Notes under the pieces: model-generated
Databases searched by the model: none
The model's input: the letters and a program-made list of their open reading frames with translations, nothing else
What the model was told of the DNA's origin: nothing
Translations under genes and position numbers: made by a program
Shown: in pieces, positions 1 through 60,000 of the stretch
Layout of the letters: every line of letters starts with the position of its first letter
Numbering within the stretch: the stretch's first letter is position 1
Source of the DNA: Botryllus schlosseri
Lineage: Eukaryota
Assembly (NCBI GenBank): GCA_051294905.1
Contig: CM119372.1
Coordinates: forward strand, 13,022,001 to 13,082,000
Direction of reading: 5' to 3'
DNA length: 60,000 nt

Positions 1-1484
1 AATAAACATGTGTTAAACAAAATGTTTTAAAACACCGTTTGTTTTAAATGCAACTCTAGCCGGGGGACAAAAGTCGCCGTTTACCCGCCCATTTTCCAAT
101 TGTACTTGTGCTTGCATACGTGTCACTACGTCTCATCATAGTCAGATGAAAAGCTTTTATATACCCTACGTATAATTCGATGATATTTGAGCGAATAACA
201 ATAATAAATATAACTAAACTTTCATTAATTCTACAATTTTCCAAATAGCTCTGAGATCCAAATCAAAATGGTCCTGTGGCCAACCAGTGGGTCAACTCAT
301 GGCCCACTGTTTGAGAACCCCTGGCCTATAGCAAATGGCAAAGACATATTTCTTTCAAAGGACACCGAACAATCACAATTAAGTTATTTGAATACAACAG
401 GACTTCGTAAACTTCGCTTTGCAGAAAAGTCAATAGAACCACTTATAAATATCTAGTAACAAAAAAGCGTCATGAAATTACATTTAAGTTGTCATAATCG
501 AATTTAGGGTGAATTTTAGTTATTGAAAGTTCACCGATCCGCAAGATTTTTTTTTAGTTTTACCGGTCCACGAGGTCAAAAAGGTTGAGAACCACTGGTC
601 TACATCACACTTTCCATTTGGCCAAAGGCAATTTTACGGTGATATTTAACCGTCTTGACGCGCGCGAAAATTGATGCAACAATGCAGGCCGGGAGCAGGT
701 GAGGAGCAGCGCAAACCGCAAGCGTATTGGCCATTGTTGCGTAATCGATCGAGCATTCATACTCTCACCATAGTGTCCTACAATAATGATGTAGACCAGA
801 GGTCTCAAACACGTGGTAAAACGGGTATCAATCGACAGCTGACTCTGCGCTGATTACGAAAATATAAATTTTATCCCGTTCGTGGCCCTGGAACCCCCAC
901 AATCAGCCTCGAATTTTTCATTGTTATGGAGATTGGTATTGGGACGCAACAATGCTGTCTGGCGAAACGATAGAGTAGCTCAAGAGCAAAAGAGCGGCTG
1001 TGCAGCGAGCGTGAGATTATAGAATGTAAACATACCACTGTGATTCTATTAGAATTTTTGGCCGAAATCGGGGATCGGGTGAATCATGGAAATATACTCG
1101 GGTGTCATTACGTTTTGTGCTTTGGAAATTACATCGGCATATTCGTGAACCTCTTGCCAGACTATTTCTTGGTGATGTATTCAACGACAAATGCATGTAA
1201 ACGACGGTTTTCGGGTGTATTTCCGGGTATAATGACGAAAGAACAATTTTAAGAAGACGAATGGATACCTACTACGCAGCCGTTTGACTGAATATTTTGC
1301 AGAGAAATCGCCCGAAATGTGTCGATGATAACGCTCAGCAGACCATGTCTATCGACAATCCTTGGGGTATAAATATATTTCGAAGAGTGCGAGAATGGTT
1401 TGACACCGGCGGCAGCTACAAAGAATCATCATTTTCCCGAATATATGATCACGACGAATAGTAGAACACTTTTTTAAAAGATTT

Positions 1485-4183
1485 AGGCTCCGGACTCTAC
1501 ATATATCTCATTAAAATCGAATTGAAATCGGACATTTTCAAAATTTCGGTAATCCGGACACAATTATGGCCCCAGATCGACCCTTGGGACGTCAACTTGA
1601 ATAATAACTTTGGTATTGATGGAATCAGCGAGACTAGTAGAATCCATTTCAAAAAGAATTAGGCTTCGGACTTTACATATATCTCATTAGAATCGAATTG
1701 AAATCGGACATTTTCAAAATTTTGATAATCCCGACACAATTATGGCCCCAGTTGGACCCTTGGGACGTCGACTTGAATAATAATTTTGGTATTGATGGAA
1801 TCGGCTAGACTAGTAAAATCCATTTCAAAAATAATTAGGCTTCGGACTCTACATATATCTCATTAGAATCGAATTGAAATCGGACATTTTCGAAATTTTG
1901 ATAATCCGGACACAATTATGGCCCCAGATCGACCCTTGGGACGTCGACTTGAATAATAATTTTGGTATTGATGGAATCGGCTAGACTAGTAGAATCCATT
2001 TCAAAAAGAATTAGGCTTCGGACTCTACATATATCTCATTAGAATCAATTTGAAATTGGACATATTCGAAATTTCGATAATCCGGACACAATTATGGCCC
2101 CAGATCGACCCTTGGGACGTAGACTTGAATAATAATTTTGGTATTGATGGAATCGGCTGGACTAGTAGAATCCATTTCAAAAAGAATTAGGCTTCGGACT
2201 TTACATATATCTCATTAGAATCGAATTGAAATCGGACATTTTCGAAATTTTGATAATCCGGACACAATTATGGCCCAAGTTTGACCCTTGGGACGTCGAC
2301 TTGAATAATAATTTTGGTGTTGATGGAATCGGCTAGACTAGTAGAATCCATTTCAAAAACAATTAGGCTTCGGACTCTACATATATCTCATTAGAATCGA
2401 ATTGAAATCGGACATTTTCAAAATTTTGATAATCCGGACACAATTATGGCCCCAGATCGACCCTTGGGACGTCGACTTGAATAATAATTTTGGTATTGAT
2501 GGAATTGGCTAGACTAGTAGAATCCATTTCAAAAAGAATTAGGCTTCGGACTCTACATATATCTCATTAGAATCGAATTGAAATCGGACATTTTCGAAAT
2601 TTTGATAATCCGGACACAATTACGGCCCCAGATCGACCCTTGGGACGTCGACTTGAATAATAATTTTGGTATTGATGGAATCGGCTAGACTAGTAGAATC
2701 CATTTCAAAACGAATTAGGCTTCGAACTCTACATATATCTCATTAGAATCGAATTGAAATTGGACATATTCGAAATTTCGATAATCCGGACACAATTATG
2801 GCCCCAGTTGAACCCTTGGGACGTCGACTTGAATAATAATTTTGGTCTCGATAGAAGCGGCCAGACTAGTAAAATCCATTTCAAAAAGAATTAGGCTTCG
2901 GACTTTACATATATCTCATTAGAATCGAATTGAAATCGGACATTTTCGAAATTTCGATAATCCGGACACAATTATGGCCCCAGTTGAACCCTTGGGACGT
3001 CGACTTGAATAATAATTTTGGTCTCGATAGAAGCGGCCAAACTAGTAGAATTAATTTCAAAAAGAATTAGGCTTCGTACTCTACATATATCTCATTAGAA
3101 TCGAATTGAAATCGGACATTTTCGAAATGTTGATAATCCGGACACAATTATGGCCCCAGTTGGACCCTTGGGACGTCGACTTGAATAATAATTTTGGTCT
3201 CGATAGAAGCGGCCAGACTAGTAGAATCCATTTCAAAACGAATTAGGCTTCGGACTCTACATATATCTCATTAGAATCGAATTGAAATTGGACATTTTCG
3301 AAATTTCGATAATCCGGACACAATTATGGCCCCAGATCGACCCTTGGGACGTCGACTTGAATAATAATTTTGATCTTGATAGAATCGGTCAGACTAGTAG
3401 AATCCATTTCAAAAAGAATTAGGCTTCGGACTTTACATATATCTCATTAGAATCGAATTGAAATCGGACATTTTCGAAATTTCGATAATCCGGACACAAT
3501 TATGGCCCCAGTTGAACCCTTGGGACGTCGACTTGAATAATAATTTTGGTCTCGATAGAAGCGGCCAAACTAGTAGAATCAATTTCAAAAAGAATTAGGC
3601 TTCGGACTCTACATATATCTCATTAGAATCGAATTGAAATCGGACATTTTCGAAATTTTGATAATCCGGACACAATTATGGCCCCAGTTGGACCCTTGGG
3701 ACGTCGACTTGAATAATAATTTTGGTCTCGATAGAAGCGGCCAGACTAGTAGAATCCATTTCAAAACGAATTAGGCTTCGGACTCTACATATATCTCATT
3801 AGAATCGAATTGAAATTGGACATTTTCGAAATTTCGATAATCCGGACACAATTATTGCCCCAGATCGACCCTTGGGACGTCGACTTGAATAATAACTTTG
3901 ATCTTGATAGAATCGGTCAGACTAGTAGAATCCATTTCAAAACGAATTAGGCTTCGGACTCTACATATATTTCATTAGAATCGAATTGAAATTGGACATT
4001 TTCGAAATTTCGATAATCCGGACACAATTATTGCCCCAGATCGACCCTTGGGACGTCGACTTGAATAATAATTTTGATCTTGATAGAATCGGTCAGACTA
4101 GTAGAATCCATTTCAAAACGAATTAGGCTTCGGACTCTACATATATTTCATTAGAATCGAATTGAAATTGGACATTTTTCAAA
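1485..4183 (+). repeat. 176-bp tandem satellite array, ~15.3 units (left arm)
   Basis: Anchor AGGCT(T/C)CGGACT recurs at 1485, 1661, 1837, 2013 ... 4125 (period 176). Confidence 0.97.
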
Positions 4184-4930
4184 TGGGACGTTGGCTAGAA
4201 GGATGATTTTACCACATATTGGTGCTTCTTCTGTTTGAAAGGAACTCGCCCAAAGTTGCAAAAAGTTTCGGAATTCTGAAAAACGCTTCTGCAACTTCGG
4301 GTCTTCAACGTTTGGATTGTTCGGTTATTGATGAAAATGAAGTAATCCTAAAGGACGAAATTTTTTACGAACATTGCGAAGTAAGATAAAAACCAGGGGG
4401 CACAATCCCTTTTTTTTTGTCCGAAGCAAAATCATAATGGACAATTTGAAAACTTCTGAAATTTTTGAGGAAGGATCAAATCATGCCTACGCAAAAAAAA
4501 TGAATATTATTCTTCTGATTTCGCCGTCAAAATGTTGCATGTTACATTTGTCGGATCGGTGCCACATCAGGTCTCTTGCTCAGATATTTGACTATGGGCA
4601 ATTGGGCATGCTGAAATGGAAGATATTCAAAACCATGGGAAAGCGCTGCAAAAGGCCGGAAATTTCATTTCATCAACGGTTATCTACGAGAGAGTTCCGA
4701 TTTTCACGACATTTGAAGTACCGATCCCCGAAATTTTATCGGAGGAACAAAGCAAGGAAATTTTTGAGCACGATAGCATTTGCGTAAGCTCGCTAACCAA
4801 CTCAAATCAGGAGAAGCAACACGTTCGTCACCACGGGCTTTTTGCTATCAAAAATCATGATAGGTTGAAAATGCATTGCTATACAAATCAGATATGGGAA
4901 TCCAATGACGTATTATCGGTGTGTAAGTAG

Positions 4931-6220
4931 CAGAGGTGCTCAAAGTAGTCAAGAAAGCTACTCAAGTAGAAGTAGAAGTAGCGACGAAAAATCTACTCAA
5001 GTACGAGTAGAAGTACTTCTTCCATAAGACATCCAAAACTACTTGAAGTAGAATTGACTGACATTAAAAGTACTCAAGTAAGTAAGTAGTTGTGAAAACG
5101 ATCCTAATTCGTTCACATGGATTGTAAAAAGGTGAAAATTGAGCTATGTGAAAGGTTACGAGCTTGATTCATATTGAGGCATACCAGGAGGTATCCAATT
5201 TTCGATAGCCTAAGCATTCGTCCACATCATTGGAAGAAAATGATAGTATTGATATGGAAATGCGATGCGAATCCTCTGTTTTCTCGAACAGCATGGTATA
5301 GCGCCATCCCCCATCTTAGAAGGCCCGTAGTTTAGTCGAAGAGCAATACGGAGAAGTTGTATAGGATTAGTAAACGTTAATAAAATATATGGTGGACCGT
5401 AAAAATGCCATATTGTGTAGCTTTATTTCCGGAAATTAAAGGCATTACTACACTTGCTTTTATACTCCAACATGTTTATGTTATCCAGACAAAAGAACTG
5501 ATAATAATTATAACTCAAATTATATGATACTGGGAATTGAAAGTGAAACAAAATTACTACTTCTAAAAGCGGAACACGTTTTTCACGCCTTTAGTCCAGA
5601 AAGTTTCAAAGGTGGTACGCTAAAACAGCTCTAAAACTAACAAAAAAGTCAGAGTCCCCTTTTCCAGGTTAGGACGCGCCATGGACATGCTAGATTACGA
5701 TACGACAAGTAAATGCTAGATTGCAAAATAGCGGTTTCAAACGTTATGATGAGCAATATATACTGTGATGAATTATTTCATATGGGCGAAGGGCGACAAT
5801 GTGGTGTGAACGAAGGGATATCTAGATATCTAGTTTGAGATATCCCTGTGTGAACGGAACCACGCCAACCCGCTAGCTAAGTTACGTTCTTCGATACTTT
5901 CGTGAAATCATACTGATGACTCCGTATCCACTGCGCGCAAAGCGCGACGATAATTCTGGGCTTTACTCAACTCTTATGAAAATTAAATGTAGATATTCCG
6001 TGAAAACAGCCCCGAAATTCCTCAGGCTATCTTCCTGATTGGAAGATTGAACTACTTCTACTTGACAAACTGAAAATGGCGAAAAGTAAGTAAGTAGATC
6101 TCAAAATATTACGAAGTAGAAGTAGCAAAAATCAGATCTACTTGAGTAAGTAACAGAAGTAGAGGAAAACTACTTGAGTGCTTCGAAAAAGTAGAAGTAC
6201 TTCGTTACTGACCACCTCTG
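4931..6220. mobile_element. hAT-type non-autonomous element with AAGTAG/CTACTT subterminal motifs
   Basis: TIR CAGAGGTG...CACCTCTG; perfect 8-bp TSD GTAAGTAG (4923-4930, 6221-6228); related pieces at 47022-47252 and ~50255-50405. Confidence 0.9.
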
Positions 6221-6536
6221 GTAAGTAGCCTACGTCAAGTCGAGACTTTGCTTTCTGAGGACGTTTGCGAATAAATCAAATGCAACCGGCAGAATATATC
6301 CACGATCACGGGAATTAACATTCGAGGTAATCAACCCTGGCTTTATTGCAGAAAATTGTGATGTGATGAAATTTTGGAAACCAGATTCCAAAGTCCATTC
6401 ATATTTTTGACTTGTAATTTTGATTGAAATAATAATCAAACAAACCATGGTAGAAATAAACACAACTATGCAAAGACGCTGAAGAACTTGCAAAGACGCT
6501 GAAGAACTCGCTAGGATGTTAATCAACGATGATAAT

Positions 6537-7380
6537 TAGGGCGGTTTTTTTTTTACCTAAAAAAAATAAAATTTTGACCTAAAAAATCAAAATTTTGACT
6601 TAACGTATGCAAATTAGGTGTTTTCCCACATAATGTTAAAATTGTACCACTTATCTTCATTTCTGGTTGGAACTGACTGTCCTAATGAAGTAGTTTGGCC
6701 TGAAAAAACGTTTTTGGCTTAGAAACAGGCAACTTTTTACATGAAAAAAAACAACATTTTAACGAAATCTGGCCCTATGAAAAATTCCAGTGGTTACAAT
6801 ATGTATTATGGTAGAAATAATTAAAATATTTTGTAGTACAACGAGAGATACTTTCCTACATTCTTGGGTAAAAAGTGCACGTCCTTACTAAGAAGCTTGC
6901 CAAGGACGTTCAACAGCAGGAGTTGTTGGCTGACAACACTCAAGTTGTGCGTACACTGCTGTTGCTGGTGACACACCGTGTTGCTTCATTCTGACAATGT
7001 TGTCTACAATCTACATCACAATTTTTCATCATGCGCTTCTTAATGTAAGAATGATGCGATGCACAAGAAGTCTTTCTTCATTTAGGATATTGCGGTACGT
7101 TGACCATAACACCATGTCTACCAATTATTTGTTTTATTTGACCGTTTATGATTCACAATAGGCAGACTATTAGCCGTTTACAACGGTAGGCCTATAAAAT
7201 AGGCTAAAAGCGGTAAAATATCAAATTATAAGTTCACCGACAGTGCAAAATCTATACTTCAAACAAAATGCAGACGTCAAAAATTTTTTGACTTTATGAA
7301 AAATTTTGACAAATTTTGACCTAACGCTACAATTTTGACAAAATTTAGACAAATATTGACATGTCAAAAAAAACGCCGTA
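6537..7380. mobile_element. hAT-type MITE (TAGGG termini)
   Basis: TAGGGCGGTTTTT...AAAAACGCCGTA; perfect TSD ATGATAAT (6529-6536, 7381-7388); shorter relative at 40590-40924. Confidence 0.85.
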
Positions 7381-7639
7381 ATGATAATAGATTAATGAAT
7401 AGAAAAGCCAGAATTTTGAATGTGCCATCTCGTACTTGTTATCATCATTTTGTACATTGTACATTCCTACATTTCGAAAAAATGATAAAATCGAATTTGC
7501 TATAGTCTAGTTTTATTGGTCCGTCCGTATCATTGTTGAAAGCATTTTTACTTCTTTCAGTCTTAGAAGCTGTGCACTTACATATATATATATAAAATAG
7601 GACAGGATAAGAGGACAGATCAGGGCCAAAACTTACACA

Positions 7640-9165
7640 TTCCGAACCCAGGGGTCAAATGGGGGCCCTGCGTGTGTTTCGGGTACCGAAATTTCGAAAA
7701 TGTCCAATTTCAATTCGATTCTAATGAGATATACGTAGAGTCCGAAGTTCGATTCGTTTTGAAATAGATTCTACTAGTCTAGCCGATTCCATCAATACCA
7801 AAATTATTATTCAAGTCGACGTCCCAAGGGTCGATCTGGGGCCATAATTTTGTCCGGATTACCGAAATTTCGAAAATGTCCAATTTCAATTCGATTCTAA
7901 TGAGATATATGTAAAGTCCGAAGCCTAATTCGTTTTGAAATGGATTCTAATAGTCTAGCCGATTCGATCAATACCAAAATTATTATTCAAGTCGACGTCC
8001 CAAGGGTCGAACTGGGGCCATAATTTTGTCCGGATTACTGAAATTTCGAAAATGTCCAATTTCAATTCGATTCTAATGAGATATATGTAAAGTCCGAAGC
8101 CTAATTCGTTTCGAAATGGATTCTACTAGTCTAGCCGATTCGATCAATACCAAAATTATTATTCAAGTCGACGTCCCATTCCCAAGGGTCGAACTGGGCC
8201 CATAATTTTGTCCGGATTACTGAAATTTCGAAAATGTCCAATTTCAATTCGATTCTAATGAGATATATGTAAAGTCCGAAGCCTAATTCGTTTTGAAATG
8301 GATTGTACTAGTCTAGCCGATTCGATCAATACCAAAATTATTATTCAAGTCGACGTCCCAAGGGTCGATCTGGGGCCATAATTTTGTCCGGATTACCGAA
8401 ATTTCGAAAATGTCCAATTTCAATTCGATTCTAATGAGATATATGTAAAGTCCGAAGCCTAATTCGTTTTGAAATGGATTGTACTAGTCTAGCCGATTCG
8501 ATCAATACCAAAATTATTATTCAAGTTGACGTCCCAAGGGTCGAACTGGGGCCATAATTTTGTTCGGATTACCGAAATTTCGAAAATGTCCAATTTCAAT
8601 TCGATTCTAATGAGATATATAGAGTCCGAAGCCTAATTCGTTTTGAAATGGGTGCTACTAGACTGACCGATTCTATCAAGACCAAAATTATTATTCAAGT
8701 CGACGTCCCAAGGGTCGAACTGGGGCCATAATTGTGTCCGGATTACCGAAATTTCGAAAATGTCCAATTTCAATTCGATTCTAATGAGATATATGTAAAG
8801 TGCGAAGCCTAATTCGTTTTGAAATGGATTCTACTAGTCTGACCGATGCTATGAAGACCAAAATTATTATTCAAGTCGACGTCCCAAGGGTCGATCTGGG
8901 GCCATAATTTTGTCCGGATTACCGAAATTTCGAAAATGTCCAATTTCAATTCGATTCTAATGAGATATATGTAGAGTCCGAAGCCTAATTCGTTTTGAAA
9001 TGGATTTTACTAGTCTGGCCGATTCTATCAATACCAAAATTATTATTCAAGTCGACGTCCCAAGGGTCGAACTGGGGCCATAATTTTGTTCGGATTACCG
9101 AAATTTCGAAAATGTCCAATTTCAATTCGATTCTAATGAGATATATGTAGAGTCCGGATCCTAAA
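7640..9165 (-). repeat. 176-bp satellite array, ~8.5 units, inverted (right arm)
   Basis: Reverse complement of the 1485-4183 unit (TCAAGTCGACGTCCCAAGGGTCGA...GGGGCCATAATT repeated every ~176 bp). Confidence 0.96.
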
Positions 9166-9294
9166 TCTTTTAAAAAAGTTTTCTACTATTCGTCGTGATC
9201 ATATATTCGGGAAAATGATGATTCTTTGTAGCTGCCGCCGGTGTCAAGCCATTCCCGCACTCTTCGAAATAATTTATAGCCAAGGATTGTCGAA

Positions 9295-11725
9295 CAGTGG
9301 CGGCTCGTCCTATAGGGCAACTGGGGCATTGCCCCACCTAAAATTCTGTTCGATAACAATTTAACCATTTATAGACGCACAGCAATCAGTATATACCGAG
9401 ATCACGGCGAAACCCGCATTATTCTTGTGCTTTCGCTAACAAATGCCCATACATAGCGAAGTCTCTGCGAAAATCGAATTCTCTTCTGTGTTTTCGCTTT
9501 GTGAATGCCTAGCCGGGGCTTGCCCCGGTAGCGCTCATAACAAGCTTTCACTATCTATTCTCTCAAAGCCGCGCACAATAAAGAAACGGTGATTTGCTCT
9601 CTCCTATTCGTAAAATGGCCGAGCAAGTGGGGCAACTATGCCTGTCGTCCTTAAGGTGTGATGTAACAATCGTATCTATATCTGAACTCGGTTACCGTGA
9701 TATGCGTTGACTCGACCTTTGCTGGTATATGTCGATTTTGACGGTGTTTCGCACCATGATAATTCTTGAAACTTGGTACGATATGTCGTGAAGGTAGTAT
9801 TTAGCACTGCTCCAAGTTTCAGGCTTGCTACTCAAAGATAAGGGTGGTAATTTCGTTTCCGAAGTTCAGTGTGTGCGGATCTATCATGTACATTGTACAG
9901 CAAACAGATTTTACTCAAAAGCCGGTATTGGTCTCCATTGATTTTGACGATGTTCCATACCGAGATCGGTCATGATATTTGGCACAGTAAGTCTTAATAT
10001 TAGTATCGACCGCTGTAATAAGTTTTAAGTTTGTCACTGAACTATGTGGGTGGTAATTTCGTTTCCAAAGTCGAGTGAGAGCTGACTCTTCATTTATCGC
10101 TAACAGATTTACGCAAAAGCCGTTATTGGTCTCTATTGATTTTAACGATGTTCCATACCTAGATCTGTCATGAGCTTTTGCACGGTATGTCTTGATTTTA
10201 GTATCGAACGCGGTGCCAAGTCTTAAAGTTGACGCTCAATGATTGAGGCAGTTATTTCGTTTTCGAGGTCGAGTATGGTAGAGATGCGCGCTGATCTGAT
10301 ACTTAGCCTACCTACATCATTGCGGATCTCACGGAAAAGCCGGTGTCTGTCTGTGCTAATCTAGTCTGCGTTCCATAACTAGATCGGTGATGATATTTCC
10401 AATGGTATATCTCGATGATCGCATGAAACAGCTAACTAAGATTTTCGGTTTGCATTCAAATATTCACATAATTTTATGTTCGCCAATGTGCATTTCACTG
10501 TGAAATTGTGGCCTTCAAACCATTTGCTTACAATCCCCTGTCAAATGCGATAGCTATTTCATTTTCGATGTCGGCTAACAGCTGATCATTCGATCAGCCT
10601 ATTCCTCGATCTATTTTACTCAAAGTTCGGTGTTCGTCTGTTTGTATTGATTTTGACAGTGTACCATGCCGGAATGGGTTATGAGATTGCGAATGCTACT
10701 TCTCGATGATTTCATGTAACAGTATGCTAAGTTTACGGCTTTCATTCATGTATTTATTGATTAATATATTTTCCAACGGCGATTTGGCAGCAGACAGTAA
10801 GCCGTATGTGTTGCGTCACAATCTCCAGTTTCAAGGCCAAAATGTACTATGTTGTTCCGAGACCGAAGTTCCGAGGCTGCTGTCCTTAGTTCTTCAAAGA
10901 CCATTCAAATTGATGTTCTGGATTCAATATGACAGGCCCAATCTATGAGATAACAATTGCGTATGTGTCCGAAGTCGTTGACCTTTGCAGTTAGGCTTAC
11001 GCAATCTCTCGAGTTCTAGTCATTGGAATTAGTCTGGTCAAGTCAAGTGCGAACATGAATCGTATTGAATCTTTGCTCCGTACGTAGGCTAGTTTACGCG
11101 GTTGTATTTAGAGCGAAAATTAAAGGTCTAGAAGACTACTCCTTGTCGCTTCGACATCTTCCTGTCTTTTCATTGTATCGCATTTTTGTGGTGTATTGAA
11201 CTGATAAAATTGCTAATAAACCAATGATGATGGTGATAGAAATTGTCCAGTCCATTGATCCAATCGTACGCCGGGTACCTCCGCTTTGGTTGCCTATCAC
11301 CTGGTCGTAACTCGTAACCACCAGCTCAGTGGTCGTAACACACCAGGATCGTGTACGAAACACTTTCGGACGGCCTTTCGATTTGCGTAATCTCTAACTC
11401 TACCATGAAATCATAACGCATGCTACTAAGGATGACCTGATAATTGATTCGTGGCATAGGGACGATTCTTAGTTCACGTACATTATGTAAAGTAATCCTT
11501 TGATTAAAAAAAAATGAATAAAACATTTGTTACCACACTTCAAGTCACGGCTCACCGGCAAACTTCTCGCGGCACCTACGTTAAAATCACTGTTGTCGGG
11601 AAATTCATGTGACCATCATAATAAAGTTACTTTTTTACGTTGGAAAACGCCATTGTGACGTCATGTTGATAAAAGTCGCTCGCAGCCCTTGCCCCACCAC
11701 CCGATATTGTCACGAGCCGCCACTG
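9295..11725. mobile_element. hAT-type non-autonomous element inserted in the right arm of the foldback element
   Basis: TIR CAGTGGCGGCTCGT...ACGAGCCGCCACTG; perfect TSD TTGTCGAA (9287-9294, 11726-11733); removing it restores colinearity with the left arm. Confidence 0.93.
9720..10750 (+). repeat. Degenerate ~200-bp tandem repeats (about 5) inside the hAT element
   Basis: GATTTTGACGATGTTCCATAC...GATC.GTCATGA-like block recurs near 9735, 9940, 10138, 10360 and 10650. Confidence 0.7.
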
Positions 11726-12973
11726 TTGTCGAAAGACATGGTCTGCTGAGCGTTATCATCGACACATTTCTGGCGATTTCTCTGCAAAATATTCAGTCAA
11801 ACGGCTGCGTAGTAGGTATCTATTCGTCTTCTTAAAATTGTTTTTTCGTCATATTAGCCGGAAATATACCGGAAAACAATCGTTTACATGCATTTGTCGT
11901 TGAATACATCAACAAGAAATAGTATGGCAAGAGTTTCCCGAATATGCCGATGTAATTTCCAAAGCACAAAACGTAATGACACCCGAGTATATTTCCATGA
12001 TTCACCCGATCACCGATTTTCGCCAAAAATTCTAATAGAATCACAGTGGTGTAAACATGGAACGGCAACAACCGATTTTGCAGCTTCGTTCCGCTTCGCT
12101 GAGGCTGCTGTGGAGAATTGTTTTGCGTAGGATTTCTGGCAATCCAAAAGTTATCTTCCAGAGCGCAGAATTTACTGAATCTGGTCTTGATTGAAAGCCA
12201 TTGTCCCTCTGATTCCAAAAATGTGAATTATTATAATTATAGTTTATTATTATTAGTTATTATCATTACTATTATTAGTTTATTATTATTACAATTATAA
12301 TTGAAGGCCAAGTCATAAAATATTACATGCATACATTCACCCACGCCCAGTAGCTTACAGTACCACACTGTGAAAGAAAAAAAACGGACGGACGTCTAGC
12401 TCGAGCACTATGAAATGATAAGGGCAACCACGAATATAGAAATCAATATCGCTGGTATATCTGCCTCCCCATCATCGAGAATTGATGCTCGATTATAAAA
12501 TCTTGTCAATGAAATTCATGTTTTCTTCCGATCACAGTACTTTCGTTGCTGCTATTCTATATGTATTCGGTACAATTTGAGTCTCCTGCAGTTTCCGCAT
12601 TTTCTAGATCATATTTTCCACGATGGCAAGTTGTGCGTGTATGTATAATAGTTAGTGACCGAATGCTTGACTCTCAGATACTTCAAAATTCCAATTTTAA
12701 ACTATTACGGCTGTTCTCTGCTATTTATGAGGCCTAATTCACCTTATATAGAGTGTCCCGCAGTTCCCGCGTTTTCTAGATATTTTCCGCGAGGCTAGGT
12801 TGAGCGTCTATAATGGTCAGAGACCGAATGTTAGATCCTCAAATACTTCAAAAAAAAGCACTAATTCTGCGTGATACTCGAAAATTAGGGTGTCCCGCAG
12901 TTTCTAAGTATTTTTCTGCGAGGCCATAGGTTTGGCGTATATAATGGTTAGTGACCGAATGCTTGACCCTCAG

Positions 12974-13415
12974 TGTAAACGGCTGTCCCAATTCCGTCAT
13001 GCGCGAAAGCATAAATAGGTCTCGCGCAAAACCAGATCCGTGACGGCACAGGCAATCTGCGAGGCACGTGTTCTCAGAGCCCGCACATTCAAGTCGGCGC
13101 GCTCGCGCGGCAGACGTAATATAGACAATTGGCTCCATTTCGCTTCATTTATTATTTCTATTTCTTATTGAACCGCAGTATCATTGAACCTGGTAAATCT
13201 ACAAGTTTCTGACCACTAATTACTACTATTTGGCTGTTCTGTGCTAACAAAGAAAGCTCCTTGGATCTGCGTGTGTGATCAGGATTGCAAGAGTACTCAG
13301 AGCGGTCATTAGTCAGTCGACTAGTGCGTATAACAGGAACTGTAGCCGTAGCGTCGACTCCAATCAAGCACTATACCAGCGTGTCTTGCAACAAGTCGTT
13401 GCAGCGACCGCTACA
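12974..13415 (-). mobile_element. Solo LTR (442 bp)
   Basis: TGTA...TACA termini, 5-bp TSD CTCAG (12969-12973, 13416-13420) duplicating a motif that is single in other satellite units; AATAAA on the minus strand near 13150. Confidence 0.8.
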
Positions 13416-14090
13416 CTCAGATCCTTCATAAGTTCAATTTTGAACTTTATAAGACTGTCCTCTGCCATTTGAGGCATAATTTGCCTTTTACTCTAAAATT
13501 TGTTTCCCAAAGTTTCCGCGTTTGTTTCTAAATATATTCCGCCAGGCTATGTTCAGCCTCAACTAGGGTCATCAGTGACCGAATATTTAACCCTCAGATA
13601 CTTCATAAGTTCGATTTTTAACTATCACCACAATTCGCGACCGTTTGTGAGGTTAAATCTGCGTTGTAGGCCTACTCGAAAATTAGGGTGTCCCGCAGTT
13701 TCCGCGATTTCTAGATAATTTATTCCGTCAGGCTCTGTTCAGCGTCTATTATAGGGCCACTGAGCAATTGTGGAACAGCATCTCGCCGGCTATCCGACAG
13801 TCGTCGAGCATGTCCGCATTCAAGTCGAAATACAAGCAATTTCTTCTAAATCAATACTAGCCAGTCTTCAGCATTACCGGACCACGACCTAACATCGACC
13901 TCGCCCTCTGCCACATGCCAACTCATTTTGTCGCTTGCGTCTTATATTCTCTGCATTACTTTTGTGCAACTTTGCATTTATTCATAGGTTAAATACCGTA
14001 ATAAATGATCAAACTGAAATACAAAAGAACAGTTGCATCGACTAGCCTAATCCCTATTGCTCCAACAACTCACAAGACGTGGGTGCTAAT

Positions 14091-14511
14091 CAGAGATGAG
14101 CATGGATTAGGATTAGGTTTTGAAAAAACAGGATTTGTGAAATTTTGTCGGATTGTGATTGGATTTGGATTAGACATTTTTTTCAGAACGGATTAGGATT
14201 TGGATTGGATTTACCTATTTTCTGGGAGATTGAAATGTCGTGTGGCGAATGGCGACAAACTTTATTCAGATCAGTTATTAATGTAATTATGGTTACTAAG
14301 TTATCTTGAATCAAGTGAATCGTTGGTTGTGAAAGAAAATTTTCGAATCCCTCCATTGCATAAATTAGTATTTCTTCTGAATTTCCAGTTGGAATCGGAT
14401 TAGGATTGGACATGGACTTGAATATGAAAAAGTTTTGGATTAGGATTTGGATTTGAAGGTTAGGATTTGGATTGGATTAGGACATAGAAATTTCAAATCC
14501 GCTCATCCCTG
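14091..14511. mobile_element. hAT-type MITE with GGATT(A/T) subterminal repeats
   Basis: CAGAGATGAGC...GCTCATCCCTG; perfect TSD GTGCTAAT (14083-14090, 14512-14519). Confidence 0.9.
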
Positions 14512-14659
14512 GTGCTAATACATACATGCACTGCACGCACGTCGCACAATCACAACAACAAGAAGACGAGATCGCTCATGCGTTTAGTGAAACTATTAGA
14601 GAGAGAGATAGTAGTAAGAGATAATCACACATACTTCACAGTCAGTGTGCACTGTGCAT

Positions 14660-15119
14660 TAAGGGTTGTTCAAAAAAAACTTTTTTTTCCAAATCTCACT
14701 CGCCTACTGACTAAATCGTCAGGTTGTCTAAGAAAACGATGCACACCAAATTTGAGTCAATTCCGACTTGTAGAAGCGGAAATATTTGAGTTTTTCGTTG
14801 ATAATCCCCGGATCAAGGATAATCCGAGAATTATCAACGAAAAACTCGAATAACTCCGCTTCTACAAGTCGGAATTGACTCAAATTTGTTTTGCATCGTC
14901 TTTGAAGACAGCTCGACAATTTCATGGGGTTGACAGAAAAATTTGAAATTTTTTCTTTTTAATTTTTAATAATAAAGTAAAAATTTCAATTCAAGATTGC
15001 ACGGCCTCTACTGGTTGGAATTGAGTCAAATTTGGTGTGCATCGTTTTCTTAGACTACCTGACGATTTAGTCACTAGGCGAGTGAGATTTATAAAAAAAG
15101 TTTTTTTTGAACAACACTA
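14660..15119. mobile_element. Palindromic MITE (TAGGGTTGTT family), copy 1
   Basis: Long TIRs; TSD CTGTGCAT at 14652-14659 and 15120-15127. Confidence 0.88.
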
Positions 15120-15138
15120 CTGTGCATGTGCTGTGCAT

Positions 15139-15597
15139 TAGGGTTGTTAAAAAAAAACATTTTTTTCCAAATCTCACTCGCCTAGTGACTAAATCGTCAG
15201 GTTGTCCAAGAAAATGATGCACACCAAATTTGACTCAATTCCAACCAGTCAAGGCCGTGCAATCTTGAATTGAAATTTTTAATTTATTAATAAGAATTAA
15301 AAAAAAATTCTCAAATTTTTCTCTCAACCCTATGAAATTCTTGAGCTGTCTTCAAAGACGATGCAAAACAAATTTGAGTCAATTCCGACTTGTAGAAGCG
15401 GAGTTATTCGAGTTTTTCGTTGATAATTCTCGGATTATCCTTGATCCGGGGATTATCAAAGAAAAACTCAAATATTTCCGCTTCTACAAGTCGGAATTGA
15501 CTCAAATTTGGTGTGCATCGTTTTCTTAGACAACCTGACGATTTAGTCAGTAGGCGAGTGAGATTTGGAGAAAAAAAGTTTTTTTTGAACAACCCTA
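15139..15597. mobile_element. Palindromic MITE (TAGGGTTGTT family), copy 2, opposite orientation
   Basis: Near reverse complement of copy 1; TSD CTGTGCAT at 15131-15138 and 15598-15605. Confidence 0.88.
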
Positions 15598-17055
15598 CTG
15601 TGCATGCCTCTTATTTTCTTATTTACTTCGCCTAGGCTAAGGTGGGTGTCTGATCTTAAAGGCTAGCCTACTCCAAGTTGTTTCGACACCTTCCTATCTT
15701 TTCATTGTATCGCAGTCTTGTGATGTTTTGAAACGATGAAAATATTAATAAACCTGATTGATTGATTGTTTAACCCGCATGATACATCATAAATGCGTGA
15801 TACTCGAAAATAGGGTTTTTCCGCGTTTTCTAGATATTTTTCCGCGAGGTAAGGTTGGGCATGTATATAATCGTTAATGAACGAATGTTTGATCAATAGA
15901 TACTCCAATTTTTAACTATTACGACAGCTCTCTGCCATTTATGAGGCCTAATTCGCATTACTCGAAAATTGGTGTCTCTCAGTTTCCGCGTTTTCTAGAT
16001 ATTTTCCGCGAGGCTAGGTTGAGCTTCTATAATGGTCAGGGTCACTGACCGAATGTTTGACCCTCAGATACTTCATAAGTTCAATTTTGAACTTATTGTA
16101 CCACGGACCTCTGGTGTTTATGAGGTATGACTTGCCTTAGGGCCTATACACTAGGCTACTCAGAAATTTGTGTCCCGCAGTTTCCGCGTTTATTTCTAGA
16201 TATATTCCGCCAGGCTCTGTTCAGCGTCTGTTAGGGTCAGTAACCGAATGTTTAACCGTCAGATACTTCATAAGTTTTATTTCTACCTATCACGACAGTT
16301 CGCGGCTGTTTGTGAGGTTAAATCTGCTTCATACTCGAAAATTGGGTGTACCGCAGTTTCCACGTTTTCAAGTTATATTCCGCGAGGCCAGGTTGAGCGT
16401 GTATAATCATTAGTGAACGAATGTCTGACTCTCAAATACTTAATAATTTCAATTTTCAACTATTACGACAGTTCTTTGCCATTTATGAGGCCTAATTCGC
16501 CTTACGCGAAAATTGGTGTCCCGCAGATATATTTTCCGCCACGGCAGGTTTAGCATTTATAAGGGTCAGTGGCGTAATGTTTAAACCCACAGATATACTT
16601 CATAAGTTTAATTTTCAACTATTGCAACAGTTCTCGGTCACTTGTGAGGCCTAATTTTTCTTATAGGCCTACTCCAAAATTAGGGTGTCCCGCAGTTTCC
16701 GCGTTTTCTAGATATTTTACGCGAGGCCAGTTTTACAGTTACTCTCTGCTAAGTCGAGTTGGGCGACTACACTGGACATTGATCGTATTTTACTCTTGTA
16801 TACTTCATAAGATTAATTTCCCGACGATAATTAGCTCTTACCGATACGAGGCTTCGCCCTCTTTCTCATAAACTCGAAGTTGGGGTGTACCGCTGTTTCG
16901 TCGTTTTAGGCTTTAGAGTTCCGTCTATGAGATCTACAAATGTCAATGAACGAGTGTATCGCGTTCCGCTTTTTCCGCTGTTTCCTCGTTTCAATGCCTA
17001 CTATGTGATCTATAAAGGTCAATGACGGACTGTTCCGCGTTTTCCTCTGTTTCAG

Positions 17056-17091
17056 TATAGATAACTAACCTACGTAGGTTAGTTATCTATA
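17056..17091. repeat. Perfect 36-bp palindrome
   Basis: TATAGATAACTAACCTAC|GTAGGTTAGTTATCTATA; degenerate copy at 36806-36841. Confidence 0.9.
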
Positions 17092-17445
17092 TAGTTTCAG
17101 CGCTTAAGGAATCGAGGTTACACGCTTTTCCGCAGTTTCCGCGTTTTAGGGGCCATTTCCTGTAGTTCCGCGTTTTCCGCAGTTTCCGCTTTCCCTCCTT
17201 TTAGGGTTACCCGTAAATAGCAGTAGGCTACCATATTTCTGCTGTTTAGTCTGCAGCAGAATAAGCTGCGAGGAAGGCCGGATTTATTGCGTACTGAAAA
17301 AGGGCGCAGTGCAGTCGACACTTGGGTTAAAAAGTAGTAAAGCTATAAATCAATTATCTAAATTATATTGTACATATCGTTTTAGCTAGTAAGGCGTAAA
17401 TTCGGACATCATCCCGGATCGATTTGACAAATGTATAGAGTTAGG

Positions 17446-18034
17446 CAGCGTTGTAATGACTCGAGTCAAGTCATGTCGACTCGAGTCGTGATTTTCTGAT
17501 GACTCGACTTGAGTCGAACTGTGTATTGGCTAGACTCGAGTCATTGCAACTCGGAACAAGTCATATGACTCGAGTCTCAGACGGCCAAGACCGACATTTC
17601 ATAGTAATTCCAAAGGATAGTAAAGTAACCACACTGTTGGTATTTCGCCTAATGGTATACTGGCCAGAGTGGAATTGGTGGCAACGTCATGCAGAACTTT
17701 CTGTTTTATTTGATTATTCTATGCAGAACAGCTCTCATCACGCAAGAGTTATTTCAAAAAATGAACAGATTCCATAGGGGGGTACTGGTACCCGAAAATG
17801 CGACCAGAAACTGTTGAAAGTGAGGAAAACTATAGTATATTTTGAATGTAAAAAGTGTTTTTAACAAGACATTAACTCGAAACTCAGCAGTCAACGTAAC
17901 GACTTGGACTCGAGTCATGATACCATGACTCGGATTCGACCCTCTGCTCGCTGACTTGGACTCGGTGGTGAATTAAAATGACTCGAGTCAAAACTATAAA
18001 AGTGAGATTGATTTGTGACTTGGCTACAACCCTG
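17446..18034. mobile_element. hAT-type MITE with GACTCGAGTC repeats
   Basis: CAGCGTTGTA...TACAACCCTG; perfect TSD GAGTTAGG (17438-17445, 18035-18042); partial relative from ~51703. Confidence 0.9.
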
Positions 18035-18084
18035 GAGTTAGGTATTTTTAGGGTTGTCCTGGTGATGCGATATTTCCTCATGAC

Positions 18085-20319
18085 TTCTAGTCGACGTCCC
18101 AAGGGTCAAACGGGGGCCATACTTGTGTTACAGGCACCGAAATTTCGAAACCAATTTCAATGCAATACTAGTGAGTCGTATGTAGAGTCCGAAGCCTAAT
18201 TATTCTAAAAAATGTGTTCTACTACTCGTCGTGATCATATATTCGGGAATATGATGATTCTTTGTAGTAGCCGCGAGGGTCAAACCATTCATTCCCGCAC
18301 TCTCCGAAATAAACTTCTTCCCAATGATCGTCGATAGACGTGGTATGTTGAGCGTTATCATCGACACATTTCTGACGAGTTCTCTGCGAAATTTTCAGTC
18401 AAACTGTTGTGTAGTAGGTATCAGGTCGTGTTCGTTAAATTGTTATTTCGTCATAATACCTAGATTTACACCCCAAAACAGTCGTGTATATTAGGGTTGT
18501 CCATAATTTGGAAAATCTCAAAAAAGATGCGTATCCATGCCTCATTCTGTAGATTATTGATAAAAAACATCAATGAACCTGCAATAAGCTCACGGGAAAG
18601 TCGTTAACATTTGTCTAAATACGTTTGAAAGTAGCTGCCGTAGAGTGGGCGTGTTAGCGACCATAGAACGCCGAGAAGACTAGTAATAACGAAATCACGT
18701 CTCTTGATTGGTTAATCAGCAATGCTTGAATGGTCACGACCACAGCGGCTTGCTGATTATGTGCTTATACTAGTTCGAGAAGTTCGCTAACGGCAATGAT
18801 TCTGTTAGCGCATTGTACGTTGGTGATTTAATAATAAAATAAGACATCTGGTCATTGAATGTTTTAGTGTTAAAACTATAGGTACCGATAGCTTTAGTGC
18901 AACAATAGCCTATTGCAGGCATGACAGAGGTGAAACAGCGAATGATTGTGAACTTATAGAAGTAAGTATAGATACCAGAAATAGCCTACATATCTGATAT
19001 GCTTGAGATTACACCAAGTGGTCCTATTTTCCGGTGCAGGTAAGGCATATTAGACATCGCCGAACTGGTGCGGCATACCATGTGATATGGATTCTGGACA
19101 CAATCCTGTATGCTCAGAAGATATGTGGGCCGACCAGGTAGCTTACATTGGATTTCTGAAGAAGAGTGTAACTACAACACCGCTTCAATACATCCTTTTT
19201 GTGTCCATGTCTAGTTTGATTCAAGCATTAGTAGTGATGCAGCCTGTAATGATCTAAGATTTATTAAGGACATGCTAAGCAATGTAAGCAACCTGTCTTT
19301 TTGCTGATGGTCCTACCAGCATAGTCTGTGCTTATCTTTAGACCTCTTTTCGCGGCATCATTGAGGACTTTGACAGCACTTGCGGGTATGATTCATTATG
19401 CTGCAATAATCTGACAAGTGCCAAGCATAAATGACAGATTCATCCAGCCCTTACAGCATTCAACACTTCAATTATATACCACGACAACAGCCTAATAAGA
19501 GCAGACAAAGTAGTGTCAATGTCAAGCTTTATATTTGTATTCGATGATGGTACAAAGGTACATCCCCTCTGAAACTAGAAATTCGTTTGCCACTTGCATA
19601 TGCGCCTTTGCAATATTTTTCCGCTTGTTTTTGTGCTTTCCATCAATGAAATCAAGGCATACGGGCTACAATAAAATTGCTAATAAACCAATGATGATGA
19701 TGATGGTTACCTTCACAATAAGCCATCCGGTCATGTATTTAAAGATATTGTGAAGCAGCTGTTCTTTGTTCATCATGTGTTTCGTTACTCAACATGTTCT
19801 GAATTAATCCTAAATCATTATTGGCGGACCAACCTACAATGCGCTTACAGAATCGACGCCGTTAGCCGACTCATTGACCAGCTTATCAACAAGCCGCCAA
19901 TGTCGTGATCATTGAAGCGTACCAGATTAGCTAATCAAACGCCGTGATTTCGTGATTACTAGTCTGATTGCCGTTCTCTGGTCGCTGGCACGCCCACTCT
20001 ACGGCAGCTACTTTCAAACGCATTTAGACAAATGTTAACGACTTTCCCGTGAGCTTATTGCAGGTTCATTGACGTTTTTTAACTATAATCTATAGAATGA
20101 GATATGGATACGCATAAATTTTGAGATTTTCCAAATTATGGACAACCCTAGTGTATATGCATCTAACGTTGAATATATTGTACAGAAATAGTCTGGCAAG
20201 ACGTTCCTGAATATGTCGATGTAATTTACAAAGCATAAAACGCAATGACACCCGTGTATATTTCCATGATTCACCCGATCACTGATTTACGCCAAAAATT
20301 CTAATAGAATCACAGTGGT
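18085..20319 (-). mobile_element. Diverged orphan arm of the same foldback family (outer TIR plus about one satellite unit), interrupted by a hAT element
   Basis: Colinear with 9050-9294 plus 11726-12050; ends GAATCACAGTGGT at 20319, confirming the family terminus. Confidence 0.88.
18492..20150 (+). mobile_element. hATm-like deletion derivative with ~330-bp TIRs and transposase remnant
   Basis: TAGGGTTGTCCATAATTTGG...CCAAATTATGGACAACCCTA; perfect TSD GTGTATAT; broken frames read GAAYHVIWILDTILYAQKI (~19064-19123) and SSDAACNDLRFIKDM (~19230-19275), resembling the PGAxHxARWM..Y..KI and A..A..NDL.F motifs of TAG-terminated hAT transposases. Confidence 0.8.
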
Positions 20320-20619
20320 CTTCATACAGCAGGTTCGTCTCGTGCATGTAGTATTCAAATTGATTAATGATAATTTTACTGTTTATGAAATGATATGTCG
20401 TGATTAACCTGTTAGTAAGTTTGATATATTTGTAGGCCAACTTCCCCTCGGTTTTGACACTTCGCCTAACTATTAGTTGGCAACCTAATTCCGAGTACCG
20501 CCAGCGTTGAGTAATACAATATCAGCATGATGTCTATCAAATGTTTGAAAATATACTGCTTCTTCACAGAATTGCTTGATACGGTATGTTATAAATGTAG
20601 TGCCACTCCTGCGTTTACA

Positions 20620-23603
20620 ATGGTAACCAATTCCACAGTGACGTCAAATCCCAATATCGTGCGGGATGGGAATTCAGGCTCACTGACTGGAGTCAATGTT
20701 CTTCTCGTAATAATATATGGTGGTATGGTAAGATTTTAATTCTTGGATCTGGTAATTAAAAGTAAACTATTGCATAGCAATGTTTCTAATATAGGCTTAC
20801 GTAATTGTAGTAAAACCAGATCAGTTTCACCCATTTAAAGAGATAGGTAAAGATTAAGCAGCCTTTGTCTCTAGAATGACACTGATTCGCTATGTTTCAG
20901 GTTGGACTGATGTGCATCCTGTTTATCAAGAGATTGCTTCTCCGGATTGCGCCCAAATATTCAAAAGGTTATACCGATGTCGTAAAACACGCTCCCGAGG
21001 CACTGAAAGAAGATATTCAAAAACGGCTGATGCAGACAATGAATGTTTATCATGAACCGTTACTGCTATCACCGGATGATTATCGGCAACAAAGTCTGTC
21101 TTCATCAGATACCACAACACAGTATGGCTACCTGTATCGCATGAAAGCTGTGGATGCCATGAGGAAGCTTGGTAGGTATAAGTTGTTTTTCAATTCTGAT
21201 ACCATCCTGCTGAGACTGATGGATAGCCAATGCTGCAGGGTGATGGATGGAATTCTGATACCATTCGCTCCATTGGTCGGAACGCTCAACAGTGATGATC
21301 ATTAACTTTGTACTTGTACTTTATTGAAGTATTCAACTGGTGGTGTTTTCAGACTAGGAGACTACTAATGTAAGCTTTTGAATGCCAACTAATGAAGCAG
21401 AAGTAGTGTTTGGATAGATTTGTGTCACTTCATGAGTAAAATTGTCATATCAGCTGACAGCTGGACAATATGGCGCAGTAATGGAATCATACAACTTCAA
21501 ATTTAAGCTATTTGGGACGCTGTTAGTCATTCTGCATTATTCGCAGTGATACATGCTGCAATTTTGAAGTTGCCACCAACAGACTAATGGACCGTTTAGA
21601 CACTCATTCCTAAACTGCTTGAGTAACTTTAATAGCCAAGTTTTTTACTTCGACTTCAAATAATAGTTACCGTAATTTTCCGAATATAGTGCGCCCCCAT
21701 GTATAATACGCACCCTTTAAATGACGTGTATATTCTGGGAAAAAGCCTGTGCCCATGTATAGTACGCACCCTGCATTCGCAGTACATGAGTACATGAATA
21801 GTTGTGGTTTAGTATTCGATGTTGTTCTGTTTTGCGATGTCACTGTCGAACAATCATGACATAATGATCGCTAATCATATTACAATTAACGGCATTGTCT
21901 CTAAACGAGAGTAGATAGTAGCCAAAGCCTTTGAGGTCGGCGACGCGATAGCTCAGGCTAGCGACACACGACATCTTGCGCACGTGGCCTATCACAATTA
22001 CAGATGTGATTGCTCAGGCCAACAGTTATGTCGGGCGCACCAGTCCTGTTGGAGATGCGACTGATTATCCAAGCGATTATATCTTGCGTACATGGCATCT
22101 TGTGTATGAGATTGTTACAGCCTGTCGTTGACGCGATGCATCAACAAGGACGCGATGAATCAACAAGGATTGCCGCGCACGCCGCAATCAATCAGTGACC
22201 TAATTTCGTGCAAACGGCACATCAACTCAGCAAGAGATCGAGTGCTTTGCAGACGACACTCGTTAATTAGAAACACGCTTTTCGTTAATTGGCAACATGA
22301 CTCTCTATTTGGCAGCGCGTTACACTCGATAATACGAATTACGGGGCTCAATGGCTAGAGGTGATCCGCGATTTAAACAAACGTGAAGAAAGGCGTGATT
22401 TCAAGTTCTTGATCGAGGGATTTTTTTTTCAAGGCTTGCTGTACCCATGTATAATACGCACCCCCCTATTTTAGGGCAAAAAATCGGTAAAATTTTGCGC
22501 ATTATACATGGAAAATTACGGTATAGCATGTCCAAAACATCGCCAATTCTACTTGTAGTTCATCAGAAATATTCAGTATACTTGTACTTAGCACTCTTAG
22601 CAGTATTAACAATAGATACCTGAACAACTATGGTGGTCACAGTAGAAGTAGAAGTATAGTGCCTTTCAAAACAGATTAAACTACTTCAATATATGTTCAA
22701 ATCGCTAGATCAAACATACCTTCAAGAATAAAATTTGTGGTCAATAACCCACAACCTTCGAATATCGTCAATTTTATTATTTATCAACTACTGAACTACT
22801 CAACACTTGTAAAAAACAGTTAAAAATATATGTGTACAGCAAAAATATGTAGGCGTACGAATAGTGTCTGACCGATTGAGCATACAAAACTTATTTGCCT
22901 GCACTTGTAAATATCATGAACAATGAACATGTTTTCTTGATTTAATGATCCAGAAACTAGCCTTCAGGTTATGTGAAAGCATTGGCTAAAAAACTTTGAA
23001 TACCAGTGCCGAATTTCAGTACAAGCACATCATAGCTGTATGTTTATAAAGTTCAAGCTCCATTGACGCATCTACAGATATGCTTGATATAATTGAATTG
23101 TGATTTGCAGAAGATATTCTTGAAAAGCAAGAATTAGAGCGCAGTAGTCACAAGGAATGGAGCCACCATCTGCACGATTTGAAATCCCACAGCTCTGGTA
23201 TATTAAAAAATGTACGTACCTCGCAGATCAAATCGCTAATGGATATGTACGAACATGCCAGATATAAACAAGAGGTATATCAACACTGCTTGCACCTATG
23301 TACTTGGTGATTCAATCAAATTGGTTGTTTTACTAGCGATTTGGAAAGGTAGAATACAACAAGATGATCGAAACGCTCTCTGAAATCATGTCTGGGTAAG
23401 CTGCTTTACAAGAGATGTCTTATCTATGTGTCATAATTTATGCTTCATTTTTCAAATTTAGAATTGAGCAAAAATCTAGGAAGAGACGCAGCTCAAAAAA
23501 GCAATCATCAAGAAAGAATACAAGTTCTTCAAATAACTCCGGTGCAGCCAAGCCTGGTCTTGACACTAAACATGGCGATAAGGATCCATTAATTAGGAAT
23601 TGA
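20620..23603 (+). CDS. C1orf43: C1orf43 / NICE-3 family protein, ~247 aa, 5 coding exons
   Basis: Exons 20620-20727, 20901-21171, 23111-23274, 23337-23395, 23462-23603, all GT-AG and phase-compatible; motifs LTGVNVLLVIIYGG, HAPEALKEDI, EPLLLS, YLYRMKAVDA, YEHARY, FGKVEY match the NICE-3 family; start codon tentative. Confidence 0.92.
21670..22521. mobile_element. Tc1/mariner (pogo/Tigger-like) MITE in a C1orf43 intron
   Basis: TA|CCGTAATTTTCC...GGAAAATTACGG|TA; same family at 29925-32812 and 45174-45951. Confidence 0.88.
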
Positions 23604-23831
23604 TTTTAGTAGAATATTCATACAAACTTATTTTACCGATTTTTTTTGTCTTGTCATGAGAATATATGGAAAATACTTTTCTATTCATTTATCTGAGCCA
23701 CATTGCTGTGTACCAACAAGTGTGAGTTAAATGCGACTAGAATATGACCTAAAGAATTAACGAGACTAAAATATGGAGGTCGGGTCGAGCAAGTTGAGAT
23801 ATCATGCGAGCAATTTTCCAATGGTTTAAGC

Positions 23832-25185
23832 CAGTGGCTCTCAACCTGAGGGGCGCGAATGCATCTGAAGGGGGGGGGGGGGGGCGCGAAACAGCGGTCA
23901 ACTGAATTTTTTTTCGCGCGATTTACCTCTAATTCGCGTGTGTTACTCTATATATAGACCAATTCTCATATTTCTGAATTCTCTCGTCAACAGTCGTAAT
24001 ATTCCATGCCATCAAACCATCTGTTGAGGTTGCTAGAGCATCACCGTCGGATTTTGTGATATGACGATAAGGGGGGCGCGAAACTTTTCACTATCATAGA
24101 GGGGGCAGAGATGCCACTGAGATATCTTGGAAAAACCCAGCTTTGGACGTTGGAAAAACCCAGATCCTATATTTCACTCAAATTTATATGATATTGCTGC
24201 AAAACAGTGACTGAGAGTCATCAATGACAGTTATACGGACATAGAAGTTTTAGCCCTTGATGTTGAAATCCCAACTGTTCATTTTCATACTATACATTTT
24301 GCTCAGTTAAATGAGCAAATCCATCGAAATATGATGCTTTCCTCTCGACACATTGCTATGGGCATTCGGTATGGAGGGGGGGGGGGGGGGGTCAATACGT
24401 AATTTATTGTATATTCGTAATGTTTGTCACAATGCTAATCCCCATCTATGATGAGGATGATTTTAGGGTATAGTTCCAGTGACTGTGAGCTTACCAGATA
24501 GATTAAAAATAGCTTTCGATTCATTAAAACTGGGACAAGCATTTTTATCTGGGATGTTTAGTCGAAAAAGAAACTGCCAGATCATGAAATTAAGGGTACA
24601 TTTGAATTTGACAAACCCCTCTCCCTCTGAATAACTTGCCCGGGTGCCCAAATTGTCTCTTTGAGTGTCCCTGTTCAAAGTGAATATACTCTGAGGTCAA
24701 CATGGTAAATTAGTTAGATCAACATTTGGTCTTTCCATGTGCATTAATTGCATACTTTACACCAGTTACATACTATTTACTGACACACGACGAATTTGTT
24801 GCAGCGCTATTATTCAAGTCCTAAATCGTTTTGAATTGCAAAACAAATGCTCCAGAGTTGCCTTGTGAAAATGACTTTCTGCGACCTAGTAGTCAGTATT
24901 CAATTAAGCTCTCTCATCACGCCAAGACCTCTCATTTTAATAGTAAATGGGTCTCTTTAGACTCAATCACAGTAGAATCCGTGGATATTATAAGATCTTA
25001 CTAAGCTAATAATAAATTTTGCGCCGTAAAATTGACCTGACAAACATGATGTTGAAAAAAACCCAGATTTCAAGCACAAAAACCCAGAAACCCAGGTGAT
25101 GCTCGAAAAACCCAGATCTGGGGGGAAAAACCCAGGAGTGGCATCTTTGAAAGGGGGGCGTTTAAAAAAAGGTTGAAAACCATTG
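23832..25185. mobile_element. hAT MITE containing a nested element
   Basis: CAGTGGCTCTCAACC...GGTTGAAAACCATTG; TSD GTTTAAGC/GTTTAGGT. Confidence 0.75.
24106..25149. mobile_element. Nested hAT-type element with AAAAACCCAG subterminal motifs
   Basis: CAGAGATGCCACT...AGTGGCATCTTTG; TSD AGAGGGGG/AAAGGGGG. Confidence 0.8.
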
Positions 25186-25193
25186 GTTTAGGT

Positions 25194-25779
25194 CAGGGGC
25201 GGGCAACTTCTCCAGTCGGCGGGCCGGATATAGGAAAATTAAGTACTTGGCGGGCCGGATTGCTGAATCGATACATTATTCGCCCATATATCTACATATA
25301 CAAGGAATAAATCGTACTTAATGTATTTTACCGACAGCAATGTCACTGCAAAGCCGTATATCGCCGATAATGACGAAGACAATGTAGATTTGAGAACAGC
25401 ATTGTTATACAGGCGCCGTCTGTTTCTCTCTAATCAATTAACACAAGGTGCAATCCTTAAATAAGATTTCAATGCGTTCTATAAGCCCGGTACCCTCAAT
25501 TTACCGAGATATCAATTCATTAGGGTTGAGTACATGGTGAATGCCGATACTGCAAGTCTTCTTGCTTCGATGAACTTACGCGTGAGCTCTACTCTCGCAC
25601 GGTGCGTACACAAGTATATAATAACATACAGTCACTACAATTTGACGCTTACGCAAGTAGCGGGGTATCTCGGCGGAGTGGCGCTGCGGGCCACATTATC
25701 ATGTAAGACGGGAAACTGTCCGCGGGCCGGACAAAATCCCTTCGCGGGCCGGATCCGGCCCGTATGTTGCCCACCCCTG
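25194..25779. mobile_element. hAT-Charlie-like MITE
   Basis: CAGGGGCGGGCAAC...GTTGCCCACCCCTG with GCGGGCCGG subterminal motifs; perfect TSD GTTTAGGT. Confidence 0.9.
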
Positions 25780-26643
25780 GTTTAGGTGGTGGAGTGGAGC
25801 CTGGCAGCCACACCACCATAGAAATCTATTTATTCAACTGGTGCGCAGTTGGAATTTTCATTTTCTGCAGCTGCTCTACAATGGATTTCTGAAGAAAATA
25901 ACTGCAACAATTTTTTTTTTCCTTTAGTTTGAGACCACATCATATTTAGAGTGCGGTGCCCCTTTAACCTAATCGACATATTTCAACTATTACTAATCTT
26001 TAGAGCTGGCCACAATGATTCGAGTACTGTATTACGAATCGAGTATTAATTTTAATCATCCCAGTTGAGCACGATTTTTCGAGTACTGAAATTATACGCT
26101 CCTCGCCAGCTGAAAGTTAATAAATTAACGGGAATTCTAGTTTTGATACTATTTTCCATTGAGGAAACCTTGATTGGCCGTGTCGCAGCATACTAGAAAT
26201 GGTTCAAGCTATGATCGTTACCGAGGTCATGATCATCCCACAACATTGTCAAGAAGAGCAAAGAAATGGTATGGTCGAAAAAATACCCAAACTCCTTTAA
26301 CGCGACGGATAACAAGCATTATGTTCTTTGTGTTGGCATAAAATTACATATCTGAACCTTGACACCGTATATTCTATTGTAATGTACTTGATTTTTCCCA
26401 GCCCTACTAATCTTAACGCTACAGAACAAACCAGATTGCCGCTGAAGTTTATTCAACTATGAAAAACAAAACACGTGCCGGAAGCAGTATAACCACAAAG
26501 CGTACGGAACAATAAGTAGAGATGATATCCCAATGAGCTGAATGTCCCGGAAGTTGATGGGCTTCAAACTCAGCATGACCAACGTTTCGGTCCACGCCAC
26601 GAACTGACAGTAGCATCTGATCAGCAGCAATGGAAGCTTACCC

Positions 26644-29600
26644 TTATTCAGGTTTATAATAAGCCTGGATAGGTCTTCGGAAACCTGAATTGAAAACAAA
26701 AATTTCAAACTTGACTTACTAATAGTGAAAGTGCAGTACGGCGAAAAAACTAGATTTAGAAAAGATCCGTACATGAACGTAATTTGAGTACTCGGAACAA
26801 ATATATATCTGGTGATGCCTTTCAGCAAATGAAGCGCCCTGCCGCCGAAATTATTTTAACAGCCAAGCTTCTTTCTGTGATGGCTCGAAATGATTTTCAT
26901 GATCAAATGGTGCATGTGTGGGTGGAGGTTTCTGTCATTTCGCCAAATTTTTAATGGACTCGTCTTTTCTACAATAACAGTCAAGTCACCATACCTTTAC
27001 AATTATTCTTTTCCGGCATCTTCAAGTGTTCCACCCTGTCGAATCCTATTTCCTTGGTGAGGATAGCGGGCAAATCGTCTGGCCGGATTTTCAACTTCTG
27101 ATAATTCTCATTCAATTGTTCCTGAGGACAACAAAAGCAAAACCGTTTGAAATCGAAAATATATCTGTGGCAGATTATAATAAGCGACAAGGGATTGCAA
27201 AACAGACACATCTTTTGCGCTCACTTACACACATCTTTCTTTTGGACGAATATGAGCTCCAAGGCTGAGGTTCAAAGATGAACATCCCACCGGCGCGCAG
27301 CTGCTTGAAGGCTCTGTCAAATGGTCACGCTCATTTAGCAAATACTTTACTGATATACGCAAATCATAAAAATTCTAGGCCAGTAAGAATAATCGAATAT
27401 AATGGTGATTAGCCTACTGCAGATGATGTAGTAGATTCCGATATTCACACATTGTTTGTAATTGTATACCATTCTTACGTTACACTATCTATTTCAACTT
27501 CAAATTTCTAATTGCAATCTCCGTATTTACTGACAGCCGCTCCCGACTAGTGTCAGTTGAAAAGCTTGAGTGACTATATTACGAATATGAACTTGTCATT
27601 CGTCGCAATTTTGCATGGCAATTTCTACAACAAATCACATAACAACATCGCCATACCTCCGAAACAAGCGAAGCAGACCCTCGTCTCCCCAGTTCATGTG
27701 AATCCACTTTGAAACGCTCATGCACAAAATGATGTCGTACTCGGGTTCTTGGAAGCGTAGGAACTCATCTTTCTTTGGAACGTAATTGCCCTGAATGTGG
27801 GAAAAAAGTTTGTGATGTAATTGATTGTAACATTTTTGGTTCTACTTCAAAGTTGACGGTACATACTTGGAAGAAGTTGACGTTGTTTGGAAAAGCCGCC
27901 GTTGTATCGTCCTTACCGGTTTCAACTGGTGGTGTAGCTAAAGGCCCCATGGTTATGGCCATGGATGCTGGAAACTTGGATGCACTAAAAATATTTTAGA
28001 TTTCGGCATAAACAGACAGAATTAATCATGATAGTGACATGTTCATCAATACATGTCGAATGTACTGATCAACACAGCAAACCCGTGTGGCATACCATTT
28101 TCCGGGCTTTGCGTTGCTGGCATAGTGTCGAACGTTGTTCCGCGCGATTCTGATCAACTTATCGTCGATGTCAACACCAACTATCTTCCTCGGTTGAAAC
28201 TCTTTCGCGATCAAAAGCGTCAGATGACCAGCGTTGCAGCCAACGTCGAGAACGTCTTTGTCTGTGGCAGAAATTTGTAAATTACTCATTCAGTCAGCAA
28301 CAGTGCGCGGCTCTACAGAAATTAAGCATTAGGTTGAGGAGTTTTGTTTTTACGGTACTACTATAGGCACAAAGCACTGCTGTAGTTCAGTCATGTATAT
28401 TCATGATTAAAAAAGGTATCGAGCAATATAGCTCCCACACTAAATCATGTAGTGTACAATACTCAAGGAAATACACCTCTGTCTAGCTTTAAAACCAATA
28501 AAGCCAAACTTATAAGTGCCACACTGATCCACACCGAACATTTTCATGTAATACATGATTTCACGGCTTTTTAAGAATCAACAGTACATGATATAAACCC
28601 TGAAAATTTCAATCAACGACTGCAGATTTAAATCGTCGATTCCCATTTCGACGCTCACATTTGGAAAGTACAACTTAAACTTTTGGGTAACCAACAGAAC
28701 CGACATCAATTGGGCCTTCTACAGCACCCTAGCTGGGATTCAAACACCTTCTGTCAGGCTGGCGGTTAGCATAACAGTTACATATACCAGAATCGCAATG
28801 CGACACAAACCCACCTTTGAACCATTCCTTCTTGAGACATTCCATCCTCACGTCCTTGAATTTCTCCTGGTTGCGATACCCGTAATACTGCGTGTAATTA
28901 CCGTACTGGAACCTCGCGTTGTACGGCTTCTTCTTGCCTGAAGTTTTATTGGTGCTGGTACTTTGCGAGGTCGTGTCACATTGTGATACATCCGACACCG
29001 CAGCCTTCACTGGTGCTGCCAGTTTCGCAGCGGCATCGCTTTTATTTTTGCTAGCAACCGTCAGGGATTTTTTCGGAGAGGTTTTTTCAGAGTTCATATA
29101 ATTTTGCGCGGGGCTAGCGCCCAAAGTCAAATTCCCGGGATTGATAGTGCCGATCGGTTTTTCCAACACATTTTCGAGATCTCTTTCTGTAGCAGTCCGA
29201 CTAGGATGTGCCACTGTGTCGTTCACAAAAGAACTGAAGAAATCCCCTTCACAATCTCTCTCAGACAGATTCTCGCTGCACGTACGCCGCCGTTTAACGG
29301 GAGAAAAGTATTCTCGGTGGATTATCTTCTCGCTGCCGCACCGGAGCTTGTCGTCAACTTCGGTTGATTCGGTTTGCATTCCCGCGTCACTTGTGCCATG
29401 TTTTCCGGCTTGCCTGCGTCTTCGATGCTTCGAGTTTGTGTGCGCTTTCGAGCGTCGCGTGTTTTGCGGGATGGCGGGCGACACGATGGGATCACGGACA
29501 TTTGCCTGTGAAGCAAACATTTTGAACATAGTCTTGGACAGAATTGAAAATGCTCATCCGAACATATCACTGCTTGCTCAGATATGGGATTATTAGCGAG

Positions 29601-32600
29601 CCATTGTATTGTGAGGAATTCTAGAAATACAAATCAAGTCACACAGAACACCCACGCACACGCAGGTATCCTGCTGGCGATAAAAATACCGGATCGACTT
29701 CAGACTTTACTCAAATCTGAGCAGTTCAGTTTTACTTCTAACCTCGTTCAAAATTGGGATCTTAGAATTAGATTATCTAACATAGATAAGCATTGTCGAG
29801 AAGGACTGTCCTACATCCTAACGTCGCGTTGGCGCATCTCAAGTCTGAACCGTGGCGGGGAGGGGGAGATAGATCACCTTTTTATTATCTTTACAGATAC
29901 TATTCATCCTTTTCCTCACCATTACCATAATTTTACATGTATAGTACACACCCTTAAAATGACATGCCAAAACTGGGAAAAAGCCTGTACTCGTGTATAA
30001 TACGCACCCCCTGTACGAGCAGGTGATCAAGCAAGCATCTGATACGAGAGCATAGCATGTGTGACATCAAATTTGCTCAATTGCCTAATTTCTCTGCCAC
30101 TTCAACGACTTTCTTTTGAAAAACAATGGTAAAACTTGTTCTCTTCACCATCTTGATGTTAATGCTAATCAAACAGCGAGTGTAAACTACCGGTAATACC
30201 ATGCGCGACGGATCCAAATTCCCGTCAGCGTGTTTTAAAATCTAGCGACAGGGTCAGTTCATGCCAGGTGGTCCAGAAAAATTTCAAAATATGCCCCCAC
30301 CTTCTCACATTATCATGAAAATTGGTATGCTTGGGAAACTTTTCTTTCTGATTTCAGAAAAACAAATTTCATGAAAATCGATCCAGTACAACCGAAGATA
30401 TGGCCGTTCAAAAATTGCGGTTTTTTTTTATCGCTAAAGCGGAAAAAAATGACAGAAATTTACACATGCAATTGAAATTTGCTATATTTTGGTCAAATTT
30501 GGGTTGTTGAGGGTGACACTTTCACACTTGTTCATTTACATCCTACTTGATACTTTGCCCCCTTCTTTGACACCTGGGGTTGCATAGTCTGACCTTTAGC
30601 CCCATGATTCTGTTCGCGTCTTCGAAAATCGCTCACGCGTGACGTCATTTTTAATTGCAAATTTCTTTTGACTAAGAGGTGGTGTCATCAAGTGTAAGGT
30701 GTCATTGGAAAGCTCCTGATAAGGACTTTCAGAATCAACTATAACATTCCTCGCTATAGAATCATTACATACCATAAGAGTGCCATGAAACTAACCTGCA
30801 AATAACATGTTTTAATTGAAAATCTCACCTTTCTCAACATGACACAAACTCTGTAAAACAACTAATTTTACTTTTATTCTATATACAGTACCTATTGTAC
30901 TATACACAAGGTAGTCAGTATAACTCAGAACAGATAATTGCCGACATAAATTATGCTGGAAATAATTTTTTTAAATTGGAGAAAAATTTGCTACACAGTT
31001 TGAGGTGAACACACAGTACTTCAAAAATGAATCAGAATTCACAACTAACGCAATGATAAGATGCAATATTTTATGTATTCTACACAATACATTTGGGCAA
31101 CGATCAGCACTAAACAATGAAATGGACATAAACAATGAAAATCAATGTCAGCGGGTTGGTAGATTTCATATTATGGTGAGATATCAACTATGCACTTGCA
31201 CATATCAAATATATATATTTATCTTTGATGATATGTCTTCCAAACTTCTTTGACTTTCAGTGTTGTTTATACACACTCTTTTTGATGCTAACTCGGTCTT
31301 TCAACGCCGGCATCATCCTGTTGTGTTTGCTGTTTCCAAAAAACTTCACAATTTTTTCATCTGAAAGCATCTTCCCTTTTTGTGGTGGTGGCAAAGAATA
31401 ACTCCAGTGTCTTGTTCTTGCTGTTTCGCATCTCTCACCAACCTTCCACTTACTCCAAAAATTTCCGAGATTTTCATTCTTGACCAATTGTTAAGATTTG
31501 AATTTTTTGAGGTCTTGTTGAATTAGGGCTATTGCTTTTTCTTATATTTTTGATACGATATTTCAAAAGCAACTCCATTTTCATATTCGTCTTTTCCCGT
31601 CCCTACAAATTCTTGAATCTCATCAACATGTAAAACCTTGGCAAGCTTTGTTTCAACATTTAGATTCAAATCTTGTATTTTTCTTTTTCCGTATCTAATT
31701 TTTCGATTTCCAGTAAGAGAATGCAGCTTTACTGGAGATTCACCAACAGCATGAAGACACTGATATGTGCATTGTTAATATCTCACCATAACATGAAAAC
31801 TACAATACATGAGATATTGCATCTTATCATTGCGATAGTTGTGAATTCTGATTAATTTTTGAAGTATTGTGTGTTCACCTTAAACTGTGTAGCAAATGTT
31901 CTCCATTATTTTAAAAATATCTCCCAAAATTATTTCCAGCATAATTTATGTCAGCAATTATCTGCTCTGAGTTATACTGACTACCTTGTGTATAGTAGGC
32001 CTACAATAGGTACTGTATATAGAATAAAAGTAAAATTAGTTGTTTTACAGAGTTTGTGTCGTGTTAAGAAAGGTGAGATTTTCAATTAAAACTTGTTATT
32101 TGCAGGTTAGTTTCATGGCACTCTTATGGTAAGTAATGATTCTATAGCGAGGAATGTTATAGTTGATTTTGAAAGTCCTTGTCAAGACCTTTCCAATGAC
32201 ACCTTACATTTGATGACACCACCTCTTAGCCAAAAGATATTTGCAATTGAAAATGACGCCACGCGTGAGCGATTTTTGAAGACATGAGCAGAATCGCAGG
32301 GTTAAAGGTCAGACTATGCAACCCGAGGAGTCAAAGTAGGGGGCAAAGTATCAAGTAGGATGTAAATGAACAAGTGTGAAAGTGTCATCCTCAACAACCC
32401 TAATTTGATCGAATTATGGCAAATTTAAGTTGCATGTTTATATTTCTGACAATTTTTCCGCCTGAGCGATCACAAAAATGGCAATTTTTGGACGGTCATA
32501 CCTTCGGATTTAGTTGACCTTTTTTGTTGAAATTTGGATTTCTGAAATCAGAAAACAGAGCTCTGTAAGCATGCCAATTTTCATGATGTTTCGAGATAGT

Positions 32601-35176
32601 GGGGATATGGCCTGGACGAACTGATATGATATTACCCGACACCTAGATGACTAAGTGTGTTGGGCACAAAGGCTGGATGTGATGTGCGATTGACAACATA
32701 CAAGAAAAAAGGTGCAATTTTCAAAATTCTTGTGCCCATGTATGACATGCACCCCCGATTTTACGACAAAAGAATTGATTAAATTGCGCGCATTATACAT
32801 TGAAAATTACAGTACTTGATACTGTGAAATACTAGGGGAAAGGTGAATGCATTTCCAGTTTCGTTGAAATACGTTGCTTTCTGATAATTGTGATCATTCA
32901 ATTACCGCCCCTCCAGCAGTTACATTAATAACCTAGTTGAAAGACAATGACACAACACAATAGTTGATACCTTCGATTCTAATTTACTTTTGCCGACAAG
33001 GACAAACCCTGTCTACACTATGGTACAGTAAAATGTTATAATTGGTGTAATCACCGAAGCGCACTAACCTGCGAAGCTGCAACTGGAATAGTCAACCGCT
33101 TCACCGGTGACAGATTTCGCTTCTGTGAGTCGACCTTTGTAGTGACTGTGCCAACGTCTGAAGCCCCGTTGCCTTCATCAACATTCCGATCGTCCTCGAT
33201 GGACGTCTGAACCGAGTTCTGATCCTGATTTTTCAACAGCTGACTCTTCCTTCGTCTGTTTCGTTTACTTCTGGTTCGAGAGTTTTTGCTGGCTGCCGAA
33301 GGCGGCGTCAAGTTGCTGGAGTTCAGCCCAAGCGGATCGGTCACGTCGACCGGAGTAATAATATCGATAACAGAGTTTCTGGGTGGTAATGGTGACGACG
33401 CAGGCGTGACCGCATTGAGGGCTCGGTTAATGTTCTCATCCATCATAGAGTTCAGATTGAGAGGGTCGGTAATATTTCCGCCGAGAAGAAATTTTGTGGG
33501 CAGTATTATCCCCCTATTGCTCGTGTGGCGCTTGTGATGTCCGCCTGAGCCCTTTCTTCGCTTTGCGTTATGGCTTGTCAACGCACCTGCAAGCAAAGAT
33601 TGGTAATAAAAAATCAAACATAAGCCGAATCCAACTTGGAATCAGATAGAGCCTTAATTCTCTCAGTGCAAACAGATATCATGCTATAACGAGCATGTTG
33701 GCAGACGCCAAAAAAAAAAACCTTGTGGTATTTTCAAAAAATTTTCAACTAAGCGTACTTTGTTTCTAAGATTTGTCTTTATTATTTACTTAATTGATGA
33801 AGACTGGGCGGAAATGTTGACCTTCCTTTAGTCATCGGGAAGCTCTGCAACTATCATGTCAATGATGCGCCATTGGCGGAAGTCATCACCCTGTTTTTCG
33901 TCATCATGTAGCTTAAAGTGACCTTTTAATCATTTTTGTCATCAACTTCCCATGGTCTAAGGGGAATTTTGTGTAAGTAGCCTTGGCTACAATAAGTTTT
34001 AGGGGGTCCATACAACCAAGGAAAATTGTGAAGTCTGTGCTAAAAATGTCGAAGAACCCCTGCCATAGATTTATTTCATTACAAATAATCTTCAGAATAA
34101 CAAATACGGCTAACCAACGTATCTGTGCGCGTTGATATAAATTATGCCAGTGCTCAAGCAATTATTCCTTAGATTTATTCATGAGCTCACTTATGTCACA
34201 ATGTCACTGTACACCATTTAAATCTAGCAAAGCAGTTGAACATAGGACTATAATCTGGCAGCAAGAGATTACAAATTGGATTTTGTGATGTTCATATTTA
34301 TAGGTTGGATGACTCAGTGTGGTAGGCTACATCATCCTAAATTATATTACTGCCCAGTGCCCGTGATAAAGAAATCAGCATTAGCACATATTACGGATGT
34401 TGCGTGGAATTGGTCAAGAAAGAATGTTCTTATTTTTTAATTACAAAACAGTGTTCTAGTAATTCAATTTTCACTGAAAAATCTCTTTACATCGATTATA
34501 TCATAGGGAATTACATCACACAGAATATAGGCTACTACCATGTTCACCGTAGAATGGAAGAGGCTCAGCGGCATCAGCGCAAATCAGCTCTGGTATATAT
34601 TGTCTAACGAATCGTTTTAAGACTTTTTGTTATACTCGTTGCAAGCAGAATATGATATCGAGTCATAAATTCGCAGTTAACTAGCCGAATCGATAACATA
34701 AAACATATATCAATACCAAGAAATCAATACAAATTAGTGAGCATAATATCCTGTTTCAAATATAGCCTCTATGAATAGGATTGCAGCCTGCCTCAAATAT
34801 CGCAAATAGTTGCAGGACGTTACAAAGTTACATCAAATCGGATGCTCAGCTTCAACAACTGATTTCGACCAATTAGTTGAATTTAGGATATTGAACAGCA
34901 ACCGATTTTTCTACATATATTACCAGTTCCTGATGTTTCGCTAACGCTGTTCCGTCTTCTTCTCTTTTTACGGTTCAGTGACTTTGCAGGTGGTTGTTTG
35001 TCAGTTTTTCCATTTTCTTCCGCAACAAGCAACTCGGGAGCACTTGTGAAGCCAGGTTGCAAGAAACTTGTATCCTTGGAATTCTGTTGCAGGCTAGGAC
35101 TAGCTTCAGTCTCGGTGGATTTCAAGATACACGCGGTGCCTTCTGTTGAAGGTGACACGGCTTTTGTAGCGGCCAT
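26644..35176 (-). CDS. MEPCE: 7SK snRNA methylphosphate capping enzyme (Bin3 family SAM methyltransferase), ~710 aa, 9 coding exons
   Basis: Exons 35176-34924, 33586-33069, 29505-28815, 28261-28096, 27984-27867, 27790-27657, 27313-27229, 27121-26995, 26684-26644, all GT-AG and phase-compatible; motifs [75 protein letters not shown]. Confidence 0.96.
29925..32812. mobile_element. Tc1/mariner-type MITE hosting a nested Sola-like element (MEPCE intron)
   Basis: TA|CCATAATTTT...AAAATTACAG|TA; ends homologous to 21670-22521. Confidence 0.75.
30251..32637 (-). mobile_element. Sola2-like DNA transposon relic with ~800-bp TIRs
   Basis: 30251-~31050 is the inverted copy of ~31870-32637; GGG...CCC ends with 4-bp TSD GACA; internal minus-strand fragment [13 protein letters not shown]...[16 protein letters not shown] resembles invertebrate transposase N-termini; superfamily inferred from termini, TSD and TIR length. 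Confidence 0.7.
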
Positions 35177-37281
35177 TCTGCCGGATAATGGACAATATGC
35201 AATATTGCTGAGTCAGGGTTCAGAGCCAATATACAATTTCTATTAAGCTCTGAATCTCATCTCATTAACCAGCAAATTATCTGAAAGCAAATATGGTATG
35301 GAAGTTAAATGGTGAATTACTCACAATAGTCATCAAGAAATTGATTCTGTTTCTGGTAGGCTTTGACCCTCAGTTTCAAAACAATTTTCAAGTTGGAAAT
35401 ATTCATTTTGTTTGCTTGATTTTGCTATAAATCATCTTTACTAATAATGATTTTGTATGCTATAGGTATAGATTTTTAATAGCGAGATTCGTCTCAAAAA
35501 AGCCAAAAAAATCGGATGTATCAAAAAGGACAAAAACTGTCTAAATAAGCACGATATGTCTTATAAGATGTGCTTTATTGGTCTGATTTTCAAGATGGAA
35601 TGATGGTGAGTTGTGACTATTTTATATGGTCTTAAAGAGCTGAATCAGTCTCAATTAAAATACCTCACTTTATCAGCAAGACTGAAATTGCTGAAAATCA
35701 GACCAAATCATCCTCATGAGTCATGTCTCAAATTTGTGTATTTTTTTTTGTAGTGACACCGGAGAGAGAGAGAGAGAGATATGATATTCTTTCTCGCCTG
35801 CACCATCGAGATGCTTTGGCGACGGAGTTGCGATACGGCCCCATGAGGTCATCTAGTCTGCGCCCCCGTTTTTTTTTCTCCTCCATGCTATCCGTGATTG
35901 CTGAGCGCCTAGATAACATCATAACAGAGTACAGAGCAGAGACAAGATCCCATGCAACTCGCATTACATTGCCCCCTTTTGTCCGCTGAAATTATGAAAA
36001 ATATTGCGTAATTAAAACTTCAGTACCTGACGACACCATACTACAATAGCAAAAATAATCAACAACTACAAAACAATTACTCAAAGAGACGACACAACCG
36101 CACCTCCATCCTCCGCCACGGCCGAGCGGCAACTGCATCGCGCAGCTGAAGTTCTCTTGTATTGTACTCATGTTGCTGCGACGAATCTATCTCGTATTGT
36201 TATCACGTGACATACGTTCGAAATACGTTGTCGAGTTCTCTCAAAACGTGCTCAAACGCCGATTGCGTCAGGCCTACGATACGCCTATCATATGCAGGAT
36301 TATTTAGTTTAGATTGGCTCATTTCATTCATTTCTTTATTAATGTTGATCATTGCAAAACATCTCAAGGTTGCGACACAGTATGAAAGTACCAAATACTT
36401 CTATTATTGTCACATTCGAGAATGAAACGATGTAGGTCTAGGAAGACGCGGTAAGAACAGCATATCTTTTCATTGTATCGCAATTTTCGTGGTTTATTAA
36501 ACTGATCAAAATTGCCAATAAATTGAATACAATATAACAAAACACAGCATCAATAATCACAAAACACGAATACCATTATTTGCTACACCTACCAGGCCTA
36601 CTGATACTAAGGCTTTCGTAATAATATCAGTCTGAACATGTATCGAATGAGTAATGTTTCAATTTACTGCTGCTTCAGCGAAATCGTACATTGCCATTTA
36701 GGCTACATATTTCAATATGTTTATTGTTTATGGATACCCACAAATTTGGATGGTGCAACAAACAATGATGCAGATACTGAGCTATATAGAAAAGCTCAGT
36801 GGATATATAGATAACTCACCTACGCAGGTTAGTTGTCAATAGTGGATATAGCCAAAACAATTATTTGGATATAGCCCATAGGTTGGGTAGTGCCACTGCC
36901 AGTGATATATTTTTATCCGTGGAAACTGTTTTGCATCATTGGTACGGGGTCACGCATCACAGGATCGAGAGGCGTGAAATTGGCGCGAAGATTACACAAC
37001 AAAACAACTGGTCGTCTCTGTTTGTTGTCGTTATACTACTTTTTGTATAGTATCGTATTTTCTGCTTTGGAAAGCATATCGATTCCAATGTATGTGTACA
37101 TTCAATCAATTGAACACTTCGTTTGATTTACCTGTATTCAAATAACTTTGAAAGTGAAAATTACGGTACCTTTTCGTTAATTTTCAGTGTACAGGTATAG
37201 GACAACGATACGGTACCTACGTGACACCTATTGCCGTATTTTGCAGCGTAACTGACCTAGAATCATCGGTGATAAGCGATA
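35177..37281. promoter_or_regulatory. Divergent (putative bidirectional) promoter and 5'UTR region between MEPCE and ZCWPW1
   Basis: Predicted start codons point away from each other ~2.1 kb apart; minus-strand acceptor at 35281 suggests an upstream non-coding MEPCE exon; TSSs not determinable from sequence. Confidence 0.55.
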
Positions 37282-40200
37282 ATGCCTGGATTCAAACCAA
37301 AATTTGCAGCTCCCAAAATTGTATCACCAACCAATCAAGAGAAATCAGGTCAGTATGTGCCAATAGGTGAAACCGATTACGTGATATTACACAAATGAAT
37401 TCCAATGTGTATACTGGTTCCTTTTCTGAAATTTATATTCGCCTTTAGTCGGTAGCCCTATTCTACTGTAGGCCATGGGTATACCTGTGCCTGTAACAGT
37501 CCGATATAAGTCTCTGATAGGTATGATGGAGTTCTACAGGAGAAGGCCTTACAACTAAATGGAGATATGGAGCTCCTCAGTGATACTTATTCTGTAGAAA
37601 GAGAATGATACTGGAACGCCTGGTGTTAGAAGAATAACTATAGATGACTTTTGCAAGATATTCAATAAATAAAGGCAGGAGTATTGCTGTCCCTGTGGTG
37701 ATTTCTACCATTTGTAATACATTGAAGTGGTATGATCCTTACAATTGATGTGAAAGATGATCTGGAGAGCACGATTCTGTAGACCGGTTGTATGTTTTGA
37801 AAAAGTATTGCCACAAACTATACAATACAATATATCGTGTGGATGAAATATCGGGTGATATCAGCCTTCGGTACAGAAGTTAGCTAAATTTTCTAAGTAG
37901 ACTAACTGATCTGGACAAAGTATACATGAAAGAAGTGTCATATGTTTCATCATGAACCACAAGAGAACGCATCGCTCTATCGAGTAAGGCAGTCTGCGAC
38001 TGTGGAACAGTATTTTGCCGGCAATCAAACGGTTGTCAAGCCTGTCCACATTCAAGTCAAAGTACGAGCATATTCTACTATGTGACATTAGGGTGGTTCA
38101 AAAATAACCTTTTTTCCTGAATCTTGCAGGTTACTTGATTAAATCGTTAGGTTGCCTTAAAAAACGACGCACACCAAATTTGAATTCATTCCAACCAATA
38201 TTCGCGGATTTCGTAGAGTTTGAAAATTTTGAATTTGCCTAGAAATGCAAAAAAAAAATTTTTCAAATTTTTCTGCCAACCCCATGAAATTGTTGCGCTG
38301 TCTTCGAAAAAGATGCAAAACAAATTTGACTTAATTCGAAGCCGTAGAAGTGGAGTTATTTCAGTTTTTCTTTGATAATTCTGGGATTATCCTTGATTGG
38401 TGGATCATCTCAGAATTATCATCAAAAAACTTGAATAACTCCGCTTCTGCAGCTTGGAATTGAGTCAAATTTGTTTTCCATCGTTTTTGAAGACAGCGCA
38501 ACAATTTCATAAGGTTGGAAGGAAAATTTGAAAAAAAATTTTTTTTGCATTTTTAGGCAAATTCAAAATTTTCAAACTCTACGAAATCCGCGAATATTGG
38601 TTGGAATGAATTCAAATTTGGTGTGCGTCGTTTTTTAAGGCAACCTAACTATTTAATCAAGTAACCTGCAAGATTCAGGAAAAAAGGTTATTTTTGAACC
38701 ACCCTAATGTGACATATTGACTTCACCTACTGACCGACTCATGCCGCTCCATTTTCACTGCTTATCCTTTGATGTTATTTTCTGTTGCTTTTCACTCATT
38801 GTGCCTCTGATAATTACATGTTCTGGACCAAGTTGGGTATCGGATTAAACGACTTTATTCCAAGTCGTTTTGACTCCTTCCTATATCTCTCCGTTGTGTC
38901 GCAATCCTGTGCTGTTTTGAAGCGATGAAATTACTAATAAACTGATGATGATGAAACGCTGTTCCATTTCGAGCAACTGAATTTGGAGTGTGTTCTGTCT
39001 GTTTACTACTGTGGAATGAAATTTTGATTCTTTTTCAGGTGATACCAAAACTGCGGTATGTGACACTAATAAAATAAAATCAGCCAAGAAGAAATCCACC
39101 GTTTCATTAACCGACTCTCAGTATGAGGACTTGTTTTCTACTGTTTCTAAAAGAGTACTGGAAAAAAATTTCTTAGATTTGGATGAACGTTTTGTCGGAA
39201 GCCAAGAAATGGAGGAAGGTAACGTTTTCGAAACTGATTGTAAATTAAGGCAGGGTTTACATTCATGGTATCTTCCATGCCAAGATTAATACTAGCATAC
39301 AGACCTATTCATTCAATTAAATAATCTTGCACAAAGTAGCATAGTGCACAAAATATACAGCGATACGACCACAATGTGGACTGTGTGGTCATTCAGTCAG
39401 CTGCAGTCATGACGGTTTTGGTGCATAGATAAGGATCATGATATGACTGTATGTCAATAACAAGATCATAAAAGGAATAAGAAAAAAAAGTCCTACAGCA
39501 TCGGATTCTTCGTGTCAATTGTTAAGGGCACCTCAACGGCTATACTGTGTTACCAACAAATTGAATCTCAAAATGTTTCATGGCTTTAATATAGAAAATA
39601 CGAGGAAGCTACAAATTGCCATGTTCATGTATCAGTTCGATTGTCATTTCTGACAACTTCCTTACTTCTGTATCAATAGTATATGGATACAACACACGTG
39701 TCTGCTCGTTGTTCAAATCATAGATAAACATGATGGTGGAGAGGCCCCTAGTGTGGAACTATATTTTACCTGCTATCAGAGCATCCCGAAGTATAAATTC
39801 AAGCAGCTTTTAGTGGATTAATACTAGTATCTGTTTCCTGATCATGGGATCAATTTTTCTACTACCGTATTAGGCTAGATTCTCATCTGTATCTACTCTG
39901 TATACCTCTGCATTTAACCATTAACGATTTTAAAAAGGCTGGCCATTTGCTTGACTGGCTCCACCAAGTAGTTTCGAAACCTTCCCATCTTTTCATTGTA
40001 TTGCAAGCTTGTGTTAGATCTGATGAAATCTTTGTTGAACTGAACTTAACTGGGGTGCTTTTGAAGAGGCTTGTCAAGTGAACGCCTAGACTTCATATAT
40101 GGTAGTTAATTCTGCGATATATAGTTGCTTCTGTCACCGCAGACGTGGACAAATCAGAAGAACAGCCGAAGAAAAAGAAACATAATGGGAACAAAGGTCT

Positions 40201-43200
40201 GCTTGTTAATTTAATTGAATGCATGCGGTTATTGAAACAGTGCTCATTCTCAAAGAAAACACTGCTCCAGAAGTGGAAGGATCAGGCAATGAAAATCAAG
40301 AACGTGCCGATCCATCAGAAAGCTTTACGAAATTTGTGTTGAAAATTTCTCCTACTTTGTAAGCATCATCTGACGTAAGGCTTTTGTTTGCATTTGTTTA
40401 TTTTTATGTTCTTTTCAAGGAACAAACAGGATAATGAAATCACACCTGTTGTCAGTCCTCACGAAGTAAGCAATGTCTTGATCAATAAGCCCAAGCCGAA
40501 ATTGCAACCGATAAAAAGAAAGCCGGCATTCCAATCAAAGAGAAAAAGTCTGGAATACTCGGAAATATCAGGTAATAATATGTCATCATTAGGGCAATTT
40601 TTTTCTGCCCTTGGAAAACATAATTTTTACAAAATTTTGACCTCATGTGTGTAAATGAGTTTTTTTTTCATATAATGTTGTAATTGTACTATTTATCTTC
40701 ATTTCTGGTTGGAACTGTCTGTCCTTACGAAGTAGTTTGACCTGAAAAGAAAAATTTTTTGGCTTAAAAATTGGCAAATTTTCATATGAAAAAACTTTAT
40801 TTCAACGAAATATGGAGAGAAACTCCAGTAATTGCATCACGCGTTATGTTAGAAATTGACAATTTTTTTGCCTAACGCTACAATTTTAACTATTTGGACA
40901 TGTCAAAGAAAATTGCCGTCCCTAGTCATTAGAAATGTGAAGGAATTCATGTATTTGCGTTGCAGTATGGTGCAGAACTGGTCCGGCCCCGTACTGATAA
41001 AATCAAATTTACTCTTAAGATCAGCACAAATTTATTTGGATCTAAATCAGCTACCAGTGCCAGACAAAGGCGTGATTTTATTTTACTGTATAAATAGGGA
41101 TAGCAAGATGTGATTCGGGTTCAGTATTGACAGTTTGGGAAATAGCAGATGGTCCTAATAAGAGAGATCAGCCTATAACACCAGCAGTGATGTATCCAAG
41201 GGGGGTAGGGGGTCGGAACCCCTCCCATTTCAAAATCCTAAAAATTGATGTCAAATATTGCCTTTATTATTTGCTAATTTATCGGTTCAGCATAGTCATT
41301 TTTTTGAATGATAGAGCAAATATGGCTCTTTAATGTTATTTAGGGGGTCAAAGACCCCTTGGAAAATATTTGAATTATGCGCAGAATCAGTTGAACCGAT
41401 AATAAAAAGTCGTTATATTTCACTAATTCCGTACGCATTCTGCGCTGTTATGCTACATTTCAGCTGTAGCAGTTGCTGACTTTGTCAACTTTCCTCCTTC
41501 GTTTTCTCTCTCGCCTTGCCAAAATGAGAGACACATTTCACAGAAATCTAATTTAATTGGTCAACACGATATCGATATGTAGCAATTGCAAAAACGAAGC
41601 TGTCGGCAATCAACATCACCCGCCTCACCGCTCGCCTTGAAATCCTAATTAAGGATTGCAGACGTGCTGATTGATCAGCAAGACACAGACAGGCACCACT
41701 GGCACCAGTACGACAATGCTATAATAAACCCACACTGTCTTCGTGACTATTTACATTTCAAATTACAAGCCTAGCAATCCATATTCCCGATTGTTAGGTG
41801 GCTTGCTGTTTTTGAAATACAGGCCCATGTTGGCGCTGAACTAGAGAATGGAGTAGGCCTAGTAGCCTAGTAAAGTTAACCCAATGATATCAGCTGACAA
41901 TTTTCTCCGTTGCTCAAGTTATTATCCTGGTGTGTAGGCCTACTGTGTAGTAAATGACTGACGTGCGTGCGTGCTAGCAACTAAGGTCAGGTTATCTTCG
42001 CGCGTGCAACGCAGTCGATCGTGCGACTGATAAAGCCATCGAAAAGCATGCATTCGTGAACACTGCATGTGCACAGTTCTGTGTGGCGATCGCTCTCTTC
42101 TATGTGATGGTTAATTACACTTCTGATGTGTCAGTGAAAAATCAAGCCTTAAGAAAGAGTAGTACTGCGCACCACGAAGTCTCTCTGACGTCATAAAGAC
42201 AAAATATGCTACACGCGGTGAAACCCCCACCCCCTTTGATCTCGGCTGGATACGCCATTGGGCACAAGCTACACATTTCTGCTGTCGCAGTATTCTGAAT
42301 TGAAATGAGCAAGCACTACCATTCAATTTGTATTGCACAATTGATAGGAAGTAACTTCTGTGTTTTCCCTCGGTCATCAAATTCTCTCTTCGATGCAGTA
42401 TGCTTTTATCACAGCATATAGATCACACAAAGCGGTTCATATTCATGGAAATGACATTTGTTTCATCTTCACAAGGCTATTCATCATGCTGTTCAGTCAT
42501 CGAATGAAACATTATTTTTTGGTTAATTGCGCTTGATATTTTCTCCAGTTTCATCCATGGACCCGAAGGCCTAATTCTCTATCTAGAACCGTGGTTCCTA
42601 AACTTTTATGACTTGTGGCACACTAGAGAAATTAACAAAACACTTACGGCACACTTACAAGAAAGTTGCTTTTTGAAAATGAGAATTATATGGTTATGCA
42701 TTGACCATGCATATTTACACGAACATTTATACGACTGAAACGAGGTTGCAACATGCCCGCATTTCGTTAACAATTCCGAGCAGTCTTGTGTACAGCTATC
42801 AATTACAATCAACAACAATAGTCACGTTCACATATTCCTGGAGATGCATATGGCAATAAAATTCTGATTGCTTTTGTACCTTTCATGGATTTGGGAGGAG
42901 ACGGTTATAACTAGGGCAAGTTTTTGTTGCAGTTAAATCCGTGGAAAGTTGCATTTATTTTTCACAAAAGTTGCAGTAAAAAGTTGCATTTATTTTTTCA
43001 CGAAAGTTGCACTAAAATACCACATTTTGGTCGGTTGACCAAAAAAAAAGGTCAACTTACCAGTTCCACTCCCAAAATACAATTTCCCATCCACATTCTC
43101 CATTGGTTGACTAAAAAAAAGGTCAACTTCCCTGCTCAGCTCCCGAAATACCCGTTAGAGCGTTACTTCAGTGCTGATTTACGGTATTTCAGTCGAATTT

Positions 43201-46200
43201 GGCCGTGTATTTCACCAAAATTCTCAAAAAACTGACATAATCAAGCGATCTGTTTACATATACTGTCAAAAATTTCCAGTAAAAAGTTGGTTGCATGAAA
43301 AATCGAATAAACTTTCATGAAGAATCAAAAAAGTTGCATGAAAAAAATGGACAAAAGTTGCACTTTAAGATTCCTTCAAACAGCTTAAAACAGCATTCTA
43401 CATAACTTCAGAGTATTTAGGAAGCTGCTGGAAGCTGTAAAATAATGTTGCAAAAGTTGCAAAAACTTGCCCTAGTTCTAATCATCCATTTTTGTGGAAA
43501 CATTGTTTTAATATTGCTTGATACATTTCTTCCTAATAGACAAACTAGTCATCTAAACTTGTGAACAGCAAATCCTCAGAAATAATATTGCAGTACACAC
43601 AATTTGGGAATCACTGATCTATAACATACATACTAAAGTGCTTGGCTACAGTTGTTTGTATGTGTTTCCAGAAAATGATCGTTCAATTTCTCCAAGTAAA
43701 TTTGAAACAAGCAACGGGGAAACATGCGAATCAGGTTGTTGAGCGGTTACTGTTGACCGGCTGATTTTTTACCGGTATCGTTTCTCATTCAGGCACATGG
43801 GTGCAATGCACGAGTTGCGAAAAATGGCGTCGTTTACCGCATTGTGACGATCCTGCGTTGTTACCTGACGTTTGGACGTGCTCGATGAACCCTGTCACAA
43901 AGTATTCAAAGTAGGTGTCAGTCGCGTCTGATGCGAGTAGAGTTATGCCGTAACAATATATCTCAAACAGATGCAATGCACCAGAGGAATCTTGGGAAGA
44001 TGACGGCTCTGACACGGAATATATTTACACCCGCTTCAGCCTAGGATCAGTGGTATGGGCAAAAATGCCCGGTTATCCCTCGTCAGTGCACAGCTCTACA
44101 TTAAATTCATAATAATGTTGACGTAATACTATCCTGTCTTTGCAGTTGGCCTGCGATGGTAGATTTGGATCCTGATAGCGACATATTTTGTGAAATGTCA
44201 AAAGCAGGACATGCGGTAATGCGAATGCTTGCTCGTTGGTACTATTTGTGCGAGATTTGAAAAGGCTCCCATTTGTTCAGACTCATTATCACGTGGTTTT
44301 CTTGGATGAAGAGGTCAGCAGGGCTTGGATCAGCGATCGCAATATTGAGGTTTTTCGCGGCGATGAGACTCCTGTTAAATTGGTATGTTTCGATTTCCGG
44401 TGCCCACTTGTTTGTGGCTAACTATTACCGATAGAATTGAGCTAAAATACCATGGTATTTGGCGGTGACATCAAATTTAGTAATCATACATCATTTTGTA
44501 AATAAAAATAGGCTATGAGGTATGGGGCCGGGGGTTGATGAGTTATGGGCTTCTGTCTGTATTGAATCAATGAATGCTACTCAGTATCCTAAAAACCTCA
44601 ACTCTTGTCACAGTTACCAACAACTTAGACATACTGTTATCAAGCTGGTCTGGAAGTGGACAATTCATATATTTCAATTCCTGTATTGATCATAAGTCGT
44701 AACGAGTAACAAAACCGGATAACTGAAAATATGTAACATGAAAACCACTATCAAATTACGCTTCTTTCGCCCCCAACTACCCCATCAATTCCAAATGTCA
44801 CAGGTCACAGCAGCTTTATCTCTTGTTAAAGTGGGAGCGACAAACCATAATACATCTTGGAGAATATGATGACATACTGTGCTAACAAACTTTTCTCCTC
44901 TTCATTAAAGACAGTATTGGCAAACGATTTTGAAATCTTTTTTGTGCGAGATTCATCTCCTGTTTTTTCCAGATACCAGTTTAATGTAGCTCTACCAATT
45001 TTGCACTGAGGTCATGCTTCTCTTTTTCATACCTCCCATGCTTTATCTTTTCGTACTGCCAAGCTCAGATTTGGTTCTGAAAACTGGCCTTTTTTGTGGG
45101 TTTCATGATTTACTTCCAAGTGATTGTATATGGGAGGGATAAGACCAACACCTGTATTTTAGTGATAAATATACCGTAATTTTCCAAGTATAGTACGCCC
45201 CCATGTATAATCCGCACCCTTAAAATGGCATGCAAATTCTGGGAAAAAGCCTGTACCCATGTATAGTATGCACCCTGCATTCACAGTGCATGAATAGCTG
45301 TGTTTTGCGATGTCACTGTCGAACAATCATGACATAACCATCGCTAATCATTATGCAATTAACGGCATTGTCTCTAAACGATAGTACAGAGCAGCCAAAG
45401 CCTGCGAGGCTGGCGACACGATAGTTCGGGCCAGCGACACGACGTCTTGCGCACGAGACGAGGCCTATTACAGATGCGATTGCAAATCATTATACAAGTA
45501 ACGTTATTGCCTCTATACGATAGTAGATCGCAGCCAAAGCCTGCGAGGCCGGCGACGCGACATCTTGCACACGAGGTCATATGCGATTATATTTTGGGCA
45601 CATGGCCTGTCGATGAATTAGCGAGAATTGCTGAACACGCGCACAGCAATCAGTGAATGGCCTAATTTGCAGGGGATTGCGTGTGCTGTGCAGGCAGACG
45701 ACTCTCGTTAATTGTCGACACGCTTTTTGCTAATTGGTAGCGCATTACACTGATAAATACAAGTTACTGGCGACCAATGGCTGAAAGTGATGCGTGATTG
45801 GAAACAAACATGAAGATGTGATTTCAAGTTTTTTATCGAGGGAGATTTTTTTCAAGCGTGTTGCTCCCATGTATAATACGCAACCCCCCCCCCCCCGATT
45901 TGAGGGCAAAAAATTGTGAAAATTTTGCGGATTATACATGGAAAATTACGGTATTTAATAGAACCAATCAAATATTGATTTCAGGTACCGGTATATGCTA
46001 ATGCTATGCTGTCCCATACCCCAGCCTATTGAGGTATGGACCGGCCCATACCCCAACCTGCTGAAAGGACCACACCTCATCTTGTTGATTCTCACCATAA
46101 TTTCAAGATCCGAGAGATTGACAAAGCATTAAAACTATTCTCTATATATAGCATATTTCCATTTTCCATAGCATTCACACCATAAAGAAGTCTAATCCAA

Positions 46201-49200
46201 ACATGCACAATGCACATACATAGACTCAAATCCAAATTCCATATTTTCAAATAAATTTACTATAGACCGCAAAAATTATATATGTCTAGCTGAGTCAAAA
46301 ACTCTTGTTGGCCTCATGGCTGTGAGGAACATGGGTGAGTCTGGAGTCCTTTTCTTACAATCACAGAGCTTGACAAGCATATGTGATGTCACAGTCGCCT
46401 GATATGGCAGTGGTCCATACCTAAACAGTGGCCCATACCTCTACTCACTCTCCCCTACACTTGTGCTGTCAATCATCGATCTCGCGTCGATGCGCGAAAT
46501 ATCCGCCAACACGGGGGCCGGCGACCAGGAGAACAATGTAGCGATGGTTGATAAATTACTAAAGTTCCAGGAATTATTTTCTGTTCTGGACTCTGTTATG
46601 TAGTGACACAAATTTCAGAGAAGTCAGGGCTTTAGATATCCCATGCCTGCAACAGCCTGTTTTAGTAATAGCGTAGATCAAAATCTAGTCGAGTTAACAA
46701 GTTAACTGATGTCGAAGTTGAGTGATGAGGCCTGACTCGTGTTTCCAAGCAGCCTTGTGAGAACTTCTGCAAAAATGAATATGCCAAGGAGTTGCATTCC
46801 GCTAAAGCAAGAGCTTGTCAAGCCGTGAAGATGAAGGTGACGGAGAGGATAGAAACGTTCTGTTTTGTCAACAGATTTCGCGGATCATCTCATTGGTCGA
46901 GAGGTCAGTTGTCTGTTAAGAGGTGGCTGTGCCGCGTCATAGAGTGCACCAGTCATATATCGGAAGTTGGTGAATGAATTCAAGCGTCAGGTTTAGTAGC
47001 ACAATTCTCACATGAGCCTAACAGAGGTGGTCAAAGTAGTCATCGTTGGTTCTCAAGTAGAAATAATGTAAATTTCTTCTCAAGTACAGGTAGAAACAAG
47101 AATTTCCAAGTTAATAAAAAAGTAAGTTTTCTCGCCATAGTTTTTCCCACAAAAACTGAAGTATATCATAACCACTTGGGTAAGTAGTGCAGATATGCAA
47201 AGCGACCTGAGTATTATGTGAAAGTAGAAGTACTTAGTACTGACCACCTCTGACCGAGCACCGGCGAATTTTGCCATGACAGTTTTATACTGGCTGTGCA
47301 TTCCATAGTAATTCTATGTCTATGTCAGTGGTCGCAAGCCCAAAGTTTCCTTGGCCGGCAGAAAAAATGTGACCCATTCAGACCAGTGTGTGCCTTACGC
47401 AATTTTGGAGATTGAGTCACTTGAGTTTGCAGACTGCTCGTATTTCTCCTAAAATAATAATAACCAATCGCCGAAATGACTATATGACAGGGTTGTGACC
47501 ATGTTGTCGAATTATCAGCAAACAGAGAGGATCGAATATGAAACCTCGAGAAGTTGAAACTAATTGATACAATGCAATACACTACACTACCCATCTACAT
47601 ATCCGTGAGACACAATTTAAACAAGCCCTATTTGTTGACAAGGAATATGAACGCACCAGCTATATTCTTTCGATATAAAATCATACGAAAGGGTTGGTTA
47701 AGGTGAGCAGTCTATAGAACAGACATACCTTGCTACCTTTTAGACCGTACTTCAAGAGAAAAAAGTCACAAAAGAAAACGGAGCAAGATGCTCACGTTAT
47801 CGAAAGATAAGTCGCGCAAGACGGATCACGTTGCGAACGCAGCAAAAACTCGTATTACGGACGTTGCCAAGAAAGCCGATAACAAGGAGGCCGATGATCT
47901 TGCTTCTTTCGAAATTGAATTGCCCGCTGTTGTGGGGAAATCGAGTACGCCAAAAAGTAAGCGGACTACGATGTTGGTTACTTGGTACTATTCTTGCGAA
48001 TGCTACGGAGCGCTTGGAGCACATAATGAATGAATGATTCAATTTCCAAGTTGTAGCGAAATCGATAATTCTGATCTAGTTTGCAAAAACCTGTGTAGCT
48101 ATAATTCTAGTCTAATTTAGAACACAAAAAACATTTTCTAATCCGAGCCTGCTGGCACAGTAAGGACATTAGTCATTGTTTTTCTTTTGCATGGGCCACC
48201 ATATTCACTCTTTAGCATTCTCTTTACTGTTGCTGTCTGTTCCGTTCAAGGCTTTTGAGGCTGCGAGTAAGAAGTAAATCACAGTTGGTAAAAGCTTGGA
48301 GGCAATCATGTCTGTATTGAATTATGCTACAGGGTTGGTGCGATGACATGCAAAATAAGGTCAGTCGCGACATGCAAAATAAGGTCAGTCACATGCAAAA
48401 TAAGGTCAGTCGCGACATGCAAAATAAGGTCAGTCCGCGCATAAATCCAAATCTATACTTCAGTTACAAATTCAACTCTTTTTCTTATGAGAACGAAATT
48501 CAAAATATATTTCCTGTATAGTAGCCTACCTTCAACATTGACATTCCTTATCTATATCCTAAATCTTAAGATGTTTCAATCAAAAGATTATCATGATTAT
48601 CTTGATTACGAAGTCAGTCCCATATAGAATATTATTATCAGTCCGCGCATAAATCCAAATCCATATTTCAATTACAAATCCAACTCTTTCTCTTATGAAA
48701 AATAAATTTAAAATATCTTTCCTATAAAGTAATTTCATGATTGACATTCCTCATCTATATCCTAAAGCTGAAGATGTTTCAACAAACAAACAAACAAGAT
48801 GATTATTACGATCATGAGGGGATTAGTCGCATGTAGAATATTAACAGTCCGTGTATAAATCCAAATATTTACTTCAAATCCAACTTTTTTCTTGTGCCAC
48901 TGACCTTAGTCTGCAATCTGCATGTGGTGACTGGCCGTATTTCGCATGCGACTGACCTTATTTTGCATGCGACTGACCTTATTCTGCATGTCGCGACTGA
49001 CCTTATTTTGCATGTGACTGACCTTATTTTGCATGCGACTGACCTTATTCTGCATGTCGCGACTGACCTTATTTTGCATGCGACTGACCTTATTTTGCAT
49101 GTGACTGACCTTATTCTGCATGTCGCGACTGACCTTATTTTGCATGCGACTGACCTTATTTTGCATGTGACTGACCTTATTCTGCATGTCGTGACTGACC

Positions 49201-52200
49201 TTATTTTGCATGCGACTGATCTCATTTTGCATGTGACTGACCTTATTCTGCATGTAGCGACTGACCTTATTTTGCACGTGACTGACCTTATTCTGTGTGT
49301 AGCGACTTATATTGCGATCTTATTATGCATATCACCAAGACATATAAGGTCAGGGACTGGTATATAATTTTCGTCATGTTTCACGCGGAATTTATATACA
49401 TAGTCGCTCATATAACGGTTTCGTCACAGCAAATATAGCTCAGCAATGCGTTTTGAATTCAACGATCTACCACATTTTCAGTTGCCTTCATAATGGCGTG
49501 AAGCGTCACCCACACAATTTTAGTTTAAATTTAGCTCATCCGTATTGTTTAAATAGGACAATAAACGGAGTAATTACCATGAACTGGAGGCAAATTTTTT
49601 TAGTTATAACTGCAACTTAGCGTCCCCTTTAGAAGCTTTCATGGCCCCAGTTTAAATAACTGGTATCATAGAACCTTGTAGCAAAGTTATTTACAACATG
49701 ATGCGGACGAGTCGTCAAGCTGTTTGAAATACATTTCTGCATGGGATGTAGTAACTAACATAAAACGAGCTCTCTGCACATTCCGCATATTTTCATCATT
49801 TTAAAACTGCGATACTATGAGAAGATAGGAAGGTGTCGAAACGACTTGGAGTGTTTTTTGAAATCAGGCACCCGCCGTAACCTAGGCGAAGTAGAGAAGA
49901 GGCATGCACACTAAATGAAAAGTAAAAGGAGATAGTATAGAAAAAATGGGGTGGCATGTGGCGGCAGGCGAGATCGATATGTTAGTTTGTGGTCCGGTAA
50001 TCCTGAAGGCTGACTAATAGTAGGCCTATTCATCTAGAAGAAATTGGTTGTATTTCGACTTGAATGCGGACATGCTCGACGATTGTCGGACAGCCGGGAG
50101 ATGCTGTTCCACCACTACAGGTCCGGCATACTTGATAGTGCAATGCGTTTTCTTGTATTCCGCCCTGATCATATGGTAGTTGTTCTTCGTTTACGCATAC
50201 GTCAGTTTCCAGGTTTTGAAAAGCAATGAAAGCACATTTATAACTGCTTTTCAAAACTACTTACTTGAGTAGTTTTCAGAGTCGCCTAATTCTACTTAAG
50301 GATGTTTTTTGTCTGCTTTGAAAATAACTTCTACTCGTACTTAAAGAATGATTATACGTCGCTACTTCTACTTGAGTAGCCTTCTTGACTACATTGACCA
50401 CCTCTTACGGTTCGCAGTTATCAGAGGTCACCACCTTCTAAATTGCAACATGCATCTTCGTAGCTAATGCAAAATTACTATGACATTACAAGTAGCTGCC
50501 ATGTTCGAAAATATATTCTTAACGTAATTCGGAGCCTATTTCACGCAGTGCTGGTGACAATTTCACTGATGAAAGTGATGCGAATTCATCACAAAACAAC
50601 TTTTCAAAATTGAAAAGTTAATTTGTTTTGCCTAAAAACTGTCCAAGTAGAAGTGGTCTAAAACAGTGGTTCTCAACCGCCGGTCCTCAGAGAATATTCA
50701 AATTTTATACCTTAATTTCAGGATGTAAGATCCAAGATGTTGAAGGCTTGTCAATTGACTAAATTAATAAAACATCAAATTTTGAGGTGATTCAGAACTT
50801 GGTGAGGTAATATTAAGCCAGGAAACATGTTCGATTTGACTTTCAGCTCAAGCCGTCTATATGGTGACGACATTCGAGCGACAAGTGCGAGCAGACTTGC
50901 TAAACCACTCAGTTTTACGATCACTCGTTTTCGATTCATTTATTTTGGGGATAACCCTGTGTCGCTGTTGTCAGTTGTTTTCGTGCGGCGCATTTTATTC
51001 GTAGTAAGTCTGTCGATAGTGGAAAATGAGAAAGGTAACACGACAAGGTGCTTGGTCCAACTCCAAAACACCTCTTTTCTCGATGATGTTGTCGAAGAGA
51101 ATAATATTATTCAATTTGGCGTGGTCAGTTTATCCGCGGCTTTCGGCACGAAACGCTGTAATCGAATTTCGGCGGCAGCACGTTTATCTGGGCAAGGCAA
51201 TTTTATCTAGTCTAAGCAGAGTTGATAGCGTAAAATTATATGGAGCCCATAATGAACATATTTGATTAGGAACTAAAACCACAAAATGTCACTCTAGGAC
51301 AGGGGTGGGCAATTATTTTTCTCTGCGGGCCAAATGAGAAGCAGAAAATACGTTGGCGGGACGAGTCAAAATTTTAGCTATATTTTCAAGCGTATGAATT
51401 TTATTTCTAAATTGGAAGCAGTGAATGCCATTGTTCAGTGGATGTGTCGATATTAGGGAATGAGAATGTGACAGGTGCCAAAATAATATGTATTTGCCAG
51501 CATATGTGGAAACAATGGTAAACATGGTACATTTTGAACTGTCTTTTTAAACCCCTATCCGCGATTTTCGACAGACATTAAAATGCTTTTGGGATACTAA
51601 TAAAGGTTGTTAGCCGCCTTCCGAGCAGTGAGCGAAGCTTGCAATTCTTCTAAATTCACCCTCCCTTGACCGAGTGAATGTCTTCGTGTTTATGCCATAA
51701 GACCAGGGTAGTAACCAAGTCACAATGGTTCCGAGTCACAAGTCAATCTCACTTTTATAGTTTTGACTCGAGACAAGTCGAGTCATTTTCAATTCATCAC
51801 TGAGTCGAGTGTCGATTCCGAGTCATGGTGTTTGACTCAAGTCCGATTCTAAGTCATTGTGTTTACTGTTCAGTTCCGATTCAATGTCATGTGAAATCCA
51901 CTTTTTACAACTCTGCTCGGTGATATCGAATGCTTTTCATTCATAATATTCTAATTTTCCTCGCTTTTAGCAGTTTCTGGTAGCGTTTCTCAAGTATCAG
52001 TAGGCTACTGAGAGACGAAATAATAATTGCATGATGACTATTATACAGCGATAACGTAATAATGAATGACTTTTTGATTTTTCAAGTGGGATATGATCTC
52101 TTTTGACATTAATCGAATGCCAGTAAGAGTGCAATTGCATGATCCAGTGTAAAAATTCAAAATTGGGATCTCCGTGTCATGCCAAGGCCCGAAAACGGTC

Positions 52201-55200
52201 CTGTGCGACTTACAAATCGCTACCCCGACCTTTAAACTCGTTTGCAATGAGAGAAACGAGTTTTAATTAGTTATTCATTTATAATATGTGTTATAGTTTA
52301 TACTGAGATCGTCATCGTATGTTTTCATTTTTATATCATTTGATATAAATTTCGAGCCTAATAAATTTATTTTCATCCGCTCAAGACACACAATGCAGTA
52401 TGCAATACACATGGCACACCCGATATAATGAACGGATAGAAGATTGCTGAAACATTATGCCCTGGCCTAATGCCTGATTTAATAATGTTCGCTAAACATC
52501 TTTAGACGCTTCTCCTATCTCTCTTTATTCACTTTATATTTTGTATTACTTTGTATTCGTCATTCACCTGGTCTTTTTTGAAAAGAAGCTGTATAATGTA
52601 TATCAACACTGACGTATCATCGTGTATGCGACGAAGAGGCCGGGCATCAATATACATTATACAATGCCCATCCGGCCAAAGATGACAGCAGTCTCAAACC
52701 ACCTCTTTCAACTTCCAATCCATACACAAGAAGCAAAAAATTCATATTTTCTGGCGCCGGCGGTAATGACATAATGACCTGACGATTTACATCCTGAATC
52801 AAGCATTTTTTCGTAACGGCTGGAAGAGCCCACCGCTGTAACATTGCTCCCGGCCTTCCCCTATATTTGGATATGAAACTTAAATCATTATGTAGGCATG
52901 CAGTTTGCAGACAAGCAAAATAGGATTTGGACTTTAAAATGGCCAAAGGAAACAAATTGAACATTTCAATTTTCACGAAAACATATACCTGTATTTTCAT
53001 TCGAATTTTGCAATTTCAATGTTGAAAGTAGTGTAGGTAGCAAAATAGGCTATATATATGGATTTCAAGTAGAAAAAAGGACAGTCAAGACATACAGAAT
53101 AAGGTCAGTCACATGCAAAATATGGACAGTCGCATGCGAAACACGGTCAGTCGCCACATGCAGAGTGCAGACTAAGGTCAGTGGCATAAGAAAAAAAGTT
53201 GGATTTGAAGTGAATATTTGGATTTATACGCGTACTGTTTATATTCTACATCTCTCTCTCCCCGTAATCGTAATAATCGTCTGATTATATTTTGTTGAAA
53301 CATCTTCAGATTTAGGATATAGATGAGGAATGTCAATCATGAAATTACTATGTAGGAAAGATATTTTAAATTTATTTTTCATAAGAGAAAGAGTTGGATT
53401 TGTAATTGAAATATGGATTTGGATTTATGCGCGGACTGATAATAATATTCTACATGCGACTGACTTCATAATCAAGATAATCATGATTATCTTTTGATTG
53501 AAACATCTTAGGATTTAGGATATAGATAAGGAATTTCAATGTTGAAAGTAGGCTACTATACAGGAAAGATATTTTGATTTTTTTTTCATAAGAAAAAGAA
53601 TTGTATTTGTAATTGAAGTATAGATTTGGATCTATGTGTGGACTGACCTTATTTTGCATGTCACGACTGACCTTATTTTGCATGTGACTGACCTTATTTT
53701 GCATGTCGCAACTGACCTTATTTTGCATGTCATCGCACCAACCCTCCTCGAATTATGTAGCAGTCATGCCCCGGTTTCGCATCTTTTGAGAGTTTATGGT
53801 GGTGTCACATCAAAATTATGCATCTCTCCCCTGCCCTGCTCGAACGCACAGGGGGAGGGCTGAGTTTGAACTTCATCTAATAAATTTGAGATTTGAAACC
53901 AGGCCCGCCAAGAATTTGCACACTAAAGCAAGTCAAGTGAAGGTTCAGAATTATGGAGTCACCGAGCCTATTTACATGGGCGTTCCGACCCTCTCAATTT
54001 TGAAAAAGAGCGTTCCGCGGAGTCGCTTAGAGACGACTTGAGCCGTACCGGTACTTGATAACGAATCCAGACTACCGCTATCTACAAACACATTTCATGT
54101 TCAGATTTCATAAAACCGGCACGTATTTCAACTGAGTGAAAATGGAAGCTTTATCAGTACATAATACTCCTTTTCTACTATGCACGGTGTCTTATTTGTT
54201 CAGCCTCACCACTTATGAAGCGAGTATAACCAACAATATAACTTGCACAACTCACTATCAGAAATAATATATACAAGGCGTAATTGGCCATTCTAGAACT
54301 GCGTGAAAGTATTTCTGGTCATTTCAACTGCCGTAGCATATTCTCGAACTGAATCCCAAAGTGCCGTGTATCACTCGAGGTGCGATAAACGTGACCATGT
54401 AAACTCGATTGGTGTTACAGCACTTCGCCAAGCCGTCTCATGACATCACTCCAAGATGACTGACCATGTAGGCCTCAATGGTCTTACTGATCAAAATTTG
54501 AAAAATATCCAATTTACTTCCTCAATTGAATCTCTTGGAGGTACAGAACTTCAGTACACAATTGAATAGTATATTCATATTCAAATGAACTCGAATATTT
54601 TCGGCTGACACTCGTCAGGGGTCGTCGTCAGCAACTGGTAGAGAATTCAAAAGAACATCGTATCACAAAATATGACGTCACTAGCATACGGATACGTATA
54701 GTACATTGAACGCTCTCGTATTCTAAATTTCATGCTGGTGATGTCATATTTTCCGACACGATTCTTGATAGCCTATACGATGTTGTTTCGAATTCTCTAT
54801 CAGTTTCTGACGATTACCCCTGGTGAGTGTCACCCGAAAATTTTCGGGCTCATTTCAATATTCAATTGAATTGCTCGTTTTAATGTTTTAATGCGCACTC
54901 CCTAATGGCCCAATAAAGTATGATGCATTTCCAATGTCGAACATTGGGTTGCTTGAAGACAGGTACATGAAAAAAGGTTCGTTTTAAAAAGGTTCGCAGA
55001 CCAAAAACGCTACTCACCCCTGCGCTGGTCCACTCGCTCACAAATTTTCTGCTATCTTTTACTTATTGAGCACTTTTCATGTTCCAGAATCTGCACCAGA
55101 GATGGAGTCATTGCTCGAAAAGGCTATGTCTGATCAAGTAAATGTAGAATCTGCAATGGAGATCAAGTCATTGCCTGAAAATAAAAGGTCCAGTCAGGAA

Positions 55201-55873
55201 AATGCAGAACCTGCACCAAAGATGGAGACATTGCCTGAAAATCACAAGTCCAGTCAGGAAAATGTAAAGTCTGCATCAGATATGGAATCATTGCCTGAAA
55301 ACGAAATGTTGGGCCAGGAAAACGTAGAATCTACGTCAGATATGGAATCATTGCCTGAAGACTACAAGTCATGTCACGAAAACGTAGAATCTGCACCAGA
55401 GATGGAGTCACTGCCTGAAAATAACAAGTCCAGTCGGGAAAATGTAGAATCTGCGCCAGATAAGGAATCATTGCCTGAAAATGGAAAGTCCGGTCTGGAA
55501 AATGTCTTTTCGATACAGAATAAGGTTTTGGAAAGTGACGCACGAAGCCTAGAAGAAAGGACTGAAAGCGAACATGCCAGTATGATCTCAGTGTTAGACG
55601 GTTAGCTTCTAACAATATCTTCACTCATTAGAGTGGCAATTGAACTTCACGGCTTCGCTACCCCACTCATGCGCAAATGTCCTATATTTTACTCAGGAAA
55701 TATTGTTCATCTTACAGATCCAGTACCAGAGAAGGATTCGTTGCCTACCAATAGTACCTTGGACTGGGAAAATGCTGCTGAGACGGCACCAAATACAGCC
55801 GTTAATAGTAAACTCGTGGATTCAAAGGACGCGAATGAGTGCAAAGATGCTAGTATGGTATCGGTATCTGATG
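37282..55873 (+). CDS. ZCWPW1: Zinc finger CW-type PWWP domain protein 1, probably incomplete at the 3' end
   Basis: Predicted exons 37282-37348, 39039-39218, 40143-40196, 40241-40358, 40420-40571, 43672-43734, 43793-43910, 43971-44081, 44146-44215, 44281-44382, 46753-46903, 47744-47956, 55088-55600, ~55718-55873 (phase-compatible; non-domain exons less certain). zf-CW WVQCTSCEKWRRL...WTCSMNP...CNAPEESW; PWWP GSVVWAKMPGYPSWPAMV...YHVVFLDEEVSRAWI; N-terminal KPKFAAP and SLTDSQYEDLFSTV resemble the ZCWPW1 N-terminus. Confidence 0.88.
37900..38955 (+). mobile_element. LINE 3' fragment (same family as 13768), split by a MITE
   Basis: LRLWNSILPAIKRLSSLSTFKSKYEHILL at ~37995-38080; tail AATAAAC(TGA)n at ~38936-38953. 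Confidence 0.7.
38089..38706. mobile_element. Palindromic MITE related to the 14660/15139 copies
   Basis: TAGGGTGGTTCAAAAATAACC...GGTTATTTTTGAACCACCCTA, nearly fully self-complementary; flanked by direct repeat ATGTGACAT. Confidence 0.9.
40590..40924. mobile_element. Deleted relative of the 6537-7380 MITE
   Basis: Shares TTATCTTCATTTCTGGTTGGAACTG.CTGTCC and CCTAACGCTACAATTTT blocks; TAGGG...CCCTA ends. Confidence 0.75.
41185..42260. mobile_element. Old hAT-type non-autonomous element
   Basis: CAGTGATGTATCCA...TGGATACGCCATTG imperfect TIR; TSD degenerate (5/8). Confidence 0.6.
42589..43616. mobile_element. hAT MITE with nested TAGGG element at 42912-43474
   Basis: Outer CCGTGGTTCCTAAAC...TTTGGGAATCACTG with TSD ATCTAGAA/ATCTATAA; inner TAGGGCAAGTTTTTG...CAAAAACTTGCCCTA with TSD GTTATAAC/GTTCTAAT and AAGTTGC motifs. 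Confidence 0.75.
45174..45951. mobile_element. Tc1/mariner-type MITE
   Basis: TA|CCGTAATTTTCC...GGAAAATTACGG|TA; homologous to 21670-22521. Confidence 0.88.
47022..47252. mobile_element. Short MITE of the 4931-6220 family
   Basis: CAGAGGTGGTCA...TGACCACCTCTG; TSD not conserved. Confidence 0.7.
48900..49320 (+). repeat. 21/24-bp minisatellite GACTGACCTTATT(T/C)TGCATG(TCGC/T/C)
   Basis: About 17 tandem units; also at 48346-48435 (inverted), ~53090-53180 and 53641-53730. Confidence 0.95.
49780..50225 (-). mobile_element. LINE 3' fragment (same family)
   Basis: Reverse complement matches 13770-13930 and 15600-15750 without interruption. Confidence 0.75.
54558..54872. repeat. ~315-bp imperfect hairpin (MITE-like)
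   Basis: ATTTTCGGCTGACACTCGTCAGGGG...AGAGAATTC mirrored by GAATTCTCT...CCCCTGGTGAGTGTCACCCGAAAAT. Confidence 0.75.
55088..55505 (+). repeat. Coding 60-bp tandem repeat (7 x 20 aa)
   Basis: ESAPEMESLPENxKSSQENV consensus, period exactly 60 nt, no stops. Confidence 0.92.
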
Positions 55874-56103
55874 GTGAGCTTGTTTCAATTTACTATACTA
55901 GTGTGCCGCAGACATGGGGTAATCGCGATTAGTAATCGTAATCGATTACGACGATTACAGCATTTTGAAGTAATCGTAATCGCAATCGATTACATTCGAA
56001 AAAAAACCGAAGTAATCGTAATCGTAATCGACTACTTCCCATATCTAATCGATTTTTTTTTATGAAAGAACGATTACTTTTTGTTTGTACAAGGACTATG
56101 ACA

Positions 56104-57031
56104 CAGTGTTGGGATGACTCGAGTCATGACTTGACTCGAGTCAACTTTTTCGCATGACTTGACTTGACTCGAGTCACTTTGCAAAAATGACTTGACTTGA
56201 CTTGACTCGGCGCTTCAGAAATGAGGATTGACTCGTGACTCGGAGCAAAATTTACGAGTCAATTTCAAGTCATCTAGTAAACGGTGTCAATTAAATCGCT
56301 GCATATCTTCGATGTTCGAATTGTTCGCGATACGCCGGTGTGACTTGTGAGAGCAAGCAGTCATTCACAGATTGTACTTTTCACTGTTCCTCGATTGTTA
56401 CATCACAAATATGTTGACCGAAAACGAAATGATCGCAGCTTACGTTCGTTTATGTACTAGCTGTAGAATAATCTAATAACTACGTATCTCTATTTGTTGG
56501 ATGGCTCAGTGCTTACATCGCGTAGTGCCCAGCTTAGCCAACCCCCTAGTATGATTTGAATCGAACGAATATAGTTTATGCGTTTATAATCTCACGGATG
56601 TGTTGATGGGTAGTGTATTGTACCATATCAATTTGTTTCAACTTCTCGGCGCTTCGTATTAGATCCTCCATTTTAGCAGATCTTAGAATTCGTGAGTGAT
56701 ACAACGCCTTTTTGCACGTATATTTAACTTGATACTCGTTATTTGATTCAAGCGATATCACTAACCAATCTGTCATTCACACAGCTAGCAAAATGCAATG
56801 ACTTTGAATCATCGCTCATACTTCGATAATTAAATTTGACTTGAATTGTGACTTGACTCGTGACTTGACTTGACTTGACTCGACTTGACTCGAGTCACCT
56901 CCAAAAAACGAGTGACTTGACTTGACTCGAGTCACCTTCGAAAATCGATTGACTTGACTTGACTCGAGTCAAAATGTACAATGACTCGAGATGACTCGTG
57001 ACTCGAAGGTAGTGACTTGATCCCAACACTG
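56104..57031. mobile_element. hAT MITE with GACTCGAGTC/GACTT arrays
   Basis: CAGTGTTGGGAT...ATCCCAACACTG; perfect TSD CTATGACA. Confidence 0.92.
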
Positions 57032-58334
57032 CTATGACATAAACTGAGTATTCGTGAACAAGAATGAGATAATATACCACGTTAGCGATAGCACAAACGT
57101 CTGTTTTCACACGCCACTGACTCATTATTACATCAGAAGTATTAGCTCCGCTCGTCATTGCGTAAGAAGTATCCGAACATAGTAAACAGACATGCGATGG
57201 ACATTGTAGTGTGATTGTAACACCTCCCGTGGTGTATATCAGGTTATCAATACACTACAGAAGCCGCTACCTCGCAGCAGGATATTGATCACCACTCTGC
57301 CTATAGTTTCAAATAGTAACTTATGTATTGATGTTTGGTTGTGCTTAGTTAAACGCAGTTTACCATTGCTGCTTGGCGAGCAGGAGGCCTACGTACGAAG
57401 GTGCACCTGACGAAGATTCGGAATTTTGTACTCGTCGAATAAAACATTGCAGTTTCCACAACGAAGCATTACAAATAAACAGCTGCTGATATATATCATA
57501 ACCGAGCTGTGCTTAGCCGTTTCTCGTAACAGCTCGCTGTATAGGTATTAAGTTGAAGGCAGAATTTTTATGTTAACTATATCTTATTCTCATATAACTA
57601 TACTTGAAACGGGCGTCAATCGTTATTTCACAGTTCGTTACTTAGCATCTGGACCTGCCGCCATAACCATCCGCTTATATAGCCTGACATGTTAGCGTGG
57701 GTTGTAGCTAGAAAGAGCAATTCAGCCGAAACAGCAATTCCCGTGTCCAAACGTTGGTCAATTTTCAAAACTGAATTTCGTCAATAATATTGGTAATTGC
57801 ATTATATTACTATTCATTTATAACCTCTCTGAGCCCCGAGTGTCAGATTTACCTGGGGCACGTAATTCATATTCATAGCATCTGGTATGTTGTTATAATT
57901 ACTGTATGTTGTTAATTCGCGACATCCAGTCCGTTGTATAATCAAAAGATATTGTACTCGCCGAAACGTAGCAGACTAAAAGAATATATTTTGTGAGACG
58001 CACACACAAATTGTCATGGCTTTATTCCTTTGTGGATGCGCCGGGTGACATTTGCATTGTGGGCCCAGATTGGAAGGACAGGGGTTATTAGTCACGCCCA
58101 CCCAGCGCGGCTATTGACAATGGACGAATACCCTAAGTTTCGGCCAAGGTATTTCTTTGGTATCACATCTCGTGGAGTTGCGTGTTGGCCGAAACTGCAT
58201 ATGTCTTTTGGTGTGTTGTGGGATCGTGGCGCGATAATGAACGGCTCCGAAATACCTGTTCCCATAAAATAGCCTATGTATGTTTTTCCTTGAGGGGCGG
58301 AGGTATACATTTCCAACCCAGCTATCTACTGGAG

Positions 58335-59238
58335 CAGGGGTCACCAACTGTTTTGAAACAAAAAGCTACTTCTTGTGTAGTGTGTACTGATTATTGCGAC
58401 GACCGACGGGTTATCACGTACTCCCGTCGTTTATCCGTGTTCAATTGGATTTCTTCACCTAGAGTAAGACAATCACAGCACTGGGCGGGGTTTCCGCCCC
58501 TTACCAAGAACAAAAAACGCCCACTCGCAGGGACTCACACCAGCTCCTCCAAGCGTTGCTGCAGTGCGCGCAGAAGCGCCAATCTCCGCGTCGAGATTAG
58601 GGAATATTAACTAATATAAACTAATATTAACTAATATATTAACTAACTCTACGTGGGCGAACACAAGCAAGGGTCCGAGCGACTGCGTTCGTATGTTCCT
58701 TGGGGTCGGCCGACCCATGTTCAACTGCTGCTCATATGAAACCAGCTTCAACTTTCAAATCTCTCATTTGGATATTTGCTACAGCGCAGTGGTGGCAACG
58801 GGGGGGGGGGGGGTGTGTGTGTGGGCGAGACTTACCTGGGGCCCCACTATAAGTATCTATCCCCTTATTATCTATCTATCAGGGTTTGGCCAGGTGCTGG
58901 ATTCGACCATGTCTATTTTTTCATGTGTGCAAGGATAGACTACATTGAAACTAAGTAATTCTACCTCATGCAGAGACGTGATGATTATCGGGATACGGGA
59001 CTTTTCTAACAAATGCAGAGATTTGATGATGATTGACACATCTGTACGGAATCCTATTCTTGCTTTACACGGATTCCCATGCTTATTCGTTATTATCCTC
59101 AAAGAAAGTGCTTATTCCAAATAGAGGAGCCCTTCGAGCAGGAGTGCCCCCCGGCGACCACCCACCTCACCCACCCCAAAAGCCACCACTACTAAAGCGA
59201 CCGCGGGCGACTCATTTGGTCCGCGTTGGTGACCCCTG
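58335..59238. mobile_element. hAT-Charlie-like MITE
   Basis: CAGGGGTCACCAAC...GTTGGTGACCCCTG; TSD TACTGGAG/TACTATAG. Confidence 0.85.
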
Positions 59239-60000
59239 TACTATAGACATTTGAATCGCAAAGCTCGAAGAACATTTTCAAGAATTAATTAAATTCTCGA
59301 AAATACTCTATAATTTATGTTGGTTTACGAAATACTTTTGAGTCTCCTTCAAGCACGCTCCCCATCCTATTAAGGAATTTGGGGTGCGGCAGGTAAAGAC
59401 CTGGCAATAATGCAAATCGTTGGATGCGATAAATCATCCACTATAAAGTTGGGCAATTGGTATATTATGACGTATTAAGCAAATGACGCATGATGTATGA
59501 AGAAAGTTGATATCTCATTAAGCCTTTTCATCGCAATCCTTGTATTGTCTTCCAATATATCATTTAAGATTATAGTCCTAAGAAAAACAAATGTAATCGT
59601 GAGTAATCGTGATTACTTTTCCAATGTAATCGTAATCGTAATCGACTACTTCCTGATTTTGCTGTAATCGTAATCGTAATCGCGTGATTCCGAAGTAATC
59701 GTAATCGCAATCGATTACATTCATAAAGTAATCACCCCATGTCTGGTGTGCCGTCCGCGTACTACAAGGCGTAAGTCATTAATGTGATACTTACGATCAC
59801 TTGGACTAAGCGCTATTCATTGACATACTTGGGCATTTATCTATCTATGGTTATATGTAGTACAGTGAAGCGTTGTCAACTGTGAAATTGTAATGCGTGA
59901 GCTCTAAATTATCGTGGTATAATGTTACTGTCCGAGATCATTAGGAATGTTATTTTGTCGCAAATTTCTAAAGTGTCGTTCGGAAAAGAATATGAGGACG

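Follow-up and report, generated by a model that had tools for sequence, protein, structure and literature searches.

A foldback transposon with satellite-filled arms in Botryllus schlosseri, probably an internally deleted member of a Rehavkus-like family

Rehavkus elements are foldback DNA transposons related to MULEs (Dupeyron et al. 2019, PMC6446971), and in the part of that source used here 5 of 6 families have a listed target-site duplication, which is 9 bp in all five. In Tribolium their inverted termini hold satellite arrays, some of them up to 80.5 kb, and the elements act as carriers and as a source of satellites (PMC12581902); DDE rows for Rehavkus have been published in the supplement of PMC13359780. 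MULE duplications are given as 8-10 bp (PMC5499845), or 8-10(11) bp when PMC6446971 is included, and the MULE DDE transposase has a (C/D)xxH motif 15-45 residues past the second D (PMC5499845). Muta1 of Aedes aegypti has many non-autonomous derivatives, and experiments have shown that its repeats raise binding and excision (PMC5225508, PMC5499845). Tetris of Drosophila virilis has no intact ORF, its three complete copies have 8-9-bp duplications, and its unit number varies between alleles, with arrays of up to 66 copies that also stand as satellite (PMC4079207).

Here we describe a locus at 1034-12050 of a 60,000-nucleotide window, by which we mean the whole stretch of DNA analyzed. We conclude, with a probability of roughly 0.84, that it belongs to a Rehavkus-like (Mutator-related) family of foldback DNA transposons, as a copy that has lost internal parts and is non-autonomous. 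The first-pass annotation had proposed a foldback transposon of a possibly unclassified family. A multi-copy foldback DNA transposon is supported by the paired ends, the duplication, a depth step and a second arm. The family, on the other hand, does not look unclassified, as the core keeps coding remnants of a PHD-DDE-Ulp1-USP family whose motifs resemble published Rehavkus by eye, and the same architecture, satellite-filled inverted termini, is already in print for Rehavkus (PMC12581902).

Ends and target-site duplication

The boundaries are set by the following features.

1034..12050, + (strand of the decayed transposase gene): whole element
1034..1062, +: left terminal repeat, 29 bp, perfect (end-to-end alignment)
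12022..12050, -: right terminal repeat, 29 bp, perfect (end-to-end alignment)
1026..1033, no strand: left target-site duplication GTAAACAT (9-mer reading 1025-1033)
12051..12058, no strand: right target-site duplication GTAAACAT (9-mer reading 12050-12058)

The exact paired termini that had been claimed are present: the inverted ends are identical over 29 bp, with the first mismatch at 1063, and read ACC...GGT. A small palindrome, ATTCTA-T-TAGAAT, lies inside the left repeat at 1043-1055. Within the window ACCACTGTG occurs once on the + strand, at 1034, and CACAGTGGT twice, at 12042-12050 and 20311-20319. The duplication is perfect, as had also been claimed, but its length of 8 bp is the likelier reading and not a fixed fact, since shortening the right terminus by a single base gives a perfect 9-mer, TGTAAACAT. 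We prefer 8 bp, with symmetric ACC...GGT ends, over 9 bp, with a one-base asymmetry; both lengths lie within the MULE range.

Summed contig depth rises 58-, 21-, 12- and 12-fold from the bin at 1007-1029 to the bin at 1030-1052, in all four of the sequencing runs aligned, from four studies, and a repeat therefore starts at the tip. In one contig, which differs at 18 of 135 letters, the alignment begins exactly at 1034 and is preceded there by 181 unrelated letters. A very abundant repeat is also seen outside the left end, at 800-1017, in contigs aligned on 800-1470. The terminal pattern had no matches in metagenome and viral contigs; its single match in prokaryote genomes stops within 22 bases and was taken as chance. 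Elsewhere in the window the family is represented by a solo arm.

18085..20319, -: second solo arm of the element family, 84-85% identical to either arm
18492-20150: insertion N4 splitting the solo arm, with duplication GTGTATAT

This arm consists of about one decayed unit, the outer domain and an intact tip, has no partner within the window, and is older than the element at 1034-12050. Taken together, these observations bear on the reading that no transposon is present and that a satellite-bearing segment was inverted and duplicated, with a chance match at its flanks. That a single complete copy is seen would suit such a history. However, the inverted match ends exactly at the perfect 8-mer duplication, where an 8-base match at one given pair of places has a chance of ~2e-5, a rise in depth coincides with the tip in all four runs, the second arm 8 kb away has the same tip with a different flank, and the core preserves the remnant of a transposase, which makes this history extremely improbable.

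Arms, arrays and nested insertions

The arms and the three insertions nested in the element are arranged as follows.

1034..1475, +: left outer (non-tandem) arm domain, multi-copy
1476..4178, +: left array, 15.4 x 176 bp (TRF, 95% matches)
2915..3942, +: three-unit (528-bp) block, duplicated (2915-3414 vs 3443-3942, 99% identical)
4931..6220, no strand: nested insertion N1, 1,290 bp, ends CAGAGGTG, perfect 8-bp duplication GTAAGTAG
6537..7380, no strand: nested insertion N2, 844 bp, ends TAGGGCG / TACGGCG, perfect 8-bp duplication ATGATAAT
7684..9175, -: right array, 8.5 x 176 bp, inverted (TRF, 94% matches)
9176..9294, -: right outer domain, inner part
9295..11725, no strand: nested insertion N3, 2,431 bp, ends CAGTGGCGGCTCGT, perfect 8-bp duplication TTGTCGAA
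11734..12050, -: right outer domain, outer part

We take N1, N2 and N3 to be hAT-like (N1 by its ends and duplication). Pieces related to N1 lie at 47019-47252 and 50248-50405 of the window and a relative of N2 at 40630-40856, while N3 contains its own decayed ~200-bp repeats. Alignment of the outer domains over 440 bases shows 22 differences, and the arms are 95% alike. With the 440-bp outer domain and the arrays, the inverted terminal repeats exceed the 100 bp expected of MULEs; as in foldback elements, they form long arms that enclose a varying number of tandem repeats, and the tandem repeats lie within the inverted termini, as in Rehavkus. The unit numbers given by the first-pass annotation (15 and ~8.5) agree with TRF at a period of 176. 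Its ~450-bp outer domain in each arm holds for the left side only, since on the right N3 interrupts this domain at 9294 and the arm is not continuous over 450 bp.

The arrays had been described as expanding. What can be supported is turnover, because the 176-bp units group by arm in clustering and the duplication of the three-unit block, whose copies are 99% identical, is recent. The left array is truncated mid-unit at its inner end, against the transposase remnant. The unit had also been called nucleosome-length; its 176 bp fit this description but the 10-bp AA/TT/TA periodicity is absent (its score is reached by 1,326 of 2,000 shuffles). A motif common to the tip and the unit is weak and was chosen post hoc, with 36 of 2,000 shuffles reaching its score, and the inner palindrome of the unit has a score reached by 31 of 500. 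An origin of the unit in outer-domain sequence found no backing, the best local match being equalled by 264 of 500 shuffles, and folding of the unit was no better than that of shuffles (z 0.46). Use of the arm divergence as a clock was rejected.

Core, decayed gene and related proteins

Without the three nested insertions the element is 6,428 bp long, and its own core measures 1,355 bp, close to the ~1.3 kb first proposed. Four pieces of the core are of interest.

4207..4581, +: decayed transposase piece, CxxH-to-catalytic-E stretch, about P0006 residues 235-363
4635..4924, +: C-terminal domain remnant, first part, 63% identical to P0001 residues 10-96
6231..6531, +: C-terminal domain remnant, second part, 66% identical to P0001 residues 98-183
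7389..7683, +: own core 3' part, non-coding, without a family protein match

On the transposase profile, core 4195-4581 reaches 17.0 bits, where 2,000 shuffles give at most 3.1, and among 1,200 six-frame segments taken from the window it comes first (E 0.0019, with 12 profiles tried). A frameshift-aware search, with four inferred frameshifts near 4387, 4439, 4489 and 4542, raises the score to 32.0 bits for a Mutator-type transposase, where 246 control windows have a mean of 13.8, a standard deviation of 1.8 and a maximum of 21.0 bits. A second weak match in frame +1, with a YY...FVG motif (E 0.085), overlaps this one, and the frameshift-aware alignment assigns its bases to the N.YY...FA.K.L motif. 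In the first part of the C-terminal domain remnant, P0001 residues 1-11 are matched in another frame; the second part has in-frame stops and a 20-bp tandem duplication, and P0001 is continuous across the N1 insertion site. The two independent remnants lie on the same strand in the gene order of the transposase family, and all catalytic residues are missing from this copy. Identity of the core to full-length family proteins is low (~25%). A Pfam search of the core ORFs gave nothing relevant, a USP remnant at 4180-4630 was ruled out for want of a USP-profile match there, and P0002, a bacterial HYR-like repeat protein (E 4e-6 over 26 residues), was dropped as unrelated.

The family proteins have a PHD-DDE-Ulp1-USP layout followed by a C-terminal domain of ~170 residues without a Pfam family. 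In P0006 numbering the motifs are D71, D145, C191xxH, E411, Ulp1 H/D/C and USP C/H. The spacing of 46 residues from the second D to CxxH, a motif deleted from the window copy, is one beyond the 15-45 of PMC5499845. Pfam finds UCH and PHD in these proteins, with MULE weak and below the cut-off (E 0.041). PHD matches occur in 6 of 10 relatives and extend to solved PHD fingers; the window copy lacks this part. A structure search recovered the Ulp1 fold in its top 11 rows (Z up to 7.7, rmsd 2.9 over 107 residues); a model of low confidence (pLDDT 40.6) yielded no DDE fold. In P0003 the Ulp1 part is joined directly to the C-terminal domain without USP, and the parent element therefore need not have encoded USP; the ESM Atlas placed P0003 with a C48-protease cluster, below the acceptance bar.

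The C-terminal domain profile was built from P0003 and P0006 only, P0007 being left out for a spurious match. P0001, an unbroken frame of 200 residues starting at a basic patch, scores 44.6 bits on it (best of 1,000 shuffles 7.5). The window's own piece reaches 15.5 bits in the frameshift-aware search against controls of 14.4 +/- 1.9, and weakly, 12.5 against 8.8 bits, in HMMER. As the two-sequence profile misses or weakly finds it, the link to the C-terminal domain goes via P0001. No ESM Atlas match of P0001 scored 0.9 or above, none of 185 candidate stretches in JGI metagenomes was a relative of it, and the AlphaFold model of the domain was uninformative (pLDDT 37). We also observe that the P0001 frame starts at the same basic patch as the C-terminal domain, which the gutted element has kept. 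An improbable idea is that some non-autonomous foldbacks make this domain separately, to bind the 176-bp arrays or shield them from silencing; if true, the family would be a satellite carrier with its own array-binding factor.

An 8-bp duplication could also suggest a Zisupton/KDZ, P/Galileo or hAT element. Zisupton duplications are 8 bp and P duplications 7-8 bp; Zisupton/KDZ elements have a KDZ transposase with CxC/SWIM domains, and P/Galileo elements a THAP domain and CA...TG ends. The hAT duplication is mostly 8 bp (PMC5499845). However, the remnant aligns to a D/D/CxxH/E family resembling the published Rehavkus rows, and no KDZ, THAP or hAT Pfam family was found on the 14 family proteins scanned (P0004-P0017). 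Zisupton/KDZ was set aside with no such Pfam family on these or the core ORFs and a remnant of another transposase type, and P/Galileo with ends of ACC...GGT and no THAP match in core ORFs or relatives. This reading is largely refuted already and we consider it very improbable.

A more serious question is whether arms and gene belong together. Intact copies bearing these termini did not turn up, so that arms and transposase are linked through a single core, and the arms could be those of another, unclassified foldback family with 8-bp duplications, the Rehavkus-like scraps being Pack-type cargo or the remains of an inserted element. The symmetric reading, with its 8-bp duplication and A...T ends against 9 bp in five of five Rehavkus families, speaks for this, as does the unrelated inner sequence often present in non-autonomous MULE derivatives (PMC5225508). 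Yet the transposase scrap adjoins the left array, and its surroundings show no further terminal repeat or duplication. Inverted ends filled with satellite correspond to the layout published for Rehavkus (PMC12581902), and one MULE enzyme can give both 8- and 9-bp duplications, as in Muta1 (PMC5499845, PMC5225508). We judge this alternative unlikely. The core remnants of transposase and C-terminal domain, which match a protein family with Rehavkus-like motifs, argue for a Rehavkus-like foldback made non-autonomous by deletion.

For this Rehavkus-like element a history can be proposed. The parent would have encoded one long protein with PHD finger, DDE transposase, Ulp1-type protease, probably a USP protease, and the C-terminal domain. 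One deletion from the interior of the left array into the gene may have removed the PHD, both aspartates and CxxH, and a second the catalytic E and the proteases (~780 residues), leaving the transposase scrap beside the C-terminal domain, a juxtaposition seen by homology. The duplication and the example of Muta1 suggest that the copy moved by cut-and-paste with transposase from an intact relative, whose staggered cut would give 8 or 9 bp. The 176-bp units are most likely extra transposase-binding sites, by analogy with Muta1 and Galileo and given the weak shared motif, and would multiply and homogenize within an arm by unequal exchange or slippage. Three hAT-like elements have inserted, one through the C-terminal domain gene.

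Comparison with known foldback families

The element does not overturn current views. It offers a clean worked example of a known satellite route, with tandem units in transposon arms homogenized per arm and a three-unit higher-order block just forming in the left array, and shows how a seemingly gene-less foldback with unusual ends can be classified through decayed gene scraps. What is new for specialists is one more Rehavkus-like family, a duplication that may measure 8 bp in a group characterized by 9 bp, and a C-terminal domain without a name that these transposases have in common. Our literature search, whose scope ended short of Repbase Reports and subscription journals, found no ascidian or tunicate foldback report and no paper in which Mutator transposase, PHD, Ulp1 and ubiquitin-specific protease occur together.

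Tm1 of root-knot nematodes is likewise a Mutator/foldback element, with arms ~93% alike and 8-10-bp duplications, and its asymmetric outermost motifs are a precedent for the 9-bp reading here; it differs in its 14-bp units, ~1-kb elements and Phantom-type transposase (PMC3169594). Tetris (Dias et al. 2014, PMC4079207) shares an outer flanking domain followed by tandem units (~220-bp) in both arms, but no transposase was found for it in the part of the source used, whereas a remnant is present here. Muta1, a foldback MULE, makes duplications of 8 or 9 bp and has, as here, a palindromic motif at its ends and subterminal repeats (PMC5225508, PMC5499845), although its repeats are of 12 bp in a 145-bp arm compared to 176-bp units in arms of 2-3 kb.

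The differences from Rehavkus are a duplication likelier of 8 than 9 bp, a window copy without any catalytic residue, and relatives that add Ulp1, USP and the unnamed C-terminal domain, which the portions of the Rehavkus sources used here do not mention. Like Rehavkus, the element has inverted termini made of an outer repeat and a variable number of tandem units, and arrays unequal in length in elements of 5-18 kb; the PHD finger of the Rehavkus transposase is matched here among the relatives. The DDE motifs of the family agree by eye with two published Rehavkus rows in DATGSV, HD..SI, D.S.A..N, N.YY...FA..L and E.YF..K (PMC13359780).

Ends, arms and nested insertions

The left end of the element, ACCACTGTG, begins at 1034, and its reverse complement finishes at 12050. 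The two ends are identical over 29 bp, in agreement with the paired inverted termini described in the first-pass annotation. That annotation had also counted 15 left and about 8.5 right copies of a 176-bp unit around some 1.3 kb of own sequence, and both figures are borne out: removal of the three nested insertions leaves an element of 6,428 bp with a core of 1,355 bp, and the arrays were recovered as listed.

Parts of the foldback element and insertions nested in it
1034-12050 (+): satellite-armed foldback transposon
1476-4178: left array, 15.4 units of 176 bp (Tandem Repeats Finder)
4931-6220: N1, nested insertion, short inverted ends and perfect 8-bp duplication
6537-7380: N2, nested insertion, short inverted ends and perfect 8-bp duplication
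7684-9175: right array, 8.5 units of 176 bp, orientation opposite to the left (Tandem Repeats Finder)
9295-11725: N3, nested insertion, short inverted ends and perfect 8-bp duplication

From their CAG/TAG ends and 8-bp duplications only, we take N1-N3 to be hAT-like. N3 interrupts the right outer domain and is a hAT-like element with tandem repeats of its own; these lie at 9734-10754, are decayed, measure ~198-206 bp each and bear no relation to the 176-bp unit.

The target-site duplication can be read in two ways. GTAAACAT lies directly outside both ends, a T precedes its left copy and a T is also the final base of the right end, thus both an 8-bp and a 9-bp reading are perfect. The 8-bp reading gives symmetric ACC...GGT ends, the 9-bp reading (TGTAAACAT) makes the right end one base shorter, and a 10-bp reading requires one mismatch. 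The perfect 8-bp duplication noted earlier stands as the likelier reading, but a perfect 9-mer can also be read. The 8-bp reading is favoured by a solo arm at 18085-20319 that likewise terminates in GGT and by one diverged contig alignment that begins at exactly 1034, though each of these could arise by chance about one time in three.

Copies of the arm and the surrounding sequence

The solo arm is 84-85% identical to the arms of the element and has a different flank; no partner for it was found within the window. Contigs from four runs (four studies) were aligned to 800-1470. From bin 1007-1029 to bin 1030-1052 the summed contig depth, which is not copy number, goes up 58-, 21-, 12- and 12-fold, where one run (X1) is possibly the window's own source and two of the four are labelled with other organisms. 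The step places the start of a repeat at the element tip, and we take nothing further from depth. The outer domain exists as at least two sequence types of similar depth (in run X6, 2 other letters in 230 versus 20 in 246). The left flank (800-1017) is itself an extremely abundant repeat, at ~50-100 times the foldback-arm depth in all four runs.

The solo arm is split by N4 (18492-20150), which has ~330-bp inverted arms at 83% and a 1 kb interior. Several short stretches of this interior resemble, by eye, small exons with GT-AG ends, and it is possibly a captured gene piece; six-frame translation of N4 gave no long frame. An unpaired TAGGGTTGTCC end identical to that of N4 lies at 18049-18059, just left of the solo-arm breakpoint, and an adjacent deletion by this family may have cut the arm.

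Other features of the window
12560-16900: separate decayed tandem array with units of ~165-200 bp (at least 9-11 matches on +), interrupted by several insertions and without a BLASTN match to the 176-bp unit; may be an arm or the core of a further element with repeats
14657-15600: palindromic copies of MITE-like type, nested, with TAGGGTTGTT ends and 302-bp arms at 94%; a similar element at ~38090-38707
20886-21305 (+): exon from a gene of the NICE-3 family (Pfam PF07406, E 3.5e-16), lying ~9 kb to the right of the foldback
27000-35250 (-): exons resembling a 7SK methylphosphate capping enzyme (MEPCE/Bin3), labelled from motifs; two exons gave no Pfam match
48325-49370 and 53060-53750: a pair of elements related to each other, with tandem units of 21/24/45 bp placed in inverted orientation; they form a further small family of foldback-like type
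54988-55605 (+): 205-residue open frame based on seven 60-bp units, no Pfam match of note
11160-11240, 15665-15754, 19671-19704, 36465-36522, 38856-38953: short dispersed (GAT)n-ending repeat, five occurrences, which may be a retroelement 3' end

Remnants of a transposase gene in the core

A 112-residue frame at 4592-4927 has one relative among 47 candidates, the protein P0001 (E 5e-25), which aligns to the window at 63% over 4667-4924 and 66% over 6231-6509 and crosses the N1 site unbroken, from residue 96 to 98. When 1.84 billion representatives were searched with P0001, the only hits besides P0001 itself were P0003 (E 3.9e-4) and an unrelated repeat protein. A P0003 plus P0001 profile then recovered P0004 among 7,996 candidates (E 5.9e-19), whose cluster includes P0006 (1,353 residues), and P0006 has 11 relatives among 6,809 candidates. 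Of the close relatives of these proteins only one is named, a Styela clava protein that matches 19% of P0006 at 42%. The family carries D, D, CxxH and E motifs, a Ulp1-type H/D/C set and USP C/H boxes; Pfam gave UCH and PHD matches and a sub-threshold MULE match, and a low-confidence model recovered the Ulp1/SENP fold. In P0003 no USP separates Ulp1 from the C-terminal domain, so the parent gene of this copy may likewise have had none.

What P0001 shares with the family is the family's extreme C-terminal region. A C-terminal profile of P0003 and P0006 only scored P0001 at 44.6 bits versus 7.5 for the best of 1,000 shuffles, and the window's broken piece at 12.5 bits versus 8.8 for the best shuffle; in a frameshift-aware test this piece was not above controls. 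Because these direct scores are low, its link to the family is transitive, via P0001. The C-terminal ~170-200 residues of P0003 and P0004/P0006 look helical, match no Pfam family and terminate these transposases, with the motifs RH.L.L and Y.R.V..IE ... Y..A...LG.

The window's 1,200 six-frame segments were scanned with profiles of twelve 200-residue family slices, and the top match overall paired slice 201-400 with the segment at the core start (E 0.0019). The stretch 4195-4581 scored 17.0 bits, where 2,000 shuffles reached at most 3.1, and a frameshift-tolerant alignment of 4207-4581, corresponding to the part that separates CxxH from the catalytic E (~P0006 235-363), reached 32.0 bits (mean 13.8, sd 1.8 and maximum 21.0 over 246 control windows). 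This scrap is a second remnant, independent of the C-terminal one. PHD, first-D, Ulp1 and USP remnants were sought in the core, in the outer arm and beside the solo arm, and none was clearly above controls. From left to right the order is an array cut mid-unit, the transposase scrap, a ~780-residue gap, the C-terminal domain, 3' non-coding sequence and the right array. By these alignments, the core is a decayed transposase gene. The earlier interpretation holds in that this is a multi-copy foldback with tandem arms, but not in calling it possibly unclassified, as the remnants match a Rehavkus-like family.

Array turnover, proposed working and known systems

Among the 23 whole units divergence is 6.3% in the left array and 5.1% in the right, against 7.7% from one arm to the other; the closest left-right pair has 7 differences in 176 positions. 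One site is G in all nine right units versus 1 of 16 left units. On the unit tree, which has strong support on only 2 of 20 inner branches, the arm label changes twice, whereas shuffled labels require 6.9 changes and none of 500 shuffles is as low. Left units L09-L11 are repeated as L12-L14 with 2, 1 and 4 differences, and at lag 528 the best 500-bp window is 99% identical versus 96-97% at other lags. By this block repeat, the left array has changed since the arms, now 5.0% apart, last matched, which leaves growth after insertion undated. The left outer domain is ~1% from abundant contigs (1/164, 2/230, 1/191), and at several positions (1241, 1263, 1392, gap at 1364) the right one matches the alternative sequence type. 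The arms were probably unequal already when inserted, and the L09-L14 duplication may date back to that event.

We observed paired ends, a duplication, multi-copy arms, nested insertions, units clustering by arm and remnants in gene order. The element probably moved by cut-and-paste using the enzyme of a relative, with internal deletions arising while excision gaps were repaired. Deletions can accompany such repair. The arrays could serve as extra transposase-binding sites; the terminal palindrome contains TAGAAT, the consensus of the unit has it three times, and 7-mers from the tip are over-represented in that unit (6 versus a shuffle mean of 1.3; 36 of 2,000 shuffles as high), making the shared 7-mers a candidate binding motif as a lead only. 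Neither a 10-bp periodicity nor special folding was found in the 176-bp unit. Single-stranded arms are predicted to be able to pair over ~1.9 kb, broken by N3.

In published work, Muta1 repeats increase binding and excision (PMC5499845), Mutator transposases with Ulp1 and another transposase with a C19 peptidase are described (PMC2836005), and Rehavkus combines a PHD finger and a minisatellite with 26-400-bp TIRs and 9-bp duplications (PMC6446971). Two Rehavkus DDE rows in the supplement of PMC13359780 agree by eye with our family at DATGSV, HD..SI, D.S.A..N and E.YF..K; one of the two also has N.YY...FA..L, which can be read in the window's remnant. Given that the motif match is by eye and that the duplication can be read as 8 or as 9 bp, we file the element as a Rehavkus-like, MULE-related foldback rather than a proven member. 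It would work in like manner to Tetris (PMC4079207) and to Tribolium Rehavkus, whose inverted termini hold 2-50 satellite units and led in one case to arrays of up to 80.5 kb (PMC12581902).

What the first reader, a model, noticed from the sequence alone, without database searches (positions are those of the whole stretch)
34924..39218. MEPCE and ZCWPW1 head-to-head, as in the human genome: candidate ancient microsynteny
Seen: divergent genes with start codons ~2.1 kb apart in an invertebrate-type, TE-saturated region. Known: human ZCWPW1 and MEPCE are adjacent head-to-head genes at 7q22.1. Inference: the pair predates the split from vertebrates and is held together by a shared bidirectional promoter linking a housekeeping 7SK enzyme to a meiotic chromatin reader; the synteny independently supports ZCWPW1 orthology.
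Basis: partly seen in the sequence, partly recalled or inferred. Interest (0 to 1): 0.7.

Follow-up and report, generated by a model that had tools for sequence, protein, structure and literature searches.

The report
Ancient head-to-head MEPCE–ZCWPW1 gene pair
In a sea-squirt genome, the gene for an RNA-capping enzyme and the gene for a meiotic chromatin reader sit back to back, as they also do in one other distant animal and, as recalled, in humans, so this looks like an old, probably promoter-sharing gene pair of a kind already known from hundreds of other cases.

Summary
Observation confirmed. A spliced MEPCE/Bin3 gene (− strand, ATG 35176) and a zf-CW+PWWP gene (+ strand, ATG 37282) diverge 2,106 bp apart, with no Pfam hit, tRNA or Rfam match between them. 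The host groups with tunicates. The second gene is most likely ZCWPW1, but no ZCWPW2 sequence was available for the tree. That is 1 of 17 loci; only two had enough upstream DNA, and the other (L002) shows no MEPCE block. A fluke gene model implies a different upstream neighbour. Human orientation is recalled; papers only label sites 'MEPCE;ZCWPW1'. Inheritance from at least the tunicate–vertebrate ancestor is likely (~0.8). A shared promoter as the cause is untested, and contig depths hint at uncoupled expression. This is a candidate new member of a known class (conserved ancient head-to-head pairs). I found it neither in print nor in this scan's earlier notes.

The parts
34924..35176 (-). MEPCE coding exon 1 (ATG at 35176)
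   Evidence: joint to exon 2 in contigs of X1 and X2 and in 2 raw reads of X17
35177..35280 (-). MEPCE 5' leader; splice acceptor just upstream of 35280 (cis- or trans-splice, upstream part unknown)
   Evidence: X2 contig begins at 35278, X1 contig at 35187; acceptor at 35280
33069..33586 (-). MEPCE exon 2, with the conserved N-terminal block also found in L009
28815..29505 (-). MEPCE exon 3 (start of methyltransferase region)
26644..28261 (-). MEPCE exons 4-9 (28261-28096, 27984-27867, 27790-27657, 27313-27229, 27121-26995, 26684-26644): SAM-binding and Bin3 domain, stop
   Evidence: outside the stretch laid with reads
35281..37187 (.). Spacer presumed to hold both promoters; CpG-richer patches near 36000-36550 and 36980-37180; start sites not mapped
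35762..35912 (.). High-copy repeat inside the spacer
   Evidence: depth in thousands, loose ends at 35762-35775 and 35912
37223..37348 (+). ZCWPW1-type gene: 5' leader and coding exon 1 (ATG at 37282); acceptors upstream at 37188 and 37247
39039..39218 (+). ZCWPW exon 2 with the short N-terminal motif shared with invertebrate ZCWPW1-like proteins
40143..43734 (+). ZCWPW exons 3-6 (40143-40196, 40256-40358, 40420-40571, 43672-43734), low-complexity linker
43793..44081 (+). ZCWPW exons 7-8: zf-CW domain with W209, E252, W254, and start of PWWP
44146..46903 (+). ZCWPW exons 9-11 (44146-44215, 44281-44382, 46753-46903): PWWP domain and following helical region
47744..47956 (+). ZCWPW exon 12 (donor inferred)
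   Evidence: (contig depth 25.7 in X1)
55088..55874 (+). Two tentative further ZCWPW exons (limits approximate to a few bases); 3' end of gene not established
38079..38716 (.). Palindromic MITE-like repeat in ZCWPW intron 1; related copies at 14650-15600

Best explanation
These are the tunicate orthologues of MEPCE (7SK/U6 methylphosphate capping enzyme) and ZCWPW1 (H3K4me3/H3K36me3 reader of meiotic break repair). Their 5'-to-5' adjacency was inherited from at least the common ancestor of tunicates and vertebrates. Shown: gene structures, splicing, orientation, spacing, reader residues, and a second animal with the same layout. Inferred: both genes start inside the ~2 kb spacer, in one promoter or two interlocked ones, each reaching its first coding exon by a 5' splice. 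A rearrangement breakpoint there would cut regulatory DNA of an essential housekeeping gene and of a fertility gene, so the junction is rarely broken. The promoter is asymmetric: MEPCE is broadly on, ZCWPW1 is raised in germ cells. The constraint is physical overlap of regulatory DNA, not a shared pathway or matched expression.
For: Window layout and splicing. L009: MEPCE N-terminal block on − (50% over 109 aa, E 6e-24), a 287-aa open 5' model (needs one GC donor), ZCWPW1-type gene on +, ATGs 1,960 bp apart. In L009 both first coding exons have upstream acceptors, and candidate 5'-exon donors at 1859 (−) and 2149 (+) flank a TCTCGCGAGA palindrome at 1954 (3 of 200 shuffles give a match; picked after seeing it). 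Human sites at chr7:100,026,415-100,027,339 are labelled with both genes (PMC7298426, PMC12551033, PMC6119822; passages). Orthology: CW exon scores 33.4 bits to human ZCWPW1 against 18.9 to ZCWPW2; all 45 named vertebrate rows among the 120 listed hits are ZCWPW1; W256/E301/W303 equivalents kept; groups with Ciona and Phallusia ZCWPW1-like proteins at 98/97. Conserved ancient pairs are enriched for 5'-5' orientation (PMC3514665).
Against: No ZCWPW2 in the tree. ESM Atlas top two clusters for the CW-PWWP part of P0066 are named ZCWPW2 (0.93, 0.92). The CW exon alone scores as well to MORC3/4. L009 cannot be placed: the tree puts it among molluscs (98/97), but AU tests do not reject grouping it with tunicates (p 0.54 and 0.56, constrained trees scored higher), and it shares 7 of 23 tunicate and 1 of 11 mollusc marker columns. 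L002 has 6.6 kb upstream with a divergent gene lacking the MEPCE block. A Paragonimus model fuses PRP3 upstream on the same strand. The pair is absent from a human divergent-pair table. No similarity between the window and L009 spacers, and the palindrome is absent from the window. Start sites not mapped.
Confidence: 0.6

Rival explanations
1. The adjacency is ancestral but passive. The genes have separate promoters and the short junction has simply not been hit by a fixed breakpoint in these lineages.
For: Spacer is ~2 kb, above the 1 kb usually used for bidirectional promoters, carries a high-copy repeat and shows no sequence conservation with L009. Contig depth: MEPCE 27.7 and 22.9 against ZCWPW 25.7-32.8 and 2.7-6.6 in runs X1 and X2 (a poor measure of expression). 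Possible losses in a fluke and L002.
Against: Tunicates keep the fewest ancient pairs (197 in Ciona against 600 in human; PMC3514665), so passive survival is less expected. Orientation and start-to-start distance are both kept in the window and L009.
Confidence: 0.22
2. The two genes are truly co-regulated, for example both raised in germ cells because 7SK/P-TEFb control and meiotic break repair are needed together.
For: Conserved 5'-5' pairs are on average more co-expressed (PMC3514665). Both genes have similar contig depth in run X1.
Against: Depths diverge in run X2. Zcwpw1 is testis-restricted in mouse and human (PMC7237205) while MEPCE is broadly expressed (recalled). No shared pathway found in 10 literature searches.
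Confidence: 0.08
3. The CW-PWWP gene is ZCWPW2 or a pre-duplication gene, so synteny marks the ancestral ZCWPW locus and not ZCWPW1.
For: Atlas names. PWWP motif reads PSWP, not PWWP. PMC7237205 dates the split to the vertebrate ancestor.
Against: bioRxiv 10.64898/2026.09.07.749791 reports each paralogue in 27 of 28 cnidarians. CW scores, the long N-terminal arm (CW at 209; median 250 in 117 relatives) and W303 fit ZCWPW1. Human ZCWPW2 faces AZI2, not MEPCE.
Confidence: 0.07
4. Coincidence or convergent adjacency in human, tunicate and L009.
For: Many gene pairs are inspected in a genome scan; the human arrangement is recalled.
Against: About 2-3e-5 per named pair, and an independent second hit in one of the two loci long enough to test.
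Confidence: 0.03

Closest known systems
Human ZCWPW1–MEPCE locus, 7q22.1
   Same: Same two gene families adjacent; CpGs and variants near chr7:100,026,415-100,027,339 carry both gene names. Head-to-head orientation is recalled, not read.
   Different: Tunicate spacer is ~2 kb between start codons with a repeat insertion; MEPCE has 9 coding exons; the human pair is not in the divergent-pair table of PMC3815023.
Conserved ancient microsyntenic pairs of the co-regulated 5'-5' type, e.g. HSPE1–HSPD1 (PMC3514665)
   Same: Non-paralogous neighbours, divergent orientation kept, short spacer.
   Different: Seen here in two or three lineages, not four; the genes have unlike expression and no common pathway; start sites unmapped. 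That paper's pair list could not be read.
ZCWPW1 (PMC7237205, PMC7494361, PMC7314539)
   Same: zf-CW then PWWP, conserved region after PWWP, KWR motif, W256/E301/W303 equivalents, long N-terminal arm.
   Different: Two-residue deletion in the first cysteine pair, first Trp of the PWWP motif lost (all 6 tunicate-clade rows), CW intron moved; function untested outside mammals.
Human ZCWPW2–AZI2 divergent pair (PMC3815023 supplement)
   Same: The paralogue also sits head-to-head with another gene (start sites 22 bp apart).
   Different: Different partner; depth of conservation not examined.

Membership tests
MEPCE/Bin3 | Class I methyltransferase domain with Bin3 C-terminal part | tested here: met
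   Pfam Methyltransf E 3.5e-9, Bin3 E 4.8e-12 and 8.2e-5 on three exons
MEPCE/Bin3 | Best solved-structure match is MEPCE | tested here: met
   5UNA and 6DCB are the only 2 hits at E<=1 for the exon 3 end
MEPCE/Bin3 | Caps or binds 7SK/U6 RNA | not testable with these tools
   needs biochemistry
ZCWPW1 | zf-CW followed directly by PWWP | tested here: met
ZCWPW1 | H3K4me3-reading residues W256, E301, W303 | tested here: met
   W209, E252, W254 in the model; residues from PMC7314539
ZCWPW1 | Long N-terminal arm before CW, with short conserved motif | tested here: met
   CW at 209; motif 19.2 bits; found in 56 of 123 ZCWPW rows, 0 of 149 other CW proteins, but only 8 of 47 vertebrate-side rows. 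That ZCWPW2 lacks the arm is recalled.
ZCWPW1 | CW closer to ZCWPW1 than to ZCWPW2 | tested here: met
   33.4 against 18.9 bits; Ciona 39.2 against 30.9; Atlas names point the other way
ZCWPW1 | Clade with ZCWPW1 to the exclusion of ZCWPW2 | tested here: inconclusive
   Groups with Ciona/Phallusia ZCWPW1-like proteins 98/97 but no ZCWPW2 sequence could be obtained
ZCWPW1 | Literal PWWP motif (a screening filter in PMC7494361, not a family definition) | tested here: not met
   PSWP; Ciona and Phallusia proteins named ZCWPW1-like also lack it, 112 of 120 relatives keep it. The Tyr, second Trp and Phe recalled as the methyl-lysine cage are kept.
ZCWPW1 | Germ-line expression and dual-mark binding at PRDM9 sites | not testable with these tools
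   tissue of runs unknown; no genome held to look for PRDM9
Conserved ancient microsyntenic pair (PMC3514665) | [quoted passage not shown] | tested here: inconclusive
   tunicate (window), one unplaced animal (L009), human (labels plus recall); L002 unresolved; fluke likely lacks it
Conserved ancient microsyntenic pair (PMC3514665) | Non-paralogous genes, conserved 5'-5' orientation | tested here: met
Bidirectional promoter pair | Divergent start sites within 1 kb | tested here: inconclusive
   contig 5' ends 35278 and 37223, both near splice acceptors; too few raw reads
Bidirectional promoter pair | Correlated expression | tested here: inconclusive
   depths equal in X1, unequal in X2; contig depth is a poor measure

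The most novel reading that the evidence does not exclude
The MEPCE–ZCWPW1 junction dates from the bilaterian ancestor or earlier (L009 being a non-chordate) and is a true compact two-way promoter. The PRDM9-pathway readers ZCWPW1 and ZCWPW2 would each have been kept beside a housekeeping promoter for over 500 million years. MEPCE would then be a reliable address for scoring presence, decay or loss of ZCWPW1, and so of PRDM9-type hotspot control, across invertebrates.
Probability: 0.35. Interest if true: 0.55.

Novelty: new member of a known kind. Interest (0 to 1): 0.36.

Why it matters
Invertebrate ZCWPW1 and ZCWPW2 are now assigned by sequence similarity alone, and whether ZCWPW1 is lost together with PRDM9 outside vertebrates is stated as open (bioRxiv 10.64898/2026.09.07.749791). 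A neighbour as conserved as MEPCE gives an independent orthology marker and a place to look for true losses. The tunicate protein keeps the three residues needed for H3K4me3 reading in mouse, although tunicate PRDM9 zinc fingers showed no positive selection in PMC2779102. The class itself is ordinary: about 600 such ancient pairs are known in human, more than half head-to-head.

Tried and rejected
No whole genome is held, so PRDM9, ZCWPW2 and 7SK could not be sought in this species. A word-indexed search with the CW exon found nothing. The HMMER search of representatives returned mostly multi-CW proteins; of the 150 listed only P0066 matched beyond the CW domain. Testing adjacency by neighbouring accession numbers failed: ZCWPW accessions were obtained for 10 named species and for Priapulus and Haliotis, but no MEPCE accessions. 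The rest of the L009 contig could not be read, so its methyltransferase exons were not seen. Of 17 loci, L001 looks intronless, L011 and L014-L017 match only the short PWWP motif, and L003-L008, L010, L012, L013 begin inside or within about 0.6 kb of the gene's first coding signal, or lack its 5' part. No listed holder is on record as RNA; raw runs X17 and X21 gave too few reads for start sites or strand. Promoter motifs (E-box 36204, E2F-like 36980; consensus recalled) and donor scans in the window spacer were not decisive. Rfam miRNA-like hits fall on the MITE and are below gathering score. A weak SWIM hit in the L009 spacer (E 0.002, below cutoff) may be a transposon remnant. Placement of L009 among molluscs was considered and not accepted. 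Literature: ZCWPW1+MEPCE+synteny 0 papers; ZCWPW1+MEPCE 23 papers, 19 listed, all association, cancer or methylation studies by title; ZCWPW1+BCDIN3 3; ZCWPW1+synten 13, 12 listed, none on this pair by title or abstract start. Supplements of PMC7530604 (only selected pair lists), PMC7817982 and PMC8892340 lack MEPCE. The supplement of PMC3514665 and bioRxiv supplements could not be seen and may list the pair.
Full report
1. The observation. The minus-strand gene assembles into 9 exons from ATG 35176 to a stop at 26644, with 8 GT-AG introns and 710 aa. Its 3' exons hit methyltransferase and Bin3 models, and the end of exon 3 hits only human MEPCE among solved structures. The plus-strand gene assembles into 12 exons from ATG 37282 to 47956 in one open frame, with two more tentative exons near 55.1-55.9 kb. 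It has a zf-CW exon (E 8.8e-15) followed by PWWP exons. An unnamed relative, P0066, aligns from the first methionine at 46-49% identity and has zf-CW+PWWP. Four public runs were laid on 32900-48100. Contigs of X1 and X2 show six GT-AG joints that match the models; MEPCE contigs begin at 35187 and 35278 and the ZCWPW contig at 37223. The spacer has no Pfam hit in 31 frames tested, no tRNA and no Rfam match. It holds one high-copy repeat.

2. Host. In a 41-row tree of the CW-PWWP core (186 columns; 17 of the 58 first-chosen rows net were dropped or swapped for locus rows to fit the time limit), the window protein and P0066 join Ciona, Phallusia and two unnamed rows at 98/97. All six have lost the first Trp of the PWWP motif, which 112 of 120 stored relatives keep. 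An earlier scan note also calls this genome a sea squirt (e1-7882443). I did not name the species.

3. ZCWPW1 or ZCWPW2. For ZCWPW1: the CW exon scores 33.4 bits against human ZCWPW1 and 18.9 against ZCWPW2. A three-sequence profile gave 358 hits; of the 120 listed, all 45 named vertebrate rows are ZCWPW1 and none is ZCWPW2 (238 not seen). The CW starts at residue 209 (median 250 in 117 relatives), and the residues matching human W256, E301 and W303, which are needed for H3K4me3 reading in mouse (PMC7314539, passages), are W209, E252 and W254. A short N-terminal motif is shared with invertebrate ZCWPW1-like proteins but only weakly with mammals. Against: the Atlas names its two best clusters ZCWPW2, the CW exon alone fits MORC3/4 equally well, and no ZCWPW2 could be put in the tree. 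PMC7237205 dates the split to the vertebrate ancestor (passage), while a 2026 preprint finds each paralogue in 27 of 28 cnidarians (passages and introduction). I put ZCWPW1 orthology at about 0.9.

4. Is the adjacency old? A scan of metagenome contigs returned 17 loci. Only L009 and L002 have several kilobases upstream of a ZCWPW gene. L009 carries, on the opposite strand, a block 50% identical over 109 aa to window MEPCE residues 68-174 (E 6e-24). It extends into a 287-aa open 5' model, which needs one GC donor, with ATGs 1,960 bp apart against 2,106 in the window. The methyltransferase exons lie beyond the locus edge and were not seen. The L009 ZCWPW core is 39% identical to the window's, less than Ciona (46%) or amphioxus (44%), keeps the PWWP Trp, and has GC3 0.85 against 0.47. 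Its phylum is unresolved: the tree nests it in molluscs, but AU tests do not reject a tunicate grouping and marker columns fit neither well. It is a distant animal, not a proven protostome. L002 has a divergent gene starting about 1.3 kb upstream with no MEPCE block in the remaining 4.3 kb: unresolved or a counter-example. A Paragonimus model fuses PRP3 upstream on the same strand, implying a different neighbour in that fluke. For human, three papers label CpGs or variants at chr7:100,026,415-100,027,339 with both gene names (passages); the orientation is recalled, and one divergent-pair table lacks the pair. Descent from at least the tunicate-vertebrate ancestor is likely, about 0.8.

5. How it probably works. 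In both the window and L009 each first coding exon has a splice acceptor upstream, so real start sites may lie well inside the spacer. In ascidians spliced-leader trans-splicing (recalled) would also hide them. In L009, candidate donors at 1859 (−) and 2149 (+) flank a TCTCGCGAGA palindrome at 1954, recalled as a two-way housekeeping promoter element. This was noticed after the fact, and the window has no match even with one mismatch. The two spacers share no sequence. Contig depth is equal for the two genes in X1 (27.7 against 25.7-32.8) but not in X2 (22.9 against 2.7-6.6), a weak hint of uncoupled expression that fits testis-restricted Zcwpw1 in mammals (PMC7237205). The most likely mechanism is an asymmetric shared or interlocked promoter that makes breaks costly (0.6 for the whole statement). 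Passive survival is the main rival (0.22); true co-regulation, ZCWPW2 identity and coincidence are less likely.

6. What is known. PMC3514665 (passages) describes about 600 ancient pairs in human and 197 in Ciona, 54.8% of the human ones 5'-5'. This pair works like those; it is not shown to meet the four-lineage rule, and that paper's list could not be read. Human ZCWPW2 is itself head-to-head with AZI2 (supplement row). Four searches found no paper on the conservation of this pair, and the scan's notes have none. Papers seen: passages of PMC7237205, PMC8892340, PMC7494361, PMC7314539, PMC2779102, PMC3514665, PMC4769299, PMC7298426, PMC12551033, PMC6119822 and bioRxiv 10.64898/2026.05.22.727067; passages and the introduction of bioRxiv 10.64898/2026.09.07.749791; supplement searches of PMC3815023, PMC7530604 (plus its first part), PMC7817982 and PMC8892340.

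7. Verdict. Real, correctly read and probably ancient, with one new independent example. It is a candidate new member of a well-known class. Its use is as an orthology marker for tracking ZCWPW1 in invertebrates. Interest 0.36; 0.55 if it proves bilaterian-wide with a shared promoter.

Noticed in passing
window 44073-44151: PWWP motif reads PSWP; all 6 tunicate-clade ZCWPW1-like rows have lost the first Trp, which 112 of 120 stored relatives keep (two fluke rows also lose it).
   Followed up: partly
window 43910-43971 against L004, L005, L008, L009, L010: The intron after the CW core lies about six codons later and in another phase in the window than in five other animals; the neighbouring PWWP introns match L009.
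   Followed up: partly
window 20886-21305 (+): Frame with a NICE-3 (C1orf43-like) Pfam hit, E 3.5e-16, convergent with the 3' end of MEPCE; appears to have no introns over the match.
   Followed up: no
window 55088-55600 (+): Exon-like frame with about seven imperfect 19-residue acidic repeats, probably a species-specific insert in the ZCWPW tail.
   Followed up: partly
window 38079-38716; 14650-15600: 640-bp palindromic MITE-like element with related copies; gives sub-threshold miRNA-like Rfam hits.
   Followed up: no
window 48340-49310 and 53080-53740: Paired arrays of a ~21-24 bp tandem unit in opposite orientation, bounding transposon-like elements in ZCWPW introns.
   Followed up: no
window 30975-31774: Degraded transposon-like coding remnant inside MEPCE intron 2, between long related flanks near 30240-30960 and 31860-32620.
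   Followed up: no
L009 1859-2149: TCTCGCGAGA palindrome and a YY1-like site (consensus recalled) between two outward-facing candidate donors in the middle of the MEPCE-ZCWPW spacer.
   Followed up: partly
L002 4294-5300 (−): Unidentified two-exon gene start facing away from a ZCWPW gene about 1.3 kb off; no Pfam hit, no MEPCE block.
   Followed up: partly
P0221, P0269, P0187: CW+PWWP ZCWPW1-like proteins in a damselfly, a planthopper and a horseshoe crab, so arthropods have not lost the gene as a whole.
   Followed up: no
P0185, P0263: Flatworm ZCWPW proteins carry two CW-PWWP units in tandem.
   Followed up: no
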